A DNA stretch of 64,000 bases from Sphagnum compactum. Taxonomy: Eukaryota. Position numbers and translations under genes: made by a program. The notes below the pieces were generated by a model. It was given only the letters and a program-made list of their open reading frames with translations. It did no database searches and was not told the origin of the DNA. This document shows, piece after piece, positions 1-64,000 of this stretch. How positions within the stretch are numbered: the first letter of the stretch is position 1; every line of letters starts with the position of its first letter. The DNA lies in NCBI GenBank assembly GCA_965153455.1, contig OZ234494.1:10292001-10356000 (forward strand). Direction: 5' to 3'.

Positions 1-2600
1 TATTTTTTGGTGACAAGCCTTTTTTATTGGCCCATCACAAGTAATATTTGCACTTCAAATGTATGTAGTGCATGTATTATCTATAGATTGATATTTTTTC
101 ACCTACTTATATAGTTTACAAAGTTAAACTTGTTAACAAAGGATATGGGATAAATTTACAACATTATGCTAGATCATCCTTTGTCCCATACAAAAATACC
201 CAACTTTGACCATTATTATTTTTTTCATATTTTGTCCAAATGAAAAAAATAAAATACATTCTTACAAAAAAATTCAAGATCTACAGACTATTTTTAAAAA
301 ACCAAAATATCAAGTAATTTGACTAAAAACGCATTTGAATCTTCACTATTTCATACATTTGAACAACAATGATATCTTGAGGAACAATTTGTAAATAATA
401 AAATATGTTTATAAACATAATTTAAATGAACATGGCATATATATGTGTGTGTGTGTGTGTGTATGTATTTATGTATGTATAATATTTCCCCATCTTTTAA
501 AAATATACCGAATAAATAACAAAGGCATAAATGTTGTGCTATATTTTTTTAATTATAAAAAAATAAAATATGTTATCTATGAAACATATAATATTATTTT
601 TCAACATTTTAAAATTTTATTAAAAAATATTTAAATCATTTAAATGTCATAATTTTTATCAAATTTTATTGTGGGTGGTAAATTTTAATTTTTTAAAAAT
701 TTTCTTTTCAATTCATTAAATGTGATTCAATATAAAATATTAAAAATTTCAAGTTGTATGACCAAATACTTTGATAAATTATTAAAGATCAAATTTTATA
801 TTTTTTGCTACCCATGACATGGAAACATGAGAAACAATGTCATTTTGGGGCATGTGGATCTCTTTTGAAATTTGTTGGATATCATTAATAAAAATATATA
901 TTTCATTATTTAATGACAAAAATTCAAAAATATATATTCATTTAAATAAACATTTGAGCAAGAGTCTCAATTTAAAAAATTTAATTATATTCGAGGCATC
1001 AATTTTTTATTTAATTTTATGGTTTCAAAAACTTTGGCAATTTGTTTTCCTTTTTTTGGGAATTTTTTTAAATGAAAGAAATTCCCCCAAATTTGTTTTT
1101 AGTCACTATCTAAAAGTCACATTAAATAATTAGTGATTCTAAGGCAAAAGCTTTTTAAATTATAAAGGTATTAATTATTTATTTGTGCACTAATTATGTG
1201 TTTAATCATCTACAAGTTTATAATATGCTTACTAGGTACGTATGTCTACTTTCTAATTTTTTTCCCTTTTAATTCATAAGATTTTAATGTTTCAAATTAT
1301 ATTTATTAAATAATTATATGGTTGTCATGAAAAAGGTTTTTAGTCATGTAATCATATCCATGAAAACTTTTAGTCATGTAGTTATATCCATGGTTACAAA
1401 AATATGACTAGGCACAAAAACATGACATATATGACTATATGATTAGAAAATGGTCACTAGTCAAATTTATCCTAGTCGTATATGTCAAGTTTTGGCGTAT
1501 TGATTTTGCAAAGGATTATCAAAAGGACTCATATAATAAAACACATTTGATGGAAAAAAATTAAGAAGATAAAGATGTATTAACTACATTGAAAAAACAC
1601 TCATACCTTAAAATATGTGGAATTTTAAAACTTTAAAAAATCAAAGAACTTTCCAAAATTGATCCAAATTTTAAAACTTTGAAAGTTTTTTACCACATAT
1701 AAATGAGGTATAATCTACATGATGTGTTAAAAAAAGTTGTAACTCATCATTAAAAAAAACATAATAATGTAGAAAATGAATTTTTGGTTATGATTTGAAA
1801 TTGTTATCATTTTTATAAATAGAACACTAAATTTACAAGGAATTAGAACACTTTCAGATTTTCATATTTATTCGAAAATGATAAACAGAAAAACATGTCA
1901 TGTATTGGGACAACTGCAAGCATTTATTTTAACAAATTACAAAAACAATTGTTCCAAAATTCATTCATATGAAAAAAAAAAGTTAGGAAAAAGGACCATG
2001 GCAGTCCTTTTCTAAAGTAATGATGTTGGCTCATTGTATCTCATTTACACCCAATTTAGCTATTAGTATAAAAAAAGGTCTACTCCCTAGGGCCTTTTTT
2101 AATTTGAAGGTTGTAGGGATGTAGGCCTAAAAATTAAAGGAGGTCCCGAGAAATGAACCTTCCCTAATGTAAAGCACAAAAGGTTTTTTAATTCAAATGG
2201 CAAAAAATCAGTAAAAGCTCCTTCAATTGATGAATGAATCATTATGTGTGAACAGGTGCAATCAAATGAAGAAAACTAATCATGGCCCATCTAAACAAAT
2301 TGACCCATAACTTATGCATTACCACATAGGCCCAACTTGTCTATTTCATTTCTATTTTCTCTTTTGGTAAAGTAACATGTTGGCCATTAATCCTAAGTAG
2401 ATCAATTATAATGTGAAATGATCATCATTTTTAATGAAATTAAAAGACCATGGGAGTTCATGTGGTTATGTGAATCAAATATATATATAAATGGGTTTGA
2501 AAGGAGGTTCCTTCCAATTTTTCCAAAGGTTGTGCAAAAACATGTAAGGTGCAACTTAATGAAATAAATTAAATTTGTAATTCACTTCAATATAAATAGG

Positions 2601-2904
2601 TGTCATGGCCTAGGATATTTTGGGATACTTTTGGCAATGTCATGTCCTAGGATATTTTGGGATACTTTTGGCAATGTCATGTCCTAGGATATTTTGGGAT
2701 ACTTTTGGCAATATCATGGCCTAGGATATTTTGGGATACTTTTAGCAATATCATGGCCTAGGATATTTTGGGACTAGTATGGCTCAGGGTTATAAAAGGA
2801 GATAGTCTGGGGAACAACCCTTCAGCAGATCAACACCAGTTGATGGGTCAATAAAGCTTGTCTTGTCTTGTAATTCTCCACTTGTTTGTAGTCGGTCCAT
2901 AACA
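2601..2904 (+). repeat. 5' LTR with ~4.7 copies of a 37-bp tandem unit, TATA box and AATAAA
   Basis: TGTCATG...TAACA; unit tgtcatg(g/t)cctaggatattttgggatacttttggcaa; TATAAAAG at 2791; AATAAA at 2850. Confidence 0.97.
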
Positions 2905-2906
2905 GT

Positions 2907-2916
2907 TTGATCTGCT
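2907..2916 (+). promoter_or_regulatory. Self-priming primer-binding site
   Basis: TTGATCTGCT is the exact reverse complement of AGCAGATCAA (2824-2833), which starts 33 nt after the TATA start; no TGG-type tRNA PBS follows the LTR. Confidence 0.8.
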
Positions 2917-3082
2917 CCTTCTTCTTGTTTGTTTGTTTTGTTGTTTCAGTAAGTAGCTAGAAGTATCTTGGAGTGAAACTTGGAAAGGTTATAGAAGACT
3001 ATAGGACGCTTCTACTCTCAAAGTTTCAAAAGAAAATGATATGTTTTGTGAGAGTTAAGAGCTTTTGAAAACTCTGTGCCAA

Positions 3083-3698
3083 ATCTAGTTTTTTGGTCAT
3101 ATCTCTTTTGTTTAAGCTTTTTTGGGTCTGTAACTTTGTGATCTTATAGATCATATAGGAATATATGTGTGAGAGAAATTTCATGTCATTTGGACTTGTA
3201 TTGAGAGAGATCCACGCATCTGAAGTTTCAAGTGCAGATCTGGTTTTTTGGTCATATCTCCTTTGTTTAAGCTTTTTTGGGTTTGTAACTTTGTGATTTT
3301 ATAGATCATATAGGAATATATGTGTGAGAGACATTTCATGTCATTTGGACTTGTATTGAGAGAGATCCAAACATCTGAAGTTTCAAGTGCAGATCTGGTT
3401 TTTTGGTCATATCTCCTTTGTTTAAGCTTTTTTAGGTCTGAAACTTTGTGATCTTATAGATCATATAGGAATATATGTGTGAGAGAAATTTCATGTCATT
3501 TGGACTTGTATTGAGAGAGATCCAAGCATCTGAAGTTTCAAGTGCAGATCTAGTTTTTTGGTCATATCTCCTTTGTTTAAGTTTTTTTGGGTCTGTAACT
3601 TTGTGATCTTATAGATCATATATGAATATATGTGTGAAAGAAATTTCATGTCATTTGGACTTGTATTGAGAGAGATCCAAGCATCTGAAGTTTCAAGT
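3083..3698 (+). repeat. Four tandem copies of a 155-bp unit in the retrotransposon 5' leader
   Basis: Units start at 3083, 3238, 3393 and 3548 and are nearly identical. Confidence 0.95.
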
Positions 3699-3736
3699 TT
3701 GAAGATTGAAAGCGCAAAAGTGTGAGAACTACCACC

Positions 3737-4710
3737 ATGGACAACTCAGAATCAAACATCGATCTCACTCAAATCCTCGCCGCCCTTCAGCACCTTCAAC
3801 AAGAAAATGTTGTGCTTAGAGACTCGGTGACCCGCCTACAGAATCAGCCACCACCTCCTGCCCTAGTACTTCCTGCTCTTGCAATGGCCGCCCAAGAGCC
3901 CAAGATCAGTCTGCCAGAAAAGTTTGATGGAACGCGCCTCAAATTTCGAGGCTTTGTTAGTCAGGTACGCCTGATCATGCAACTACACCCCCGTCGTTAT
4001 TTTGATGACACCACTCATGTAGGATTCGTTGGAACCCTACTCACTGGGATAGCTGCAGCATGGTTTGCTCCCATCTTGGAAACATCATCCCCTCTCCTGC
4101 AAGATTTCAACGCCTTTATGGCGGAATTTGAAGCAGTATTTGGGGACAGTGACAAGGCCAGGACTTCAGCCAACAAGCTGCGTCGCCTCCAGCAAGGGAC
4201 ACGTTCGGCCATCGTCTACGCCTCAGAATTCAGGCAGCTTGCCTGCGACGTCAATTGGGGAGAAGCTGCCTTGATTGATCAGTTTCGCTGTGGGCTTCGT
4301 GATGATGTTCAAGATCTTTTGTTGACACTCGTAGACCCTTCTTCCTTCAGTGAAGCCATCACCTAGGCAATTCGGTGCAATAATCGCCTGTTCGAACGTC
4401 GCCAGGAAAAGAAAGTCACCTCCAACGCCCAGCTTTGGAATAGTCGGTTTACTACGCTCCCCTTAGTTCCCCAAACAACACCAGTTGCCCGACCTACCTC
4501 TTTTGGACCTGCTCCGATGCAGATTGACACAGCTAAGTTTAAATCTTTGACAGAAGCCGAGAAACTTCGCCAAAGGACAAACAATCTATGTCTTTACTGT
4601 GGCAACCCAGGGCATATAGCTCGTCAGTGCCCTCAAAAGCTTGTCAAACTTCAAGTACAAGCTGTGGAACTCCCCAAGAGTTGGAAAACAAGAACATCCA
4701 GTCACAGTAG
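3737..4710 (+). pseudogene. gag: gag (capsid-like domain plus CCHC zinc knuckle), interrupted
   Basis: PEKFDG and LRQG-like (RLQQG) motifs; knuckle CLYCGNPGHIARQC; in-frame TAG at 4364; probable 1-nt deletion near 4670 before the inferred native stop at 4708-4710. Confidence 0.9.
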
Positions 4711-4758
4711 GAGCCGTACGACTGGATCTCACCCAACACCACCTTTGCAAAGGCTCCT
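4683..4758 (+). promoter_or_regulatory. Putative -1 programmed ribosomal frameshift signal (slippery site plus H-type pseudoknot)
   Basis: GGAAAAC 4683-4689; 6-nt spacer; stem 1 ATCCAGTC 4696-4703 / GACTGGAT 4720-4727; stem 2 AGGAGCC 4709-4715 / GGCTCCT 4752-4758. Confidence 0.75.
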
Positions 4759-7700
4759 GTTCCGCTGTTGGTCCCAGTCCCAGTTTCACTCAGTATGTGG
4801 ACATCATCCGTATTCCAGAAGACATACCACAAGAGACAGCTTTGGTGGACTCCGGCGCCACCTCTTCTTTCATTGACCAAACATTTATCGTCCAACACAA
4901 CATCCCTGTGGTCAAGAAGTCAACCCCTGTTCCGGTAGAGGTTATTGATGGGAGAACCATTGCTTCTGGTGCAATCACACACGAGACAACCCCTCTAGAA
5001 CTCTGTATCGGCAAGCACACGGAGAAGATTGTTCTCAACATCATCTCCACCCTTCACCATCCCATCATCCTTGGTCTGCCTTGGCTAGAAGCACACAACC
5101 CTATCATTGATTGGCGATCTAGAACCCTCACCTTCAGCGCACAACGGTGCACCTCTCAAGAACCCCACGCTCAGAAAAACACTTTGTCCAGTCTTGCCAA
5201 GAACCCTGTGGTCGAGAACCCAAAGAGGGTCGGAACCAATTCCAGTTTTATCAAGTCTGTTATGTCAAATCCTGCAGTCAAGAACCCCCGGTTGGTCAGA
5301 ACTAAACCTTGTCCTGTCAAGAATCTTGTCAAGAATCCTGCCCAGAAAACCAACCCTATCCAGATCTTCGTTGATAGAGCTGTCCCTTTCTATCGGGCTG
5401 CTAAGAATCTTCAAGTCTTCGCCATCCATGTCAACCCAGCCAACACCACAAACCCCCAATCAGAACCAACACCTGTCAAACTTCCCGAGAAGTACAAGGA
5501 CTTTGTTGATGTTTTTGAAAAGATTAATGCTGATCAGCTCCTCGCCCATAGTCCATATTACTGCCCGATTGATCTAAAAGAAGGACACTCACCACCCTTT
5601 GGTCCTATCTATGGCCTATCGGAACCGGAACTCCAAGCCCTGCGTGATTACCTTACTAAAAATCTTGCCAAGGGGTTCATTCAGCATTCCAAGTCTCCAG
5701 CCGGCGCCCCAATTTTGTTTGTCAAGAAGAAGGATGGCTCCCTTCGACTCCGTGTGGATTATCGTGGACTCAACAAGATAACCAAAAAGAATCGATATCC
5801 CTTGCCCTTGATTTCAGGTCTCCTAGATCGACTATGTACCGAGAAGATCTTCACCAAGCTTGACCTCCGTGGAGCCTACAACTTACTCAGGATTCGCCCC
5901 GGTGATGAATGGAAGACAGCTTTCCGCACATGCTACGGCCACTTCGAATACACGGTCATGCCCTTCGGCCTCACCAATGCACCTGCAGTCTTTCAGCATC
6001 TGATGAATGATATCTTCCGGGATTACATGGACGAATTTGTCGTGGTCTATTTGGATGACATTTTAATCTTTTCCAAGGACCAGGAAACCCACGACAAACA
6101 TGTACGATTGGTGCTTGCGACGCTCCGGGAGCATGGCTTATACGCCAAGTTGGAAAAATGTGAATTCGACAAATCTTTAGTGGTGTTCCTCGGCTATGTG
6201 ATCTCTCCAGATGGCATTTTCATGGACAAGTCAAAGGTCGAGATCATCCAGTGTTGGGCTACTCCATCCTCGGTCAAGGACGTTCAACGCTTCCTAGGGT
6301 TTGCCAACTTCTATCGTCGGTTTATCAAAGGCTACTCCAAGATCACAACACCGTTAATAACCCTGACTTGCAAAGACAAGCCCTTCTCGTGGAATCCAAC
6401 GGCCCAGGCTGCTTTTGATACTCTCAAGATGGCATTCACCTCTGCACCTATCCTGATACATCCCGATCCTGCCAAGCCATTCATTGTGGAAACGGACGCT
6501 TCAGATTTTGCCTTGGGAGCTATTCTATCTCAATTTGGAATAGATGGGTTGTTGCATCCAGTTGCTTTCTATTCACGGAAGTTAACCAGTGCCGAAATCA
6601 ACTACCAGGTCTACGATAAGGAACTCCTGGCAATCATCACGGCATTCGAGCAGTGGAGACCGTATCTTGCCGGAGCTCAACATTGAGTCCAAGTTCTGAC
6701 AGATCACAAGAATCTCTTTTATTTCACAACTACTCGGACCTTAAATCGTCGCCAGGCACGCTGGTCTATCTTCCTAGCTGATTTCGACTTTGAGATTCAG
6801 TATCAACCCGGCACCCAGCAAGGGAAAGCTGACGTGCTATCTCGTCGTTCAGAATATGAACTTCGAGCAAGGGATGAGGCCTACGGCCAGCAGAACGAAA
6901 CTTTACTCAACCCCGAGCAATTTCGAGTTGCAGCAACAATCAGCACCCTCCCAGACTCATACCTTGTCAGGGACATCAAGATGGCAACTAAGGAAGACAC
7001 CTGGGCTACCAACATCAAGAAGGAACTCTAGGAACGACCAAGGAACTCAAATCGTGATGACTTGGATCAGTTTGAGCAGCAAGACGGACTTCTCCTTCGA
7101 AATAACCTGATTTATGTACCCGAAGGACCTATACGCCTAAAAATCCTGAGAGAATGCCACGACAACACCCTGGCGGGTCACTTTGGAATGGCACGGACTC
7201 ACGAACTAGTGTCAAGGACTTACTGGTGGCCCAAAATGAACAAGATGCTACGGGAGTATGTCAAGTCTTGTGATACATGTGCTCGATCCAAGGCTCCCAG
7301 GCATCGCCCGTTTGGACTCCTACAGCCTCTGTCGATTCCTAGCCGACCTTGGGGATCTATTGCAATGGACTTCATCACAGACCTCCTTACTGTCAGAACC
7401 AAGAATTCAATACTGGTTGTGGTCGATCGACTCACCAAAATGGCCCATTTCACCCCTTGTTCCAAGTCAATCACGGCAGAAGAGACAACTTAGTTAATTC
7501 TGGACGGGATCGTCCGACTGCATGGACTCCCCAAGGAAATTGTGTCCGACAGAGGTCCTCAGTTTGCATCCAAGTTCTGGCATCGTCTATTCGAGCTTCT
7601 TGGAATTGACATTCGGCTATCCTCAGCTTTCCACCCTGAGACAGATGGACAAACCGAACGGACAAACCAGACACTCGAGCAATACCTCCGCTGCACTGTG

Positions 7701-8428
7701 AACTACTAACAGGACGACTAGCTGGACCTACTATCTCAAGCAAAGTTTGCTTATAATAACACAACACATGCATCGAGCGGGATCAGTCCATTCTTTGCCA
7801 ATTACGGTTTTCATCCCAGGTTCAGCCTTGAAATTCCTGGAGACTCCGTAAACCCCTCGGCTGAAGAAAGGGCCACGAGGCTTGGACAGGTTCAACAGAA
7901 CCTTATGGCAGAACTCAAGCTAACACAGGAGTGGCAAAAGAAGCAAGCAGACCGTCGACGCAAGGACCATCCAAACTTCAAGGTTGGAGACAAGGTCTGG
8001 CTTCTCAGAAAGAACATTGCTACCACTCGCCCATGTGCCAAGTTGGATTACAAGCGCCTCGGACCTTTCAAAATCGCCAAATTGGTTGGTCTAGTGGCTT
8101 GCCAGTTGGAGCTTCCACCCCAGTTCAAAATCCACAATGTTTTCCATGTCTCCCTGCTTGAGCGCTATCATGAAAACCCGATCCCAGAACGTCATCAAGA
8201 ACCCCTAGCTCCAGTCGAAATTGAAGGCCAAGAAATGTTTGAAGTTCAGGAGGTCTTGGACTCCAAGAAGATTCGTGGAAAGCTCCTGTACCTTGTCTTT
8301 TGGCGAGGTTATCTTCCTTCTGAAGCTACTTGGGAGCCTGCTGGAAACCTAGTTCATGCCCAAGACTTAGTTAATCGGTTTCACCAACGATATCCTAGCA
8401 AACCGGCTCCATCTGGAAGATGTCGCTT

Positions 8429-8441
8429 GAGGAGAGGATAA
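8429..8441 (+). promoter_or_regulatory. Polypurine tract
   Basis: GAGGAGAGGATAA immediately 5' of the 3' LTR. Confidence 0.85.
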
Positions 8442-8745
8442 TGTCATGGCCTAGGATATTTTGGGATACTTTTGGCAATGTCATGTCCTAGGATATTTTG
8501 GGATACTTTTGGCAATGTCATGTCCTAGGATATTTTGGGATACTTTTGGCAATGTCATGTCCTAGGATATTTTGGGATACTTTTGGCAATATCATGGCCT
8601 AGGATATTTTGGGACTAGTATGGCTCAGGGTTATAAAAGGAGATAGTCTGGGGAACAACCCTTCAGCAGATCAACACCAGTTGATGGGTCAATAAAGCTT
8701 GTCTTGTCTTGTAATTCTCCACTTGTTTGTAGTCGGTCCATAACA
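8442..8745 (+). repeat. 3' LTR
   Basis: Matches 2601-2904 except for 3 substitutions, all in the fourth 37-bp unit. Confidence 0.97.
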
Positions 8746-11339
8746 ATAGGTGCCAAGAATTGGATTATGAAATATACTTAAAATATTTTCAATTTTAATA
8801 GAATATTCTTTTAATATTTATTTCATAGCATACAAACAAAAACCCCTTTATTTCATGTACTTCATAAAATATAGTAAGGTAACCTCCCCAAGAATGAGTT
8901 GGAATGGTTCTGCATACACCATAGGTGATAAGTTACATAACATGTTTGAAACTCGTCAATTAACATCATAGTGGTGTAGATGATAGTTGGCATGGACATA
9001 CAATAATATGGAGGTTGAAAATGACTTACCACATTGGCACTATAATTAATGAATGCCATCATTTGGATTGATTTAAAGGTTGACATTATAGCCATATAAA
9101 AAAAATTGATGTTCATGAGGTTTATTCCACAACAATTGTATATGGACCACAAATCCTGAAAAGGCCAATCTATCAACATGATTTAATTTTAACCTTATAT
9201 GTCAAAATGGGGCAAAACCTTGAAAAACGATTTTTAAATTCACACAATTTGTTGTGTTTAAGAAAATGGGATGGGAGATATGGTTGAATGCAATTGAAGA
9301 ACATGTCTAATGAGTAGGGAAATTGCACATGTGATGCTTGTGAGAACTTATGTTCAAGTGTATTAATGACATAATATTACAAAATTTAACACAATATTTG
9401 AGTTTCATTGAGAAAGAAGAAGAAAGAATCTTCATAACTCCAAAATTTGAAATATATTCTTAGGAATAACAACTTGTTATTAAGTTAATTACCTTGTTTG
9501 ATTTGAGATAAAGAATGCATTTTACAAAGTTTAATGTATAAAGAATTTTTTAAATTTATTCAATTTGTTTTATTACATTATATTTAATGTGTATTCCTTG
9601 AAGAGTTTGAATTGTACTCACATTAGTTATTTAGCATTATTAATAAGGCCAACAAACATTAAAATGCAATTCATGTTTGGTTTGTTGTTGTTGAGTTCAT
9701 GAAAGTTAACATAAGAAGATTTGCACATAAAAACAAAATCATGTTTGGGTGCACCAAGGTGGTTTCATAATATTTAGACCTACATTTTGTACAAGAAAAC
9801 CATGTTCTCATGTTCATTAGGTGAATTTGATGAAAAAATAAATCACATGAAAATTTTAAAGTCATGAAATTTTGAAAGAAAAGGCTACACAATAAACAAT
9901 TCTTTCGTTAAATTGTTTGGCTATTTTTCAATTCATTAGGTTCAAAAAATTTAACTTTAGATGCAGGTTAGATGTGTAGGAAATAATCATGCCAAAAAAC
10001 ATTTATAGTTGATTTTAGAACTCATTTTGGCATATTTCACGTTTTTGCTTATAAACCAAAATATTCATGCATAATTATTACACATGTGAAAAATCACCAC
10101 CATTGCATGAATGATCTTATCTTAGACCATTCAAATTTTCTTATTTAGATTTGTTTCATGCTAATATTATTTGTAGAAAATAGCCCTAAGAAAGTCCTTG
10201 AATTTTTTTTCCTTTCTTTTGGCACCCCAATTGTGAATGCACCCTTGTGTCATTGGAAATTCAACTAAATTACAAAACCTAGTCTTGGCAAGAGAAATTA
10301 GGTGCGTAACAAGTTTAAGCTTGGGCCAAAGGCATAGGCCACATTATAGCAATTAAGTTGATGTTCCTCACTACTTTGCATATATTTTTTCATGTGTTTT
10401 TGGGATGGGTGCACATAAAGAACAAGCCTTGACTTGAAACCTACACCCTCGCATCTTTTTGTGGATGTCCATGTGATTGAAAAAAAATACATGAATTCAA
10501 ATCTCCATGCCCAATATCTTGAAATTTCATAAGGGGGCAACCATATAGTTCCAATACTTGTGTGTACTACAACAATTGGACCACATGCATTGCAACAATT
10601 ACAACTAACTTGTCTAGGCACTACAATTAGGTCCTAAACCCTTCACCATTGGTTGCCAATTTTCTCAATTGTAATGTCATGTTTCTTGTGTGGCATGTTG
10701 TTTGCCACTTTCGTTGATTAACATTTACTAACTTCTACATGAATGAACCATGATCTTGGATTTTGATTATCTCCTTTTGTGATAAAATTTGTCCTTCAAT
10801 GAAGCAAAGATGTAGTTCTAAAAGAGAAAGCAAGTTGACAATCATAATTTTGCATGAAGTTATTTTGATTGAAGAATTACTTAATCATGCAATAAAATTG
10901 ATTATGAATGTCTTCTTCAAAGAACAATTATTATCATCTATGTAATGGGCCCCCTACATAGGTAAATTGTTAAATTAATTAGTGGAAAATTTATGACCAC
11001 TTTGTTGGATTAGTATTAACAACAAAGGGGGCACCTACTATTACTATGCAACTTTAGTATTTAGTAAGAACTTTTATTTGATTTGCATGGTTTATAACAT
11101 TTTGTGTTTTAGATTCTATAATTTATTACATTTGGAATTAAAATAGGTTTAAAGGGTCTTGCAAAAACTTTTGGCATGAATAAAACTTTTTGCTAGGTTT
11201 TATTTTATTTGCACTAACACAATCAAAAGAAAAAATGACAAAGAACACCAAATTGGGAAGATGCAGTCAAACTATGTATTAGGTATATTCGTAAAGTCAA
11301 CAAAATACAACACCAATACCTTGAATACCAGTACCTATC

Positions 11340-12570
11340 TAAGTTTAACCAATAGGTGTAGCCATTAGATTTAGCCATTAGATTTAGCGATTATGTTTAG
11401 CCATTAGATTTAACCACTAGGTTTACCCAAAATTTCATCAAATTTTAACAATTAAGTTTAATTTAAATTTAGCCATTAAGTTTAACCATTATGTTTAGCC
11501 ACTACATTTGGCATTAAGTTTAGCTAAGTTGAACCATTAGATTTTGTCAATATTATAACCTAAATTTAACCACTAGATATAGCCATTAAGTATAACCTAA
11601 ATCTAACCATTATGTTAAACCATTAGATTTACCCATTAAGTTTAACCTAACCTTAACTAATGTTATGTTTAACCATTAGGTTTAATTTATATTAGCCATT
11701 ATGTTTAACCACTATATTTAGCCATTAAGTTTAACCTATGTTATATGTAAGTTAAATCTAGTGATTAAATCTAATGGCTAAATATCAACTATCTTTAGCC
11801 ATTATATTTAGGCACACTGTTTACCCAAAGTTTAACCACATGAAGTTTATCCATTAAGTTTATCAACTAAGTTTATGTTTAACCCAGGTTTAATCATTAT
11901 GTTTAGCCACTAGATTTAGCCACTAGGTTTACTCAAAGTTGAACTATGAAGTTTAAACATTAAATTTATTTGGTAGGTCTATGTTTAGCCAAGGTTTAGT
12001 CATTATGTTTAACCATTATGTTTATCAATTAGGTTTAGCCACTATATATGTTTAGCCACTAGATTTAACCACTAAATTTAACCAAAGTTTAACCATTAGG
12101 TTTATTAACTAAGTTTATGTTTAACAAAGGCTTAATCATTATGTTTAGCCAATAAATTTCACCACTAGGTTTAGCCAAAGTTTAGCCATGAAGTTTAGTC
12201 ATTATGTTTATTAACTAGGTTTAGCCACTATGTTTAGTCAAAATTTAGTCATTATGTTTAACCACTAGATTTAGCCATTCGGTTTAGCCAAAGTTGAGTT
12301 ATGAAGTTTAACCATTAGGTTTGTCAACTAGGCTTAGCTAGAACATGTTTAGCCAAGGCTTAATCATTATGTTTAACCACTAAATTTAATCATTAAGTTT
12401 ATCCAAAGTTTAGCCATGAAATTTAAACATTATGTAAATATAAATTAAGTTTAACCAAGGTTTAAACATTAAGTTTAATCACTACATTAAACCACTAAGT
12501 TTAACCATTTGATTTAACCATTATATTTAATTATTAGTTATCACTTAGGTTTAACCATTGTGTTTAGTGA
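11340..12570. repeat. Degenerate short-unit tandem array (tttagccattag / tttaaccactag variants, ~12-13 bp)
   Basis: Dozens of variants of tttagcca(t/c)tag and gtttaaccattag are visible. Confidence 0.85.
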
Positions 12571-12620
12571 TGTGAAATAAAATTTGAAATAAAAAAACTT
12601 AACAAAAGTTGAACATCTTT

Positions 12621-12690
12621 AATGGTGTAGTCCATTGGTAAGGACTCGGTTTATCATTGTGAAGGTTTGGGGTTCAATTCCTAATACTTG
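12621..12690 (+). pseudogene. Degenerate tRNA-like or SINE-head sequence
   Basis: A-box-like TGGTGTAGTCCATTGGTA and B-box GGTTCAATTCC (12671-12681) at tRNA spacing; stems are poorly paired. Confidence 0.45.
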
Positions 12691-12899
12691 TAACCTATAT
12701 ACATGCTTAAAGGGTTAGGGTAGATAGGTTAAGTTAAGAAGGTTAGATAAACTAAATAAGGTTAGGTATGTTGAGTAGGTTAAACTAAGCTACCACCTAC
12801 CTATTTGTTTTTTTATGACCTACCTAAAACCTATATACAACCTACCTACCTAAACCTACTTGCACAAAAAAATATTTTTAGTAATAATCTAAAACAAAT

Positions 12900-13121
12900 T
12901 GGGTAGAAAATTTGACCAGTCAAATGGTCCACTATCCAGTAGTCAAAATGATTAATCAAATAGTCCAATAATTTGCTAATAAAAAAAACCACCCCTGGTC
13001 ATGTAGGACATGGCCAAAACAACTTGTCCAGATTGACGGGATGGTTTTTTTTAACATTTGTCCAAATTCAGTCCTTTCTGACTAGATTTTTTAATCAAAA
13101 TAACTTGTTTTTGTAGTAGTG
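12900..13121. mobile_element. Possible CACTA (En/Spm) element terminus
   Basis: The end reads CACTACTACAAAAACAAG on the minus strand, with short subterminal gtcaaa/tgac repeats; no partner end found. Confidence 0.35.
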
Positions 13122-16100
13122 ATTTCATTAATGAACTAATTTAAATTCTACTATATGACAAAACTAAAATATTGGGTGAAGACAATAGAATATAAGGCTC
13201 TATTCATCAAACTCAAATTCAACAAAACCAAGGGAATTTTTAAAAAAAAGGTAGAACCAAATTTAGGTAAGTTGCAACTTTCACAACAATTCAAACTAGT
13301 GGATGGGTGAAAGCAAACTTAATGACCTTATATGGATGTCACCCTAAGAGGGAAATCACTTTCATTTTATTCCAAACAACATGCAAAAAAATCTATGAGA
13401 TGCAACTTATTGAAATAAAATATAACTTATAATTTAGCTAAATGTAAATAAGATGCCTATAATTCATCCTAAGAATATATTAAAATATACCTAAAATATA
13501 CAAGGAATGATCTTCCCAAAAACATAACATTGGCAAGCTTTCATATATCTTTTATACTTTTAATAAAATAATTATCTTTTCATTGAAATATCAAAAACAA
13601 GATTCACTTATGTAAAACTAAAAGCATTAAAATTTTTATGCAAAAATCAAATCAAAATTGTGGATGCACAATAAACAAAAGGGACTTTTGAATTTTGACA
13701 ACAATTTTGGTCACATCTACAAAACTCATGAATATGAATTTGTATTTTATGATGTATTAGTGCCATGTATTTGAAACTCCGGGTTATTGTATGAGTGATG
13801 TTTAAGAACTAAAAATGCATTGAATGGGCAGAATGGTTAAATTTATTACATTGTGAACTTTTCAAAGTCTGAAAAATTACAATTATTTTTAAAAACAATT
13901 TACTTGCATAAAAATGATTTTTTCTTGAACAATTTGTTGAATTTTTAAAAAAAATTCTTATAACATCATGAATTGAAATTGAAAAATAATTAATATTAAT
14001 ACTATTTGAACATTGATATTTTAAACCAATCTTCAACTAGATTAGATATGCTCTTAAATTGGACTTTGATTCACCAAGAATGAAACAACATCAAACAATT
14101 GAAAAAAATGTGCACATCACATATATTCATGTTACATGAATATGGTTTTGGTCAAGTTCAATTAATAGGACTATTTTTAATTTTCAACCTACTTGTTAAT
14201 AGACAACATTCTTTAGCTAATATTTGAATCACCTATTGTGTGAGAATCAAAATGTGAGGAATGATTGGCATATGATTCCAATTGTAATTTAAAACTTCAT
14301 CACCTTGTTCAACATGTAGCATAATCAATAATAAAATTATTGGCTGGTGAACCTTTGTTTCTCCTCTTAGAAGGATACCAACTGCTTACCTATGCCCATT
14401 TACCTATGAGACATGAATACAACGAAACAATTTTTTTGTCAACACACATTATTCATGATACATGGTGCGATGGTGGGTGTTGGTTCATTCCAATATTGGG
14501 TAAGTAAATCTATTATCCTATATATTCATGGACATATAATAAGATAAAAAAATACCTTACATGATTAGTAAAAACAATTTGGTTATCTTTTTTTTATCCT
14601 ATTTGATTCAGAAATGTTTCAAACTTACCTTCTCTTTATTTTATTTGGGTAGTTAGTATATATTTGAGGTTTACTTTTATTTGATGGAAGGTAATTGTTT
14701 TCAACATGGTAAATCAAAGGTATATGTCAAGACCATTGTATAGCACATATGAATTTTTATTTTCGTAATGCATTGGTTATGATGGATTTTTTGAATTATA
14801 ATGATGACTAATCATTGAATATATTTGATTTTTATTCATTACATTGATTATTTTTGAAAAAGTCTTACCATACATGCTCTTGGAACTATTTTAGGTTTTA
14901 TACCATTGGTCATTATAAGAATGGTTTGAATACATTTTTGACATTATTGATTGATTTTGTTATTTGTTAAATTTTTCATAGGAAGTTGAAAATTTCACAA
15001 TGCCAATTGCACAAGTAATTATCTTTCTTCACTATGAAATGTGCTATACTTGTGTAAATAACTTTTAATGTTATGTGTACCCACTTATACTTGCATGGTA
15101 TGTATAGGTCAAATGATGAAATATTTATTCTTACCTTATTTTACATATGGGGTGAATGTTCATCATTCACCTTTACCTAAATTGATAATTTTGTGAAACC
15201 TTTATACCATTACTTAGCTTGGAATCTTTTATGAGGCCTATACACATTTCCCAAGTGATATATTTCTTGGCTAGAGTGTCAAACCAGCCCCCATGACTGC
15301 ATGAGTTGGCCATTCTGTCCATAGAATGGGTTGTATTTTTCATTTGCCTCTTTACCCTATGTTGACCAACATTCTATTATAATCAATTTTTTTTGGCTAA
15401 TTTTTCCCAACCCTAACCTCCATACTACCCTCCCACCTAACTGCCCTATTAACCTACATCTTAGCCCTACTTACGAACTAACAACTAATCCCTGACTTAC
15501 CATTTATCTTTTTGGCAAAACATATATTTATTTCAGGCTAAATTCTTGTCTTCTCTTGGTTAAACTTTATATATTTCAAAATCTTCAGTCTATTTATTTT
15601 CTTTTAATTATCACAAAACTCAAAACTATCATTGTACTTTTTCTAAATCATTAACGATGGATATTTTATGTGCAACATTTGGGTATTGCTTGAAACATAA
15701 GAAATCCAGCCATGATTTTATGCTTCAAATGCAAGTGTTGCATATTTTATTTTACTTTTTCTTCTTAAAGTATTTCTCATCAAAATGGCAAAACTATTGC
15801 ATACATTAGACCAATCATGATGTGATGAAATTTGAATGACAATGGACCAAGTTTCTATAATACCTTCATGTTGAGATGGGGCACCTCTTACATAATTGAA
15901 ATGCAAATAACCTAAGTCCTTGCAATTTCCATTTCATTTTTGTTACCAATTATATTTTGGTCATAGAAAGGTTGGAAGATGCAAATATTGCAAATACTTT
16001 CTCATCGACCATCTAAATTATGGCAACTAGAAAATTTGGGAAATTACAATACCCACATTGTCAATATCTAATATAAATGCCCAAATCTAGGTCAACACAA

Positions 16101-17341
16101 TTCTTACACAGTCAATTGCATCAACCTTAGATTATGTAAACATTTGAACTTATGGAACTTTAACCTTCATCTAGAAACTAAATAATTTTGTACAAATGAC
16201 CAAAAAACCTTTATCCTAATTTGTAATTTTGTTTGCATAAACCATAAATTATGTAGACAGTATAACCTAATGGATGCATAAGCTTAAATTTGAAAATTTA
16301 AATAAACTTATGCAAATGAACCCTAAAATGTTGAGTTAAAACCTTTTTATGCAACAAAAAATCCGTACATTGACCTTCAATTAAATAAACACAAAAAGAA
16401 TTGGTTGCATAACTTTAATATTAAAATTTATCAAACTTTTTACAACTAAGTGTTAAACTTAATTTTAGAATTATTTTTGCATAACCCTAAATTGTATACA
16501 AATTACAAAGATTGGATACATAATTGTAATAAAAATATGAAACAATTTTATATAAGTACCAATAAAACTTGTGTTTTAAACCTAATTTGGGGGGGAGGAA
16601 CCCCAACCCTTAATAAAATGTAAACCACACAAGTGGAAAGGTTTATATCATTCATACCTCTACAATAGAATCACTTTCATTCTCCTTTCCTTTAGTAGAT
16701 GAAAGAGAAAAGAAAAATAGGAACCTCCTTATATATGTGTGTATCTGAATACATAAGTTCACTTTAAAAATATTCCATGAAAATAATCTAAATGCTAATA
16801 AAAATGTTACCTTAAACCCACTGTCCCCCTATTTATTTGAAATATATATTAAGCAAAAGTTTAGATGGGGTGAAATCATGATAAAGTATACACAAAAAGT
16901 AGTGTAAGCAACAAAATATTGGGGTCCCTATATAAAAGGACTAACAAGTAGATGATTTTATAAAGATAATATTATTATTTTGGGGTACATTATTTTTAAA
17001 CTTTTATTTGCATGAATTTCAAAAGTTAAATTGTTAGAATCCCCATTACCTTTGTTGCCAATGTAGTGAAGTCATAATGACCATATGGGCATGCTAACAG
17101 GCTAAGCTTTTGGCTCTTTAAAAGCATGTGAATTCTCATTAGATTCTCACACAGATTGTAGAAATGCAATAGGAGCTGCATTTGATGGCATCAAGTTGAA
17201 GTTAGGTGTCAAGGAGTCTGGGAAAACATGAAGGAAGACAAAATCACCATGTAATTCAAGCTTCTAGAGTGTTGCAGAATATTTCTTTCTTGACATCATG
17301 AGTCAAAAGAACCAAGTACATGATCACTACCAGTAAGATTG

Positions 17342-18258
17342 CTACTGATCTCTAACACTGCCAGAAGTGTGCTGGGAGGTCAAGCCAGATCTCATGCTCA
17401 TTTCATTCATGCTGCGTGTCACTTTGTGCTGCTCCAGTGCCCTCTCAAATGTTGTCCTCACATGCTCCCCAATGGCCATCAAGTCATGTAATGCATCTTT
17501 CAACACATCTCTTGCCGGTGCCCCTGTTATCAGATTGCCATTATTGCTATGAGAATTCCAAGAAAATCGCAGCTAGTATAAGAACAAACATAGTGTTTTG
17601 AGAACTGAAATAATTCTTGTCTCTTAGCCCCGTTCATTAGAGCTACCACCTACATGCCCAGGGGCTCAAACATGTGAAGCCCTCGAGTGGGTGCCTCTTA
17701 CCCTAGACAATCACACATTAGCTCAAAGTGAAGTCATGATGCTCACCTGTAGTTTGAACCCGGATGTTGACACGAGCTTCGGATGGGTGAGGCACACTAT
17801 ACCCACAAAAGGAAACTCGAGGACTGCAAGTAGCAACAACACACCCACCTCTTGTTACATACACACGAAGTACAACCTAGTCCATCCATCACCACAAAGC
17901 ATTGAATTGAACTCAAGTTCCGGGGTGCGACCTTCAAACCCTAATCCACAAAATCTGGCGCACCTGTTGTTACTTGCTTTGTTTGTGCTGCAATAAATTT
18001 GCTTGAAAAATTTCCTTGACAGAATGGTTACATAGAAGACTCATCCTCAAGAAGAGAATGTGTAAGAGGTGTACTCCGGAGAAAAAGCACACATGGATTG
18101 CATGCCGCCAAACAAAGGGAGAGATGGAAAGTGAAGCAAGCTTATTCTTTGTTGAGAATATATCGAAGGGAATTGCCCAGGGTGTGATCTTCGTCAGTGA
18201 GGGAGAATGTGGCAGAGCTGGGATCCACTTCAGATCCAATCTCCATCGCTGCAGCCAT
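17342..18258 (-). CDS. RPAC2: DNA-directed RNA polymerase I/III subunit RPAC2 (AC19/RPC19), 3 exons, 123 aa
   Basis: Exons 18258-18146, 17823-17747 and 17523-17342 join in frame: MAAAMEIG..ATFSLTDEDHTLGNSLRYILNKD PRVSFCGYSVPHPSEARVNIRVQTT GAPARDVLKDAL... Intron 1 donor reads ATAAGC. Confidence 0.9.
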
Positions 18259-19517
18259 AGCTTCGTCTCTCGCTCCCTCCCTCTCTCCCTCCGTCCCTCC
18301 CTCTCTTTTGCCTTTCAGCCCTGAGAAAAACAGTGCAGAAACCCTAAGACGATTCCACTACGAGCTTGATGATTCTGATATAGAATTTACTTGTTATTCC
18401 TTGCCTCCACATGATATAACATATATCCGGCGGGTATATCTGGGTAAAACTGCATCCGCTCTACCCACCCTAGTGCGCAACACCAATTTGCACACGTCCG
18501 GGAGGGATTTTTGTTCTTTTTTTTCCCGTTGTTCCCAATGTGTTCCCTTGTTAAATTAATTATGAATTTTAAATAATAAATTTAAGTTAATTTTCATGGG
18601 GTACTACTAATGAAATCTTACTACCCCATATATACTACTACCCTATACGTAAATCCCTGCGGGGCAGGTCTTACTGAAATCAGGCATGCCCTCAACTCCC
18701 ACCGGGGAGGGCCTTACCTTACACAAAATTTCAGTATGTAAACAGTAAGATCCAATATTAATTATTTGAACAAATGAATCACAAACCACAATTACAACAA
18801 ATTACTTCACAGACGAAACATACTGATCCACCCTGATTTTTCCTTTTGAAGTGTAGTAATTTACAGAACCTGCAATGGAGCTGAAGATTAGGTTGAGGAT
18901 TCTTCTTCTTCCCTGCAAAGCTGCTGTTGTTCTTACATATTGCATTGATATCCGCACATTAATCAAGCTAGCAGGATCTGTTTGCTTGCGCAATGGGTTC
19001 CAAAATCCAGACAACAATCTCCCACTAGGCTACCACTTACTTTCTGGAACAAATCACCCTCACGCAGCTGAGAATTCAAACTTCCACTTAACAGGTTCCA
19101 AATTTGGGCTTCTATGACATCGCAGCAGCCACAAACACATGGACAGCCGCTGCTCCTTACGTACCCTCTGTGCACTCTTGGCAGCGAAAGCCTCAAAACC
19201 TGCATGGGAGCTTTTTAAACTTTTCTTGCCGCCACATATAAATCTTCTAGTCATGCACATACCCTCTCCCTCTGTTGTGGCCCTATTAAACCCAAGACGT
19301 GTTAGATCTAATAATAAGAAGAAGAAAAACCCTGTAAGTAAAAACCAAGGATGGCAACGCATCCATCAAAAGCACAAGGGAAATGAGAACACAAGTAGAC
19401 ACAACCCAAAGAAAACTTGGACGTAGAGAGTCAAGACCCTGCTTTAGTCTAAACATAATGGGATATTTGTAATATTTATAAGCAATTTAAATGACATTTG
19501 GGGCTTTTTGTTTTTAC

Positions 19518-20049
19518 CAGTGTTGTCTGGTTCTTGACTTTACAAAGAACCTTCGATTCTGGTTCCAAAAAATAAATTAGAACAAGTTATGGTTCCAGTT
19601 CTCCCCACCGCCCCCCCTCCCCCCTCTCCACCAAAAAAAATAAAATCTTAGGTTCCAATTCTAGGTTTGTTAGAAAAGAAAATTTTGGTTGTGGTTCTAG
19701 TTCCGGTTCTGAAAATCAAACCCAATTTTGTTTTTTGTTATGAGTAACCTGGGACGGAATCAGCCATTAACCTCTTGTTAGTTCTTGATTTTAGTCTTTT
19801 TTATTTTAAAAAATAAAAAATATTGGTTCAAGTTCCAATTCTGATTCCAATTTCAGTTTTGGTTTCACACATAAATGGAGTTGAGAATTTGTCTTTGGGT
19901 CTGGTTCTTCAAAAAATTTAAATAAAATTGATTCTGATTCTACAACCGTTCCAAAAATCAGACTTGATTCTAGTTTGATTTTTACTAATTGAAACTGGAA
20001 CTTGTGGTTCTAACTTCTAACCTCCAAACTGGGTACCCGTCAAACATTG
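19518..20049. mobile_element. hAT-family MITE
   Basis: Ends CAGTGTT / AACATTG; 8-bp TSD GTTTTTAC / GTTTTTAG; internal ggttc repeats. Confidence 0.65.
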
Positions 20050-22811
20050 GTTTTTAGTTTTTACCATGGTACCTGTGTAAATGTTAGGTCCCATACCAGA
20101 CGAATACTAGCATGAGGTTGGCATTGCCTCATGTCGGACCCAAATGGTATGTACTTCAATAGCACTACTCATGCCAGTACTATATACCCACGTTGCACCC
20201 AGTATCCTTATCAAATAACCCTTCAAATCTTCAAATGAATTTCGTGAAAATATGACAACAATGTATTGGAAAGGGTCATAAATTATCACAGGCTATGATA
20301 TGATTCATTTTGTTACTCATATGACAATATCGTTAGTGAAGTTCTCTTGTAGATTATGAGAATATAATAATTTCAAAATTTTGAAAGATTCTAGAAAAAT
20401 TTATTGTTCATTTTCTCAATGTGGAAGCTGACCTAGGCTACTACTTCTTCACAAGAAAGTCTACAAAACTAGGGTGATGAGAATCATGTGCACTCAGCCT
20501 CTAGGATCAACATGTTGATCCTGGGTAAGTAATTTTTTTCTTATTAGTCCAATGTTTTTTCTATTGGCAACAAGAAGCGAAATTAAAATTCAAAAATTCA
20601 AAATTGCAGTGAGCTTGGAAGATTTCAATCACCCAAAGTGAGAAAAAAATAGCAAAAATTGCCAGATTTTTATATTTGGTTTTCAATGTGTAACGATAAA
20701 TACAGAAAGTTAATTAAAGATTCGTACATCATATCTAATTTATAGCCAGATTTGGCTACATTAAAAAACCCTTAAATTTTTTTTGATTGCTACGTCCTAA
20801 AATTTGGTTGAGCATCATCATCAAGGCCCCAAATGAAGGGAAGTTACAAGTCTAGGTCAGTTATCAAACAGAAAACTTTTTCTTTTTCTTTTTTAAAAGC
20901 AATTTTGTTTTGTCAATCTTATTATTTTCATTCTATTCACATTAAGCAAAGGTTTCGTATGATTAGGTGTAACCAAAATTCGCACACACACAAACAAATG
21001 GACAGGAGAGTCAAATATAAGTCCCATGCAATCTCTCCCTACACCCTAAACCCTAATCTTTTGACCTAGGTGCAGGGTTGTTTTTTTTTTGTGTGTGTGT
21101 ATTTTTCCTGATCAGCCAGCCTCTTGAGAATTATTGTATGCTCGAGCGATGAGATGTCAGGTTCTGTACTTTTCAAAGATCCATTCCACCCCTCTCCCCC
21201 CACCACCAAAAAATGGGACTCAGGAATCATCAAAAGTTCAACCAAGCTCACATGTGTATCAAGTTCACATGCAGAACCACCACCCCCCTCATGATCATGA
21301 GTATGCTGCCATGTGCACGATGGCCCGTGACATTGGAAAGTGGTGCAACCTGCAATATTGCTGAGTCCTCTACGGCAACAAATCAACCAACTCACTCACT
21401 CTCTCTCTCTCAGTCACTCACTCACTCAACAAAAATGCTCCGCCCATGAACACGATTCTCCTCTCATCAGACTGTTGGAGAGAATCTCCAAAGAGATCCC
21501 AACTGATTTTCACGGACTTATACTTTTCTAGGTAGCCATGGCTTGAGTCACTTCCATTTTTCTACAAAATTGATGTCAGTTCAAAACAAGGGGTGTGTCA
21601 CACTGTGCGCCTTGCCATTTACATTAAAAGGTATCTTAAGGTAAAAGAATAATTAATGAAAACTCAAATATTTCACCATGCAAAAATATAATCTTCAAAA
21701 ACATCCTCTAAAAGAAACCAAAATCCTTTAAGAGATTATAACTCTAGAATAACTAATCTCAAGTTTCAACACAAGCCAAAATATCATCTTTAAAAAATCC
21801 TCATATAAAAATAGACCTATTATTACCTAGGGGCCAAAATTCCTTAAGCTACAATACTCTATAATGAATCTAAACACAATATCCTTGCCTTGGCAGGCAA
21901 GGCCACTACTGTGTTTTTTCAAAAAAATTATTGCTTTGAGTCCTGAGAGGTAAAGTTCATGAACATTTTAGAATATAAATTAGGCAGGCCTTCAAAAAAA
22001 AAATTGAATTTATTTATGAAATAAATAAGCCATTTGCAAATGTAATCAAAGATGTCTATTTCATTTATAAATCATTTTAGATACTTATCAACTGCCTAAA
22101 CAGCCATGTCTATTAAACAAGGATATATATTATTTCATTAATTTCATTTATAATTAGGTAGCAAAATAACACCCTCCAAACACAAGGGGTACCCAAAAGT
22201 TACAAAGTTTGAACACCCCCATCTCCAATTGCCAAGATTTCTTCCATGAGTGATGTGTGTGTAACAAGAATGCTCAGCACAGAATGGAGATCGATGGGAG
22301 GAGTTCAAACTCCAAACAATGGAAATTCAAAGCAAATTTAGCTGAAAGTTTCCTCCACATTGCAGAATGTAAACTCTTTAAAAAAATTTTAAAAGAAATA
22401 AAATTGAAAGATAACAAAGATAAACACTAAACAAGAGCAACGAATTAAATGCAACACTAGTCTTAACATAGTTGCAAGACAATGCCAAGCAAGAAAGAGA
22501 TAAACACTAAACAAAAGCAACAAATTAACACCACACCAATCTCAACACATTGGCAGAACAATGCCAAGCAAGCAAAAGAAATGACTCACTACAGAGAATG
22601 ACTCTGCCCCTGGTGGCAAGTTCAAACCAGAAGAGGTTAAAAGAGGAAGATGATCATGAAGATCCCAAAAAGTGAACTCACAGTTTGCAGTAAGTAAGCA
22701 GCCTAAACACTTGCTGAACATTCCTGAAAATGTGGGACCAAAATTTACATGGTGATCCAGGCTCTTTGCAGGCAGAACCGATAAAAGGGTCGCCACATTT
22801 GTGCTCTGTAC

Positions 22812-24046
22812 TGGTGTTGGGCGGGTATCTACTTTTCTAACATACCAGCTGGTCCTGGTATTGTATCTTCTTCTTTTTTAAAAATCATAATACGAGCCTT
22901 GTGCTTGCTTATGTTGGATCTTTTCTAAAAAGTTCATACAAGCCTGGAGGGTGGTACTGGTATTGGATTATTTTTTCAAATAATTCATATCAGCCTGGTA
23001 CTGGTATTAGATTTTTAAAATAATTCATACTAATGTGGCCTGTGCCGTTTGCCCAAGTGTTACCATGTCCTCAACTGATTTTTCCTTCCAAAACCTGGTT
23101 TTGGGGAATTTATTTGAATTTTCAGTGACAGAAATCGCTTTTAAATCAATATCTCCCACATTCTGAATCCAATTCTTATCAAATAAATTCCATTAAATCC
23201 TGCTCGTCAAGATCCTTCCAAAAACACCAAAGGCACATTTCAATTCCTCTGAAATTTTCAGCTACGATTTAGTTTAATTTAATTTTCAGTGAAGAAATCA
23301 TTCAATATTCAAGAACTTTTGCAGCGCAAGTCCAAACATCATGGGACCAAGCCCATGCACCCCTCCTTGTTGAGAGCTTTCCAAAGACACCAAGAACACA
23401 ATCTGAAGCAGCCCGGTTCGGTGGATCTCATAATTACAAAACAAAACAAACTACCTTTCTTCATAGCTAGATAGATGCCTGATCCTAGTATTAGGATCCA
23501 GTGCTGATGTTTGGTGGTATTAGGCATGTATATATACCAGCATTTGAGTGGTTGTTAGAAACAAAAACAGACCCCAATGGTTATCAGGGCGGTTCTTAGG
23601 ATTCAGAATCACAATTTTCAACGAATCAAAAACCCACTTTTTCATAAAGCCACAGTTCTCAAAATTTTGAAATACCAGATAACCAGTCTGAAAAACCCCT
23701 GGTTCTTTACCGGTTCTTTCATGAAACCCACAGGTTCTTTAAAGTTTTTAAAGTAACCAGGACTGTTGGTTGTTTCATTCTGATATTTTCCAAAGAACAG
23801 GAACTGATGGTTCTCTGATTTTAAAAACCGAAAACTGGTCGGTCTTTGAAATTTCAAAATAACTGCACAACACTAAGTATATACTATATACATCACATTG
23901 AGACTTATAATCGGGATATGAAGATGGTATTACATTAGGCTACTCAAATGAGGCTGATATTGCCTCAGGTTGTGGGGTTAGTACCAATGTAGCCAAACTT
24001 ATATAGGCTATATTGGAGCCTGGTATCCACTATCCACCCAACACTG
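22812..24046. mobile_element. hAT-family non-autonomous element with nested repeats
   Basis: Ends TGGTGTTGGGCGGGTA / TATCCACCCAACACTG; flanks CTCTGTAC / GTCTCTAC (6 of 8 match). Confidence 0.5.
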
Positions 24047-26880
24047 GTCTCTACAATGCGGTGGCAAAAGTTGTAGAAGAGAAGGTTTTTAAAAAATGTG
24101 CAAGAGAATTCTGTTTTTGACAAAAAAGAAGCCAATGTGACTGATATACAAAGGCTTTTTTTTTGGGGGGGGGGGGGGGGGGGGCCACAAAATCATCAGG
24201 TCACGAGGGGAAACCATTTAAAATCATCATATTTAGATAATAGGTTCTAGCATGTCACCAAAATATAGCAGGATTCTTAAACTTTTTTTCTGTGCTCTCT
24301 GACATGAGAAACAAAAATCCAATAAAAACTGATGTGTAGAACCATCACACAGACGACAAAAGGGAAGGCCAAAGAAAGGTCGAATGATGTGTAGGCCTGT
24401 AGGAACCAAAGAAGAGAGAGACCTAGTCCTCCTCATGGTAGGAAGCTATCTCACCCCATGGCCCCTCTAATGTCGTCTTCATGCAAATCATGAGATCTAA
24501 TAGAAATAGGAGATCTAGAACATGTAGCCAGATTTGGCTAAGTTCTCTTGTGGATGATACCAACTCACATATTTGAAAATAAAATACTGGTGTAACACCT
24601 CCACCTACCCACACCTACTTAGTACTCTTCCATCCCCACCCATACTTTTTGGCTGTTTGTCAAGGAAGGTTCGAAGAAAAACCCTAAACTCTAGTCTCAT
24701 GATAAGCATTCACTCCTGGAGAATGTCTTGCTGAAGGAAGACAAAGGACAACCAGAAAGCTGGCCAACAACTAGTAGAATAAGTACTGCAACAGCAAACT
24801 GCAACATAACCCCTTTGTGTCTGGAATCTCTTCATTGGTTTTTCTGAATCCCTCCCTCCTGCAACAATTTCACAACTCCACTTTTGACTCCAAAGTTTCC
24901 AACATTTCTTCAAGACCTGGAACACAACACAGACATCACGCTTGGCAACAGAAAACGTATGCATTCCTCTAATGTCTATCTACAATCCACCCACAAGAAA
25001 AAAACACGGAGACCCCATCACTCGATGACCTGACGTCTCATTGGTTGCATGGAAATCCTATTCCTGAAATTGGCTGCCACTATTTTTGGCCTGTACTAAT
25101 AGCCCTTCAGAAGAACACCCTACCTATCGACCCCATGGTAATGCTTGGCCAAGGCTTGCAGATCTTCGGGTTTTAATGACCCCAATCCTAATAACCTTGG
25201 GAAGCAAGGATTTCATTTGTGAAAAGCCCTCCCTTGAAAGGGGGCCCTCTGCCTATACAGGCAAGCCTTGTTGGTTATGAGGGGTAAATGCCTTGTTTCC
25301 AAGAATTTACCCTACACAAAAAGCCAAGGCAAAAAGGGTGCTCAACACAGTTACCAAAATATTTTCTAGATGTTCAACTGTCAACGAGATTAGCCAATTT
25401 GTGTAGAACAAGCCCAGTGTTTTTCCTTGGGGAGGGGAGAAGGAGGGAGGGAAGGGGGAACTTCAAACCTTTTCCGATTAATGGTTTTTTTGTTTTGTTC
25501 TCCCACATGTTCCTACTAATGTTCCTCGTGGTGTTCCCAGTTTATTGGCTCTACCCATAGGGAAGAGACCAGTGTTGTGCGCAGTTTTGGGTAGATAAAA
25601 AAAATATCATAAGACCAGTTGATTCTGGGTCTTTAAAAATCTTGTTTCCAGATAATTGGCCAGTTTCAGTTTTTTTTAACTTTTTTTTGGGTGAGAACTG
25701 GTACGTTCTGGGGATTTGAGAATCTAGACCTTAGAAGATACAATGAAGCAATGAGCAAGCTCCAAAAACTTGGTCTAGGGAGGAATGAGGAACATCTAAA
25801 CTCTAAACAAAAGGATTTTCAAAGAGGGAAGTCACAAACGTATGAGTTTTTTCACTCAATCTCACCTTCAAACTCTTCATCAAGCTCTTTTATCAAATTT
25901 GATTCTACCATGCATGCACCTACAAGGTCACCTACAACATCAAAATGCTTAAAACACCTAATCCTTGGATCATCTAACCAATTTTTGTTCACAAAAATCA
26001 TCTAGTCTAGGTGGTCAATTTACAACCAACACCTTTGATGTGCAATAAGAACTTTAGCAATGGAAAAAATCCGTTCCATCTCGATTTGGCTTGTTGGGAT
26101 TTGGCTTATTGGAATTCCAAGAACTTGCAATTAAGCCAACAAACTCATTACTAGAAACTTGTTCTCCTCCCCATGCCACCAAAACAATGCACATTGCAAT
26201 TGTCCACATCAACATGGTAGCAACGAAATGCATTAAGCTTTCATGCCACAAGTGTAATCAAAGCTTTTACGCTAGATTCTGTGGTTTGAAACAAATCCTT
26301 GCACTAGGGTATAAGCTTTGCACCTAAACCTCCTCACCAAACATAAATGGCATCAATGCCTTGTAACATTGAATCAACAAAGGCAACAACAAACCCATGT
26401 CTTGGTGATGACAAAGTGCAAAGTGTCCCCAAGAAACCAATGTCCACGGCTTTGTTTAACACATAACCAATCATAATTGATGACAATATTTTTATCATTG
26501 CCTCACATGTAACCCATGTTGTTGGAAATGGAACATGACTCTACAATGGCATTGTTTGTCGATTTAAGATTATAACACAATGCAATCACACTATGTTAAC
26601 ACATCTTATAACAACAAAACATGGCTTGTAAACTTGCAATTAGCCATGGCAATAAATCACAACAACAAAACAAATCATTCATGAATAGAAAGATGGATTT
26701 CCAAGAGCTACAATGACATACCATATTGCTAAACATCAAACCTACAACCTAAAAGGTATTCCCAAGAGCTATAAGTTTTTTAGGAGCCGCCATGACATAC
26801 TTAAATTGTTACATAGTAAAACTTAAGGCCTAAAAGGAAATTCTAAAAGTTACAAGAATTTCAAGAGCTTGAAATAATTG

Positions 26881-27060
26881 AAACCAACCACCATGTAACT
26901 CAATTGGTCATGGAATGCCCAATTCAGCTCAAACCAACCACCATGGAGCTCACATTGATTCAAATCAGCCATGGAAATGCCTAATTCAGCTCAAACCAAC
27001 CACCATGGAGCTCACATTAACTCAAATCAGCCATGGAAATGCCCAATTTAGTTCAAACCA
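26881..27060 (+). repeat. ~62-bp tandem repeat, ~3 copies, inside the hAT element
   Basis: aaaccaaccaccatg recurs at 26881, 26931 and 26993, with a partial copy at 27054. Confidence 0.8.
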
Positions 27061-27599
27061 AGAGGTTGTACAAACCATTTTCAACAAGGTTATAAGCAAG
27101 GCAATCAATCTAGATAAGTGTGTGGCCATGGGTGTTGTTATCCAAGGTAGAATTCTGTGAAGTGATGTTAAGGACATTCTTCAACATGCCTCATCATGCT
27201 TAACATTATTATCCCCACCAAAAATAATCAAGAGTTTTCAATAGCCAATGGGCAATCCCAGCTTGGTGTGAAGTGCAAAGGTATATAAAAAAAAAATGAA
27301 ATGGTAGTTGACAACAAAAATTTTGGGCAATTTGAGGTTGAAGGTATCCCATATCCCCCCATTACCTTGTGGAATTGTTACATTTGACAAAGTTGCCAAT
27401 GGCATTGTAAATGTTTTTGTTTAAAATAAAGCAACCGTGAAAAGATAAATTATCACAATATAATCACCAAAAGGTATGTCACATGTCAGAAGCAAACAAC
27501 TAGAAAATGGTGAGGGATATAAAACATCACCCCCAAACATATCTAAAGCATAAACAAGCAATGGATGCAAAAAATGAGATTGACAACACATTCTACTAG

Positions 27600-27970
27600 A
27601 AAACTCAGCCATTGAACCAAAAAATCAATCACAAAAATGCATCTCACAAGGACAAATTCACTAATTAATGAAAGTTCAACCATTGAACCAAAAAATTAAC
27701 CATGAAAATGCATCTCAAAAGGAAGAATTCACCCATGGAAATTGAACCCATTGAAATAAAAAACTAACCATGGAAATGCATCTCAAAAGGAAGAATTCAC
27801 CCATGGAAATTGAACCCATTGAAATAAAAAACTAACCATGGAAATGCATCTCAAAAAGAAGAATTCACCCATGGAAATTGAACCCATTGAACAAGAAAAT
27901 CAAATGTGGAAATAAATATCTCAAGGAGGAATTCACACTTGTAAAATCCAGCCATTGAACCAAAAATTTC
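27600..27970 (+). repeat. 68-bp tandem repeat, ~5 copies, inside the hAT element
   Basis: gaagaattcacccatggaaattgaacccattga at 27722, 27790 and 27858, with decayed flanking copies. Confidence 0.85.
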
Positions 27971-28699
27971 AATAATTGAATAAATTTAAAACTAGCATGT
28001 TCAACCATTGAATATTTGGGAAGTTTAGCAATTGGAAAAAAACCAACCATGGAGGAAATTGGAAATCAAGTGTCTCAAATCCGGCCATTAAATAAATTAG
28101 ACATAACACAATCACCTCTAGACAAAAAAGAAACCTATTCTAGTAGAATATTTTGCTATAGAACCACTAAAAGACTTGAATTTTAGCTGTCGTGACAAGT
28201 AATATGTGAGATCATGTTTATAGACACAACTGAAAGTTCTAAAATATCAACAAAAATAACATCATCAACAAACAACATAACGTCCGCAAATGTAATTGCA
28301 ATTATTGGAGTAAAATCATGCACTAAAGGTCCAAAAACTTACCTCATTTTCACCAGGGTATTCAATTTGCAGGGGTTCAAACCAAAATCCACACATGCCT
28401 TTTCCCACAAATTTCAAATTTACCTTCCCTTGCTAGATTTCTTTGGCCATGTGATAAACTTTTGGATGTCAACCCTAGTGATGACATTCTTCATTTTGCA
28501 CATTAAAATTCCTTAAAATTCTTCATTTAGCACCTTGTCGAAACATTCTTGACCCGCGAATGTTTACCAAATTACACTGGTTGATCTATAAAATTCGTTA
28601 AAATTCTCGCTTCTTTGGGCTTCCATAACATTCTCGCACCAAGAATGTCATAACTATGATGTCAACCTAAGCATATTTGATTGATGCATAATGTAATAT

Positions 28700-29700
28700 G
28701 TGAACCACCTTCTCATCTAAAATTGCATATTGACTTACCTTTGATTGTACATGACCATAACAAGAACTATCAAATGGTTGCATTGTGCCAAAATCACTAC
28801 ATGACACCATTAATTTGAAAGCTTGAGCACAATTTCAAATTGGAGCCTTCATTCTTGACATAGGCCAAAATCTTTTATGTGAGTGTAGACTTGTCAAGGA
28901 TTTGTTTTAGCTTCATAACCATGGCAACACCATTCATATCACGGGACTCAAACAACCCAACAGCGATGTGTTTCTGCTCCCAATTGGCAAAGAGAAAATT
29001 CACAACGACTACAAAAATGTCACGGCCCCCTTTTGACATCCAAAGGTCAAAAGTGCATGTGGTAGTCAGGCATTCTACTAAGGCAAGTTGCACATATTTT
29101 CTCAAGGTCTTGCTTAACAATGTAGGAAGAATGTCATCAATGAAAACCTTCTTGGATGCGAAGTTCACCCTTAAGCACAGTCGAAGAGCTAATCTTTGCA
29201 ACCAAATGGATTCAACTATCCTTAATGGAAAAAAACCTTGATGACAAACAACATTAAGTCTTCCAAAAATCTCTTTTGGGTCTCATGATCTTTTGGGAAC
29301 GGGTTTGAGGAGGGAAAAAAACCAGAAATCAAACTTGGACCCATATTCTCCCATTTAGTTGTTGATTTCCAATTTCAAATAACTCAGGGACGAGCATGTT
29401 GAATTTTTTTAAAACTCTTAAGTAAAGAGTCACACTTTAGTTCCACATGTTTTGTCATGGCTAATATGCCATGAACCTTGTTGTAAGCAATGAAGCCTTT
29501 GTAGCATCTTGTGCATAAGGCCATAATCTCAAGACCCATAATGTCATTGCCATAGTCTCATTGTGGCAAACGATGCATTACATAAATTGACTTTACTTCA
29601 AGTTAACTTCTTGGTTATTGCTTACCTTGAAGAACACCTAAGTAAATGATGTCATTTCATGAGGTTTCCATGCGATTAATTGCATCTTCAAGCTATCCAA
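28700..29700 (-). pseudogene. hAT transposase remnant
   Basis: TCTFDLWMSK..DIFVVVVNF catalytic-D region (ORF 28875-29201); BED-finger-like CIVC...MTKH near 29440-29580; many stops. Confidence 0.7.
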
Positions 29701-30920
29701 CAACACCTCCTATGTTAGAAAGTCGTCAATGTCAAAATTAGATAAACCTTCATGTTCCATTCCCATATTGACAATGCTACTACTGCTAACATAACTTGCA
29801 AAGCACCTAGAAACACATAGCATGTTAAAAAGATTAACACTAATGCTAGTAGGAGCTGAAGAACCCATGGCAAAAAACTTAAGAAAAGGAAAGGTGAGAT
29901 TGATAAATTGCCAAGAGCGATCAAAAGAACTCTAGCAAATGAAATAGCACTAGGAGAAGATGACATGATGACCTATAGTAGACAACAAAAACCTTTTTAA
30001 CTCATCACTTTTGGAATCCAAAAAACAAAAAAACATAAATTGCAAGTTATAGTAGAAGACATGAAACATGAAATAAAAGACATTGAGCATAGATAACAAA
30101 AAGTAGAGGTTGAATGAGGGGGAAAAAAAAAAGTACGTCACCTTTGTCCATATCCATGCAAACCATCTTGAATAAATGTGTCAAAGTGTAAACAAAAGTG
30201 GTAATGTCTTCTTGCCATTTTGAGGTCAAATTCAAGGAGGAAGATTGTGACAAGCTTTCTCCATTGTCGTGATGGAAATTTGAACTCAACAATTGCAAAT
30301 TACAAACCCTAATCCTCACAACAAAAACACAAGGTTTTCTAATTCCACTATGGGTTTCAATTAGAAAATCAAAGGTATTTAATTCCACTAATGTCGGGTT
30401 ACAAACAAAGAACCTCAGGTATTTGAATCAGAAATGCGTCAGGTTTTTGGCAAAAAACCTTGTCAACTTTTTGGACTTAGGTCAAAAGCAAAGTTGGGGG
30501 TTAAAAATCTAAATGCCAAGTTGAAAGTGGACGCAAGTTTTTTTTTCGACAATTGTCAAGTCAAAGGTGAAGTCGAGGTTTCACGAACTTAAAACCAGAG
30601 GTTATATACCCATTTATTTAATCTAAAAACTAACAAAGAACCAAGTGTGTTTTAAAAACCGCGCAACATTGGAAAAGACCAAGTATTGGTATAAATTATT
30701 GGTTCAAACTTGACACAAAGTGTGAATGACTTTTGAAGTATTATGTGTGGATCTAATGGATGGGCATGTTCCATAAAAGTGCATGCATTTACATGAGGAA
30801 TTTTTCAATTGATGACGAAATTTTTTAATATGAAGTTTGAACATACCCATCAAGGGCAAAGTCATTATTCAATAAATTGTTTGTTCTTCATGTAATTTCA
30901 TCCCATATGTTTTGTTAAAT

Positions 30921-31235
30921 TGTCATGCCTGTATGCATGGCCTCATACATGATAGCCGGTTACGGGCATGCCAATCATGTTTTTAGGGTTAATGTACGTT
31001 CTTAGGTTATTGTGTGCTATTAGGTGTTTTAGGGTTATGACTTGTTTAAGGTTTCAACTTTGTTGATGGTTGTATAAAAGGTCAAGCTCATCCTTTCTCT
31101 TGTCAGTTTTTCTACAATTCCTTTGTTAGGGAGAGTTTCCTCCATAGTCAGACTGGATTTTTAGATGTTCACGGCGACTATTACATGGCCATCATTTACA
31201 TACACTACGTTTTCTTTCCTTCTTTTTGATTCAAT
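30921..31235 (+). repeat. Repeat A1 (contains TATA at 31073)
   Basis: Aligns with 37526-37858 throughout, with an ~18-bp indel. Confidence 0.95.
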
Positions 31236-31237
31236 TC

Positions 31238-31248
31238 TAGAAAAATTG
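31238..31248 (+). promoter_or_regulatory. Putative self-priming PBS of the split-repeat element
   Basis: TAGAAAAATTG pairs with CAGTTTTTCTA (31104-31114, 31 nt after the TATA start) with one G:U pair. Confidence 0.6.
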
Positions 31249-32174
31249 CTCTCTATTGCTTAATGTTGAAAATGACAAATTATTCCTAGCTTTGAATTTC
31301 TTGGGTTTCTTTTGCTTATTGGTTTCTAGTGTTCTTGAGTTGTTACTACTTCTTCTTCTTTTTCTACTCTTGTACTGCAGCTACAATAGGTTCTTTGACT
31401 CCCCAAAATTAGAGGCTTTCTTCTCCCAGTATAAGCTACAAGTTGTGAAGTTCTGAGTTCCGAAACTTCGGAAGGGGGAAGGAGTGAGCAACTCCAAAGC
31501 TTGTTTTATTGCTAGCTTTAGGTCTTGGGAGCACGTACACACACACACACATAAGGTTTGATTGCAGTACAAGATCTGCACCACTCATGCAACCCCACAT
31601 ACACTTGCTTTCCTTGTATATGGGTTTTGAGGTTAGCATCTAGGCTGTGCACTCTTGTGTGTTTTTGAGCTTGCAGTCATGTAACGAGTTGCCCTTGTAG
31701 CAGCTCTGGAAGAAGAAGAAGAAAATTTTTAAAAACAACACAAAGTAGAAGAAAAAAATTTCTCTCTTTTCTTCTGCACACCATCGTTACAGAGCTTGTG
31801 GACGCAAATCGCTCTGTAGCATCATCGCCATCCATCGTTGTCGCCATTCATCATAGTTTCGTTCGACATTTGTCACAGTTCTGTTCGACATTCATCACAG
31901 TTTCATTCGATGCCCATCACCTTTTGTTCGACGTCCGTCAATGTCCGTCCGTTCGATTTCGTCCCCATGGTTCCGTCCGTCTGGCCCCTTTCGTCCATCG
32001 ACATCCGTCCACAGACGTGTGTCCATCAATGTCCGTCCGTCACTGTTCATCCCCGTCGACATGTTGTATTCTTCAAATCATATGTACTGCGTACATACGT
32101 ATCCGATACCATATTTTTCAAACCGTATCTAGTGCCCTGTATTCCTACAAAATTTTAGGGCATGGGACAACAAC

Positions 32175-33905
32175 ATGTCCTCTGATGATGAGAACACTAT
32201 TGCTCAGCCAGAGCCAAGGTATCAACTACGAAGCAACACACAATCATTTGAGCCGATTTTTTTGAACTCACAATCTTCACAATCGTACCATCAAGCGTTT
32301 ACAGCGCCACCGTCATCCAGTACACCTCCTACCAGGAACTCAGGTTTAGGTAACACTACATCAATGGTACATCATAATCCATTTGGAAGGGTTAATTAGT
32401 GGGGTACGCCTACTACCGCACCAGCTTTCACACCATCATCATATATTTCGTTGTAAGCCGTTACCTCTACACCCATATACACCATGGAGGTCGATAGTTC
32501 CTTTGGGAGAATTGAGAAGTTCAGTGGAAGGCCAGGTACTATTTCTTTGAGGGAATTCAAGGCAACTTTTTCAATTGTGGTTTATGAATTGGAGTTCAAG
32601 TATGGCGCTAATTACACTAAGGCGTTCGCATTCAAATAATCGGCCCATTATGTGCATTATGAGGCATTGGATGTCTACAAGCAACATTCTCTCAGGATTT
32701 TGGGCGTCACCCAGATCCCCAATCTAACTTATGCCACAGCCATTGCCACCGCCTCTCAAGCTGCATTACAAGCTACCATTGCACATCATGGGATTATGCC
32801 CAATAATCTAGATCCGGTACCTACTTCAATAAATCTTTCTCCTCAACAATTCATTGTTGCTATCGCAAACATTCCTCCCATCATCGATGCACCAGCTTTT
32901 GTTGATCCAGCGGGGGAATTCTTTTGAAATCTTGAGCTGGAATTTCCGGTTAAGAGTTCTGAAAAAATTCTTTACCTTGCCACCTTCTCTCAACAAAATG
33001 ATGAAACCTTCAAGATGCTCTATAGGAGGCTTCTCAAGCTTAAAGAGGATACTTAGAGCATCACTAACCTAGAAGCTGCATATTAGTATCTTCGTTCATT
33101 GGAAGGTATTTCGACACTCTATGCGCAGGTTTTGCAACGGGTTTTTTGTAGAATTTGGAGACTCGTACACTTTGCTAGATGTGTACAACAATTCTGACAA
33201 GCTGGAACTGGCTCATGCACATTATGAGGCCAGTACTATGAGGCCTCCATCACGTTCAAGGCCTCAGCCTCCACCAGCTACGCCAACCAGATCATCACAT
33301 TCTTTTTCAAGGGTTAAAGCAGTGCACTCAGCTACACCCTACCTTCTTGCAACTACTGTGGCAATCTTGCCCACAAAGCTAGTGAGTGCAACATTCTTTC
33401 CGAGGATCTCTTTTGTGATTATTGTGGAAAAGAGGGACATCAGGAAGTTGTTTGTTTTGCCAAGTTCCTAGAACAAAAGTAACTCTGATTACCACGGCAA
33501 AATTTGCCAACATCTTTCGTTGCCCCTCAACCAAAAGCCAAGGCACCTCAGCCTTCCACTCAGGTTTTCCCCACCAAGGGTAGTTCTAGTAAGAATGCTA
33601 AGAAGAAGGAGCACAATGCTGACAAGAGGGAGGTGCTTCAAGCCCATGCTGCTCAAGTTCAAACTCTACAAAATGAACTCGAATCATTGAGGGCCCAACT
33701 TGCTAATCTAAAAGGCAAGTCTTCCCAACCAGCTAGTCATGCCCAACCTGTACAAGGTTCAGGATCAAGGGAAGGACCTCCTAGGTCGTTCTTTGGCCTC
33801 TCACATGATGCCGTGGCTGGGGAGTATGTTTTTTCCAATATGCACAATGGACCAAGCCTGGTGTATCGTCATGCTTCAGCCACTTGGGACGAACCCAGCC
33901 CATAA
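32175..33905 (+). pseudogene. gag: gag-like ORF with two CCHC zinc knuckles, disrupted
   Basis: EKFSG motif near 32515; CNYCGNLAHKASEC and CDYCGKEGHQEVVC at ~33345-33460; stops and frameshifts. Confidence 0.75.
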
Positions 33906-34339
33906 GAAAGAGATAAGGCTATGGGGTTCCAAACTGGCACTACTAATTAGACCAAGGTGACTAGATTGGAATGTAACGCTCTATTGGGGAGAGGCATGGA
34001 CCTGAACTCCCTTACATGGTTGTTGGTAACCTGTGTACTTTTTCAAATGTACACAACACCAGTACTGATTCAATCAGCTTGCAGTTCTCGCGATGCAACT
34101 ACATGGGCACCCCGACCATTTACACTTTCTATCTTCAACACTCTACACTTCACTCTTAGTGTTGGGGGGGAGGAGGTACCATGTTGTTTTTGATACACCT
34201 AGAGGTACATCAGCTTTTGGAGAAACAATTACAACCTTCTATGAATTTGTGCAGTTGGATAATGGAGAACCCAATACACCAAGTTTTTCAAACACATTTT
34301 CCAACTCCATTCCATGTGTTTCCAACTACCCTTTCATTA

Positions 34340-37302
34340 TGGGGAACCAGCTCACCAAGAAGGAGAAAGACCAGGTCACAAACTTGCTAATTAAGTATGA
34401 GAATATGTTCGCATTCTCAATGAAAGACTTAGGTAGGTGTAAGACCATGCAATTCTCTATAGACCTTACAGATGAGACACCCATCTATCGAAGGAGGTGT
34501 AGGTTGAGCAAGCATGAGTGGGAACACGTAGATGAAAAATACAAAGAGCTCCATGAGGCTGGTCTCATTCAGCCATCAAAATCTGATTTCGCAGCCATTA
34601 CAATAATGCCAACAAAGAAGGATTCAACTGGATTATGGATTGAGAAAAGGATGTGCGGGGATTATAGGCCTTTGAACTTGGTTACACCTTAGGATAAGTA
34701 CCCCATGCCCATCCCTGAAGAACTGTTTGATAGCATTGGAAACTCAAACATCTTCACAATTGTGGATTTGAGGCAAGGCTTCAACTAGATTGTGCTCGCT
34801 GCGAAGGATTACAAGAAAACGACATTCCATGGAAGCAATAAGTTGTGGGAATGGCTTATGATGCCTTTTGGATTGAAGAATGCACATGTCTTCTTTCAGC
34901 AAGTCATGGACCAAATTCTTGAAGGGGTAAATTTCCTAAAGTGCTACATAGATGACGTCCTAGTGCATAGCAAGGGACTCCTACAGGACTTGGCTCATCT
35001 TGAGGAATTATTCAAGAGGCTCCACGAAGTCAATATGAAGATCCATCCTAAAAAGTGTGAGTTTGTTGTCACCTCAGTAGTCTACCTTGGACACAAAATT
35101 TTGCCAAATGGTATTATGGCTCATTGGGCCAAAGTAGCCATTTTGGAGATGCCCAATCCTACTGATGTTCACACTTTGAGGAGCTTCATCGGACTATGTA
35201 ATTACTACAGGATTTATGTCCAAGACTTCAGTACTATTGCTCATCCTTTCTATGCATTGTCAAAGAAGGATGTTGCTTGGACATGGAATGAAGAGGCTCA
35301 GGAAGCTTTCAACACACTCAAGGAAAAGCTTTCAGAGTTCCCCATTCTAAAAAGACCTGATTTCAACAAGGTCTTCATTCTACACACTAACTGGAGTGCT
35401 CTTGGTATTGGTGTTATTCTTGGCCAACTTGATGAGAAAGGCAAAGAATATGTTATCGCCTATGCATCCCGAAGCAATAACAAGGCTGAGAGCAACTACT
35501 CTTCATACGAAGGGGAATGTCTTGCTGTTGTATGGGCCATCATACATTTCGGGCCCTATTTTTATGGCACCAAGTTCACTTTGTATACCGACCACTAGCC
35601 TATCAAGTGGTTGATGACCAACGACAAGCTTATTGGTAAGTTAGCTCGTTGGCGTTTATATTTCAGGATTATGAGTTCAAGGTTATTCATCAACCTGGTA
35701 TTACACATCAGAACGCGGATACCATGTCGCAGAGACCCCTCACTACCTCTGAAGATTTCTTAGAAGCCAGGCAAGACTTCGACCACATTCGAGCAATACA
35801 TGTATCTTATGCATCTAGTTATCTTGCACTACTGCAATGTAACCTGGTTGAACATCCCTTTGTGGATATATGGGAAGACTTGGACACTCTAAGGTTTTTT
35901 CAACGTGGGGAATATCCTCCCCAAGTTACGTCAAATCATCGGGATCACATATAACAACGATCCAAACGCTACTCATGGAGGGACAATCACCTCATCCAAT
36001 GCTTACCACAAGGTGACAGAGTGGTTTCTTCACCACATGAACGGCTTGGTCTTATTCAGAAGGTACACTCGGAGCTTGGAGTTAGGTGTACTTATAGCCT
36101 TCTCGCTCCTCATTATCATTGGAAAGGTATGTATGCTCAAGTTCGAGACGTCATTGCTAGGTGTGCACAATGTGATAGAGTGATAATTTCCTTTTCCTCT
36201 CGACAGCTCATGCTTTCTCCACTCCCTATTCAAGGCATGTTCTATCCCTGGTCATGTGATTTAGCTAGAAAGTTACCACAGACCTCCAGGGGTAATGTCT
36301 ACATCATGATTATGATTTAGCATTTTTCAAAGTGGGTTGAGCTTGTTGCGCTGCCGGACAAGTCATCACACAACACTAGCCATGCTTTCTTACAACAGGT
36401 GCTAAGTAGGTTTGGGGCTTGTGCTGAGTGCCTTACTAATCAAGGATCAGAATTTAGAGAAGAATTCCAAGACGTACTTAATCATGCTCTCATTGACCAT
36501 CGCCAAACTTCAAGGGATCATCCCAAGCTGATGGCCTTGCAGAGAGGATGGTTCAGACATGTAAAAAGGGACTTCGAAGGATTTGCCTCATTGGGAACAA
36601 AGAGGATTGGGACGTGGCCCTACCTTACATCGCCATGGGTACAGGATGTCCAAACACGCCTCTTTGTCTCATTTTGCTCCTTACTTTCTACATTTTGGGA
36701 GACATCCCATTCCACCTTCTTCCATTACTGCTCAAATGGACCAAGTTATGGACTTGGACTCCCCAGTCGCTTGGGTTAGGGTCATCGCAGAGAGGGTTGC
36801 TCTATTCAGGAAGGTTATGTTCATGGCCATGGAAAACTTGTCCATTGCACTGCATCGAGACACCTTACGATATGCACACACACAAGGTGGCAGTTATAAA
36901 CCTAAGGTGAGACAATTTGATGTTGGTGGCTTTGTGTATCTTTAGCAGCAACCTAATGATACTCTAGACACTTCTTTCGGTCGCACTATTTTGAGGATTA
37001 AAGCGATCAGGCCTTCAGGTGTGTTAGAGTTGCAAGGAGCTAATGGACGCACAATTCGGGATCACTCCAAAAACTATGCGCCTTGCCACCTCCCGAACTT
37101 GGATCCTACCATCATCACGTCAACTTGGACTCCTCCATTCAACTATCCATGTCAGGTATGTCAAAGGACAAACAATGCTGATCAGATGCTATTTTGTGAT
37201 AATTGTAATGGTGGATACCATCTATTCTGCCTCAAGCCGGAGCTCATTCAAGTTCCCACCGGCATTTGGTACTGTTCATCATGTTTTCTTGCAGCACCTT
37301 GA
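34340..37302 (+). pseudogene. pol: pol: RT, RNase H, DDE integrase and C-terminal PHD finger, disrupted
   Basis: RMCGDYRPLN, MPFGLKNA and YIDD; LHTNWS and EGECLAVVWA; VHSELG..CAQC; WSCDLA, LTNQG and ERMVQT; PHD CQVC..MLFCDNC..YHLFC..WYCSSC. Confidence 0.92.
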
Positions 37303-37342
37303 TTTTTACTCAAACCATGCCACGCTTTTCCCAGCTTAGGTC

Positions 37343-37350
37343 AGGGGGGA
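37343..37350 (+). promoter_or_regulatory. Polypurine tract directly upstream of repeat B1
   Basis: AGGGGGGA abuts ATACATGAG at 37351. Confidence 0.7.
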
Positions 37351-37523
37351 ATACATGAGAATTTCATTTCAGCCTCCTCTTGTGCATTGTATACATGTGT
37401 GTGCATCTTTTTTTGGTTGATTAGTTTCTACCTTTGACTGGTTTTAATCTTTTTGTTCAGTAAAATTTACTATGGATTTACACCCTTACGACACCGTACA
37501 TCACGACACTACACGTCACGATA
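37351..37523 (+). repeat. Repeat B1
   Basis: Aligns with 37859-38032. Confidence 0.95.
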
Positions 37524-37525
37524 GC

Positions 37526-37858
37526 TGTCATGCCCATATGCATGGCCTCATACATGACGGCTGGTTATGGGCATGCCAATTATGCCTTTAGGGTTAATGT
37601 ACGCTCTTAAGGTTGATGTACTTCTTAGGTTAATGTGTGTTACTAGGTGTTTTAGGGTTATGGCTTGTTTAAGGTTTTAGCTTTATTGATGGTTGTATAA
37701 AAGGCTAAGGTCATCCCTTCTCTTGTTAGTTTTTCTATAATTCCTTTGTCAGGGAGAGTTTCCTCCATAGTTAGACTGGATTACTAGATGCTCACAACGG
37801 CTATTACACGGCCATCATTTACATACACTACGTTTTCTTTCCTTCTTTTCGATTCAAT
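37526..37858 (+). repeat. Repeat A2
   Basis: Aligns with 30921-31235; separated from B1 by the dinucleotide GC. Confidence 0.95.
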
Positions 37859-38032
37859 ATACATGAGAATTTCATTTCAACCTCCTCTTGTGCATTATAT
37901 ATATGTGCGTGCATCTCTTTTTGGTTGATTAGTTTATACCTTTGACTAGTTTTAGTTTTTTTGTTCAGTAGAATTTTATTATGGATTTACACCCTTACGA
38001 CACCGTATGTCACGACACTACACGTCATGACA
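37859..38032 (+). repeat. Repeat B2 (right terminus)
   Basis: Copy of B1 ending CATGACA, followed by the TSD AAAT. Confidence 0.95.
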
Positions 38033-41000
38033 AAATGTTTTTAATGTTATATTCACAATTCCTATTTTATTTTATTTTGTAAGATATGGTTTGTGGTTGG
38101 AACCTAATTTAATGTGAATGAGATTTAAATTATTTTGTGTGCTTAGGGTTTATCTTAAATGTGTGGTTTTGTAGTCTAAAAATTTCAAAACACATAGAAA
38201 GAATATGAGGTGTGGTTGACCTCAAGGTTTGTTGATTTTTTATGTTTTACTTTGAATTTGGATTCTTGTAACTACACGTCTACATTTTGTAATGCAAAAG
38301 ATGAATTTCATTTTTCAATGCTAGAACTAGATTAATTTGTGTTCAAACATTGGTATTTGTGTTTGAAACAAATGTGTTGCAACTAGGGGTGGGAGTTGAT
38401 GTAAAACAAATTATTGATCTATTGAAGAAGCTTCACATGTGAAAGTTTTGATTTTGGGGTGATTTTCCATGAATCAACATTTAAAATATTAAACTTCAAA
38501 TAGGGCCTAACATATATCAAAAGGCATATCACATGATCAAATGTCTTCAAGCACATAGGGATTGTGTACCATAGAAAAGTAGGGTTGTGAAGCAAGTACA
38601 CCATCAAATGACCACCATCACTATTTATTATGGAACTTGGGGGTGGTTGACAACAAATGAACATGGATCACCATCATCAATTGATGTAAAACTCAATTGC
38701 AAGGTGGTTCAATTGTTGCAGATTGAGGTTGAAAGGACATTGCATCCAACTTATGATTGTCATGGCATTAAAAGCTTGAATTACCATTGCCATGGCACAA
38801 GAACATGGAACCCTTGCTACAACTTGCCCATGGTTGTGAATTTTTTAAGGCAATGCACTTTTGTTCAAAACTTTTGAGTTCAAGCACAAGCTAAATTGCA
38901 ACTTGGGAACATCTCGAACTTCAAATCCTATATAATAAAATTGGGATTTGAATTTCATGAATATTGGGTAATTTTCAAGGGTTGGAAATGGTTACAATAT
39001 GGTGGTGGGATTGGTGTCAAGTCATGTGTGTAGAAACTTACAATGGCCATTGATGGTGCCCATCAATATCACACTAGTCCTTCAAGGTTTTTCCAAACTT
39101 CAAAGCACCAAGGGTTCACAAGGTTTAAATGTCACACTCTATATCACAAGCTTGATTTTTGTCTTATGATTTTCATCCACAAATTGTAGGCACGAACATC
39201 AATAAGTTGGATGATTGTTGGCAAATGTTCAAACAAATTTGACCTTATGCGTATATCAAGTAGCTAGTTGGTGAATGAAGGTTGGTAACCAACCATAGTT
39301 TGGAGCATATAAATTTGGTTTTATTACTAAATGTATCATGGACATTTCTAATATTGTGATATTTTCCTATTCAATGATACGATATGACATTTTTTTGTGT
39401 ACATCATAATTTGCATTCACCCTATCCAAATATTTAATAAGTATCATAAAGATACCACTAAAGAAAAAGATTTTAGCCCCAATATAAAAAAACAGCAAGA
39501 GGTTTAATTTTGAAATTTGGATTCAATTTGGAAATTCATTGTAGTCCTTCATATAAGGTTAAATTCACACCTTTTTTATGCCATTGGATTCTTGAAAAAA
39601 ATTGTGCATGTGGCAAAAATGAATAATGTTTAAACTATAATTTTTTGGAGGTTATTCACAAGCGCAAAAAATGGGTGGAGTTAGTGCACAACAATTTGTC
39701 AATTCAACAATCAAACATCCATGTGGGTAAACATTACTTACTATTCTCACATGTTAAAAGGAATGTTACTCCATCAATAGACATGGAAATTCACTCCATT
39801 AACTTTTTCTTTTTCTTTGATAGCTTGTTGTAATATGTCAAAAAATGAAGGGTAATAATATCCATGCTAGTTGTTTAATTATTATGTGATTCCCCCACTA
39901 TTGTTTGTTGAGTTATATGCATGTGCTTCCTATCATTATGTTGGTTGGGCTATTGTTTCTTTTTAGGAAGTAAAGGGATTTATTAAGTTGTGTCTCATTG
40001 ACCTACAACTTTGAATAAAAACATGTTATGGAGTTGATAACTTGGTAGTGTGTGATTATTGTGTAAGATGAGAGAAACCCAAGGTGAAAGGTTACAAACC
40101 TTCCCATTTGTGTTAATTGTCATAATGAACTTGAAGAATTATAATTGGACCTTGATGTGATTCATAATCAAACATGGGACAAGGCTAACAACCAATTCAA
40201 ACCATTATGTAGGTCCTACTTGTCATGGGCATGAAAACTACCACAACAATGAAATTTCCAAAATACACAAAACATGTCTAAATCTAAATTTAGCCATCAA
40301 ATATGATATTCAAAGATAAATACACAAGGTGTGCAACAAAAAGGTTAAAATGAAAATTTATTATGATAAAATAGGAAAACATGAACACGCATTAGAAGGA
40401 GATGATGCCTAATTCACCATATAATTTATTACGTTGTGTAGTGAATTAGGTAGACTTTTGTCACACTAGAAGCAACCTTTTGCCTATTAATCAATGACCA
40501 ATATGATCACTATGGACATGTTATAATCATTACACATGAATAGAATTTGGCTGTTTGAATTAAGGATAAGGTTTAAATTTATGGGGCATAATGTATGTGA
40601 ACTTGAAAATGGTACAACTCACCATCCTTAGAAGGATGTGTTCAAAGTTTTGAAAAAAACAACTTAGACCACAAGGTCATTAGAGATTTTTCAAAAAAAT
40701 TAACATTTTTGTGATTTCCTTTGGGGGAAGGGAGGATGATATTGATGACCCTAGATCCATTAGAGATCAAATTTCAAAAAACAAGTGGGCATTGTTTTGT
40801 CCTAAAAATGGAAGTTACATTTCAAGACATGAATGTGGGCCAAAAGGTTAAAGAATTTGAAATTTAACACTCTCTTGGGCCTATTTCCTTGGTCATGACT
40901 TAGCAAAAGACCTTTTCAATGGCATATCACACATTCCAATTGGAGCTTATTTGACCCTTTCATTAAACATTTTAGTGATGAAAAATTGAATTGCCAATTC

Positions 41001-41879
41001 ATCTAGCCATAACTAAGTAAAAACACATAATTAAGGCATATCCACTTTAGGCAAAAAAAATGTCACAATGTTTAAAATAATTATAGTATTTTTTATGAAA
41101 TATAGTTGTAGTCAAACATTATAAATTGTTTGAATGGTCAAAATGTAAACAAATGGTTAAGAGGTAAATTTACTTACAACCATTTTAATTTTGATATTAT
41201 GGTCAATACCATCCAAATTGATAATATGTACAATGTATACGTCACATATCACATGTACTTTGAAGTTATTTTGTGATGCCAAAAACAACATTCCTACTTT
41301 TGGTTCCATGTCACTTTCATGAACAAAAGTTAAATGAAAGGAAAAACACAATGCCCTTTTCATATATGTACTCAAATCTTTCACTTAAAGGTGGGGTTTT
41401 TAAAGAAAAACAAAATCCTACTGCATTTATGGATAGGAAAACCACACATTTGATGAATGACATACATTAGGAAAATATCACGACTACAATATGTGGCCAA
41501 GTTCATTCTATGTTTCATTAAAATTTGAGTGGATTTGGACAAATTTACCACGTTGAAAGTAACTAGCTGCCAACACCTTAATGAATGGGAACCAATTGTT
41601 ATGGACATAATGAATTCATTAATGGCTACTTTGATTCACTATGTTAGCCTCCCATTCTTAAACTCGGTTAAAAACCTAAGCTAGACAACCTAGCATACCA
41701 ACTTGTGTTAGGGGTCCTAGGCTAGGCCACCTAGGCTAAAAAGATGGGCAACTTGTACAAGTTAGAATTTGATCCTTTCACCTCTACTTTCAGGGACAAA
41801 TTGTTTACCACTACATCTATTTTTTTATGTGCAATAGTTTGTCATCACATTTTTATCAACTTTGTTTTTATCCTACTTA

Positions 41880-42500
41880 AATAGCCTACTCAACCTACCC
41901 TAATTAACTTACCTTAACTTATATAAGCCTAGGTAAGCTAGGTTAACCTAGGGCCTACTTAAGTATACCTAAGGTCAACATAGGTCTATTTAGGTTTTAT
42001 TTAAAGACTTGCCTAGTGCCAACATAGGCCTATTAAATGGTTACCAAAGGTTTTTAAAGCTTATTTAAGTAGGGTTATGTAAACCTACCTAGGGGTATTA
42101 TAAGCCACCTTAGGGGTTATGTCAACTACCTAGGGGCTATGTAAATTGTTAATTAAGGGTTATGTAGGCTACCTAGGGCCTCCCCATGTTGCATAAAGAC
42201 CTGGTTAGAAGCTACCTATGTTACCAATGGCTTAATTATGGAAAACATAAATCTACATAAGGGTTACATAGGCTATATTAAGGCTACCTAGGAACAACAT
42301 AGGCCTACCTATGGGCTATGTAAACTTACATAAAGACTAGATTGTAAACTACTATGGGGATATGTAGGCTACCTAAACCTTATTTAAGGGCTATATTATT
42401 TACATAAAACCTATTTAATTACACCTACATTGGTTATTTAAAGGAAATATAGGCTACCCTATGGTATATACATAAGCTACCTCATGCCTACCTCGGGATA
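41880..42500. repeat. Degenerate low-complexity array (ctacctaggg / taggct variants)
   Basis: Repeated ctaccta and tatgtag/tatgtaa motifs. Confidence 0.7.
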
Positions 42501-42589
42501 ACAATCTAGGTTAAAGTATATTCAAATGTCTATGAACCACTTGGCTCATTACTTTACTATATATAAGATTCATGATTTTGTTCGCACCC

Positions 42590-44110
42590 ATAATATCAAG
42601 CATATGGTGCAATTAAAGCATGATTTGCAAATAAATGTTTTCTTTGTTAATGAATGCACTATGTTATTATAAACAAACTTTACAATGGACAAAAGGTCTA
42701 ACCAATTATTTTGATGATAATTGATTACACTTAGTGCAAATATTGTTCCAAGACTTGGTTGATTCATTATGTTTACCCATTTGTCTAGGGGTGGAAAAAG
42801 GACAATAATTTCACTTTCACACCTAAAACCACAAAGAGTTTTTTCCAAAGATTGGATGCAGATTGACATCCATGATTAAAAATGATGTATTTAGGGAAGT
42901 TATGATATCAAAAAACATGATCAAAAAATTATTTAACGTTTTTTCCCAAGTTATTGTTTTGGTCCAAAGAATTAAGTGAACCATTTTTATTATGTGATCC
43001 ATCATTATCAAAATGGCGTTATATGAATTGAAAGATGGAAGATTCATGATGAAATCCATGGATATTAATGACCACAATAATGTAAGGATTAGTAATGGTT
43101 GAAGGAATCCATGAATGCAACAACAAAGATTTTTTTTTCAAGCACAAATATCATATGATGTAATAACCTTCTTCACATAATTCCAAAAATGTGGCCACAA
43201 ATAATCTTGAGATATTAACTTCATGGTTTTGTTGAATCCAAAATGGCGTGTAGGTAAAACATCATACTTGAATTGAAAAACTTAGAGCCAAGTAGGGCCA
43301 TCAAGTATGTACAAAAACTTGTCATGGTATAAGAAACCAACTCCCAACACTTGAACTTATCATGATCGTTTGAAAAAAATTGAATTTGATCTTGATTTTT
43401 CAATTGGCCTTTGATGCCAATAGCAAGGGGATATTCTTTCAAATTTTCAAGAGCCTGACAAATAAACATTTTGTCATCATTAGTTATTAGCAATGCTTGA
43501 AATTGAAAGTGTTAAAGTTTTAAAATAATATCACATTATTGAGCATAGGCTATATCTCCCTCTTTAGGTGCAAGGCATGAATGATGGGATAATGTGTCTA
43601 GTTTCCCCTACTAGTGCCCAAGATGGTATGTGATGATGAACTGTAATCAAAACAAGGACAATGCCCATTGAACTTAATGTTGATTCAAAACATGAGCAAT
43701 CATGAAATATACTGGAGGTTTTTGTGGTTGGAATACACAATGATTTCATGTTGTGTTTTATAGAGTGAATGATGCTACTTCTCAAAAACATTCACGATGA
43801 CCAATAGTTTTTTTGGTCATGAGTATCATAGTTAATATCAATAGGAAAAAATTTAAAATTGAAAGTCAACAAGATGAAAAATATCTTTTTTAAGTTGTGA
43901 AAACAAAACACCTAATGCAAAGTTATAAATATTTGTTTCTAAAACAAATGGTTTCAAAAGGTTCACATGAATCAAAAATTGTGAAGGGTGCCTCCAAAGA
44001 TTGGAAGGTAACTTTAGCTTCAACTTAAACAAAATGTATTTTTACACTACTATCAAGTATTTGAATTGGACTTAAAATTTGTGGCAATTTGAAAAATAAA
44101 ATTCAAATAC
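42590..44110 (-). pseudogene. Highly decayed Ty3/gypsy pol fragment (RNase H to integrase)
   Basis: WSLISMDFIMNLP..ILIMMDHIIKMVHL and NYHQNNWLDLL..FVYNN resemble the integrase at 7350-7770; PFVLETN..FALG RNase H remnant near 43915-43955. Confidence 0.8.
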
Positions 44111-46279
44111 TTGAAAGTAAGTGAAATGTTTTTGCAAATATTTGGTTTTTTTCATGCACCTCAATATTGATGTGGTAAACATTCCAATATAATTTTTTTT
44201 AGTTAATGGAGTTTTTTTTTCATAATTAAAATCATCCCCAACCCCTAAAAAATGACAAAATTGTTGGGGATACTTTTGGGGTACTTTTTCAAGTCCAAAT
44301 GATATGAAACAAATTGCTTTGAGAAACTAAAGGAAGGCTAGAGATGCCCATGAAAAAAAAAAAGTTTCATTTATTTTGAAATGCTAGAAGAAGGTTAAAA
44401 GTTCAAAAAAATATTTTTTTGGTGTTTTCAAGTAGAAAACAAGGTAGCAAGCATGTACAAAATATCTTGCTTGCACCTGATGAGGGTAATGTAACATGAA
44501 CATGGGTCAGTTGGTGATGTGGGTATTGCAATTTGAGGGGTTTTATGGAGAGCCCAAACCATTGACAAGAGAAGATCAAGAGTTTGCAATACCCACATAA
44601 ATAAACTAGTCTATGCACCAAGGGGTCATTTCATGAAGGTAGACAATATAAGTATATAAAAGTTTTTTTTTTTTTTCCCCCTTAAGGTTATTATGCAAGT
44701 ATTTCATGATAAGGATAATGAAAATATTGCATAGTCATTCATTTTAATAATGACCTTCAACTTGCATTCATGAAAATATTACTTAAATGTTTTAACATGG
44801 CCATAAAATGTGTTAACCTTATTAGATGAAACTATTTTTCATTTGGTTTATGGTAAATATAATCCATCCATGGTGGATGGGGGTATTGTGTGCACCATGG
44901 CATTAAATGATCCCAAAATCTACAAATCCCAAAATCAAATTTCAAAATTAAAACAAGTGGGTTGATACAAAAAATTCAAGTAACCACACTACAAAAATGA
45001 TGGGTACATGCACTAAAGCTTCACTACAAGTTCAACTACAATGACATATATATGATTATTCATTCAAGGAGGAACTAAATGCAATGCCCATATTGGTGCA
45101 ATAGTTTGTTGTAGCTACTACAACTTTTGCTACATGATGATGAGTGAACAATAGACAATGTTCAAGCACAAGTCAAATCACATTAACCACAAAAACTTCC
45201 TTTGGGTTGTTCAAAATACAAACATTTATAGAAATGTGGTCTTGTCACCTAAAACCCCTAAAACAAATAGATTAACATCTAGATCTACCTAGTTGCATCT
45301 AAAGGCCATGTGTTTGGTCCAAGTGTTTACGAAACAACCACTGGCCCGCATAAGAATTAATGCATGCATCACCTTGCAACACCCTCTTAAGCCTTCATGA
45401 AACCATTCATTCTCTTTCATTGCATCTTCATGCTCATATTGCATTAGAGGAGGAACCATTTGAGGCACAGGATCTGGGTTTGAAATTGTGTCTACAAAAA
45501 AATCCAACAATTTGCGGAGAAAATTCAACAAGTTTAACATAACATGATGGGTATTGCACCCCACCATCTTTTTTAAATGATCAAGGTATTGCATATCAAA
45601 ACCCTTTTAGCAACACAAAGAAGATGACAATCAACTACTCATCATTGTCTTCTACAGCATAATGCAAAGTAAAAGAAAATTTTAAAAAGTACCAAAAGGG
45701 GGTAGGGTGCAGAGTGTACTTGGAGACATAGGCAACGGTGTGATGGAGCTCACATTAGAACAAGTGTTGGTGATGGCACAATGGAGCTCACATTGGAACA
45801 AACAATGGCGATAAAGATGGAGTTGTGCGCATTACTCCTTTAGTCATTTGAGACTAGAGTGTTAGGCCCACCAAAAATGCAAGGGGAAAAGGAAGAGGGG
45901 TTGTAGGCCTTAGAATGGGGTTGATAGGTTTGTAAAACGGGTTTGAAAAAGAAAAGCCCAAAAAAAAAGGGGGGATTTTTTTTATAAACCCGCCCAAATT
46001 GAAATTGTTGCAAGTGGTTGCCCAACCCAAAGTCGGTGGATGAATTGCCCTCCATCCAAAACGAGACTGGTGCAGTCATGGGGGCTGGTTCACTCAAGCC
46101 ATATTTCTTGACTTTTTGTATTTACCCTTAAAGTTAGGCTGTTATATTAAAATCAACATACATGCCCAGCAATGGTTCACTGTGGCCCCCAAATAAAGAA
46201 AAGCAAGTTCTAGAAAGCCGGAGAAGGTGGTTGAGTTCTATCCTTTTACTCAAGGTATCATCTCAAATAAGTATTCACG

Positions 46280-46318
46280 TACTGTGATGATGATGAGGGT
46301 TTCATCATCATCACAGTA
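46280..46318. repeat. Perfect 17-bp inverted repeat (hairpin) followed by CTAG
   Basis: TACTGTGATGATGATGA-gggtt-TCATCATCATCACAGTA, then ttCTAGt. Confidence 0.85.
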
Positions 46319-47189
46319 TTCTAGTTATATTATTTACACAAGAGGGAAAAGCCACCATCCTTGCATATGTTGTGAATGGACAGAAATGCAAGAAATGGTG
46401 AAGTAGGCTCTCGAGGCATGCATGTGTCGAATGTAACAGAATAAAAGGTACTTATTTGGAGTATTTATTTGTCTTCCAAGTCACTTGCATGAATCCAGTG
46501 TCTACAACCATCCACGCCCAACATGATAGGGCCATTTGCATATGCCTAAGACCTACCATTAAAATTGTTGTTTTCGAACAACCTTACAATATGTTACAAG
46601 AATAAACCATCACAAGTGTTGTAACTTGTGAGAGAAATCTTACATAATGCTGACAGAAACATGAATGAGGTTATTTCTCCTTCTGCTTTCTGTAAGCCTC
46701 ATAAGCCACAGAGTTTTTTACCTCACACATATGTCATGGTTTCACATGACAGACAGGTCCAAAGTCCAAACCTCCAAAATCCAAACTTCCACTACATCAC
46801 AGAGTTGAAAAGTGAAACAAAGAAATAACTTGATTGTGTTTCAGATCTCAACTCGGAAGCAAGTGTTGTTTTTCTTTCTTTTTTGGTGAATTTTCGCATT
46901 GTGGGTGGCCACCAAAAACAGTGGGAGGCTACTCATACAAAGGCTTTTTTTGAGAAAAAAGAAGGCCCCAAGTTGCCATATTTGGAGGGGAAAAAGTCTG
47001 AATTCACCAAATTTAGACTAGGTATAGGTTCAAAAACAGGTTGCCAAACTAAGGCGGTGAATCTTAACAAATTCTACTTTTCTCTGACATCGTGTAGCCA
47101 AATTCAGCTAATTTCTCGTGTATAATGGCTACACCAGATGCCTCACAAATTTGAAACAAATAAACAGCACTGTGAAAAAAAGATTAAAT

Positions 47190-47830
47190 ACCTGAATAAT
47201 AATCTTTGTTCAGTATAAAGCTGTGTAACAAATGTCAAAACTCAGGGTCTTGCAACAATCTAGAAGTGACACAAGGAGCTGATTTGAGGACAAAAGCCCA
47301 ATCATGAGCAGGTGTGGATTTGGGAAGCCAGTAAAGAAAACTATTAGCAAGTCAAAGAGGGAGTCATAAGTCTCATCCTCAACACCAAAACCCTAAAATA
47401 AAATTTCAGAAAAAAATAAAGAAAAAAAGAACACATTGAAAAGCACATTAAATACCTTCAACTAACTTTTTTGTTCAGAATTGGTATTATGTGCCATAAA
47501 CTCAGGATCTTTGCAACAATTGTAACAAATGCCATAAACTGGGGGTCTTTGCAACAATTTGTAACAAATGCCATAGACTCAGGGTCTTGCAACAATTTAG
47601 AAGTGACATGAGGAGGTGATTTGATGAAGACAAAAACCCAAGCATCTGGATTCTGGAGGCTTGGCTTTGGGAGGCCAGTAAAGTCTGAGAGGTAGTCAGT
47701 CAGTCATGAATGAGTCTCCTCCTCAACACCAAAAACCCAAAAAAATTATAAAAAGAAAAAAAAATGGAAGATTGACACTCAAAATTAAATTATACCTTCA
47801 AATTTATTTATATTTAGTATTTTTTGGTTC
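47190..47830 (-). repeat. Two degenerate tandem copies of the BAHD gene 3' end
   Basis: 47214-47354 and ~47490-47690 match 47850-47990 (ctcagggtcttgcaacaat...gggaagccagtaaag). Confidence 0.85.
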
Positions 47831-47841
47831 AGAATTTGTCA

Positions 47842-49909
47842 TTATGCTGCATAAAGCAATGTAACAAATGCCATAAACTCAGGGTCTTGCAACAATCTAC
47901 AAGTGACATGAGGAGGAAATTTGAGGACAAAAGCCCAATCATCAGCAGGTGTGGATTTGGGAAGCCAGTAAAGAAAAGCATTAGGAAGTCTGAAGTAATC
48001 AAATTTGAGACAACAAGGCTTACCCCACCCAAAATCACAAGACGTGAGCGAGTCATGAATCAGCCCTGCGACCATCACGTCTCTCTCGGGACGAAATTTG
48101 GCCGTAAAAGCAAAATTCTTCTCTCGCTCCATCCGGTTGCTGAAGGATTGAATGCACTCCCCAGTGGTGAATCTCTCCAGCGAGTTCTGGATCGTCTTTG
48201 CAGCATACCACATCTTCCTGTGCACAAGCTCCCCAACAGTAGTCACGGCAACTGCATCCAGTATTGCGTTTCCAAAATAGTTTGAAGGTATGTTGTCGCA
48301 TCGTGTTCTGCAGTTGATGGCAGGTATGAATTGGGTATCTTCCTCTTCTGGAAGACTGCGAGCTCGAATACTTGCTCGCCATACCAATGCGGAGATGGCT
48401 ACGTAAGAGCTCAGATTTCCCAGTACTGCAGCACACATGTTCTTCCCTTCTGTTGCATGACTAGTAGTGATCATATTTGCATCATGTTCTGCATCATCAG
48501 CTAGATATTCCTGTGCTAGTTGAGATTTGAGCTTCTTCAGCAGCTCCACTTTCACTTTCATGAACAACATGCAGCTTGATGAACCTGGTTTCATGCGGGG
48601 TCCGTGAGCCACCAAGATGGAGTTTGGAAACACCTCTTGTTTCATCCATGTCGGTGGAAGCTGCTGCTGCTCCGGCGGCATCGTCATCGTAGTAGTACTG
48701 ACTCCTGCACTCGGTGCTGTTTCTGAAATATTACTACTACTGTCTAGTGTCATGTGCGGCTGCAAATTGAGGATGTTTATGCGTGAGCGAAAATCGAAGG
48801 CTTCATGGGAGATTTGCAGGCTCTCCCCCTCAGTGCGAGTAACTTCAGCCCATGAGCTTACGAACTGTGCAAAGGAGGGTCCATCCACAGCCGCGTGACA
48901 GTACATAACCCCGACTGCGTATCCACCCTTGTCGAACGTCGTGAGCTGTTAATTTCATGAAATTTTTGGGAGACTTAGAGATTCTTCAAGTTCATGCAGA
49001 ACAGATCTTTCGACCCAATTAAATCCGAGTCCTTATATTCACAAGGAGCTCTTGGATGATTCCCTTGTGGGAAAATTGTCTAACTTCACTTCCAAGAATA
49101 GACTAAAAACGCAAGTAACAGGGAATCGTACTTAATATTGTATTCAAAGCTCAGCCACATCCAAACAAAGGGACGTTTGGAAGTACTCTAACCTGGGCAC
49201 CAAAGAGAGGAGCATCAGCTTCGAGACTCCCAATCTCCTGAAAACTAGCGCGATCAAGGGGAAAGAAGTTTTCATAGGTATAACACGACTTATCGTCCCG
49301 AAGCTCCTCGAGAGAGATAGGAGACGACGCCTCCACAAAAATCACTCCGCTGTCGTTGCATTCGATAGCCAACGTCCCATCTCCTTCCCGCACCAATCGT
49401 CCTACATGAGCAAAGAACATCATCGGTTCATCCCCTCGAAAAAGGCCACTGGTTCATTTTGTAAGCCAAATTCTCGACCGTCGATAAATGAAGTCGACAT
49501 TGCAAAATAATTTTTGCAATGGGTTTCAAGATCATCTGTATTCTCAGTTACCTGCGAGTGGGCGGCACTGGTCCAGAGCTTTTGAGAGGCTTTCTCTCAT
49601 CCTAACACTGGCTAATCCGGAGTTGAAGAATCCTTCCCCACTGCAGCCGCCGTCTTCCACAGCTTCTGGGTGGTGATCAAACAATAGCAATTTGAAAAGG
49701 AACCCAGTCTTGACCCTGCACATGTCAAATCCAGTGAGCGGCAAGTTACGAAATTGAGAATTCCAGGTAAAATGATGAATATCGCCCAGTGAGCCCTGCA
49801 GCTTGCAACTGGGCTTCACTAGCCATGAGTTCTGTACCAGCACTGGAAAGTTGGGTGGCCAGTCTAAACCACCACTAGTAGAAGAAGAAGAAGACGAAGA
49901 CTCCATCAT
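47842..49909 (-). CDS. BAHD-family acyltransferase, 3 exons, ~556 aa
   Basis: Exons 49909-49552, 49401-49193 and 48945-47842 with GT-AG introns in frame; PLAGRL, HAAVDG (HxxxD) and DFGWG motifs. Confidence 0.93.
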
Positions 49910-52900
49910 GCTTCAATATATGATTACAAACTCTTGAGTAAGAAATTCCTCTGCAAAATGTTTAGGTTCATGATATGGACTGCTAGTAGAAGATGAAGAA
50001 GAATCCATCATGCTTCAATATATGATCACAAACTCATGAGTATGAAATTGATGAAACCCTGCCAAGCATATAAAAACACAGAAGCACCCAAAAAAAGGGG
50101 AATACAAGGAGCCCAATCACAGAAAAACCAAAGCACCAAAAAAGGGGGAATACAACAAATTTGGCTAAGTCTTCCTGTGTATAATTACTACACAACCTAC
50201 ATGACAAAATTGGGAAAATTAATTTTTTTTTTAAAAACAACTGCCTCCACCAGTGTTGTTTGGGTTCAATTTTGTGATGTAGTCAAAGTTGCAATGATCC
50301 AGAGGAAGATTTGGCTGCAGATTTGGCTATGAAAGTAAGAAAATTAAACACCCTAGAACTATATTTTTGGCTACCTACTTGAACTGTGTAAAGAAATTTG
50401 GTAACTTCTCTGAAATTTTGATGGAATTCATAGTTGGCTATTGATCTTTTTTTCACTTTGCAAATGGATCAAGGGTTACACAGGATCAAGAGCATTAAGT
50501 ACATGTTTTAGTTTTCTTTTTGCTTCTTTCCTTCCCATTTTCTTTGAACACTACCAAAATATAAAAAGAAGACAAAGGAAAAATACATGAACAACAAAAG
50601 TTACTAGTGCTTGAATGTAGGTTTGAAGTTCAATGTAGGTTTCGATGTCACCATTTTGTGCTTTCTTCTTTGGTGTTGTTGCAACACCTTTGATCCTCCA
50701 ACTATTCAAGTACATCTTCAATGCCACTCTAAATTCCGTGGTGGAACAACTTCTCTACCTTGATTTTGTGCATTCTCTTGAATCACAAGGTTGACATAGG
50801 AGTTTCAATTTTGTTGTTAAGTTCGTTTAACGTTGGTTGTCATGGAACTACACCAAGGTTTAGGGTTTGTGTGTTTCCACAAAGGTTTGCAAATATATTA
50901 CTATGAAGTTGACCAATAATGTGTTTACTAACATTTATGAAAGCATTATTGCTTAGTGTCTAACTAGATCAGAAATAATTGGTAGAAATTCAATAATCTC
51001 CATTGAGGGGAACCATTAGGTTTCCATTTCAAGTTTTGTTTCAATTTACTATAAGTGCTTTAAAACTTTCAATTTTTTCCTCGTGTGCGAACCAAGGTCG
51101 CAATTTGTGAAGGGCGCCACTCAAAATATGGCAATCCAAGTGTGCACATTCGAGTGCAAGCAAAATCACCTTATTCAAGTGTTTGCAACTAGGTATTCTC
51201 TTCATCTGAGTCTTGCGGTGTAACATAAGGTGAATTGTAACATGGGAACTAATATTGTAACAACACTTGGCAGACACGTAATCATGATTTGGGTATCAAA
51301 CCTTAATTCTGGTGTTGCAAACCTATGAGTTGTGAATTCATTGTAAAGGGTTGAAGCTTTGTAAAAATCTAAAGCCCTTAAATGAGTAGAGAATAAATGT
51401 ATAGGGTTTTTATTATTAGGTTTCATTATTTAATTGCACAACTATGGCACAATTAATTGTGAAATAATTCTTTCTAACATGGTGGTGGGTTTAGGTTACC
51501 ATAAGAAGTAACACAAAGTCCAATGGCAGTTGGAAAAGTTTAGTGTTTTGGAGATTCTATATAATATGGCTACAAAGAAAAAGGAGATAGGATGGCCAAA
51601 TGGGTTTGAAGGGTTGTTGAAGTATTATGTGAAGTTCACACCTACTCGATTTATAGACCAATGGGTCACTCTTAACTTTATAATGAACTTTTATTAAATA
51701 TATTTTCATCACGAGTGACCCCATTAAATGACAAGAAGGATTGTCCTGACCTCTAGTGTGTGTATTGTAGAGGGGAATGGTCAAGTAAGCTACAACTTTT
51801 TGACCAGAGGTTTAAAGGGTGCCTGAATGGTCTCGTTGACCCAGGAACAAATAAACCCATCTCTATCCTAATGTTTCCCAATTTAGATAATGCCCAACTA
51901 TCGAAAAAACTAAAATGGTAAATCGAAAACAATGATGTTTCTTGTATTCAATTAAAGTTGAGGATCCAAGTTGAAGTAAATGCAAAAATAGCCTTGGAGA
52001 AAGTTCCAATCAATGGTGAACACATTCATGTCTAGGTGTGTAGGTTCAAATCTTTCAAAGGGTTGTTGTCGGAACCTCATTACAATAGACAATGTTGAAA
52101 AGGTACATAAAAACATCTGGGACAAAGGATGGCAAAATCAAAAGGGGGGCCATCACCTAAAAGGCGGCCTACAAGTACATCAAGCAAACATATTATAGAT
52201 GTGCCACAGGAACAACCAAATGATGATGACCCCAAAAGTTACAGAACAAATTACCAAAGAGAGCAAGTTGGTTCCTTCAAGTGATCAAAACACTTGAGTA
52301 CCACTGTTGGTAGTATAGGTGAGACCACTTTTCAAATGTTGACCTCATTTGATAATGTAGAAAAGTCGGATAACAAAGTTGAAAAAAATATCAAAGGACT
52401 TGACATCTTCCAACACATGCCACTACAACAAAAGATTCATGGAATAGCAATCTACCTCACTCCAACATGGGAAGGGAGAATGAAAGTATTGATATTCCTT
52501 CATACTTCCATCCATTTCCATTGCATCCAAATGTTGTTCTACGGGAGTTGCACAATCTGAAAAACATTCGTGCACGAAACCATTACTTGAAACTTGTAGA
52601 ATTTGAAGTTGATGAACATGTGATAGTCCCATGAGAAAGGCCCATACCTATGTTAATCAAGCTACAACCTGGCTTGTTTCACTTGCTTCCATACATGTTG
52701 AAGAAGTTCAATTGGGAGAGCTCTTCCTTGGATGATTTCAAAGCCAAGCTTGTAAGCTATCAGGCTTGTCCGAAGGGATGGGATGAATGGGTTGATATTG
52801 TGTTTATGGCACCATTTGGGTTGTGGACTCACAAAGACCAAGTAAGCCAATCATTAGTTTATGAAATCAGTGGTTTAAAGTTCCTTGGTTTTTGCCATGT

Positions 52901-55900
52901 CACATATCATTTGGTTAGATTATTTTAAAACATGTTACCTTGGTTTGATTATTCTATAAATAGATACCTATAACTTGCAACTAGTCTCAAAATCCAATTT
53001 CTAAATTTCATTCCATTTATTTTCATGTGTAGCATTTTCTACCATGTCGTATGCTATAACATGCTGCTATGGTTAGATTGTGCTATAAATAGCCTATAAC
53101 TTAGAGTCCATTTTTTCCCTCTAAACCCCAGCCTCTAGCTTTCATTACATTAGTTTCATGTGCGGCATTGTTGTACTGAGTCCCAACAAAATGTAATGAG
53201 CATGGCTATTAATCATGTGATAAACCCTGCAATTTCGGACAATGAATTCAAAACATTGGTTGAATATGTTGAGTCAAAGCTACTCGAACGATATAATGAA
53301 AAGCTTAAAGCCCAATGGCAAGAGGAACGTGAAAAAAAGATTGTTACATATGTTGAAAACAAAATGCAAAACTTTGATGGAATTGTTGCTCCAGAAGTTG
53401 AACAAAGAAAATGGGGTTGGCACCCACTCTTTCACATCTTCACAACAATTCCATCATTATGGGCCCTTGCACCCACTTTTCCTTGGACACACAACAATAA
53501 TGAAGCCATAACCATATGTGATGGAATTTGTAACATGGAAAGGGTTAGTATATTTTACCCAGTGCCATGATGTGCAAGGTTTCTTAGGCTTTACACATTC
53601 TCAAAAAGAATAAACATTCCTCCAATTCACCCATTGCATGGTGGTACTAAAATGAATTGCAAACAATGGCTTTCTAAAGGACTCAACAACAAGCAATGGC
53701 ACACAATCTTGGCCATCATGCCCATGTTGTTTGCAAGTGGGGTGGGGTCATTGGCTCAAGAGGTTTGGCAAGCCCAAGTCCAGAAAGAATTTGAACACCT
53801 AACGGATTGTTCGACATGGTGGCCAATCTTCTACACTTGCTCACAAAATGTCGTACTATGAACCATCCAAGAATTTGTAATCAACAATAGGAAGGATTTC
53901 ATCAATGGGTGGCAAATTCATGAATGGGGTGCACTTGGGAATTCTTTTGATTCTACACTCACAAAATGGTTGATGTGACAAAAATACATTAATCTTGGTT
54001 GGGTTATTGCCAGAACATGTTAGAACACTACTTTTGAGGTTATTAACAATGTGTCATGTGTACCATCATGTACCATTCTACTCACTTGCTAAAACAAATT
54101 GTAACATGCAACGGCTAGTTTCTAAGATGTGGTGTAACATGACAACCTTTTAACATTATAACTCATTATTCTATAACCTGGTTTTTTATAATTATTACCA
54201 ATATGTAATGTGTCATCATGCATGTAGAATCTAATCACTTGGTATAACAAGATGTAACATGTGGCTAGTTTTTGGGTTGAAGTGTTACATGGCAATTTTT
54301 ACCATTATTAATTGTTTTTATCGGTCTTGGGTTAGGAGGCATTCCAAGTTTTGAATAAATGTAACATGAATAAAAGGTAGCCACATGTAAGAAGATGAAA
54401 GATTGTCACATGTAGAGGTACCTAGCTAGGGAACGGCTATTTGTGGGGTGAGATGTTGAAGTCACTGACGGTGATAACCATGTTTCTCGTGATGGTGTTT
54501 CGAATAGGATTGTGCACAAAACATGTGATCACAAAGATGTGCACCCTTTCATTATAGCTAGGGAGGATGGTCAATTAAGAACCACTGCACTAATAAACCA
54601 TAATTTGACAAATCAACAAACAAATAGTTACTCAAAGTTACCAAAAAAAGCCCAATTCCAATCAAGCCTAGCCCTTAGCTAGTTGGATAATCTCATAAAG
54701 TTTAAACCACACTTAAAATTCAACCAGCTGGATGTATGTATGTGCTTTGCCTCCCAAGGCCTTGATTACATAACCAATGTTGATTGGTCAACAAGAAATC
54801 TCAACACATCTCTTGCATTAGCAATGAAGTCAATATCTGCATATTATACATTATCTAGTGAGGTGCATGCTCTAGCCATCATTGTTCCTTCAAAGGCTTG
54901 TAGTTGGCTCCATTGCAACCCTCAAACATTGGCTAAAGAGTTTTCACATTTTTTTGAACATGCAAATCAATCTATAGATTGAAATTGCAATTAGGTTTCA
55001 TAATAAAAATTATCCACAAATTTCAACATTGTTATTTTGGGCAAATGTGTTAGTGTTTGCAAATGTTGGATCTCAAACTTGTTTCATAACAAAAGTGTCC
55101 ATTGTTTTTGACATTGATATTTTGGGCATGTGTATGATTATTGAAAAAATTAAATCATATTAACTTGTTCCCTTAGGTCTTTCATCAACACAATGAGGTT
55201 TTGCAACTTTTATAATGTTCACAAAGCTTCAAGTATAGAGATTGATCAAGTTTGTCTAAGTTGGAACCCAATTTTTTGACGTTTTCTATTGTTTGAAAAC
55301 TATGGTTATGTACCAAAATCAGTTCTTTGAAAATTTTGGTAATCATCAAGTAAGTGAGTATATACCATAGTTGATAAATAGTGGGTATCTTTCCTTAATT
55401 TTAAGAACTGCCCAACATTGATAAATATGCTAAAAGAGTGTGAGGTTCAAGTACAATAGGTATGTGTGCAAACCATTTTGTTATATTTCTTTGGATGGTT
55501 CTTTATTTTGTCAACTTTTTCATATGTTGATTTTAACCTCTAAAGAACAAGATGGATGTTTGTGTCCATTTTTAGAAATGTAAGTGACCATAATTTTTGG
55601 AGAAAAACATTTTTTCAAAAAACAATTGTACCATATGTTTAATGAGGACAACTACTTTGTGTAAAAAAAAAATTAAATAATAAAATTCATTATTTTAAAA
55701 GTGGATTGCAATCATAACATTTGGGTTCTAAAGGGTGGGAAATGTTGTCCATACTCCACCTGTCCAATAGGGGCATTTATGGGTGGGAGTTTGTTATTTT
55801 TTTGGGTAGCCCCAATAAAAGAAATTCTATTATACTATTATTTTGGGGGCTAATTAAGGGAGTTATGTCAACTTTTTTTTAGAAGGGTTGGTACAATATT

Positions 55901-58415
55901 ATTTCAATTTTTTCATGTAGCTAAAGTGGGGATCATCCTTAAGATGATTTAGCCAAATTTGAAAATTAAATAAACTGAAAATAAAAAATTTGTAGCCTCC
56001 TTCTATATTTGTGGCGACCTACCAAAACCTATTATAAAATGGGCAATTTATATTTTCACCCCTTGCCCAAGAAATTTTTATGGTTCCCTGGGGCATGAAG
56101 CCAAAATTATGAATAAAGTCAAATTATGATATGTGAATTAGTTCCAAATAAACTAATTAAATTTGAACATGTTTCTTCTATTTAGTTGTGTGCGTTTAAC
56201 ATTCAAATTTGGCATATACCTTGCATTTATTTTATTTTAAACATCTCATATGTATAATTTTGGTGATGCCATGTGATTTGCAAGTGGTGAGGAGAGTAAA
56301 GATATGTAATTTTATATTTAATGATGCATAATTTATATGTATACAATATGATATTTGGTTGTCATGTATTTCATGTATTTCATGTGTACTTTTGACTGTA
56401 AAATAATTGTAGATGGTGCACACAGCTTTGAGTTCAAATTATTAGAGGTATAGATGCATCAGTGATATGTAGGCATTTACTCCAAATGCAGCCAAAAAAA
56501 TTTAAGCATCATCATGACTAATATGACTTTACATCTATACGACCTTTTTTTCAAATATAACATTCATCTTTTTTTTCTAAATCTCAATATGTAGATGTGA
56601 AAACACACACCCTTTTTTGCCAAAATAAAGGCTTAGTCTTTTAGGGGTTAAAGGTCCCTTTGCACTAGAAAGGATAAGAGCACCACCTATATACAAAATC
56701 ACAGAGTTAAGCAACAGGTTTTAGTGCACTTTACACTACAAGTGTAAGCCTAAAAGACCAAGGAAATTTGAATTGATGAAAAGTGGACAAGTTTCCTACA
56801 GGGCTGGAAATAGATAATGTTTTATAGTCTACTAAACTATGGGATGAGTTTCAATGGCTCTTTGAAAATTCGTGGTTGTGGGCCTTAAGTCTCGTGTAAA
56901 AGAGCGCTCGGTAGGATTCGTGTTCAAAACACTTCCCACGCCAATTTCTCTTCATGGTCTCTTCATTTCAACATTTTCTGAAATATTTGTTCACTGTAAT
57001 TATGTGCAGAGAACTCTAGTAGTTCCCATGCACCACCCATAGACATGAAATTGGGATTGTAAAAGGTAAGAACAGCCTGTAGGTACAAACAATTTGACAA
57101 GGGTTTTGAGAGTTATGCTTTAGCTTTGTATCGGTTACCAATTTGTTGTACTTCCAATTTATCAAATTCATTTGGCATTCAAATCATCTTACCAACTGAC
57201 AATTGCATCAATTTCTGCTCCCCTACATCCAAACCCTATATCTTGAACGTGTCAGTTTAGGATCGCTGCTTCCTTTACTTTTGGGTGGTTTTGTACTGGA
57301 GTACATGCCCTAAGAGACAAAAATTCTGCCTTTAGTCACTCTTAGGAGGCACAATGCATATCCTAGGTCACTTTAGACAGGATTAAAGGCTGTAGGTAGG
57401 TCATACAGTACTAGATAAAGGGTCAGGTTACATGCCAGCCAGCCCATGCATGCCCTTGTTAGGCCAAAGCTCATGAGCTCAGTGGGCTAGTTAGAATCAG
57501 CACTACTCTAGGCATTACCTAAAGGACCTCACGGTTACAATGTGTGCCAGAATCATTACTACCCAATCTACTGTTCAAAGAAGGGGAACTGCTGGGAGAA
57601 CTCATGGGAATTGGCACTGACAACTGAAACCACCATCTGCGAGACCCTAAAATGGTGCCAAATTAGCTCAAGTAGAAGTGCAAAATATGCTTAAAACGTG
57701 CTCCACCCCCACACAAGCACCTCGACCCTTGTAGTTCAAATTCAAAAAATGTCGAATTTTACAGTGCACTTTCAAACATCCAAGCTTCCAAGGCATTTAG
57801 CAGCGGACCACCTAAATCACCAGTCACTTCATTGCAAATGGGATATCATCCATTTCTCTCAATGTTATCCATTTTTAGGAACTCCACCACTTCAGAGCAC
57901 AGATCACCAAAGTGACCGGCTTGATCCACACATATTGTGCATGAAATATTTACACAAAAGTTATACCTATAATACTCATATTCAGCAAACTACTGCCTTC
58001 CCTTGCTACTATAGTTAGAGAGTCCTAACTAGGCAAGAGAGCCCTATCAAAGACTAAGACTTTTGATCGATATTTTTTCAAGCCAAGTTAACCACAAAAT
58101 GTGGTCTGTTATTGCAGCTGCATGAGAAAAGATCATGCCCACCTTCCCAATAGAAGGTAGAGAGAAGACAGACAGACAGACAGACAGACAGATCAGAAAA
58201 GTTTGATCCGATCAATGAGTACCAAATCTCAAGGTGTGGAAGAATAGCAATCAACTGTCAAGTTGATTAGCCTAGGTATATGATCACATCAGCTTAATTC
58301 ATAGAATACCAGCAAGAGTGGAGAGTCACTTGATTCCTGCCATGGGATGCGAGTCAAGATCAAAGGAAAAATGAGTGAAAGGCTGCATCTATGTTATGAA
58401 GGGTACTCTAAAATG

Positions 58416-61185
58416 TCAATGGTGGTAAATTGGAGGAAGATGGAGGAGAGGATCAACTGTTTTACCTTCCTTGTGAATTTCAAAGTGAAGGTGGGGGCCA
58501 GAGGAATGCCCAGTGTTACCAGAGAGTGCGATGACTTGAGATTTTCGTACAAATTGGCTGGGTTGAACAAGCAGGTCATCACAGTGTGCATAAAGTGTAA
58601 CAAAGCCATTGCCATGATCCAGGCATACAGTCTTTCCATATCCACCTTTCCATCCTGACCATGTTACCTGTGCATCATGCAACATGACAATGTCACTATC
58701 AAGGGAAGAAGTCAAATGCAGGAGAAACAACCAATGTCTCACCACAGGCTGCTGATGTGAGGGCAACATTTTCTACATTCTAGAAACAAGGAGAGGCATG
58801 TACCATGTTCAAATGAAAAGAAAATTGAATATATGACCGAAGAAAACAACAACATGTGTACTGCTTGTGAAAAGGTCAAATTCAGAGGAAAACACTGCAA
58901 AGCAGAAACTCAAGAGTGCTTGACTTACTCTGCCACTGGTTGAAGCAATCACCTCTGTGCCTCGCTCAAGGGCTATATCAATACCATTATGAAAGTACCA
59001 ACGCCCATCTACAGTTAAACATCATATGTCAGCTACAAATAAACAGCTGCCTGGCTCAGGAAGAAAGAAGGAAGATGGACAAGGGAAAAAACGGAAGTAA
59101 GACAACATAGACTCACATGACTCTGAGAAATAATTAGCTACTTTTTTATTGGTATTTGACAGTTCATTATATCTGCCTTTACATTTAGAAAGCAAGCCAA
59201 GATGTATCCAGACTTCAAAATTGGTGAAGCTGAACTCACCTTTCCAACCATAGAAGGAGCTGAGCCAGCCACCTTGGCATGGCACACCAAATGGCTCTGG
59301 TTGCCATTTTGGCAGAAGTGCTTGGACTATTTTGTTGTGAACCAAGGGTCTTAATGCTGGGATGCTTGCAACATTTTCTGGTCGTAGTAAATACCTCAAG
59401 GGGGGTCCTCTGGACACTGATATACAATTTGTTTGTTGCGGGGTTGGAATAATGAGCTCTTGTCCCAAGTAAAGATGGTTCAAATCCTGCAAGAGTTACA
59501 GAGTGTCCAGTTAGTGTGTTTGTTTACTATTACTACATTCAGACCCATAAAATAACCAAAATTTCTTTGATACTGAGCCTCATTGGTGAATGGGTCTATC
59601 CACTAGCTCTGTACCCTCAAGGTATCCACTGATTGTGGCTCACTGACCTAGCTCAGGTCTCTATCAGAGATCATAATTTAGCACATAGAAGGGGGATCCA
59701 GAAACAAAGGGTATGTTGAAAACCTGAGGCAAATTGTTGGCCCTGCGGATTTCATCAGCACTCACATTGTAGTCCTCAGCCAAGCTCCAGAGAGTATCAC
59801 CCCAATTGGCTATGACTCGCTTCTCCTCTTTGTTTTTGCTATCCCCTGCTTTCAAAAAAATTTAGGCAAGTCTCATTATGCACATGCTGTTCTGTTAAGA
59901 CTGAAAACTTTAACCTTGGCACCAGGTACTATTGTTATGACCAATTCCGGTGCCAAAGACTCTTAAGGATCATTTGCGATTCTGGCCTTTCAGAACTCCA
60001 ATACTCTTTGAGCTTTATAATTTGTAGGTGACAAACCAGATTCATTCTCCTATGAGTTCCATACCATTACACCCATCTCTATGTACCTTGCATGTTCTAG
60101 CGAATAATTGTAAAACCCCTCTTTTTGAGCCTCATAACTACATAGTAGTGAAGCTCTGAGGTTGGCATGTACAAGGCTGCATGTGAATTGAGTAACAACA
60201 ACCAGAACAACTCAGAAGTCACAACCAGTAAGCAAAGTACACCAGAGAGAGGAGGAACAGGATACTCACAGAATCGTTTGCGTTTGGTGTGATTGGCCAC
60301 ATTCCTTGGTATCAGCAAGGCTTGGCCAGGCTGCACATAAGCACAATACCCTTCCTTTCAGTCTTCTCCTTTCACATTCCTTTAGCTAAGAACTACAGCT
60401 GTAGATAGTGTGCTCTTTATCCTGTGTACTCTTTAAGCATGTCAGATGGAATCATCAAGCTTACCCTTTCTCCATTATGCACATGTTTCTTGTTGGGGAA
60501 AGACAAGTGCAAATGCATGTCAAGTTCTGCCACACGCATTGCTCTGTTCCAAATCCTAAACCCTAAACCCGGGCTTCATTCCAAGTCCATTGAATTACAT
60601 GAGAATCTACTGATTTTGACAAAGGCAAGCAGAGATGACACCATTTTCAGGTCATTTGAAAACCTTGCAAATGCAAATACACAAAAAGGAAGTTCAAAAC
60701 ATGAAACACAACATTACTGCATTTACCTTCAGCGATTCAATATTAGCAATGCTGTTCACACGCTGCAGAATATTGATGGGTACTCTCACTAATCTTGAGA
60801 TTTCTGACAAGCAGTCTCCCTCACGGGCCACGAGCGTTGAGAACTCAACTTCAGAATAATCCTGCTGCTGCTGCTTCTCTGCATGCTCCTCCTCAACTTC
60901 CTCTGGTAGATTTGCAACAGACGATAAGGAGCTTTGACTGCTACATGCCCAAGACTGTAACACTTGCACTAGCACACCAGGCTTGTTGTTATTTCCAGAC
61001 TCTGGAGATTGAGCCACCCTTGCATCTGCCCTAAGGGTATCACTGCTTATAAGCGACTCTTTCAGCTCCGAAATTGTCGATCTGTCAGCACAATCATCTT
61101 CTCGGAACAGAGATCTGAGATTCTTCCTCTTCAGTATTTTGTGTGGGCCTGGATCTGAGTCTTCTTCTTCCACCCATGCTGTCAT
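58416..61185 (-). CDS. 2x LysM + peptidase M23 (NlpD/MepM-like) protein, 6 coding exons, ~406 aa; start codon uncertain
   Basis: Exons 61185-60727, 60330-60270, 59845-59724, 59486-59240, 59008-58929 and 58667-58416 with GT-AG introns in frame; LysM GDCLSEIS..PGQALLIP and GDTLWSLA..LGQELIIP; M23 motifs HNGID, YAHC and GPHLHFE. Confidence 0.9.
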
Positions 61186-62070
61186 CTCCAGGGACTGCAA
61201 GAACCAGAACTGCTGCCTCCAACCTTTGGTCCTCAGTCACTTCACAGTGGGATCAGGACTAGAGATTCTTTTGAAGAACCGTCTGATCAAGGCGTTCGCA
61301 GTTCTCGCAGGGGCGCCGCTTGTATGTTCGTCACCGTAATATACTTCTTGTAATGGAATTCTGGCAATTTGTGTCACCACTCTAACCTTGTAATGCGACG
61401 AAAATTCTCCGTTCAAGACCTATCTGCAGTTCCGGGGAAGAGTATCAGGAGGTACAGAAAGCGTCACAGCCAACTAAGAAGAAGAACCTCAAATCAAACC
61501 GAAGACAATACTACAAAGTGGCGCAATCCTTTTCGACCTCATACAGTTTTTGGACGGAACGTTCCTCCTTTCCCTGGCGGACATTCTCCACATCGACCAG
61601 CCGCGGACGAGATTCTTTTAAGAGATCGAGACATGATCATGACAGCAGCTTCTGAGAAAATAGTTTCCGACCAAGACGGCAAAGCTTACCTCGGAAGAGA
61701 GAGACAAATTGGTGCGGAGGGACTTAGAGAAGTGCTAACAAGGAGTACAGCACATGAGGATAGCGAAACAAAGGACACAATCCTTGCTATAAGACTCAGA
61801 TAGAAACTGTCGATTGTAAGCTTTCAAGCAGAACAGAAATTGGAGGAAGATAGAACACAACTGCAAAGGATCGAGCGACGAGAAGAACATATGACTCTAT
61901 TCAATGTTCAAGAAATCCAAGATCAAAAGGTAATGAATACCTAATGAGCCGCAAGAATCGTAGACTCGGTCGCCGATGACAGCAGGAATAACAATCTACA
62001 GCAGCAAACTAATGCGCAGAGCTAGTCGGACGCACAAAAAGTTCCTGTGAGCAACTCTTTCTCGGATCCG

Positions 62071-62310
62071 AAAACAGCAAAAGCGCAACGGACAGTAAAC
62101 ATACTAATGGCACCGCAAAACCTCTTCCGATGCACTCAAAAACTGAACTATTATTGCGAGAATTTGGCGAGATATACCGGGGACAAAGGAGATCGGGCAT
62201 CAATTCAATTCAGAGAAAACAGCAAAAGCGAAACGGACAGTAAACATACTAATAGCAATGCAAAACTCTACCGATGAACTCAAAAACTGAACTATTATTG
62301 CTAGAATTTG
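62071..62310. repeat. ~95-bp imperfect direct duplication upstream of the LysM-M23 CDS
   Basis: aaacagcaaaagcg..cggacagtaaacatactaat..ctcaaaaactgaactattattgc at ~62072 and ~62217. Confidence 0.8.
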
Positions 62311-62898
62311 CTCCTCCAATTTAAGAAACCAAAATACGAAAAGCCAGTAAACACAATCGCGAGAGATAGCGAGGACAAAGGAGATCGAGGACAAAGGAGA
62401 TTGGGCATCAATTCAGAGAAAATTGATCAGAGTCAGACAAAAGAAACTCACTGGAATCTGGCGAGAAAAGAAACTGTTACTGAAGAAAGTGGCGTCGACT
62501 TGCTCCTCCCTCGTATCGCGGACTGTTTCCTACGAATCCGTGTCTGTTTTAGCAATGCAGCTATAAGCGGATACCGCAATAGCGCAAGTGTGATAGTCAA
62601 TACAGGCTGTCGTCGTCGTCTTCTATAGTTTTGCTAAACTCAGCAAAGTCATTAGATAATGAATCGAGACTCTTTCCAAGAGTTGCGTAACGCAATTCTC
62701 CTCCAGAATTTTTTCTAATGTACTCACGACACACTGCTGCTGCCCCTGCAAAATCCCCCAAAACAGGTGAATGCTGCCTGCCACCAGCTTACCTATTTGT
62801 GAGAGAATTGCACGTTCGCTACATGACCGTGCGATCAAAGTAATTTCGAAAGTGCGTAAAAACTGGAAACGATCACTTGCATATATAGAGATAGGTAC

Positions 62899-62900
<2 letters not shown>

Positions 62901-62943
<43 letters not shown>
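62901..62943. repeat. (CT)n microsatellite
   Basis: About 21 CT units. Confidence 0.95.
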
Positions 62944-62945
<2 letters not shown>

Positions 62946-64000
62946 GTTTATTTATGTATTGGAAGGAAAAAAGGAATTCCACAATCAAGAGAAAAAAGTT
63001 TCTCTCAACAACCTTTCTCAACACAATCCATTACGCAAACACGGAAACAGAATGTCAACAAACAAGCCTATTATTAAGGTCCAAGAGTCCCTGCTGCACT
63101 GGAATGTGGACCAAAAAAGGAAAGCAATCTAGAAACAGAGACGAGAGTATCAATATGTATCGAACCCCGCAGAAAAAAAGCTTCCTGTACAGCTGAGTCC
63201 GTAATGAGTAGAAAAAATCCAACCAAACATAAATAAAAATGCTGAAGACAGAGAAACGAATGCGAGCAAGAGACTTTGGGGAGAATAAAATGCACGACGG
63301 CAAAGCGCGTACAGAAAAAACAAACGAAGCCAGGAGGAGAAGAAGCCGTAGAAGAGCGCAACGAAGGAAGAAGATCAAGGGGGGTTTTGGGTTTTTTTTT
63401 TTTTTCTTGGGGCAGCCGACAACGCGTCCCGTGTATCGTATCCCGATGTTGCGCCCTAATTTAATGCTCCGCAAACCCCCCACTACCCAACTACCCAACT
63501 ACCGGCTCTCAAAAACCCCCAATACTAACGGTTCCCAATTTCCAAAAGCTGGCACAAGAAATAATAAAAGGAGAATGACGTTGTTTTGGGGGGGGGGGTG
63601 TGTAGGCACCTAAATTGCTTTATGAGTTTTATACTAATTTATTAGCGTAGTGTTTTTTTTCACCCCCACGGCTCCACCCCCCGGCCCTCCCCCACGATTG
63701 GGCCATAAGATATATTCACCTATCTTCATTGCACGCCGACAATCTAGGCACTAATAACATTAGGAGTTTTTGGACGCCCACTTTCCTAGGTTTTTGCACT
63801 TTTTTGGGGAGGGTTAAATAAGTTTCTAATGGCCTTGGGGGGGGGGGGTTTTGGAAGCCCACTCTCCTAGGTGAAAACAAACCCTTTTTGGGCCTTTTAC
63901 AAGCCCCTAGGTTTTCACATGATTTGGGGGGGAGGGGGTTTCGAGTATAAACCCATGTTGGACCGTTGGAAGCCCAGCACCCTAGGTTCTCTCACTTTTT

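Follow-up and report, generated by a model that had tools for sequence, protein, structure and literature searches.

Split direct repeats serve as a hallmark of tyrosine-recombinase retroelements; the family described here regularly combines them with a DDE integrase and target-site duplications. The question of how an integrase-bearing element comes to carry such repeats was raised by a copy found in a 64-kb window (the whole stretch of DNA analyzed, to which all coordinates refer).

Layout of the window copy and its family

A preliminary description of the locus had claimed the split order A1, gag/pol, B1, GC, A2, B2 and a flanking 4-bp target-site duplication, AAAT. A repeat search and blastn matched this layout to the base, and the duplication was read on both flanks. 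The features are as follows.

30917..30920, + strand: left copy of the target-site duplication, AAAT, matching 38033-38036
30921..31235, + strand: A1, the 5' A repeat, starting TGTCATG (repeat search, blastn, sequence)
31073-31080, + strand: TATA box within A1
31105-31116, + strand: predicted transcript start and self-primer motif AGTTTTTCTACA, within A1 (sequence)
31105-31235, + strand: R-U5-like part of A1
31236..31247, + strand: putative self-priming primer-binding site (PBS) TCTAGAAAAATT, pairing with 31105-31116
31248..32132, + strand: untranslated leader, partly low-complexity, weakly conserved in the family (low read depth at 31835-32101)
32133..33905, + strand: gag-like region with broken open reading frames (ORFs) (zf-CCHC_5 match in the relative L012)
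33847..33881, + strand: breakpoint zone of an internal deletion (loose ends at 33837/33847)
34789..35598, + strand: reverse transcriptase (YIDD motif) and RNase H (Pfam)
35955..36779, + strand: integrase in shifted frames, with the H2C2 zinc finger at 35955-36320 and the DDE core at 36321-36779 (Pfam)
36946..37302, + strand: C-terminal PHD finger, domain at about 37150-37284 (Pfam)
37343..37350, + strand: polypurine tract (PPT) AGGGGGGA, adjoining the 5' side of B1 (sequence)
37351..37523, + strand: B1, the internal B repeat, starting ATACATGAG (repeat search, blastn)
37524..37525, + strand: 2-nt spacer GC, center of the palindrome formed by B end, GC, and A start (sequence)
37526..37858, + strand: A2, the 3' A repeat (repeat search, blastn)
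37859..38032, + strand: B2, the terminal B repeat, ending CATGACA (repeat search, sequence)
38033..38036, + strand: right copy of the target-site duplication, AAAT (sequence)

A1 and A2 are 85% identical over 333 columns with one 18-nt indel (gap-free identity, about 90%), A2 having one more 18/19-nt tandem unit than A1, and B1 and B2 are 91% identical; blastn found no further A or B copies in the 64-kb window. The A2/B2 joint reads ..TTCAAT-ATACATG. The inverted ends TGTCATG...CATGACA noted earlier hold for the window copy, which starts at 30921 and ends at 38032, but not as a family trait: B ends in CACGACA in 32 of 60 B copies and in CATGACA in 10 of 60, and the perfect 7-bp inverted end is a peculiarity of the window copy.

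A Pfam scan of 10 + strand ORF pieces of the window copy matched RVT_1 (E 2.5e-18), RT_RNaseH_2 (E 1.3e-33), Integrase_H2C2 (E 2.4e-10), and, at the pol C terminus, a PHD finger (E 1.5e-12); the rve match (E 6.6e-5) is weaker than the Pfam cutoff. The pol order of reverse transcriptase, RNase H, and DDE integrase is that of Ty3/gypsy, and related proteins of 929-1350 aa carry PF00665. Neither these 10 pieces nor 10 from the related locus L012 gave a Pfam match to a tyrosine recombinase, in agreement with the initial reading of a Ty3/gypsy element with a DDE integrase and without a visible tyrosine recombinase. The window copy yielded no protease, and support for gag is limited to a weak zinc-knuckle match in L012 (6064-6468; zf-CCHC_5, E 0.0067). 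The nearest named protein to the reverse transcriptase-RNase H segment is from the liverwort Calypogeia fissa (78%); Klebsormidium nitens proteins are among its homologues at 42-53% identity, and the ORF of this segment had no match in viral contigs.

The window copy of pol is interrupted by numerous stops and frameshifts. The insertion as a whole is old and broken and has lost about 2.2 kb internally; in relatives of full length, the missing segment holds a Dnmt3-like methylase domain. A broken PF00145 methylase fragment (E 4.3e-8) is present in 58 of 80 related loci, while the window copy is without a methylase; the best solved-structure matches of the fragment are all DNMT3A/B/C, though weak (E 1e-4). 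Every copy examined is decayed, and the 80 loci hold a single ORF of at least 500 aa.

The family census comprised these 80 related metagenome loci, with duplicates of the same locus merged by flank. The order int-PPT-B-2nt-A-B was found at 20 independent 3' ends (19 loci and the window copy), int-PPT-B followed by unrelated DNA at 18 others, and flank-A-leader at all 23 independent 5' ends; in no copy does B adjoin the 5' A. Two complete direct LTRs are thus absent, the 5' end being A only and the 3' end B-GC-A-B in the window copy and the 19 loci. The 4-bp target duplication is perfect in 10 of the 13 elements with both ends; among complete A-int-B-A-B copies, it is perfect in six of eight and matches at three of four bases in the other two. 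The A-int-B-A-B layout is a family property, and the normal genomic form of the lineage appears to be A-PBS-int-PPT-B-GC-A-B.

The preliminary description had named conventional copies elsewhere as what would make this locus a one-off; the 23 5' ends and 38 3' ends include none. That a conventional LTR element (AB-int-AB or BA-int-BA) was rearranged once at this locus, or that the layout is an assembly artifact, is almost certainly not the explanation. Nothing speaks for it except that the window copy is old and damaged. Against it, 19 further independent loci, drawn from separate assemblies and each with its own flanks and duplications, have the same layout, and so do contigs from sequencing runs of two related organisms, where the B/GC/A, A/B, and PPT/B joints are all present. 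At least three related organisms have a very high summed read depth for the family, which is not a copy number, and the family probably adds considerably to the genomes of those organisms.

The flanks of the window copy had no match in the 80 related loci. From other contigs, we infer, indirectly, an empty site in relatives. X8 and X13 contigs begin near 30775, from which 141 letters onward is 30916, and the 370-nt X13 contig covers 38034-38266 from its letter 142; an 881-nt contig covers 30503-30785 and has 598 letters over, where an element-free junction would be expected to have 599. In one raw RNA run, 103 reads touch the stretch, all less than 95% alike, and 92 of them lie only partly on it, all at 30739-31834 save for a trace in 37709-37975; these reads say nothing on expression of the window element.

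Primer sites and the predicted replicated repeat

Primer sites tell which ends reverse transcription should make. A G run of at least five directly precedes B in 37 of 39 independent junctions, and the 12 nt after A pair with a motif starting 32 nt past the TATA box. With G-U allowed, 11 of 12 pairs form in the window copy (31236-31247 with 31105-31116), and 13 of the 18 5' ends tested reach 11 pairs or more; in L046, both sides are altered and 12 of 12 Watson-Crick pairs are preserved. Elsewhere in R-U5, the best pairing by chance is 8-10 of 12, G-U again allowed. In the predicted fold of the R-U5-PBS RNA of L035, 15 bp link the 5' end to the PBS (z -4.27); none of 200 shuffles equaled it. 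No tRNA-type primer-binding site was seen by eye after A or B. The pairing indicates that the stretch after A is probably a Tf1-type self-priming site, with transcription predicted to start at the AGTTTTTCTAGA motif in A. Six of the 12 paired PBS bases form the self-complementary TCTAGA.

With a PPT at the start of B and a PBS at the end of A, the LTR made by reverse transcription should read B-GC-A; the earlier proposal that the replicated LTR is B+A is thus supported by the PPT adjoining B and the self-priming PBS adjoining the end of A. The PPT and PBS border this predicted LTR, not the genomic ends, and the integrated ends therefore differ from those that reverse transcription should make.

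The primer sites bear directly on an alternative in which the element replicates in the manner of DIRS and PAT elements but with a DDE integrase. A linear A-int-B-GC-A-B cDNA would be made directly and inserted end-on, from an RNA spanning the 5' A into the terminal B, with the internal B-GC-A serving as the template that restores the missing termini. Such a scheme needs neither end joining nor palindrome cutting, and the TG..CA ends and 4-bp duplication suit a linear substrate. It is hard to reconcile with a PPT and PBS whose positions imply a cDNA beginning at the start of B and finishing at the end of A, and no primer site is visible beside the start of A or the end of B. We consider it unlikely, and the joints between repeats, described below, bear on it further.

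From cDNA to the integrated form

The reading that we favor, at a probability of roughly 55%, is that a cDNA with B-GC-A repeats has its outer ends joined and its internal palindrome opened by the DDE integrase, yielding A-int-B-GC-A-B. Transcription would begin within the 5' A, at the start set by the TATA box, and continue past the R part of the 3' A, and ordinary reverse transcription would give B-GC-A-int-B-GC-A. The outer ends of this cDNA (the end of A and the start of B) would not be integrase substrates and would instead be fused to each other, creating the A/B joint. The integrase would act on the palindrome ..CACGACA-GC-TGTCATG.. of the PBS-proximal LTR, nicking after CA on both strands, 2 bp apart, to leave two processed ends with 2-nt 5' overhangs, whose insertion with a 4-bp stagger would produce the genomic form. 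Joining could precede cleavage, by way of a 2-LTR circle, or follow it, by host end joining. Sequence is the basis for the predicted transcript ends and B-GC-A cDNA as well as for the proposed joining and palindrome cleavage.

The repeats behave as though they were regenerated together rather than inherited separately. Nearest-neighbor ranking of 40 A sequences placed the other A of the element first for 10 of 16 paired sequences, second for 5, and fifth for 1. No alignment column splits A5 from A3 or Bi from Bt, the largest frequency differences being 0.35 and 0.24, respectively. A5 and A3 are unsplit even in R-U5, where the separate inheritance implied by a directly copied linear cDNA would permit drift. 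For B1 and B2, partner ranks spread from 1 to 49 of 59, and nearest-neighbor pairing is uninformative because B is too conserved. An origin of B by divergence from the R part of A was considered and rejected, local alignment scores being 18-21 where shuffles averaged about 19.

The two kinds of joint differ in constancy. The A/B joint is canonical in 11 of 21 cases, has 1 nt more in three, 1 or 2 nt fewer in five, and larger deletions in two, while the spacer between B and A is exactly 2 nt in all 19 independent copies. This difference (length variation in 8/21 against 0/19) fits joined cDNA ends, and the A/B joint looks as if it were made anew each time by end joining, although length changes at this AT-rich site could in part be later slippage. 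Were the A/B joint copied from RNA, as direct synthesis of the linear form would have it, it should be as constant as the spacer. The -2 variant, found in different subfamilies (L015 and L042), also speaks against a copied joint.

The preliminary description had proposed a 2-LTR circle cut at the B/A site. The end-joining character of the A/B joint favors this proposal, but the circle as such does not account for the one-sided layout. Since the two palindromes of a closed 2-LTR circle are identical, the mirror permutation A-B-GC-A-int-B would be expected about as often, and this form was seen at 0 of 23 5' ends. An additional asymmetry that confines cleavage to the PBS-proximal palindrome would be needed. 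The alternative of direct linear synthesis would account at once for the missing mirror form, and a one-sided layout is the rule in the split-direct-repeat tyrosine-recombinase elements, as far as these are covered in the parts consulted of PMC4157794 and PMC7192593. The window copy and L046, the only one of the 80 related loci to match the leader start of the window copy, share an asymmetry in which the 5' A is one tandem unit shorter than the 3' A; neither model predicts that this asymmetry is inherited.

The 18 independent 3' ends that finish after the first B suggest a further possibility, that A-int-B is the primary product, cut from both LTR palindromes or from a 1-LTR circle, with A-int-B-GC-A-B as a minority by-product. 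In its favor, perfect duplications flank three of four A-int-B copies (L027, L044, and L054) and the one solo A-B (L047). The two forms are, on the other hand, about equally common (20 versus 18), and the transcript of an A-int-B element would lack the second R, at its 3' end, that the first strand transfer requires. A-int-B and solo A-B forms with the duplication kept would also result if an A-int-B-GC-A-B copy recombined unequally, B1 with B2 or A1 with A2, as in solo-LTR formation. We regard A-int-B as a primary product as improbable.

If the joining and opening of ends proposed above is correct for this family, it may extend further. We suggest, tentatively, that a whole streptophyte lineage with DDE integrases joins its true cDNA ends and opens an inherited LTR palindrome. 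On this view, split direct repeats would reflect a strategy of reverse transcription and end processing rather than tyrosine recombinases, and DIRS, PAT, and Ngaro elements could stem from a gypsy-like stock of this kind that swapped its integrase for a recombinase. Whatever the mechanism, split repeats here co-occur with a DDE integrase, and the hallmark therefore does not identify the integration enzyme. The family is also likely to be misannotated by standard LTR finders, which search for a matching pair of terminal repeats with TG..CA boundaries.

Relation to known systems

The preliminary description had called the pathway possibly undescribed, but the architecture is already in print. 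The legend to Fig. 4c of de Mendoza et al. (2018, PMC5890265) describes KnitGypsy-Dnmt3 of Klebsormidium nitens, with Gypsy domains and DIRS-type repeats in the order A-coding-B-A-B; in our literature search, covering sources in part, this was the only Gypsy element with split direct repeats. The likeness may extend to the Dnmt3-type methylase inside the Gypsy pol, for which the PF00145 fragment in the full-length relatives of the window copy is a candidate counterpart. The host differs, being an alga rather than a member of a land-plant lineage, and the window copy has lost its methylase by deletion. The main text and legend of PMC5890265 give no termini, duplications, primer sites, or mechanism. 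The window family is a further member of a barely described kind, and it appears to bring the Gypsy type with a Dnmt3 domain, described from a charophyte alga, into a land-plant lineage. New here are the PPT adjoining B, the putative self-priming site, the proposal that genomic copies are the predicted cDNA permuted at its internal palindrome, and the contrast in length between the A/B joint and the spacer.

TOC1 of Chlamydomonas (Day et al., 1988) is reportedly another green-lineage retroelement with an unusual terminal-repeat arrangement. It differs in being classed with the DIRS elements and in being non-autonomous, PMC9940879 labeling it a "non-autonomous DIRS retrotransposon" in the part consulted.

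DIRS, PAT, and Ngaro elements are not known to have an integrase-type target-site duplication; the window family, unlike them, has integrase-type duplications of 4 bp. PAT-like and Ngaro elements, as presented in the portions seen of PMC4157794 and PMC7192593, share with it the repeat order A1, coding region, B1-A2-B2 and an internal junction uniting both terminal sequences. The window family differs from them in its DDE integrase, with no tyrosine recombinase found, and in its TG..CA ends, its duplications, the PPT at the start of B, and the putative self-priming site at the end of A.

In Tf1, an 11-nt primer is released by RNase H. The likeness of the window family to Tf1/sushi elements is that a site adjacent to U5 can pair with the 5'-most bases of the transcript rather than with a tRNA, here as read from sequence with a predicted start. 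The likeness lies in the priming site, not in clade membership, and those elements have two complete LTRs. Among plants, the Tcn1 and TAR lineages are predicted to be self-priming (Neumann et al., 2019, PMC6317226, consulted in part).

The closest parallel to the proposed cleavage is with retroviral integrases, which, according to the parts seen of PMC1905944 (HIV-1), PMC1180852 (foamy virus), and PMC4372172, cut palindromic LTR-LTR junctions. In both cases, the integrase would cut an internal palindrome of joined termini to produce integration-competent ends. In retroviruses, the palindrome comes from joined cDNA ends and its cleavage is at most a side path, whereas in the window family the palindrome would be inherited inside each LTR, the cDNA ends would form the other, non-palindromic joint, and cleavage would be the main route. 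The family thus poses, for a natural system, the concrete question of whether a junction-type internal site can be the normal substrate of an integrase.

Repeat layout in the window and in the family

The split direct repeats of the preliminary description are real and sit at the coordinates given for A and B in the list below.

Features of the window, by position
2601-2900 and 8442-8741, chromovirus terminal repeats, 300 nt, 99% alike
2601-8741, chromovirus, with ORFs for gag; protease-RT-RNase H (688 aa open); SH3_Tf2-1 and chromodomain tail
2887-3806, tandem array inside the chromovirus, period 155 nt, 5 copies
11843-12451, tandem array, period about 43-115 nt, 6 copies
27670-28009, tandem array, period 68 nt, 4 copies
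30921-31235, repeat A1
37343-37350, polypurine tract (PPT), AGGGGGGA, directly before the internal B
37351-37523, repeat B1
37524-37525, GC, separating B1 from A2
37526-37858, repeat A2
37859-38032, repeat B2
47842-48948, minus strand, open 368-aa frame, plant acyltransferase (PF02458 Transferase, E 1.2e-31), presumed to belong to a host gene

Aligned over 333 columns that include one 18-nt indel, A1 and A2 are 85% identical, or about 90% with gaps left out; B1 and B2 are 91% identical, and blastn found no further copy of A or B anywhere in the 64-kb window. The element begins with TGTCATG, ends with CATGACA and is flanked on both sides by AAAT. As had been claimed, no tyrosine recombinase is found: a Pfam search of its 10 plus-strand ORF pieces gave none, returning instead RVT_1, RT_RNaseH_2, Integrase_H2C2 and a C-terminal PHD finger, with the rve core below the Pfam threshold. 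The window copy has many breaks in its reading frames and measures 7.1 kb, against about 9.4-10.1 kb for full-length relatives. All copies seen are old, as judged from A pairs that are 7-13% different and from broken frames.

Several observations concern the surroundings of the element. A 55-nt “goes back” joint at 30743-30797 occurs in contigs of two related organisms, and the bin to the left of the element has much greater read depth than the right flank; another repeat may enclose or adjoin the element. Poly(A) RNA reads of run X21, which is from the same species, align to brief portions of the leader (31330-31723) at less than 95% and continue into unrelated sequence; of the 103 reads, 92 overlap the stretch only in part. 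Their probable source is another transcript with shared low-complexity sequence, not this element. A second Ty3/gypsy element at 2601-8741, a conventional and young chromovirus, offers a normal-LTR contrast within the same window.

Scanning metagenome contigs with the RT-RH ORF gave at least 600 matching stretches, at least 571 of them encoding a relative, and A, B and the internal gag/pol part (int) were aligned to the best 80 loci of these relatives (81-90% amino-acid identity), loci with common flanks being merged as the same insertion resampled. Among these 80, the 3' end reads int-B-2nt-A-B in 19 independent loci, as in the window, and int-B followed by unrelated DNA in 18. All 23 independent 5' ends, comprising 20 plus 3 from second elements on the opposite strand, run from flank through A into a conserved leader, and B adjoins the 5' A in none of them. 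The preliminary description had named conventional LTRs elsewhere in the family as the case against its reading; no copy in the 80 loci has such a pair.

Target duplications were scored only where one locus holds both element ends. They are perfect over 4 bp in six of eight A-int-B-A-B copies (AAAT, ATGT, TGTG, TTTA, CCAC and CAAT), the other two agreeing at 3 of 4 bases, and in three of four A-int-B copies (TGCA, CCAA and ATGG), the fourth, locus L022, being without a duplication; a solo A-B in locus L047 is flanked by a CAAT duplication. The B|GC|A, A|B and PPT|B joints recur independently in sequencing-run contigs from three organisms, the window's own and two relatives. Given this recurrence in independent loci and in relatives' contigs, without conventional copies, the split-repeat layout is the family's normal form. 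Summed contig depth of the internal part is hundreds to thousands-fold that of the flank, a depth that is not a copy number.

A contig from run X1, of the window's organism, joins 38027 to 37351 with 7 other letters between, that is, the end of B to the start of B in a B-B arrangement without A. At L054 (3674-4063), a duplicate of the first 93 nt of A precedes the full 5' A, and it is this outer copy that the ATGG target duplication fits.

Putative primer sites, joints and the predicted LTR

In 37 of 39 independent junctions, the internal B is immediately preceded by a run of at least five Gs. The 5' A is followed without a gap by TCTAGAAAAACT, a putative primer-binding site (PBS) that is the reverse complement of AGTTTTTCTAGA; the latter lies inside A, its first base 32 nt past the TATA box, and appears to begin at about the expected transcription start. 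In the 18 5' ends taken into the pairing test, 5 having been left out after a pattern search, the two motifs pair (G-U allowed) at 11 or more of 12 positions in 13 ends, at 10 in 2 and at 9 in 3; by chance, other places in R-U5, part of A, reach at best 8-10 of 12. Changes on both sides preserve 12 Watson-Crick pairs in locus L046, and in the R-U5-PBS fold of locus L035 the 5' end pairs with the PBS over 15 bp (z -4.27), a stability matched by 0 of 200 shuffles.

On sequence grounds, this complementarity reads as a signature of self-priming of the Tf1/sushi kind. Self-priming is the mode of the Tf1/sushi group, and the window family would share it through the complementary site after its 5' A. 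In its available text, PMC6317226 predicts self-priming for some plant lineages. By ordinary reverse-transcription rules, plus-strand synthesis would begin with the base that opens B and minus-strand synthesis with the one that closes A, and the resulting LTR would be B-GC-A. The transcript itself would be expected to terminate past the R part of the 3' A, perhaps within the terminal B. The structural reading, an LTR of this form together with element ends that lie at an internal palindrome, is well supported; the earlier proposal that the replicated LTR is B+A gains from the plus-strand G-run adjoining the start of B and the self-priming site adjoining the end of A.

The two junctions differ in precision. 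Between ..ACA at the end of B and TGT.. at the start of A, the spacer is exactly 2 nt in 19 of 19 cases, mostly GC but also GT, AC, AT, TA and AA, and the B-2nt-A junction is the palindrome formed by two integrated termini; it looks to be inherited through RNA. Of 21 independent copies, 11 show the canonical A|B joint (..AAT|ATACATG), 3 have gained a single base there (T, C, A), 5 are short by 1-2 bases and 2 show larger deletions; the -2 form, which could reflect joining on AT microhomology, is found in different subfamilies. This joint looks to arise anew at each insertion by imprecise joining of two cDNA ends.

Neighbour ranks were taken among 40 A sequences, after 11 same-locus duplicates and short pieces had been dropped. 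Of the 16 paired sequences, 10 have the A from their own element as nearest neighbour, 5 have it in second place and 1 in fifth; distances between partners are 0.09-0.13, whereas the medians are 0.14-0.23. In the alignments, no single column tells 5' A from 3' A or internal B from terminal B, the largest frequency differences being 0.35 and 0.24, respectively; taken alone, B varies too little for neighbour ranks to be informative. The nearness of partner A copies and the lack of separating columns show that both members of the A and B pairs are copied from one template per transposition, LTR-like, and not inherited separately. Sequence relatedness between A and B was ruled out, since their comparison shows none.

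In both the window and L046 (3009-3323 versus 12134-12467), two independent insertions that differ in their duplications (AAAT and TGTG), the 5' A is one 18/19-nt tandem unit shorter than the 3' A. Because the extra unit lies upstream of the TATA box, an inherited asymmetry is predicted by neither replication model, and parallel slippage or something else may be responsible.

A proposed route of integration

In the route we propose, the outer ends of a B-GC-A...B-GC-A cDNA would be joined to each other, and the product would be opened at the palindrome of the PBS-adjoining LTR to give the genomic form. If both strands of ..CA-GC-TG.. were nicked just past CA, the nicks, 2 bp apart, would yield ends with a recessed CA-OH and a 5' overhang of 2 nt, equal to the products of 3' processing, and insertion with a 4-bp stagger would follow. 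Integrase cuts palindromic LTR-LTR junctions of HIV-1 (PMC1905944) and foamy virus (PMC1180852), according to the available text of those reports.

The preliminary description had a 2-LTR circle cut at its internal B|A site. A closed circle of this kind would hold two identical palindromes, so that the other cut would yield A-B-GC-A-int-B, a mirror form found at 0 of 23 5' ends. A circle step is plausible, its simple version being incomplete. Possibly the palindrome is cut while only the left LTR is double-stranded, the host joining the outer ends later. The main rival, also possible, is a DIRS-like scheme in which linear split-repeat cDNA is produced directly; it accounts for the missing mirror form but leaves unexplained both the positions of the two primer sites and the variable A|B joint. 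The A-int-B and solo A-B forms could be direct products of double cutting or the outcome of later recombination between repeats, and the observations fit either.

Methylase segment and known relatives

About 2.2 kb of the full-length relatives is deleted in the window copy at about 33847-33881. This segment, located between gag and RT, holds a broken C5-methylase fragment (PF00145, E 4.3e-8, at 8439-9095 of locus L012) and is present, bearing PF00145, in 58 of the 80 loci; solved matches of the fragment are all DNMT3A/B/C, at weak E values of about 1e-4. Beside it in L012 are ORFs of 385 and 148 aa with no family match. Comparison of window positions 30500-38500 with family contigs of two related organisms gave C>T and G>A at about 500-560 places each and A>G and T>C at about 205-230, the former being twice as frequent. 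The excess is the pattern expected from methylated-cytosine decay, and it occurs in a family formerly carrying its own cytosine methylase.

Among the 120 RT-RH matches listed, the nearest named homologue is from the liverwort Calypogeia fissa (78%), Klebsormidium nitens proteins stand at 42-53% identity, PF00145 occurs in 7 and a PHD finger in many. A literature search for Gypsy elements with split direct repeats found only PMC5890265, whose Fig. 4c legend describes KnitGypsy-Dnmt3 of K. nitens as having a DIRS-type repeat structure with Gypsy-typical domains; the architecture, earlier thought possibly undescribed, is therefore already in print. Mechanism, termini and primer sites are not given in the available text of that paper on KnitGypsy-Dnmt3, which does report purifying selection on the Klebsormidium family. 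The window family likewise combines Gypsy domains with DIRS-type repeats, and its full-length relatives, unlike the window copy, hold a Dnmt3-like methylase fragment. It fits the KnitGypsy-Dnmt3 type, a kind so far barely described, to which it adds a member and fresh leads on mechanism.

Follow-up and report, generated by a model that had tools for sequence, protein, structure and literature searches.

Textbook LTR retrotransposons insert the ends that are made by reverse transcription. Replication and insertion ends likewise coincide in retroviruses, for which the two-LTR circle is regarded as a dead end; in such circles, as in IS circles of the IS3/IS30 type, the element ends are abutted as a palindrome with a short spacer. 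Tf1 self-primes with the first 11 nt of its transcript. Self-priming has been described for LTR retrotransposons of the Tf1/sushi type (PMC5006619), and DIRS elements carry split direct repeats and are described without a target-site duplication in the relevant passages of PMC8969392. The closest described system is KnitGypsy-Dnmt3 of Klebsormidium nitens, which according to the legend to Fig. 4c of de Mendoza et al. (2018; PMC5890265) combines a DIRS-like repeat structure with Gypsy domains. The repeat layout has therefore been in print since 2018, within the main-text passages of that paper as a figure-legend remark only; these passages give no primer site, polypurine tract, insertion ends, target duplication or mechanism, on which its supplements may bear. 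A limited literature search found no publication on the priming signals, insertion ends or mechanism of such elements.

The window analysed here is a stretch of 64,000 nt from Sphagnum compactum (GCA_965153455.1, OZ234494.1 positions 10,292,001-10,356,000, forward strand). It contains a single copy of the element, at 30921-38032, which is a decayed, internally deleted Ty3/gypsy copy from a high-copy family of the streptophyte Gypsy-DNMT3/PHD type (Table 1). The family was compared using the best 80 of 573 relatives from a metagenome scan, all of which belong to one family. In the window copy A1 and A2 are 85% alike and B1 and B2 91% alike over 37351-37521 and 37859-38030; all of the sampled copies are decayed, with A1/A2 84-91% alike and broken frames. 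In full-length relatives, protease and DNMT map within the span of about 3.07 kb that the window copy lacks. The end of B1 has the family form ...CACGACA, which is the insertion-end sequence, altered to ...CACGATA in the window.

Table 1. Features of the element in the window (positions within the 64,000-nt stretch).
Feature	Position	Strand	Remark
Left target-site duplication, 4 bp AAAT	30917..30920	+	Identical 4 bp after B2
Repeat A1, begins TGTCATGCC (insertion end); promoter-like part and transcribed R/U5-like part	30921..31235	+	
TATAAAA box within A1	31073..31079	+	Kept in nearly all rows of an alignment of 46 A copies
AGTTTTTCTACA, window form of family 12-mer AGTTTTTCTAGA; proposed transcript 5' end and self-primer	31105..31116	+	32 nt past first T of TATA box
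TCTAGAAAAATT, predicted primer-binding site adjoining the A1 end; family form TCTAGAAAAACT	31236..31247	+	
Internal region, reading frames broken	31236..37350	+	
Simple-repeat stretch; counterpart absent from closest full-length relative (L046)	31671..32246	+	
Break point of internal deletion, about 3.07 kb missing versus L046	33847..33848	+	
Reverse transcriptase and RNase H frame pieces	34069..35598	+	RVT_1, RT_RNaseH_2, RT_RNaseH
DDE integrase pieces: zinc-binding H2C2 domain and rve core	35955..36779	+	
C-terminal piece with PHD finger	36946..37302	+	PF00628, E 1.5e-12
Polypurine tract AGGGGGGA adjoining B1	37343..37350	+	
Repeat B1, begins ATACATGAG (predicted cDNA left end), ends ...CACGATA	37351..37523	+	
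2-nt spacer GC between B end and A start; centre of palindrome ACA-GC-TGT	37524..37525	+	
Repeat A2; 18-bp insertion versus A1	37526..37858	+	
A2/B2 joint: last base before primer site and first base after polypurine tract	37858..37859	+	
Repeat B2, ends CATGACA (insertion end)	37859..38032	+	
Right target-site duplication, 4 bp AAAT	38033..38036	+	

The terminal repeats follow the layout A1-internal-B1-A2-B2 in every informative copy. This is the order of the split-direct-repeat DIRS elements (PAT-like, Ngaro and TOC1), with one orientation dominating and with an internal B-A junction that places both element ends side by side. On the upstream side A stands alone in 19 of 19 copies (best 80 of 573). 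Downstream, 51 unique loci with repeat matches (best 80 of 573) include 18 with B-A-B and 17 with B alone, besides one with B-A and a B2 remnant, two with a rearranged A alone and two that are cut by a contig end. The order A-B-A-internal-B was found in none of the 19 copies (best 80 of 573). Two complete identical terminal LTRs with a primer site and polypurine tract beside the inserted ends, as expected of Ty3/gypsy elements, are not found, because the 5' end carries A only and the 3' end B-A-B or B, and because what lies between the two priming signals' outer limits is a B-A unit that does not end where the inserted DNA ends. A further 20 loci (best 80 of 573) are without A or B matches; the long ones that were inspected have no flanking repeat pair and no G-run at the expected B1 start, except for one unrelated run in L048. 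These loci were considered as a second subfamily, which we rejected, and are taken for truncated or rearranged copies.

The inserted ends read TGTCATG...ACGACA, with the TG...CA termini and the target duplication of Ty3/gypsy elements. A 4-bp target duplication flanks 10 of the 13 copies with both ends (best 80 of 573), compared with 2 of 156 mismatched pairs, and a 5-bp duplication flanks none of these 13. Within each B-A repeat the start of A and the end of B are abutted as the palindrome ACA-GC-TGT, resembling the junctions of retroviral and IS circles, and the A2/B2 joint resembles a U5/U3-type joint of finished cDNA ends. Unlike in retroviral circles, the palindrome is internal to the repeat, and every full copy has the cDNA-end joint fixed in it.

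The priming signals lie elsewhere. In the family form, TCTAGAAAAACT follows A without a gap and is fully complementary to AGTTTTTCTAGA, a stretch found in A 32 nt past the TATA box. At the other side, between 36900 and 37530 there is no run of 8 or more purines besides AGGGGGGAA at 37343, which, as had been proposed from the window alone, adjoins B1 at 37351 and not A2. In 36 of 38 unique copies the 12 nt before B1 hold at least 5 G, and A2 is preceded by a run of 6 or more purines in 0 of 19 (both best 80 of 573). Since the inserted ends lie elsewhere than the ends defined by the primer site and polypurine tract, the ends of copying and insertion are uncoupled, as the first-pass annotation had argued: insertion uses the start of A and the end of B, which carry TG...CA and are flanked by the 4-bp duplication, and the priming signals sit at the A end and B start, the two kinds of end being 175 and about 300 bp apart. 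The fusion that it had placed at 37858/37859 is likewise found, A2 ending at 37858 and B2 starting at 37859 with nothing between them. Across the copies this joint unites the base before the primer site with the base after the G-run; it is exact in most of them, and the deviations are small, for instance one additional T in L009 and some additional bases in L066.

A primer site directly after A and a G-run directly before B would give an LTR of the order B-A and a linear cDNA of the form B-A-internal-B-A. The explanation that we prefer, with a probability of roughly 0.55 for the whole, is that a Gypsy-DNMT3/PHD family with a self-primed B-A LTR joins its cDNA ends and is inserted via the internal palindrome. 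The transcript would start at the 12-mer, fold back onto the primer site and, once cut, serve as its own primer in the manner of Tf1. Joining of the cDNA ends would follow, by closure of a two-LTR circle, by an equivalent end-joining or by an end-to-end template switch. The DDE integrase would then cut both strands of one internal palindrome, in each case after CA, the opened molecule being inserted as A-internal-B-A-B. Copies of the form A-internal-B may come from recombination between B1 and B2 or from one-LTR circles. Of the earlier reading as a Tf1-like, self-primed element with a permuted LTR, the parts that stand include the conserved complementarity and the G-run, whose positions coincide with the A end and the B start; the order A-B-A...B, expected from a simple two-LTR circle, was found in none of the 19 copies. 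The uncoupling had also been offered as support for a circle. The A2/B2 joint does unite both predicted cDNA ends, but a circle is only one way to join them, and as an intermediate it is plausible but unproven. Two identical palindromes should open equally, giving A-B-A-internal-B as often as A-internal-B-A-B, and the asymmetry seen in the 19 copies is unexplained.

This asymmetry bears on an alternative that retains the same priming signals and uncoupled ends and has no closed circle, the A/B joint being made at or after insertion. Either the integrase would cut the internal palindrome of the left repeat of a linear cDNA and host end joining would make the joint, or the plus strand would run off the right end and switch end-to-end onto the left end, adding B. 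The missing A-B-A-internal-B copies could follow from non-equivalent cDNA ends and strands, and a mostly exact joint with small variants fits the joining of finished cDNA ends. Retroviral-type integrases are not known to cut, as a usual activity, at sites hundreds of bases in from the end of a cDNA, which we count against this alternative. Sequence alone cannot separate the two routes, the steps of both being predictions from it, and we regard the route without a circle as unlikely but a serious contender.

The self-priming step of the preferred explanation was examined in the window and in the family. TATAAAA starts at 31073 as annotated, and the complementary pair originally given is in place, with CAGTTTTTCTA at 31104-31114 and TAGAAAAATTG at 31238-31248, 2 nt past the A1 end at 31235. 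Aligned with the family 12-mer duplex, the window pairs 31236-31247 with 31105-31116 through ten Watson-Crick pairs, one G:U (from C>T at 31246) and one mismatch (G>C at 31115), and it is because of these two deviations that an 11-mer with a 2-nt gap was first seen. In the window alone the complementarity is unremarkable and within chance: the 11-nt pairing (G:U allowed) is matched by 817 of 20000 dinucleotide shuffles of A1 (4%), and by 450 of 5000 shuffles (9%) when offsets of 0-5 are allowed, because A1 is T-rich. The family takes the pairing beyond chance. There the match extends to 12 nt and begins with no gap after A; among 19 unique decayed copies, 6 have a perfect duplex, and 13 have 11 or more of the 12 pairs if G:U is included (best 80 of 573). 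Covariation between the 5' 11-mer and the primer site, which had been put forward as a check, amounts to one compensatory pair only, in L046, where both sides are changed from G:C to A:U; no further pair was found. The RNA segment that spans the 12-mer and the primer site is predicted to form a panhandle of -40.4 kcal/mol (z -4.0; 0 of 200 shuffles as good), and in the consensus fold of 15 copies columns 1-15 are paired with columns 129-143. In L014 an extra stretch of about 17 nt carries A1 up to the primer site, and its A2/B2 joint shows this stretch too. The family resembles Tf1/sushi elements in having no TGG primer site, and may do so in the complementarity between its predicted transcript 5' end and the site that adjoins the repeat; it differs in its stretch of 12 nt, in its PHD finger instead of a chromodomain and in its permuted repeats.

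Alternatively, the site after A could be primed by a host RNA, part of a tRNA or another, with the internal complement arising merely from a T-run and a palindrome, TCTAGA; beyond TCTAGA the duplex consists of a T-run opposite an A-run. The chance-level match in the window would fit this, as would the fact that a transcript start at the 12-mer is a prediction. The 12-mer is also no better conserved than the rest of A: its windows score 0.945 against a top score of 0.974, and most A columns are 0.8-0.99 conserved; the family is too uniform for the profile to single it out. Against a host primer, the window has no TGG-type tRNA primer site after A1, and the sole TGG within 45 nt after A in the aligned rows is a variant of the shared motif in L040, so that the tRNA site named beforehand as the refuting case was not found; the 64-kb window itself contains no tRNA gene for comparison. 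The complement is placed 32 nt past a conserved TATA box, the repeat boundary falls exactly at the duplex start even in copies with an extended A, one pair is changed on both sides and the panhandle folds far better than its shuffles. Priming by a host RNA is in our judgement improbable.

The coding content bears on a third possibility, a PAT/Ngaro-type element in which a circle is restored on the internal B1-A2 template and inserted by a tyrosine recombinase. The repeat order is identical to DIRS split direct repeats as these appear in passages of PMC8969392 and PMC7192593. The family encodes protease, DNMT, reverse transcriptase (RT), RNase H, DDE integrase and a PHD finger, and the window pol has the Ty3/gypsy order RVT_1, RT_RNaseH_2, Integrase_H2C2, rve. 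No tyrosine recombinase was matched among the window frame pieces or, at E 0.001 or better, among the 67 frame pieces, each 70 aa or longer, of the full-length copies L013 and L026. With RT, RNase H and DDE integrase all of Ty3/gypsy type, and with TG...CA ends and 4-bp duplications where the passages of PMC8969392 describe a tyrosine recombinase and no duplication for DIRS, we consider this possibility very remote, and DIRS membership is refuted by the absent recombinase and the target duplications. Dictyostelium DGLT-A was dropped as a comparison since the consulted parts of PMC5006619 and PMC6101501 do not bear out a TOC1-like layout for it. That an ordinary LTR element was rearranged here just once, or was misassembled, might be suggested by the single, old and deleted window copy taken by itself; this has a negligible probability and is refuted by the 18 independent insertions of the same order, which differ in their flanks and each have a duplication of their own (best 80 of 573).

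KnitGypsy-Dnmt3 and the family described here both have a Gypsy-type polyprotein and DIRS-like repeats with Gypsy domains, and in both a C5 DNA methyltransferase lies inside pol (PMC5890265, legend and main-text passages). In the present family, full copies place the protease and DNMT before the RT, with PF00145 matches between protease and RT in L013, L033 and L044. Unlike KnitGypsy-Dnmt3, the window copy itself is without the DNMT part. The closest proteins to the window RT are 83-89% identical, and the one at 89% (P0001) lists PF00145; a protein named for the liverwort Calypogeia fissa is 78% identical, and K. nitens proteins, some with a PHD finger, are 44-53% identical.

If the integrase of the preferred explanation uses the internal palindrome of abutted ends, the family offers a direct, testable case of the integration of joined or circular cDNA by a retroviral-type integrase. 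It would also connect the Ty3/gypsy elements to the repeat layout of DIRS type. A more general proposal, which we advance tentatively and at clearly less than even odds, is that a streptophyte DDE-integrase lineage does not use the outer ends of its linear cDNA for insertion; it would first join them and then open the product at the internal abutted TG/CA palindrome, a site of the circle-junction type serving as the normal attachment site. If so, a pathway that was given up long ago for retroviruses would be at work here, and it would suggest how LTR elements could have given rise to the split direct repeats of PAT/Ngaro/TOC1-type elements.

One RNA run with the same species label (X21, of which about 12% was read) gave 103 reads, 92 of which match the stretch over only part of their length, and all less than 95% alike; almost all fall on the low-complexity stretch 31201-31734 and none on A or the coding part. 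No poly(A) signal in B or A was conserved enough to use. A scan of viral contigs returned 64 loci. The three closest (L081-L083) are 41-46% identical and have envelope-type genes, with neither split repeats nor a PHD finger found in them; the remaining loci are only 26-36% identical, and most of these are, judging by their size, presumably pararetrovirus-like.

The window copy consists of direct repeats in the order A1, internal region, B1, spacer, A2 and B2 (see table), with 85% likeness between A1 and A2 and 91% between B1 and B2. Reading frames in its internal region are broken; they correspond to reverse transcriptase and RNase H, to a DDE integrase with H2C2 and rve domains, and to a PHD finger at the C-terminal end. 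Approximately 3.07 kb is lacking at 33847/33848, a span that in L046, the closest full-length relative, accommodates the protease and methyltransferase. The first-pass annotation had proposed a circularly permuted LTR with Tf1-like self-priming, and its observation is confirmed, with all listed signals at the positions given: a TATA box at 31073, CAGTTTTTCTA at 31104, TAGAAAAATTG at 31238, a sole purine run at 37343 adjoining B1, and A2 running directly into B2 at 37858/37859. For the window alone, the 11-nt pairing is not more than chance. With G:U allowed, 817 of 20000 dinucleotide shuffles of A1 contained a full match, and full pairing arose in 450 of 5000 shuffles when the 11-mer could start anywhere from 0 to 5 nt past A1. 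Judged from the sequences, the pairing gains its weight from the relatives rather than from this copy.

Features of the window copy and its relatives (L numbers, metagenome loci)
Feature	Sequence or loci	Position or count
Repeat A1	window	30921–31235
Internal region	window	31236–37350
Repeat B1	window	37351–37523
2-nt spacer	window, between B1 and A2	
Repeat A2	window	37526–37858
Repeat B2	window	37859–38032
C5 cytosine DNA methyltransferase domain (PF00145), between protease and RT	L013	8439–9092
Same domain	L033	8098–8658
Same domain	L044	5355–6221
4-bp duplication present	window (AAAT), L014, L026, L033, L034, L044, L046, L053, L058, solo A-B in L047	
4-bp duplication partial (3/4 bp)	L013, L028	
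4-bp duplication absent	L023	
Downstream of genes, B-A-B	unique loci, window included	18
Downstream, B alone, then at least 400 nt of other sequence	unique loci	17
Downstream, B-A with 29-nt B2 remnant	unique locus	1
Downstream, rearranged A alone	L067, L069	2
Downstream, pattern cut by contig end	unique loci	2
Upstream of genes, A alone, room of at least 600 nt	unique loci	19/19
Upstream, A alone, less room	unique locus	1

Relatives were collected by using the RT/RNase H frame to search metagenome contigs, and the best 80 of 573 were kept (81–90% amino-acid identity). Ten loci were left out because identical flanks mark them as repeats of insertions already represented (L012, L015, L027, L032, L055, L019, L021, L035, L065 and L080). 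Twenty of the best 80 had no A or B match; most of these sit on short contigs, and those on long contigs appear truncated. The layout counts refer to 51 unique loci with repeat matches, drawn from the best 80 of 573 relatives and the window. Among these 51, the upstream A is never preceded by B, and an upstream A-B-A does not occur. The solo A-B lies in the flank of L047 and entered only the duplication test. The repeat order is thus a property of the family and not a local accident.

In most copies A is directly followed by TCTAGAAAAACT, the candidate primer site. Inside A lies a TATAAAAGG box and, 32 nt later, AGTTTTTCTAGAATT, a 12-mer that is the exact complement of this site; the match reaches 15 when the last three A bases are added. 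The complementarity is kept across the family: of the 19 unique copies that include A1, six have a perfect 12-nt duplex and 13 have at least 11 pairs, counting G:U. The 11 nt and 2-nt gap reported earlier arose because the window copy has G>C in the 12-mer and C>T in the primer site. Covariation is seen in L046, with A:U against G:C elsewhere and both sides changed, and is confined to this single pair. The RNA from 12-mer to primer site is predicted to fold into a panhandle (−40.4 kcal/mol, z −4.0, 0/200 shuffles as good), and its helix is retained in the consensus fold of 15 copies. No TGG indicative of a tRNA primer site follows A in the aligned copies, bar a variant in L040; the family resembles in this respect the elements without a TGG site for which the cited text describes self-priming (PMC5006619). 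A second TTTCTAGAT-like motif, approximately 50 nt past the 12-mer in the A consensus (window ~31155–31167), could pair with 8 nt of the primer site.

At the other boundary, at least five G occur within 12 nt before B1 in 36 of 38 unique copies (exceptions L029 and L056), and a purine run of at least six before A2 in 0/19. The repeat limits coincide with primer site and polypurine tract. In most rows the A2/B2 joint is exact, the base before the primer site abutting the base after the G-run, in agreement with the claim that the cDNA ends (B start and A end) are fused there; variants are small, for example one additional T in L009 and additional bases in L066. In L014, A1 is longer by ~17 nt, reaching the primer site, and the identical extension is found at its A2/B2 joint. 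One subfamily (L014, L026 after A1; L047) has a ~17-nt tandem extension between the end of A and the primer site.

The insertion ends are different. A always starts with TGTCATG and B ends in ACGACA, or CATGACA after CpG decay, whereas the predicted outer cDNA ends lack TG/CA. A 4-bp duplication, before A and after the last B, is present in 10 of 13 unique copies with both ends, including the A...B copies L026, L044 and L058; mismatched left and right flanks agree at 4 bp in 2/156, and a 5-bp duplication is found in 0/13. In every B-A unit the two insertion ends abut across the spacer, forming the palindrome ACA-GC-TGT; the spacer is mostly GC, from which the variants GT, AC and AT differ by one or two transitions. 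The positions and conservation of signals, joint, ends and duplication can be read directly from the sequences, and the family supports well the earlier reading of a permuted repeat defined by priming signals, in which the ends made in copying are uncoupled from those used in insertion.

The most likely mechanism inferred from these sequences involves self-priming and possibly a circle. The transcript would start at the 12-mer, fold back and self-prime, giving B-A-internal-B-A; the outer ends of this cDNA would be joined, and integrase would cut one internal palindrome, on each strand after CA, so that the opened molecule inserts. The short A...B form may stem from B1/B2 recombination or one-repeat circles. 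A plain two-LTR circle as the intermediate is disfavoured: it would contain two identical palindromes, yet the A-B-A...B product is found in 0/19. This asymmetry might come from a linear route or from a template switch, end to end, at the right end only.

The A1-internal-B1-A2-B2 order is shared with DIRS-order elements, which the cited passages define by split direct repeats, use of a tyrosine recombinase and lack of duplications (PMC8969392, PMC7192593); TOC1 is cited as a non-autonomous member (PMC9940879). Membership was rejected, as two of these three features differ: the family has the 4-bp duplication, and a search of 67 pieces, each at least 70 aa long, from both strands of L013 and L026 turned up no tyrosine recombinase. 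The legend to Fig. 4c of De Mendoza et al. (2018) describes Dnmt3-carrying Klebsormidium Gypsy elements with DIRS repeat structure and Gypsy domains (PMC5890265). The layout is therefore in print, and the present family is a further member; a 2026 preprint also mentions streptophyte Gypsy-DNMT3. Within the text covered by a limited literature search, no paper proposed a mechanism or gave a self-complementary primer site, a polypurine tract before B, or TG...CA ends accompanied by a 4-bp duplication.

Full-length relatives span 9–11 kb, with broken frames in all examined and the order protease, C5 DNA methyltransferase (PF00145), RT, RNase H, integrase and PHD. Repeat pairs within copies are 82–94% alike, so the insertions are old. 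Among named proteins, one of the liverwort Calypogeia fissa is nearest (78%), followed by Klebsormidium and Closterium proteins (40–53%); the host is thus probably a plant of bryophyte grade. Over window 30400–38400, differences from other copies, read from the window, are mostly A>G and T>C; the window copy has therefore accumulated transitions of the C>T and G>A kinds, in keeping with the decay of a methylated repeat. Over the same interval, summed contig depth in DNA read runs X1 and X3, which does not equal copy number, exceeds that of the flanks by a factor of a few hundred (~10000–17000 versus 41 in X1), and the organism of these runs therefore carries the family in highly repeated form. 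Window 31671–32246 holds (CA)n and degenerate CGTCC-type repeats absent from L046; the few RNA reads mapped touch this neighbourhood only in part, at low likeness. A second, unrelated Ty3/gypsy-type pol region lies at 5589–8090 (+), 29–37% identical to proteins of the permuted-repeat family. Also unrelated to this family are L081, L082 and L083, viral-collection contigs with Gypsy-type pol and envelope-like genes (Baculovirus F protein in L081 and L082, Monjiviricetes fusion glycoprotein in L083, 1–9150); L083 has a 99-nt identical overlap at both ends.

Follow-up and report, generated by a model that had tools for sequence, protein, structure and literature searches.

LTR retrotransposons and retroviruses are taught to integrate a linear DNA through both of its ends, circles being regarded as dead ends, and the usual processed end of retroviral DNA is a CA-3'OH recessed by 2 nt. 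Elements of the DIRS order are not known to make a target-site duplication on insertion. In the DNA transposons of the IS3/IS30/IS911 type, abutted inverted ends with a short fixed spacer form the transposase substrate; there, the circle is excised from the donor and no reverse transcription takes part.

Several described systems approach the element reported here. De Mendoza et al. (2018; PMC5890265) described KnitGypsy-Dnmt3 of Klebsormidium nitens, which combines Gypsy domains and a DNMT3 in Pol with DIRS-type repeats, and a 2026 preprint (bioRxiv 10.64898/2026.05.21.726589) mentions "Gypsy-DNMT3" of streptophytes in passing. A template-completion role has been proposed for the internal repeats of DIRS/Ngaro/PAT-type elements. 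Self-priming was predicted for the Tcn1 clade of moss chromoviruses by Neumann et al. in 2019 (PMC6317226). Furthermore, foamy-virus and HIV-1 integrases are reported to cleave palindromes of abutted LTR ends (PMC1180852, PMC1905944). In the open literature, supplements aside, the repeat layout treated here was found on a Gypsy element only in PMC5890265, and the mechanism, the spacer and the duplications were found nowhere. The layout on a Gypsy element is thus already in print; the mechanism that we infer below is new to that literature and testable.

We analysed a 64-kb stretch of moss DNA (the window). Repeat finding and BLAST within the window delimited four repeat blocks, A1, A2, B1 and B2, and detected no second copy of the element there. 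Positions 30921-38032 hold a dead Ty3/gypsy-type element in the order A1-coding-B1-gc-A2-B2 (Table 1). This copy is old and broken, with an A1/A2 p-distance of 0.105, many stops and frameshifts, and a 2.25-kb deletion. The initial annotation had described a head-to-head junction inside the element, a GC spacer absent from the outer ends and three terminal repeats in B, and each description is accurate. The junction reads tcacgata (37516-37523), gc (37524-37525) and tgtcatg (37526-37532), continuing tgtcatgcccatatgcatgg; a decayed copy of the right end here abuts a copy of the left end. Both outer ends are flanked by AAAT, not by the spacer, and the y-acga-y-a repeats recur in B1 with a period of 15 nt (ttacgaca at 37486, tcacgaca at 37501 and tcacgata at 37516).

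Table 1 Features of the element in the window
Feature	Position	Strand	Remark
Left target-site duplication AAAT	30917..30920	.	identical to 38033-38036
A1, left terminal repeat, begins tgtcatg, without B after it	30921..31235	+	85% identical to A2
TATAAAA box inside A1	31073..31079	+	conserved in 8/9 A1 copies
Putative transcript start and self-primer, agtttttctaca in window, AGTTTTTCTAGA in relatives	31105..31116	+	32 nt past TATA-box start
Putative primer binding site (self-priming), tctagaaaaatt in window, TCTAGAAAAACT in relatives	31236..31247	+	adjoins A end
Subfamily-specific leader, low copy compared with rest of element	31248..32100	+	contig depth table
Decayed internal region	32101..37342	+	broken frames, domain matches
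2.25-kb deletion	near 33837/33847		takes out protease-to-DNMT part present in relatives
RT/RNase H	34789-35598	+	domain matches
Integrase zinc finger (H2C2)	35955-36320	+	domain match
Integrase core (rve)	36321-36779	+	domain match
PHD finger, C-terminal	in ORF 36946-37302	+	PF00628, E 1.5e-12
Polypurine tract agggggga	37343..37350	+	abuts B1
B1, internal copy of right terminal repeat, ends cacgata	37351..37523	+	91% identical to B2
2-nt spacer gc	37524..37525	.	window palindrome decayed to ataGCtgt; acaGCtgt in relatives
A2, internal copy of left terminal repeat, starts tgtcatg	37526..37858	+	85% identical to A1
A2/B2 joint, ..ttcaat/atacatgag..	37858..37859	.	A end (as before primer site) joined to B start (as after polypurine tract)
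B2, right terminal repeat, ends catgaca	37859..38032	+	91% identical to B1
Right target-site duplication AAAT	38033..38036	.	same as left

Subsequently, the element was compared with its relatives. Metagenome contigs were scanned with an alignment of the PHD end, which gave 515 relatives; the 80 best were retained as loci L001-L080. BLAST was used to place A, B and three internal pieces on these loci, and each boundary was read. The coding end was present in 81 units: 33 were of type 1 (B-NN-A-B), 41 were of type 2, five had an interrupted or cut B, and two had no B. Type 2 denotes A-X-B in which B is directly followed by unrelated DNA. Judged by their flanks, the distinct insertions number 27 of type 1 and 35 of type 2, plus the window copy.

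Conservation of a fixed 2-bp spacer across the family had been set beforehand as a check on the junction. The spacer was 2 nt long in all 33 type-1 units of the 80 loci and in the window (GC 14, AC 10, GT 5, AT 3, AA 1), and no indel was seen at the spacer in the type-1 units compared. The variants differ from GC by transitions only, save AA in one copy (L070). A single insertion seen at three loci carries GC in L034 and L036 and AC in L050. The usual B end in the relatives is CACGACA, and the window's B1 (cacgata) and B2 (catgaca) are both decayed by transitions; B1 had rightly been called a decayed right end, but the form CATGACA assumed to be its undecayed state is itself decayed. Since CACGACA is the usual B end, the ancestral junction is reconstructed as ...CACGACA-GC-TGTCATG..., centred on the 8-bp palindrome ACAGCTGT. 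Contigs of two plant DNA runs (X1 and X8) also contain this joint, the spacer being GC, GT or AT, and one contig shows B end-NN-B start. The recurrence of the junction is far beyond chance. This bears on the view that the junction is a one-off accident (a shortened 5' LTR together with the relic of an LTR-LTR junction) or a misassembly, functionless in either case, which would be in keeping with the age and breakage of the window copy. The same layout in 33 units from 80 metagenome loci, with differing flanks and duplications, and in contigs of other runs refutes this view, to which we attach hardly any credence; the layout has also been reported for a charophyte element (PMC5890265).

The outer ends of the relatives were read in the same way. 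Nine 5' ends were readable (window, L020, L026, L042, L054, L056, L059, L070 and L079), and in all nine, conserved TCTAGAAAAA-type sequence, in no case B, comes after A. A canonical A+B LTR element that had lost its 5' B was rejected on these nine ends together with the family layout. It had been anticipated that insertion ends of other copies would map to the junction, and they did: unrelated DNA precedes TGTCATG in all eight readable 5' ends with an intact A start, and the 41 type-2 units stop exactly at CACGACA, after which unrelated DNA follows. Furthermore, an exact 4-bp duplication flanks five of the eight two-ended copies (window, L026, L042, L070 and L079, with AAAT, TTTT, CCAA, ATGT and CATT among them); three of the five are type 1 and two are type 2 (L026 and L042). 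The duplication matches at three of four bases in L020 and L056, and there is no match in L059. Because the junction halves, the type-2 ends, the 5' ends and the duplications coincide, we conclude from this comparison that the A start and the B end are the termini used for insertion, by an enzyme that would make 4-bp staggered cuts.

The coding capacity was examined by domain matches. The Pol order RVT_1, RT_RNaseH_2, Integrase_H2C2 and rve on 34789-36779 is of the Ty3/gypsy type with a DDE integrase, and the integrase C-terminus carries a PHD finger and no chromodomain. As to the other marks of Ty3/gypsy elements, TG...CA termini with a short duplication are present (TGTCATG...CACGACA, 4 bp), and two identical LTRs round an internal region are not found in the integrated copies. 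A putative primer site and a putative polypurine tract are both present, but they bracket B-NN-A and not A-B. For the PHD end, the closest named proteins come from Sphagnum magellanicum, at 81-84% identity, and from Calypogeia fissa, a liverwort, at 73%, and most of the remaining matches are metagenome proteins. A peat moss, or a plant closely related to one, is the likely source of the window on these matches. A scan of prokaryote genome contigs with the PHD C-terminus pattern gave 113 matches, none of which was a relative. A search for further relatives returned distant relatives, among them natural ORFs of 1707-1990 aa such as P0075-P0078, and copia-type matches from Closterium. In four of the 22 ORFs scanned (L070, L059, L022 and L042), a C5 cytosine methyltransferase domain lies between protease and RT (PF00145, E 5e-5 to 2e-10), and the best solved matches of this domain are DNMT3A, 3C and 3B. 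The window copy lacks this DNMT part through its 2.25-kb deletion.

The contigs of three DNA runs contain very many copies of the family, and 31301-32101 is far less repeated than the rest; BLAST over the 80 loci found likeness to the leader (31248..32100) in L043, L053 and L056 only. In one RNA run (X21, about 12 in 100 read), 103 reads matched, all less than 95% alike and only at 30500-31834 and 37709-37975, and none fell on the coding part. We class the element with the Gypsy-DNMT3 kind bearing DIRS-type repeats, as a new and decayed member.

The identical split direct repeat layout would also suit a DIRS/Ngaro-type route, in which a tyrosine recombinase integrates the circle at the B/A junction. 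No Phage_integrase match was found in 33 translated ORFs or in the precomputed domains of the intact distant relatives P0075-P0078, whereas rve and H2C2 are present. The copies also bear 4-bp target duplications, which tyrosine recombination is, to our knowledge, not known to generate. We therefore consider this route extremely improbable.

The sites at which reverse transcription may be primed were also read from the sequences. A G-run, mostly of 6-12 G, stands directly before the B start ATACATGAG in 74 of the 78 units with B after the coding end. In the exceptions, gata intervenes in L039 and three runs are interrupted. In four units, the B start reads ACATGAG/TACATGAG. The position of the G-run is that of a polypurine tract, i.e. 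a putative plus-strand origin. A plus-strand primer site right before A2 was rejected, as the local sequence is not purine-rich. For the minus strand, AGTTTTTCTAGA, located 32 nt after the first base of the TATA box, is the exact reverse complement of TCTAGAAAAACT, which follows the A end of A1. The complement is exact over 12 nt in L020 and L059 (reached by 0-1 of 2000 shuffles), over 10 nt in L042, L070 and L079 (7-12 of 2000) and, with the position unchanged, over 8 nt in the window and L056 (151-169 of 2000). In L026 and L054, it is broken by transitions and the best exact match sits at another place (592 and 95 of 2000). Across the nine copies, transitions have brought the complementarity down to 7-8 exact bases in four. 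The complement looks like the signature of Tf1/Tcn1-type self-priming and would mark the predicted transcript start. A host tRNA may serve as the primer instead of the transcript's own 5' end; a tRNA gene search that covered the window and 31 of the 80 loci gave none.

On these positions, the transcript would start within A, some 32 nt past the TATA box, its first 12 nt would pair with the site right after A1, and plus-strand synthesis would start at the G-run directly before B1. Ordinary strand transfers would then yield a linear DNA flanked by B-NN-A LTRs, with the B start as left and the A end as right terminus, because the promoter and the primer site belong to A and the plus-strand origin precedes B. 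Each LTR of the reverse transcript would hold ACA-GC-TGT mid-way. Genomic copies with the ends B start and A end were not found among the copies examined. The suggestion that the internal place of the junction preserves both ends during transcription fits the positions of the promoter, the primer site and the polypurine tract.

The second joint of the element, A2/B2 (..TTCAAT/ATACATGAG..), corresponds to a fusion of the predicted right end with the predicted left end. Its length is exact in 20 of the 28 distinct type-1 copies, and the other eight insertions show indels: +T twice, +TCA twice, +A twice, -1 and -7. The background is 0.0072 indel events per site per copy (1050 columns, the same 25 sequences). 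The two +TCA copies are not sisters, and the close relatives L004, L052 and L047, which are 4.8-6.3% apart, show three different joint states. Further joint variants were seen in the contigs of the DNA runs. The primer site starts with T and TC, and carry-over of its bases would be expected at retroviral circle junctions. The indels +T, +A and -1 could possibly be later slippage in an A/T-rich context. A2/B2 most likely represents a true joint of reverse-transcript ends, as judged from these comparisons. The term "circle junction", which the initial annotation had applied to B1-gc-A2, hence has to be divided: B1-gc-A2 holds up as the probable attachment site, lying within the predicted LTR of the reverse transcript and not at joined cDNA ends, and the circle junction in the retroviral sense is most likely A2/B2 at 37858/37859.

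The relation between the repeats of single copies was also examined. A1 is nearest or near-nearest to its own A2 (ranks 1, 1, 2, 4 and 4 of 29). For B1, its own B2 is nearest in five of 25 copies, where chance would give about 0.5, a weak test given the shortness of B and the age of the copies. B1 and B2 are not told apart by any alignment column. Because A1 lies near its own A2 and B1 near its own B2, and no column separates B1 from B2, the repeats appear to be remade from one template at each transposition, in the manner of LTRs.

Taken together, we judge it somewhat likelier true than false that the junction constitutes the attachment site of a Ty3/gypsy-type retrotransposon integrated as a circular permutation of its reverse transcript. 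The A end and the B start of the cDNA would be joined in the manner of a 2-LTR circle, and the circle would read (B-NN-A)(B-NN-A)-primer site-X-polypurine tract. The DDE integrase would then cut after CA on both strands of one palindrome, leaving recessed CA-3'OH ends with 2-nt 5' overhangs, which would be a normal strand-transfer substrate. Opening at the NN of the LTR preceding the primer site would give exactly A-X-B-NN-A-B, i.e. type 1. The repeat R would stand at both transcript ends in type 1 alone: A occurs twice in no other form, so that the terminal repeat for the first strand transfer would be confined to type-1 transcripts. Type 2 would result from 1-LTR circles, from cuts at both palindromes or from a later B1 x B2 deletion, and such copies would be dead ends. 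The model draws on the fixed spacer, the exact termini, the 4-bp duplications, the G-run, the self-primer, the A2/B2 indels, the remade repeats, the rve/H2C2 domains and the retroviral precedent, and that rve and H2C2 are encoded counts for cutting by an integrase. All copies examined are decayed, and the model rests on sequence comparison. The comparative evidence accordingly favours the initial annotation's idea of an internal integrase substrate as regards the site, and cleavage of the palindrome is the part that we infer.

Several points count against the circle model. Among them are the possible slippage at A2/B2, the weakened primer complementarity in part of the copies, the chance of tRNA priming and the lack of reads on the coding part in the RNA run. 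Random cutting of a 2-LTR circle at either palindrome predicts the mirror product A-B-NN-A-X-B to be as common as type 1, and it occurs in none of the nine readable 5' ends, a small sample. The contig with B end-NN-B start lies outside the predictions of the model. End joining needed in each productive cycle would also be unusual.

The lack of the mirror product suits another explanation, in which the junction is a template and not a substrate: B1-NN-A2 would store both ends, truncated cDNA ends would be completed by extra template switches, the resulting linear DNA from A start to B end would be integrated ordinarily, and the spacer would be the two trimmed bases. The layout is exactly the split direct repeats A1...B1 A2 B2 of tyrosine-recombinase retrotransposons (PMC6681497, PMC4157794, PMC5890265), and the A2/B2 joints of exact length also speak for a template. 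Renewal of the repeats in each cycle fits as well, though it fits the circle model equally. However, the polypurine tract before B1 and the primer site after A1 lead to ends at the B start and the A end, and no series of template switches could be derived that would stop exactly at the A start and at the B end. The excess of A2/B2 indels and the differing joint states in close relatives also fit end joining better. Hence, we regard the template explanation as rather unlikely.

The abundance of type 2 raises one more alternative, in which only linear DNA takes part: the integrase would nick the internal half-sites of linear B-NN-A cDNA and the host would remove the flaps, so that type 2 is the normal product and type 1 arises occasionally from joined molecules. 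Type 2 is indeed commoner, both in units (41 of 81) and in distinct insertions (35 against 27 plus the window), and the type-2 copies L026 and L042 have exact 4-bp duplications. Yet type 2 lacks the second A, leaving its transcript no terminal repeat for the first strand transfer, and a family mostly of type 2 could not reach the copy numbers seen unless type 1 replicates. Type 2 is equally explained by B1 x B2 deletion, the repeats being 174 nt long and about 335 nt apart. Consequently, we consider the linear-only alternative improbable.

What is observed is a high-copy family that joins an ordinary DDE integrase with the repeat layout of tyrosine-recombinase elements, and this layout cannot arise by end-wise integration of the DNA predicted from the element's own primer sites. 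If the integrase cuts the palindrome, the family would offer an example from nature of integration that requires a joined or circular reverse transcript as its substrate. The layout noted in 2018, which the passages on the element in PMC5890265 leave unexplained, would then be accounted for, and split direct repeats would be suggested to be a mechanical outcome of circle integration, not the mark of one enzyme family. The presence of a DNMT3 methyltransferase and a PHD finger together with an integrase bears on how transposons read and write host chromatin. For the broader proposition, belief falls slightly short of doubt: that a Gypsy lineage of streptophytes, with DNMT3 and a PHD-integrase, passes obligatorily through joined or circular cDNA, that its DDE integrase acts like a restriction enzyme at a palindromic CA-NN-TG in mid-LTR, that its productive copies are circular permutations and that its split direct repeats arose independently.

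The element was finally compared with the known systems. KnitGypsy-Dnmt3 shares the Gypsy domains with DIRS-type repeats, and the relatives of the window element share its DNMT3-like domain; this likeness is drawn from the published description of that element, and the host is a charophyte there and a moss here. The passages of PMC5890265 on the element give no PHD finger, duplications, 2-nt spacer, self-priming or mechanism. Ngaro, PAT-like and VIPER elements likewise have A1 at the 5' side and B1-A2-B2 at the 3' side, and their internal B1-A2 holds full copies of the termini (PMC6681497, PMC4157794); as described there, they use a tyrosine recombinase, whereas the moss element has a DDE integrase with H2C2 and 4-bp duplications. 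With Tf1/sushi and Tcn1 elements, the latter clade occurring in mosses, it shares a stretch near the predicted transcript start complementary to the site after the upstream repeat (PMC6317226, PMC2864245), read here from sequence; those elements are described with a chromodomain and ordinary LTRs, in contrast to the PHD finger found here. The parallel to IS3/IS30 elements drawn by the initial annotation proved formal only: IS3, IS30 and IS911 are DNA transposons and resemble the moss element by arrangement alone. Closer precedents are the DIRS/Ngaro repeats, Gypsy-DNMT3 (PMC5890265) and the retroviral cleavage of palindromes (PMC1180852, PMC1905944). In the 2-LTR circles of foamy virus and HIV-1, a DDE integrase is likewise described to cut an internal palindrome of abutted ends and to generate processed linear ends. 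In those reports, however, the palindrome is formed from joined cDNA ends and its cleavage is an optional by-path, whereas in the model proposed here, the palindrome, with its 2-nt spacer, would pre-exist in each LTR and its cutting would be obligatory.

The right terminal repeat next to the coding region, B1, was found to be 15 nt shorter in three related metagenome copies (L016, L048:2364-2929, and L066), all of which lacked one of the subterminal repeats spaced at 15 nt. The terminal CACGACA/CACAACA was retained in these copies, and in the two that are of type 1, in which the coding end is followed by B-NN-A-B, the 2-nt spacer was still located directly after the short B1. When a contig of the sequencing run X1 was matched to the window, another junction was observed, namely B-NN-B without A, in which the B end was followed by 2 nt and then by the B start (joint 38027 to 37351). 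This arrangement is predicted by none of the models considered. At L048:2364-5516, two 3' portions of the element family lie in the same orientation about 1 kb apart, each reading coding end-B-NN-A-B; the pair may reflect either a partial tandem or the nesting of one insertion in another.

Upstream of the element, two tandem arrays were located. Contigs of the runs X1 and X13 ended at 30785, suggesting that the 135 nt adjoining the left side of the element (30786-30920) also belong to a genomic repeat. In the poly(A) RNA run X21, reads were aligned only at 31301-31834, a stretch which includes an (AC)n run at approximately 31537-31552. The likeness of these reads was below 95%, their loose ends were long, and the first mate was on the minus strand in most of them; their source is probably a related sequence at another place rather than the window copy.

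In relatives of the element, a DNMT3-like C5 cytosine methyltransferase domain is placed between the protease and RT, and its top matches among solved structures were DNMT3A/3C/3B. The window copy lacks this domain because of a 2.25-kb deletion near 33837/33847. In the distant intact relative P0075, a single protein of 1707 aa unites DNMT, RT, RNase H, integrase, and PHD. Another, P0076, is a Gypsy polyprotein of 1974 aa that also contains a PHD finger, and a public record assigns it to a Minisyncoccia bacterium genome bin; eukaryotic contamination of the bin is the most likely explanation.

Locations of DNMT3-like domains and upstream tandem arrays
Feature	Location	Family
DNMT3-like domain	L070:5923-6486	PF00145
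DNMT3-like domain	L059:3439-4443	PF00145
DNMT3-like domain	L022:14-778	PF00145
DNMT3-like domain	L042:5355-6074	PF00145
Tandem array, about six copies of 68-nt unit	window 27599-28009	
Tandem array, two copies of 62-nt unit	window 26914-27037	

The PHD finger forms the C-terminal end of the integrase (36946-37302). It was kept in all 22 aligned relatives, in most of which the zinc-binding Cys/His columns were intact. Chromoviruses carry a chromodomain at the integrase end, whereas the window element has the PHD finger in that place.
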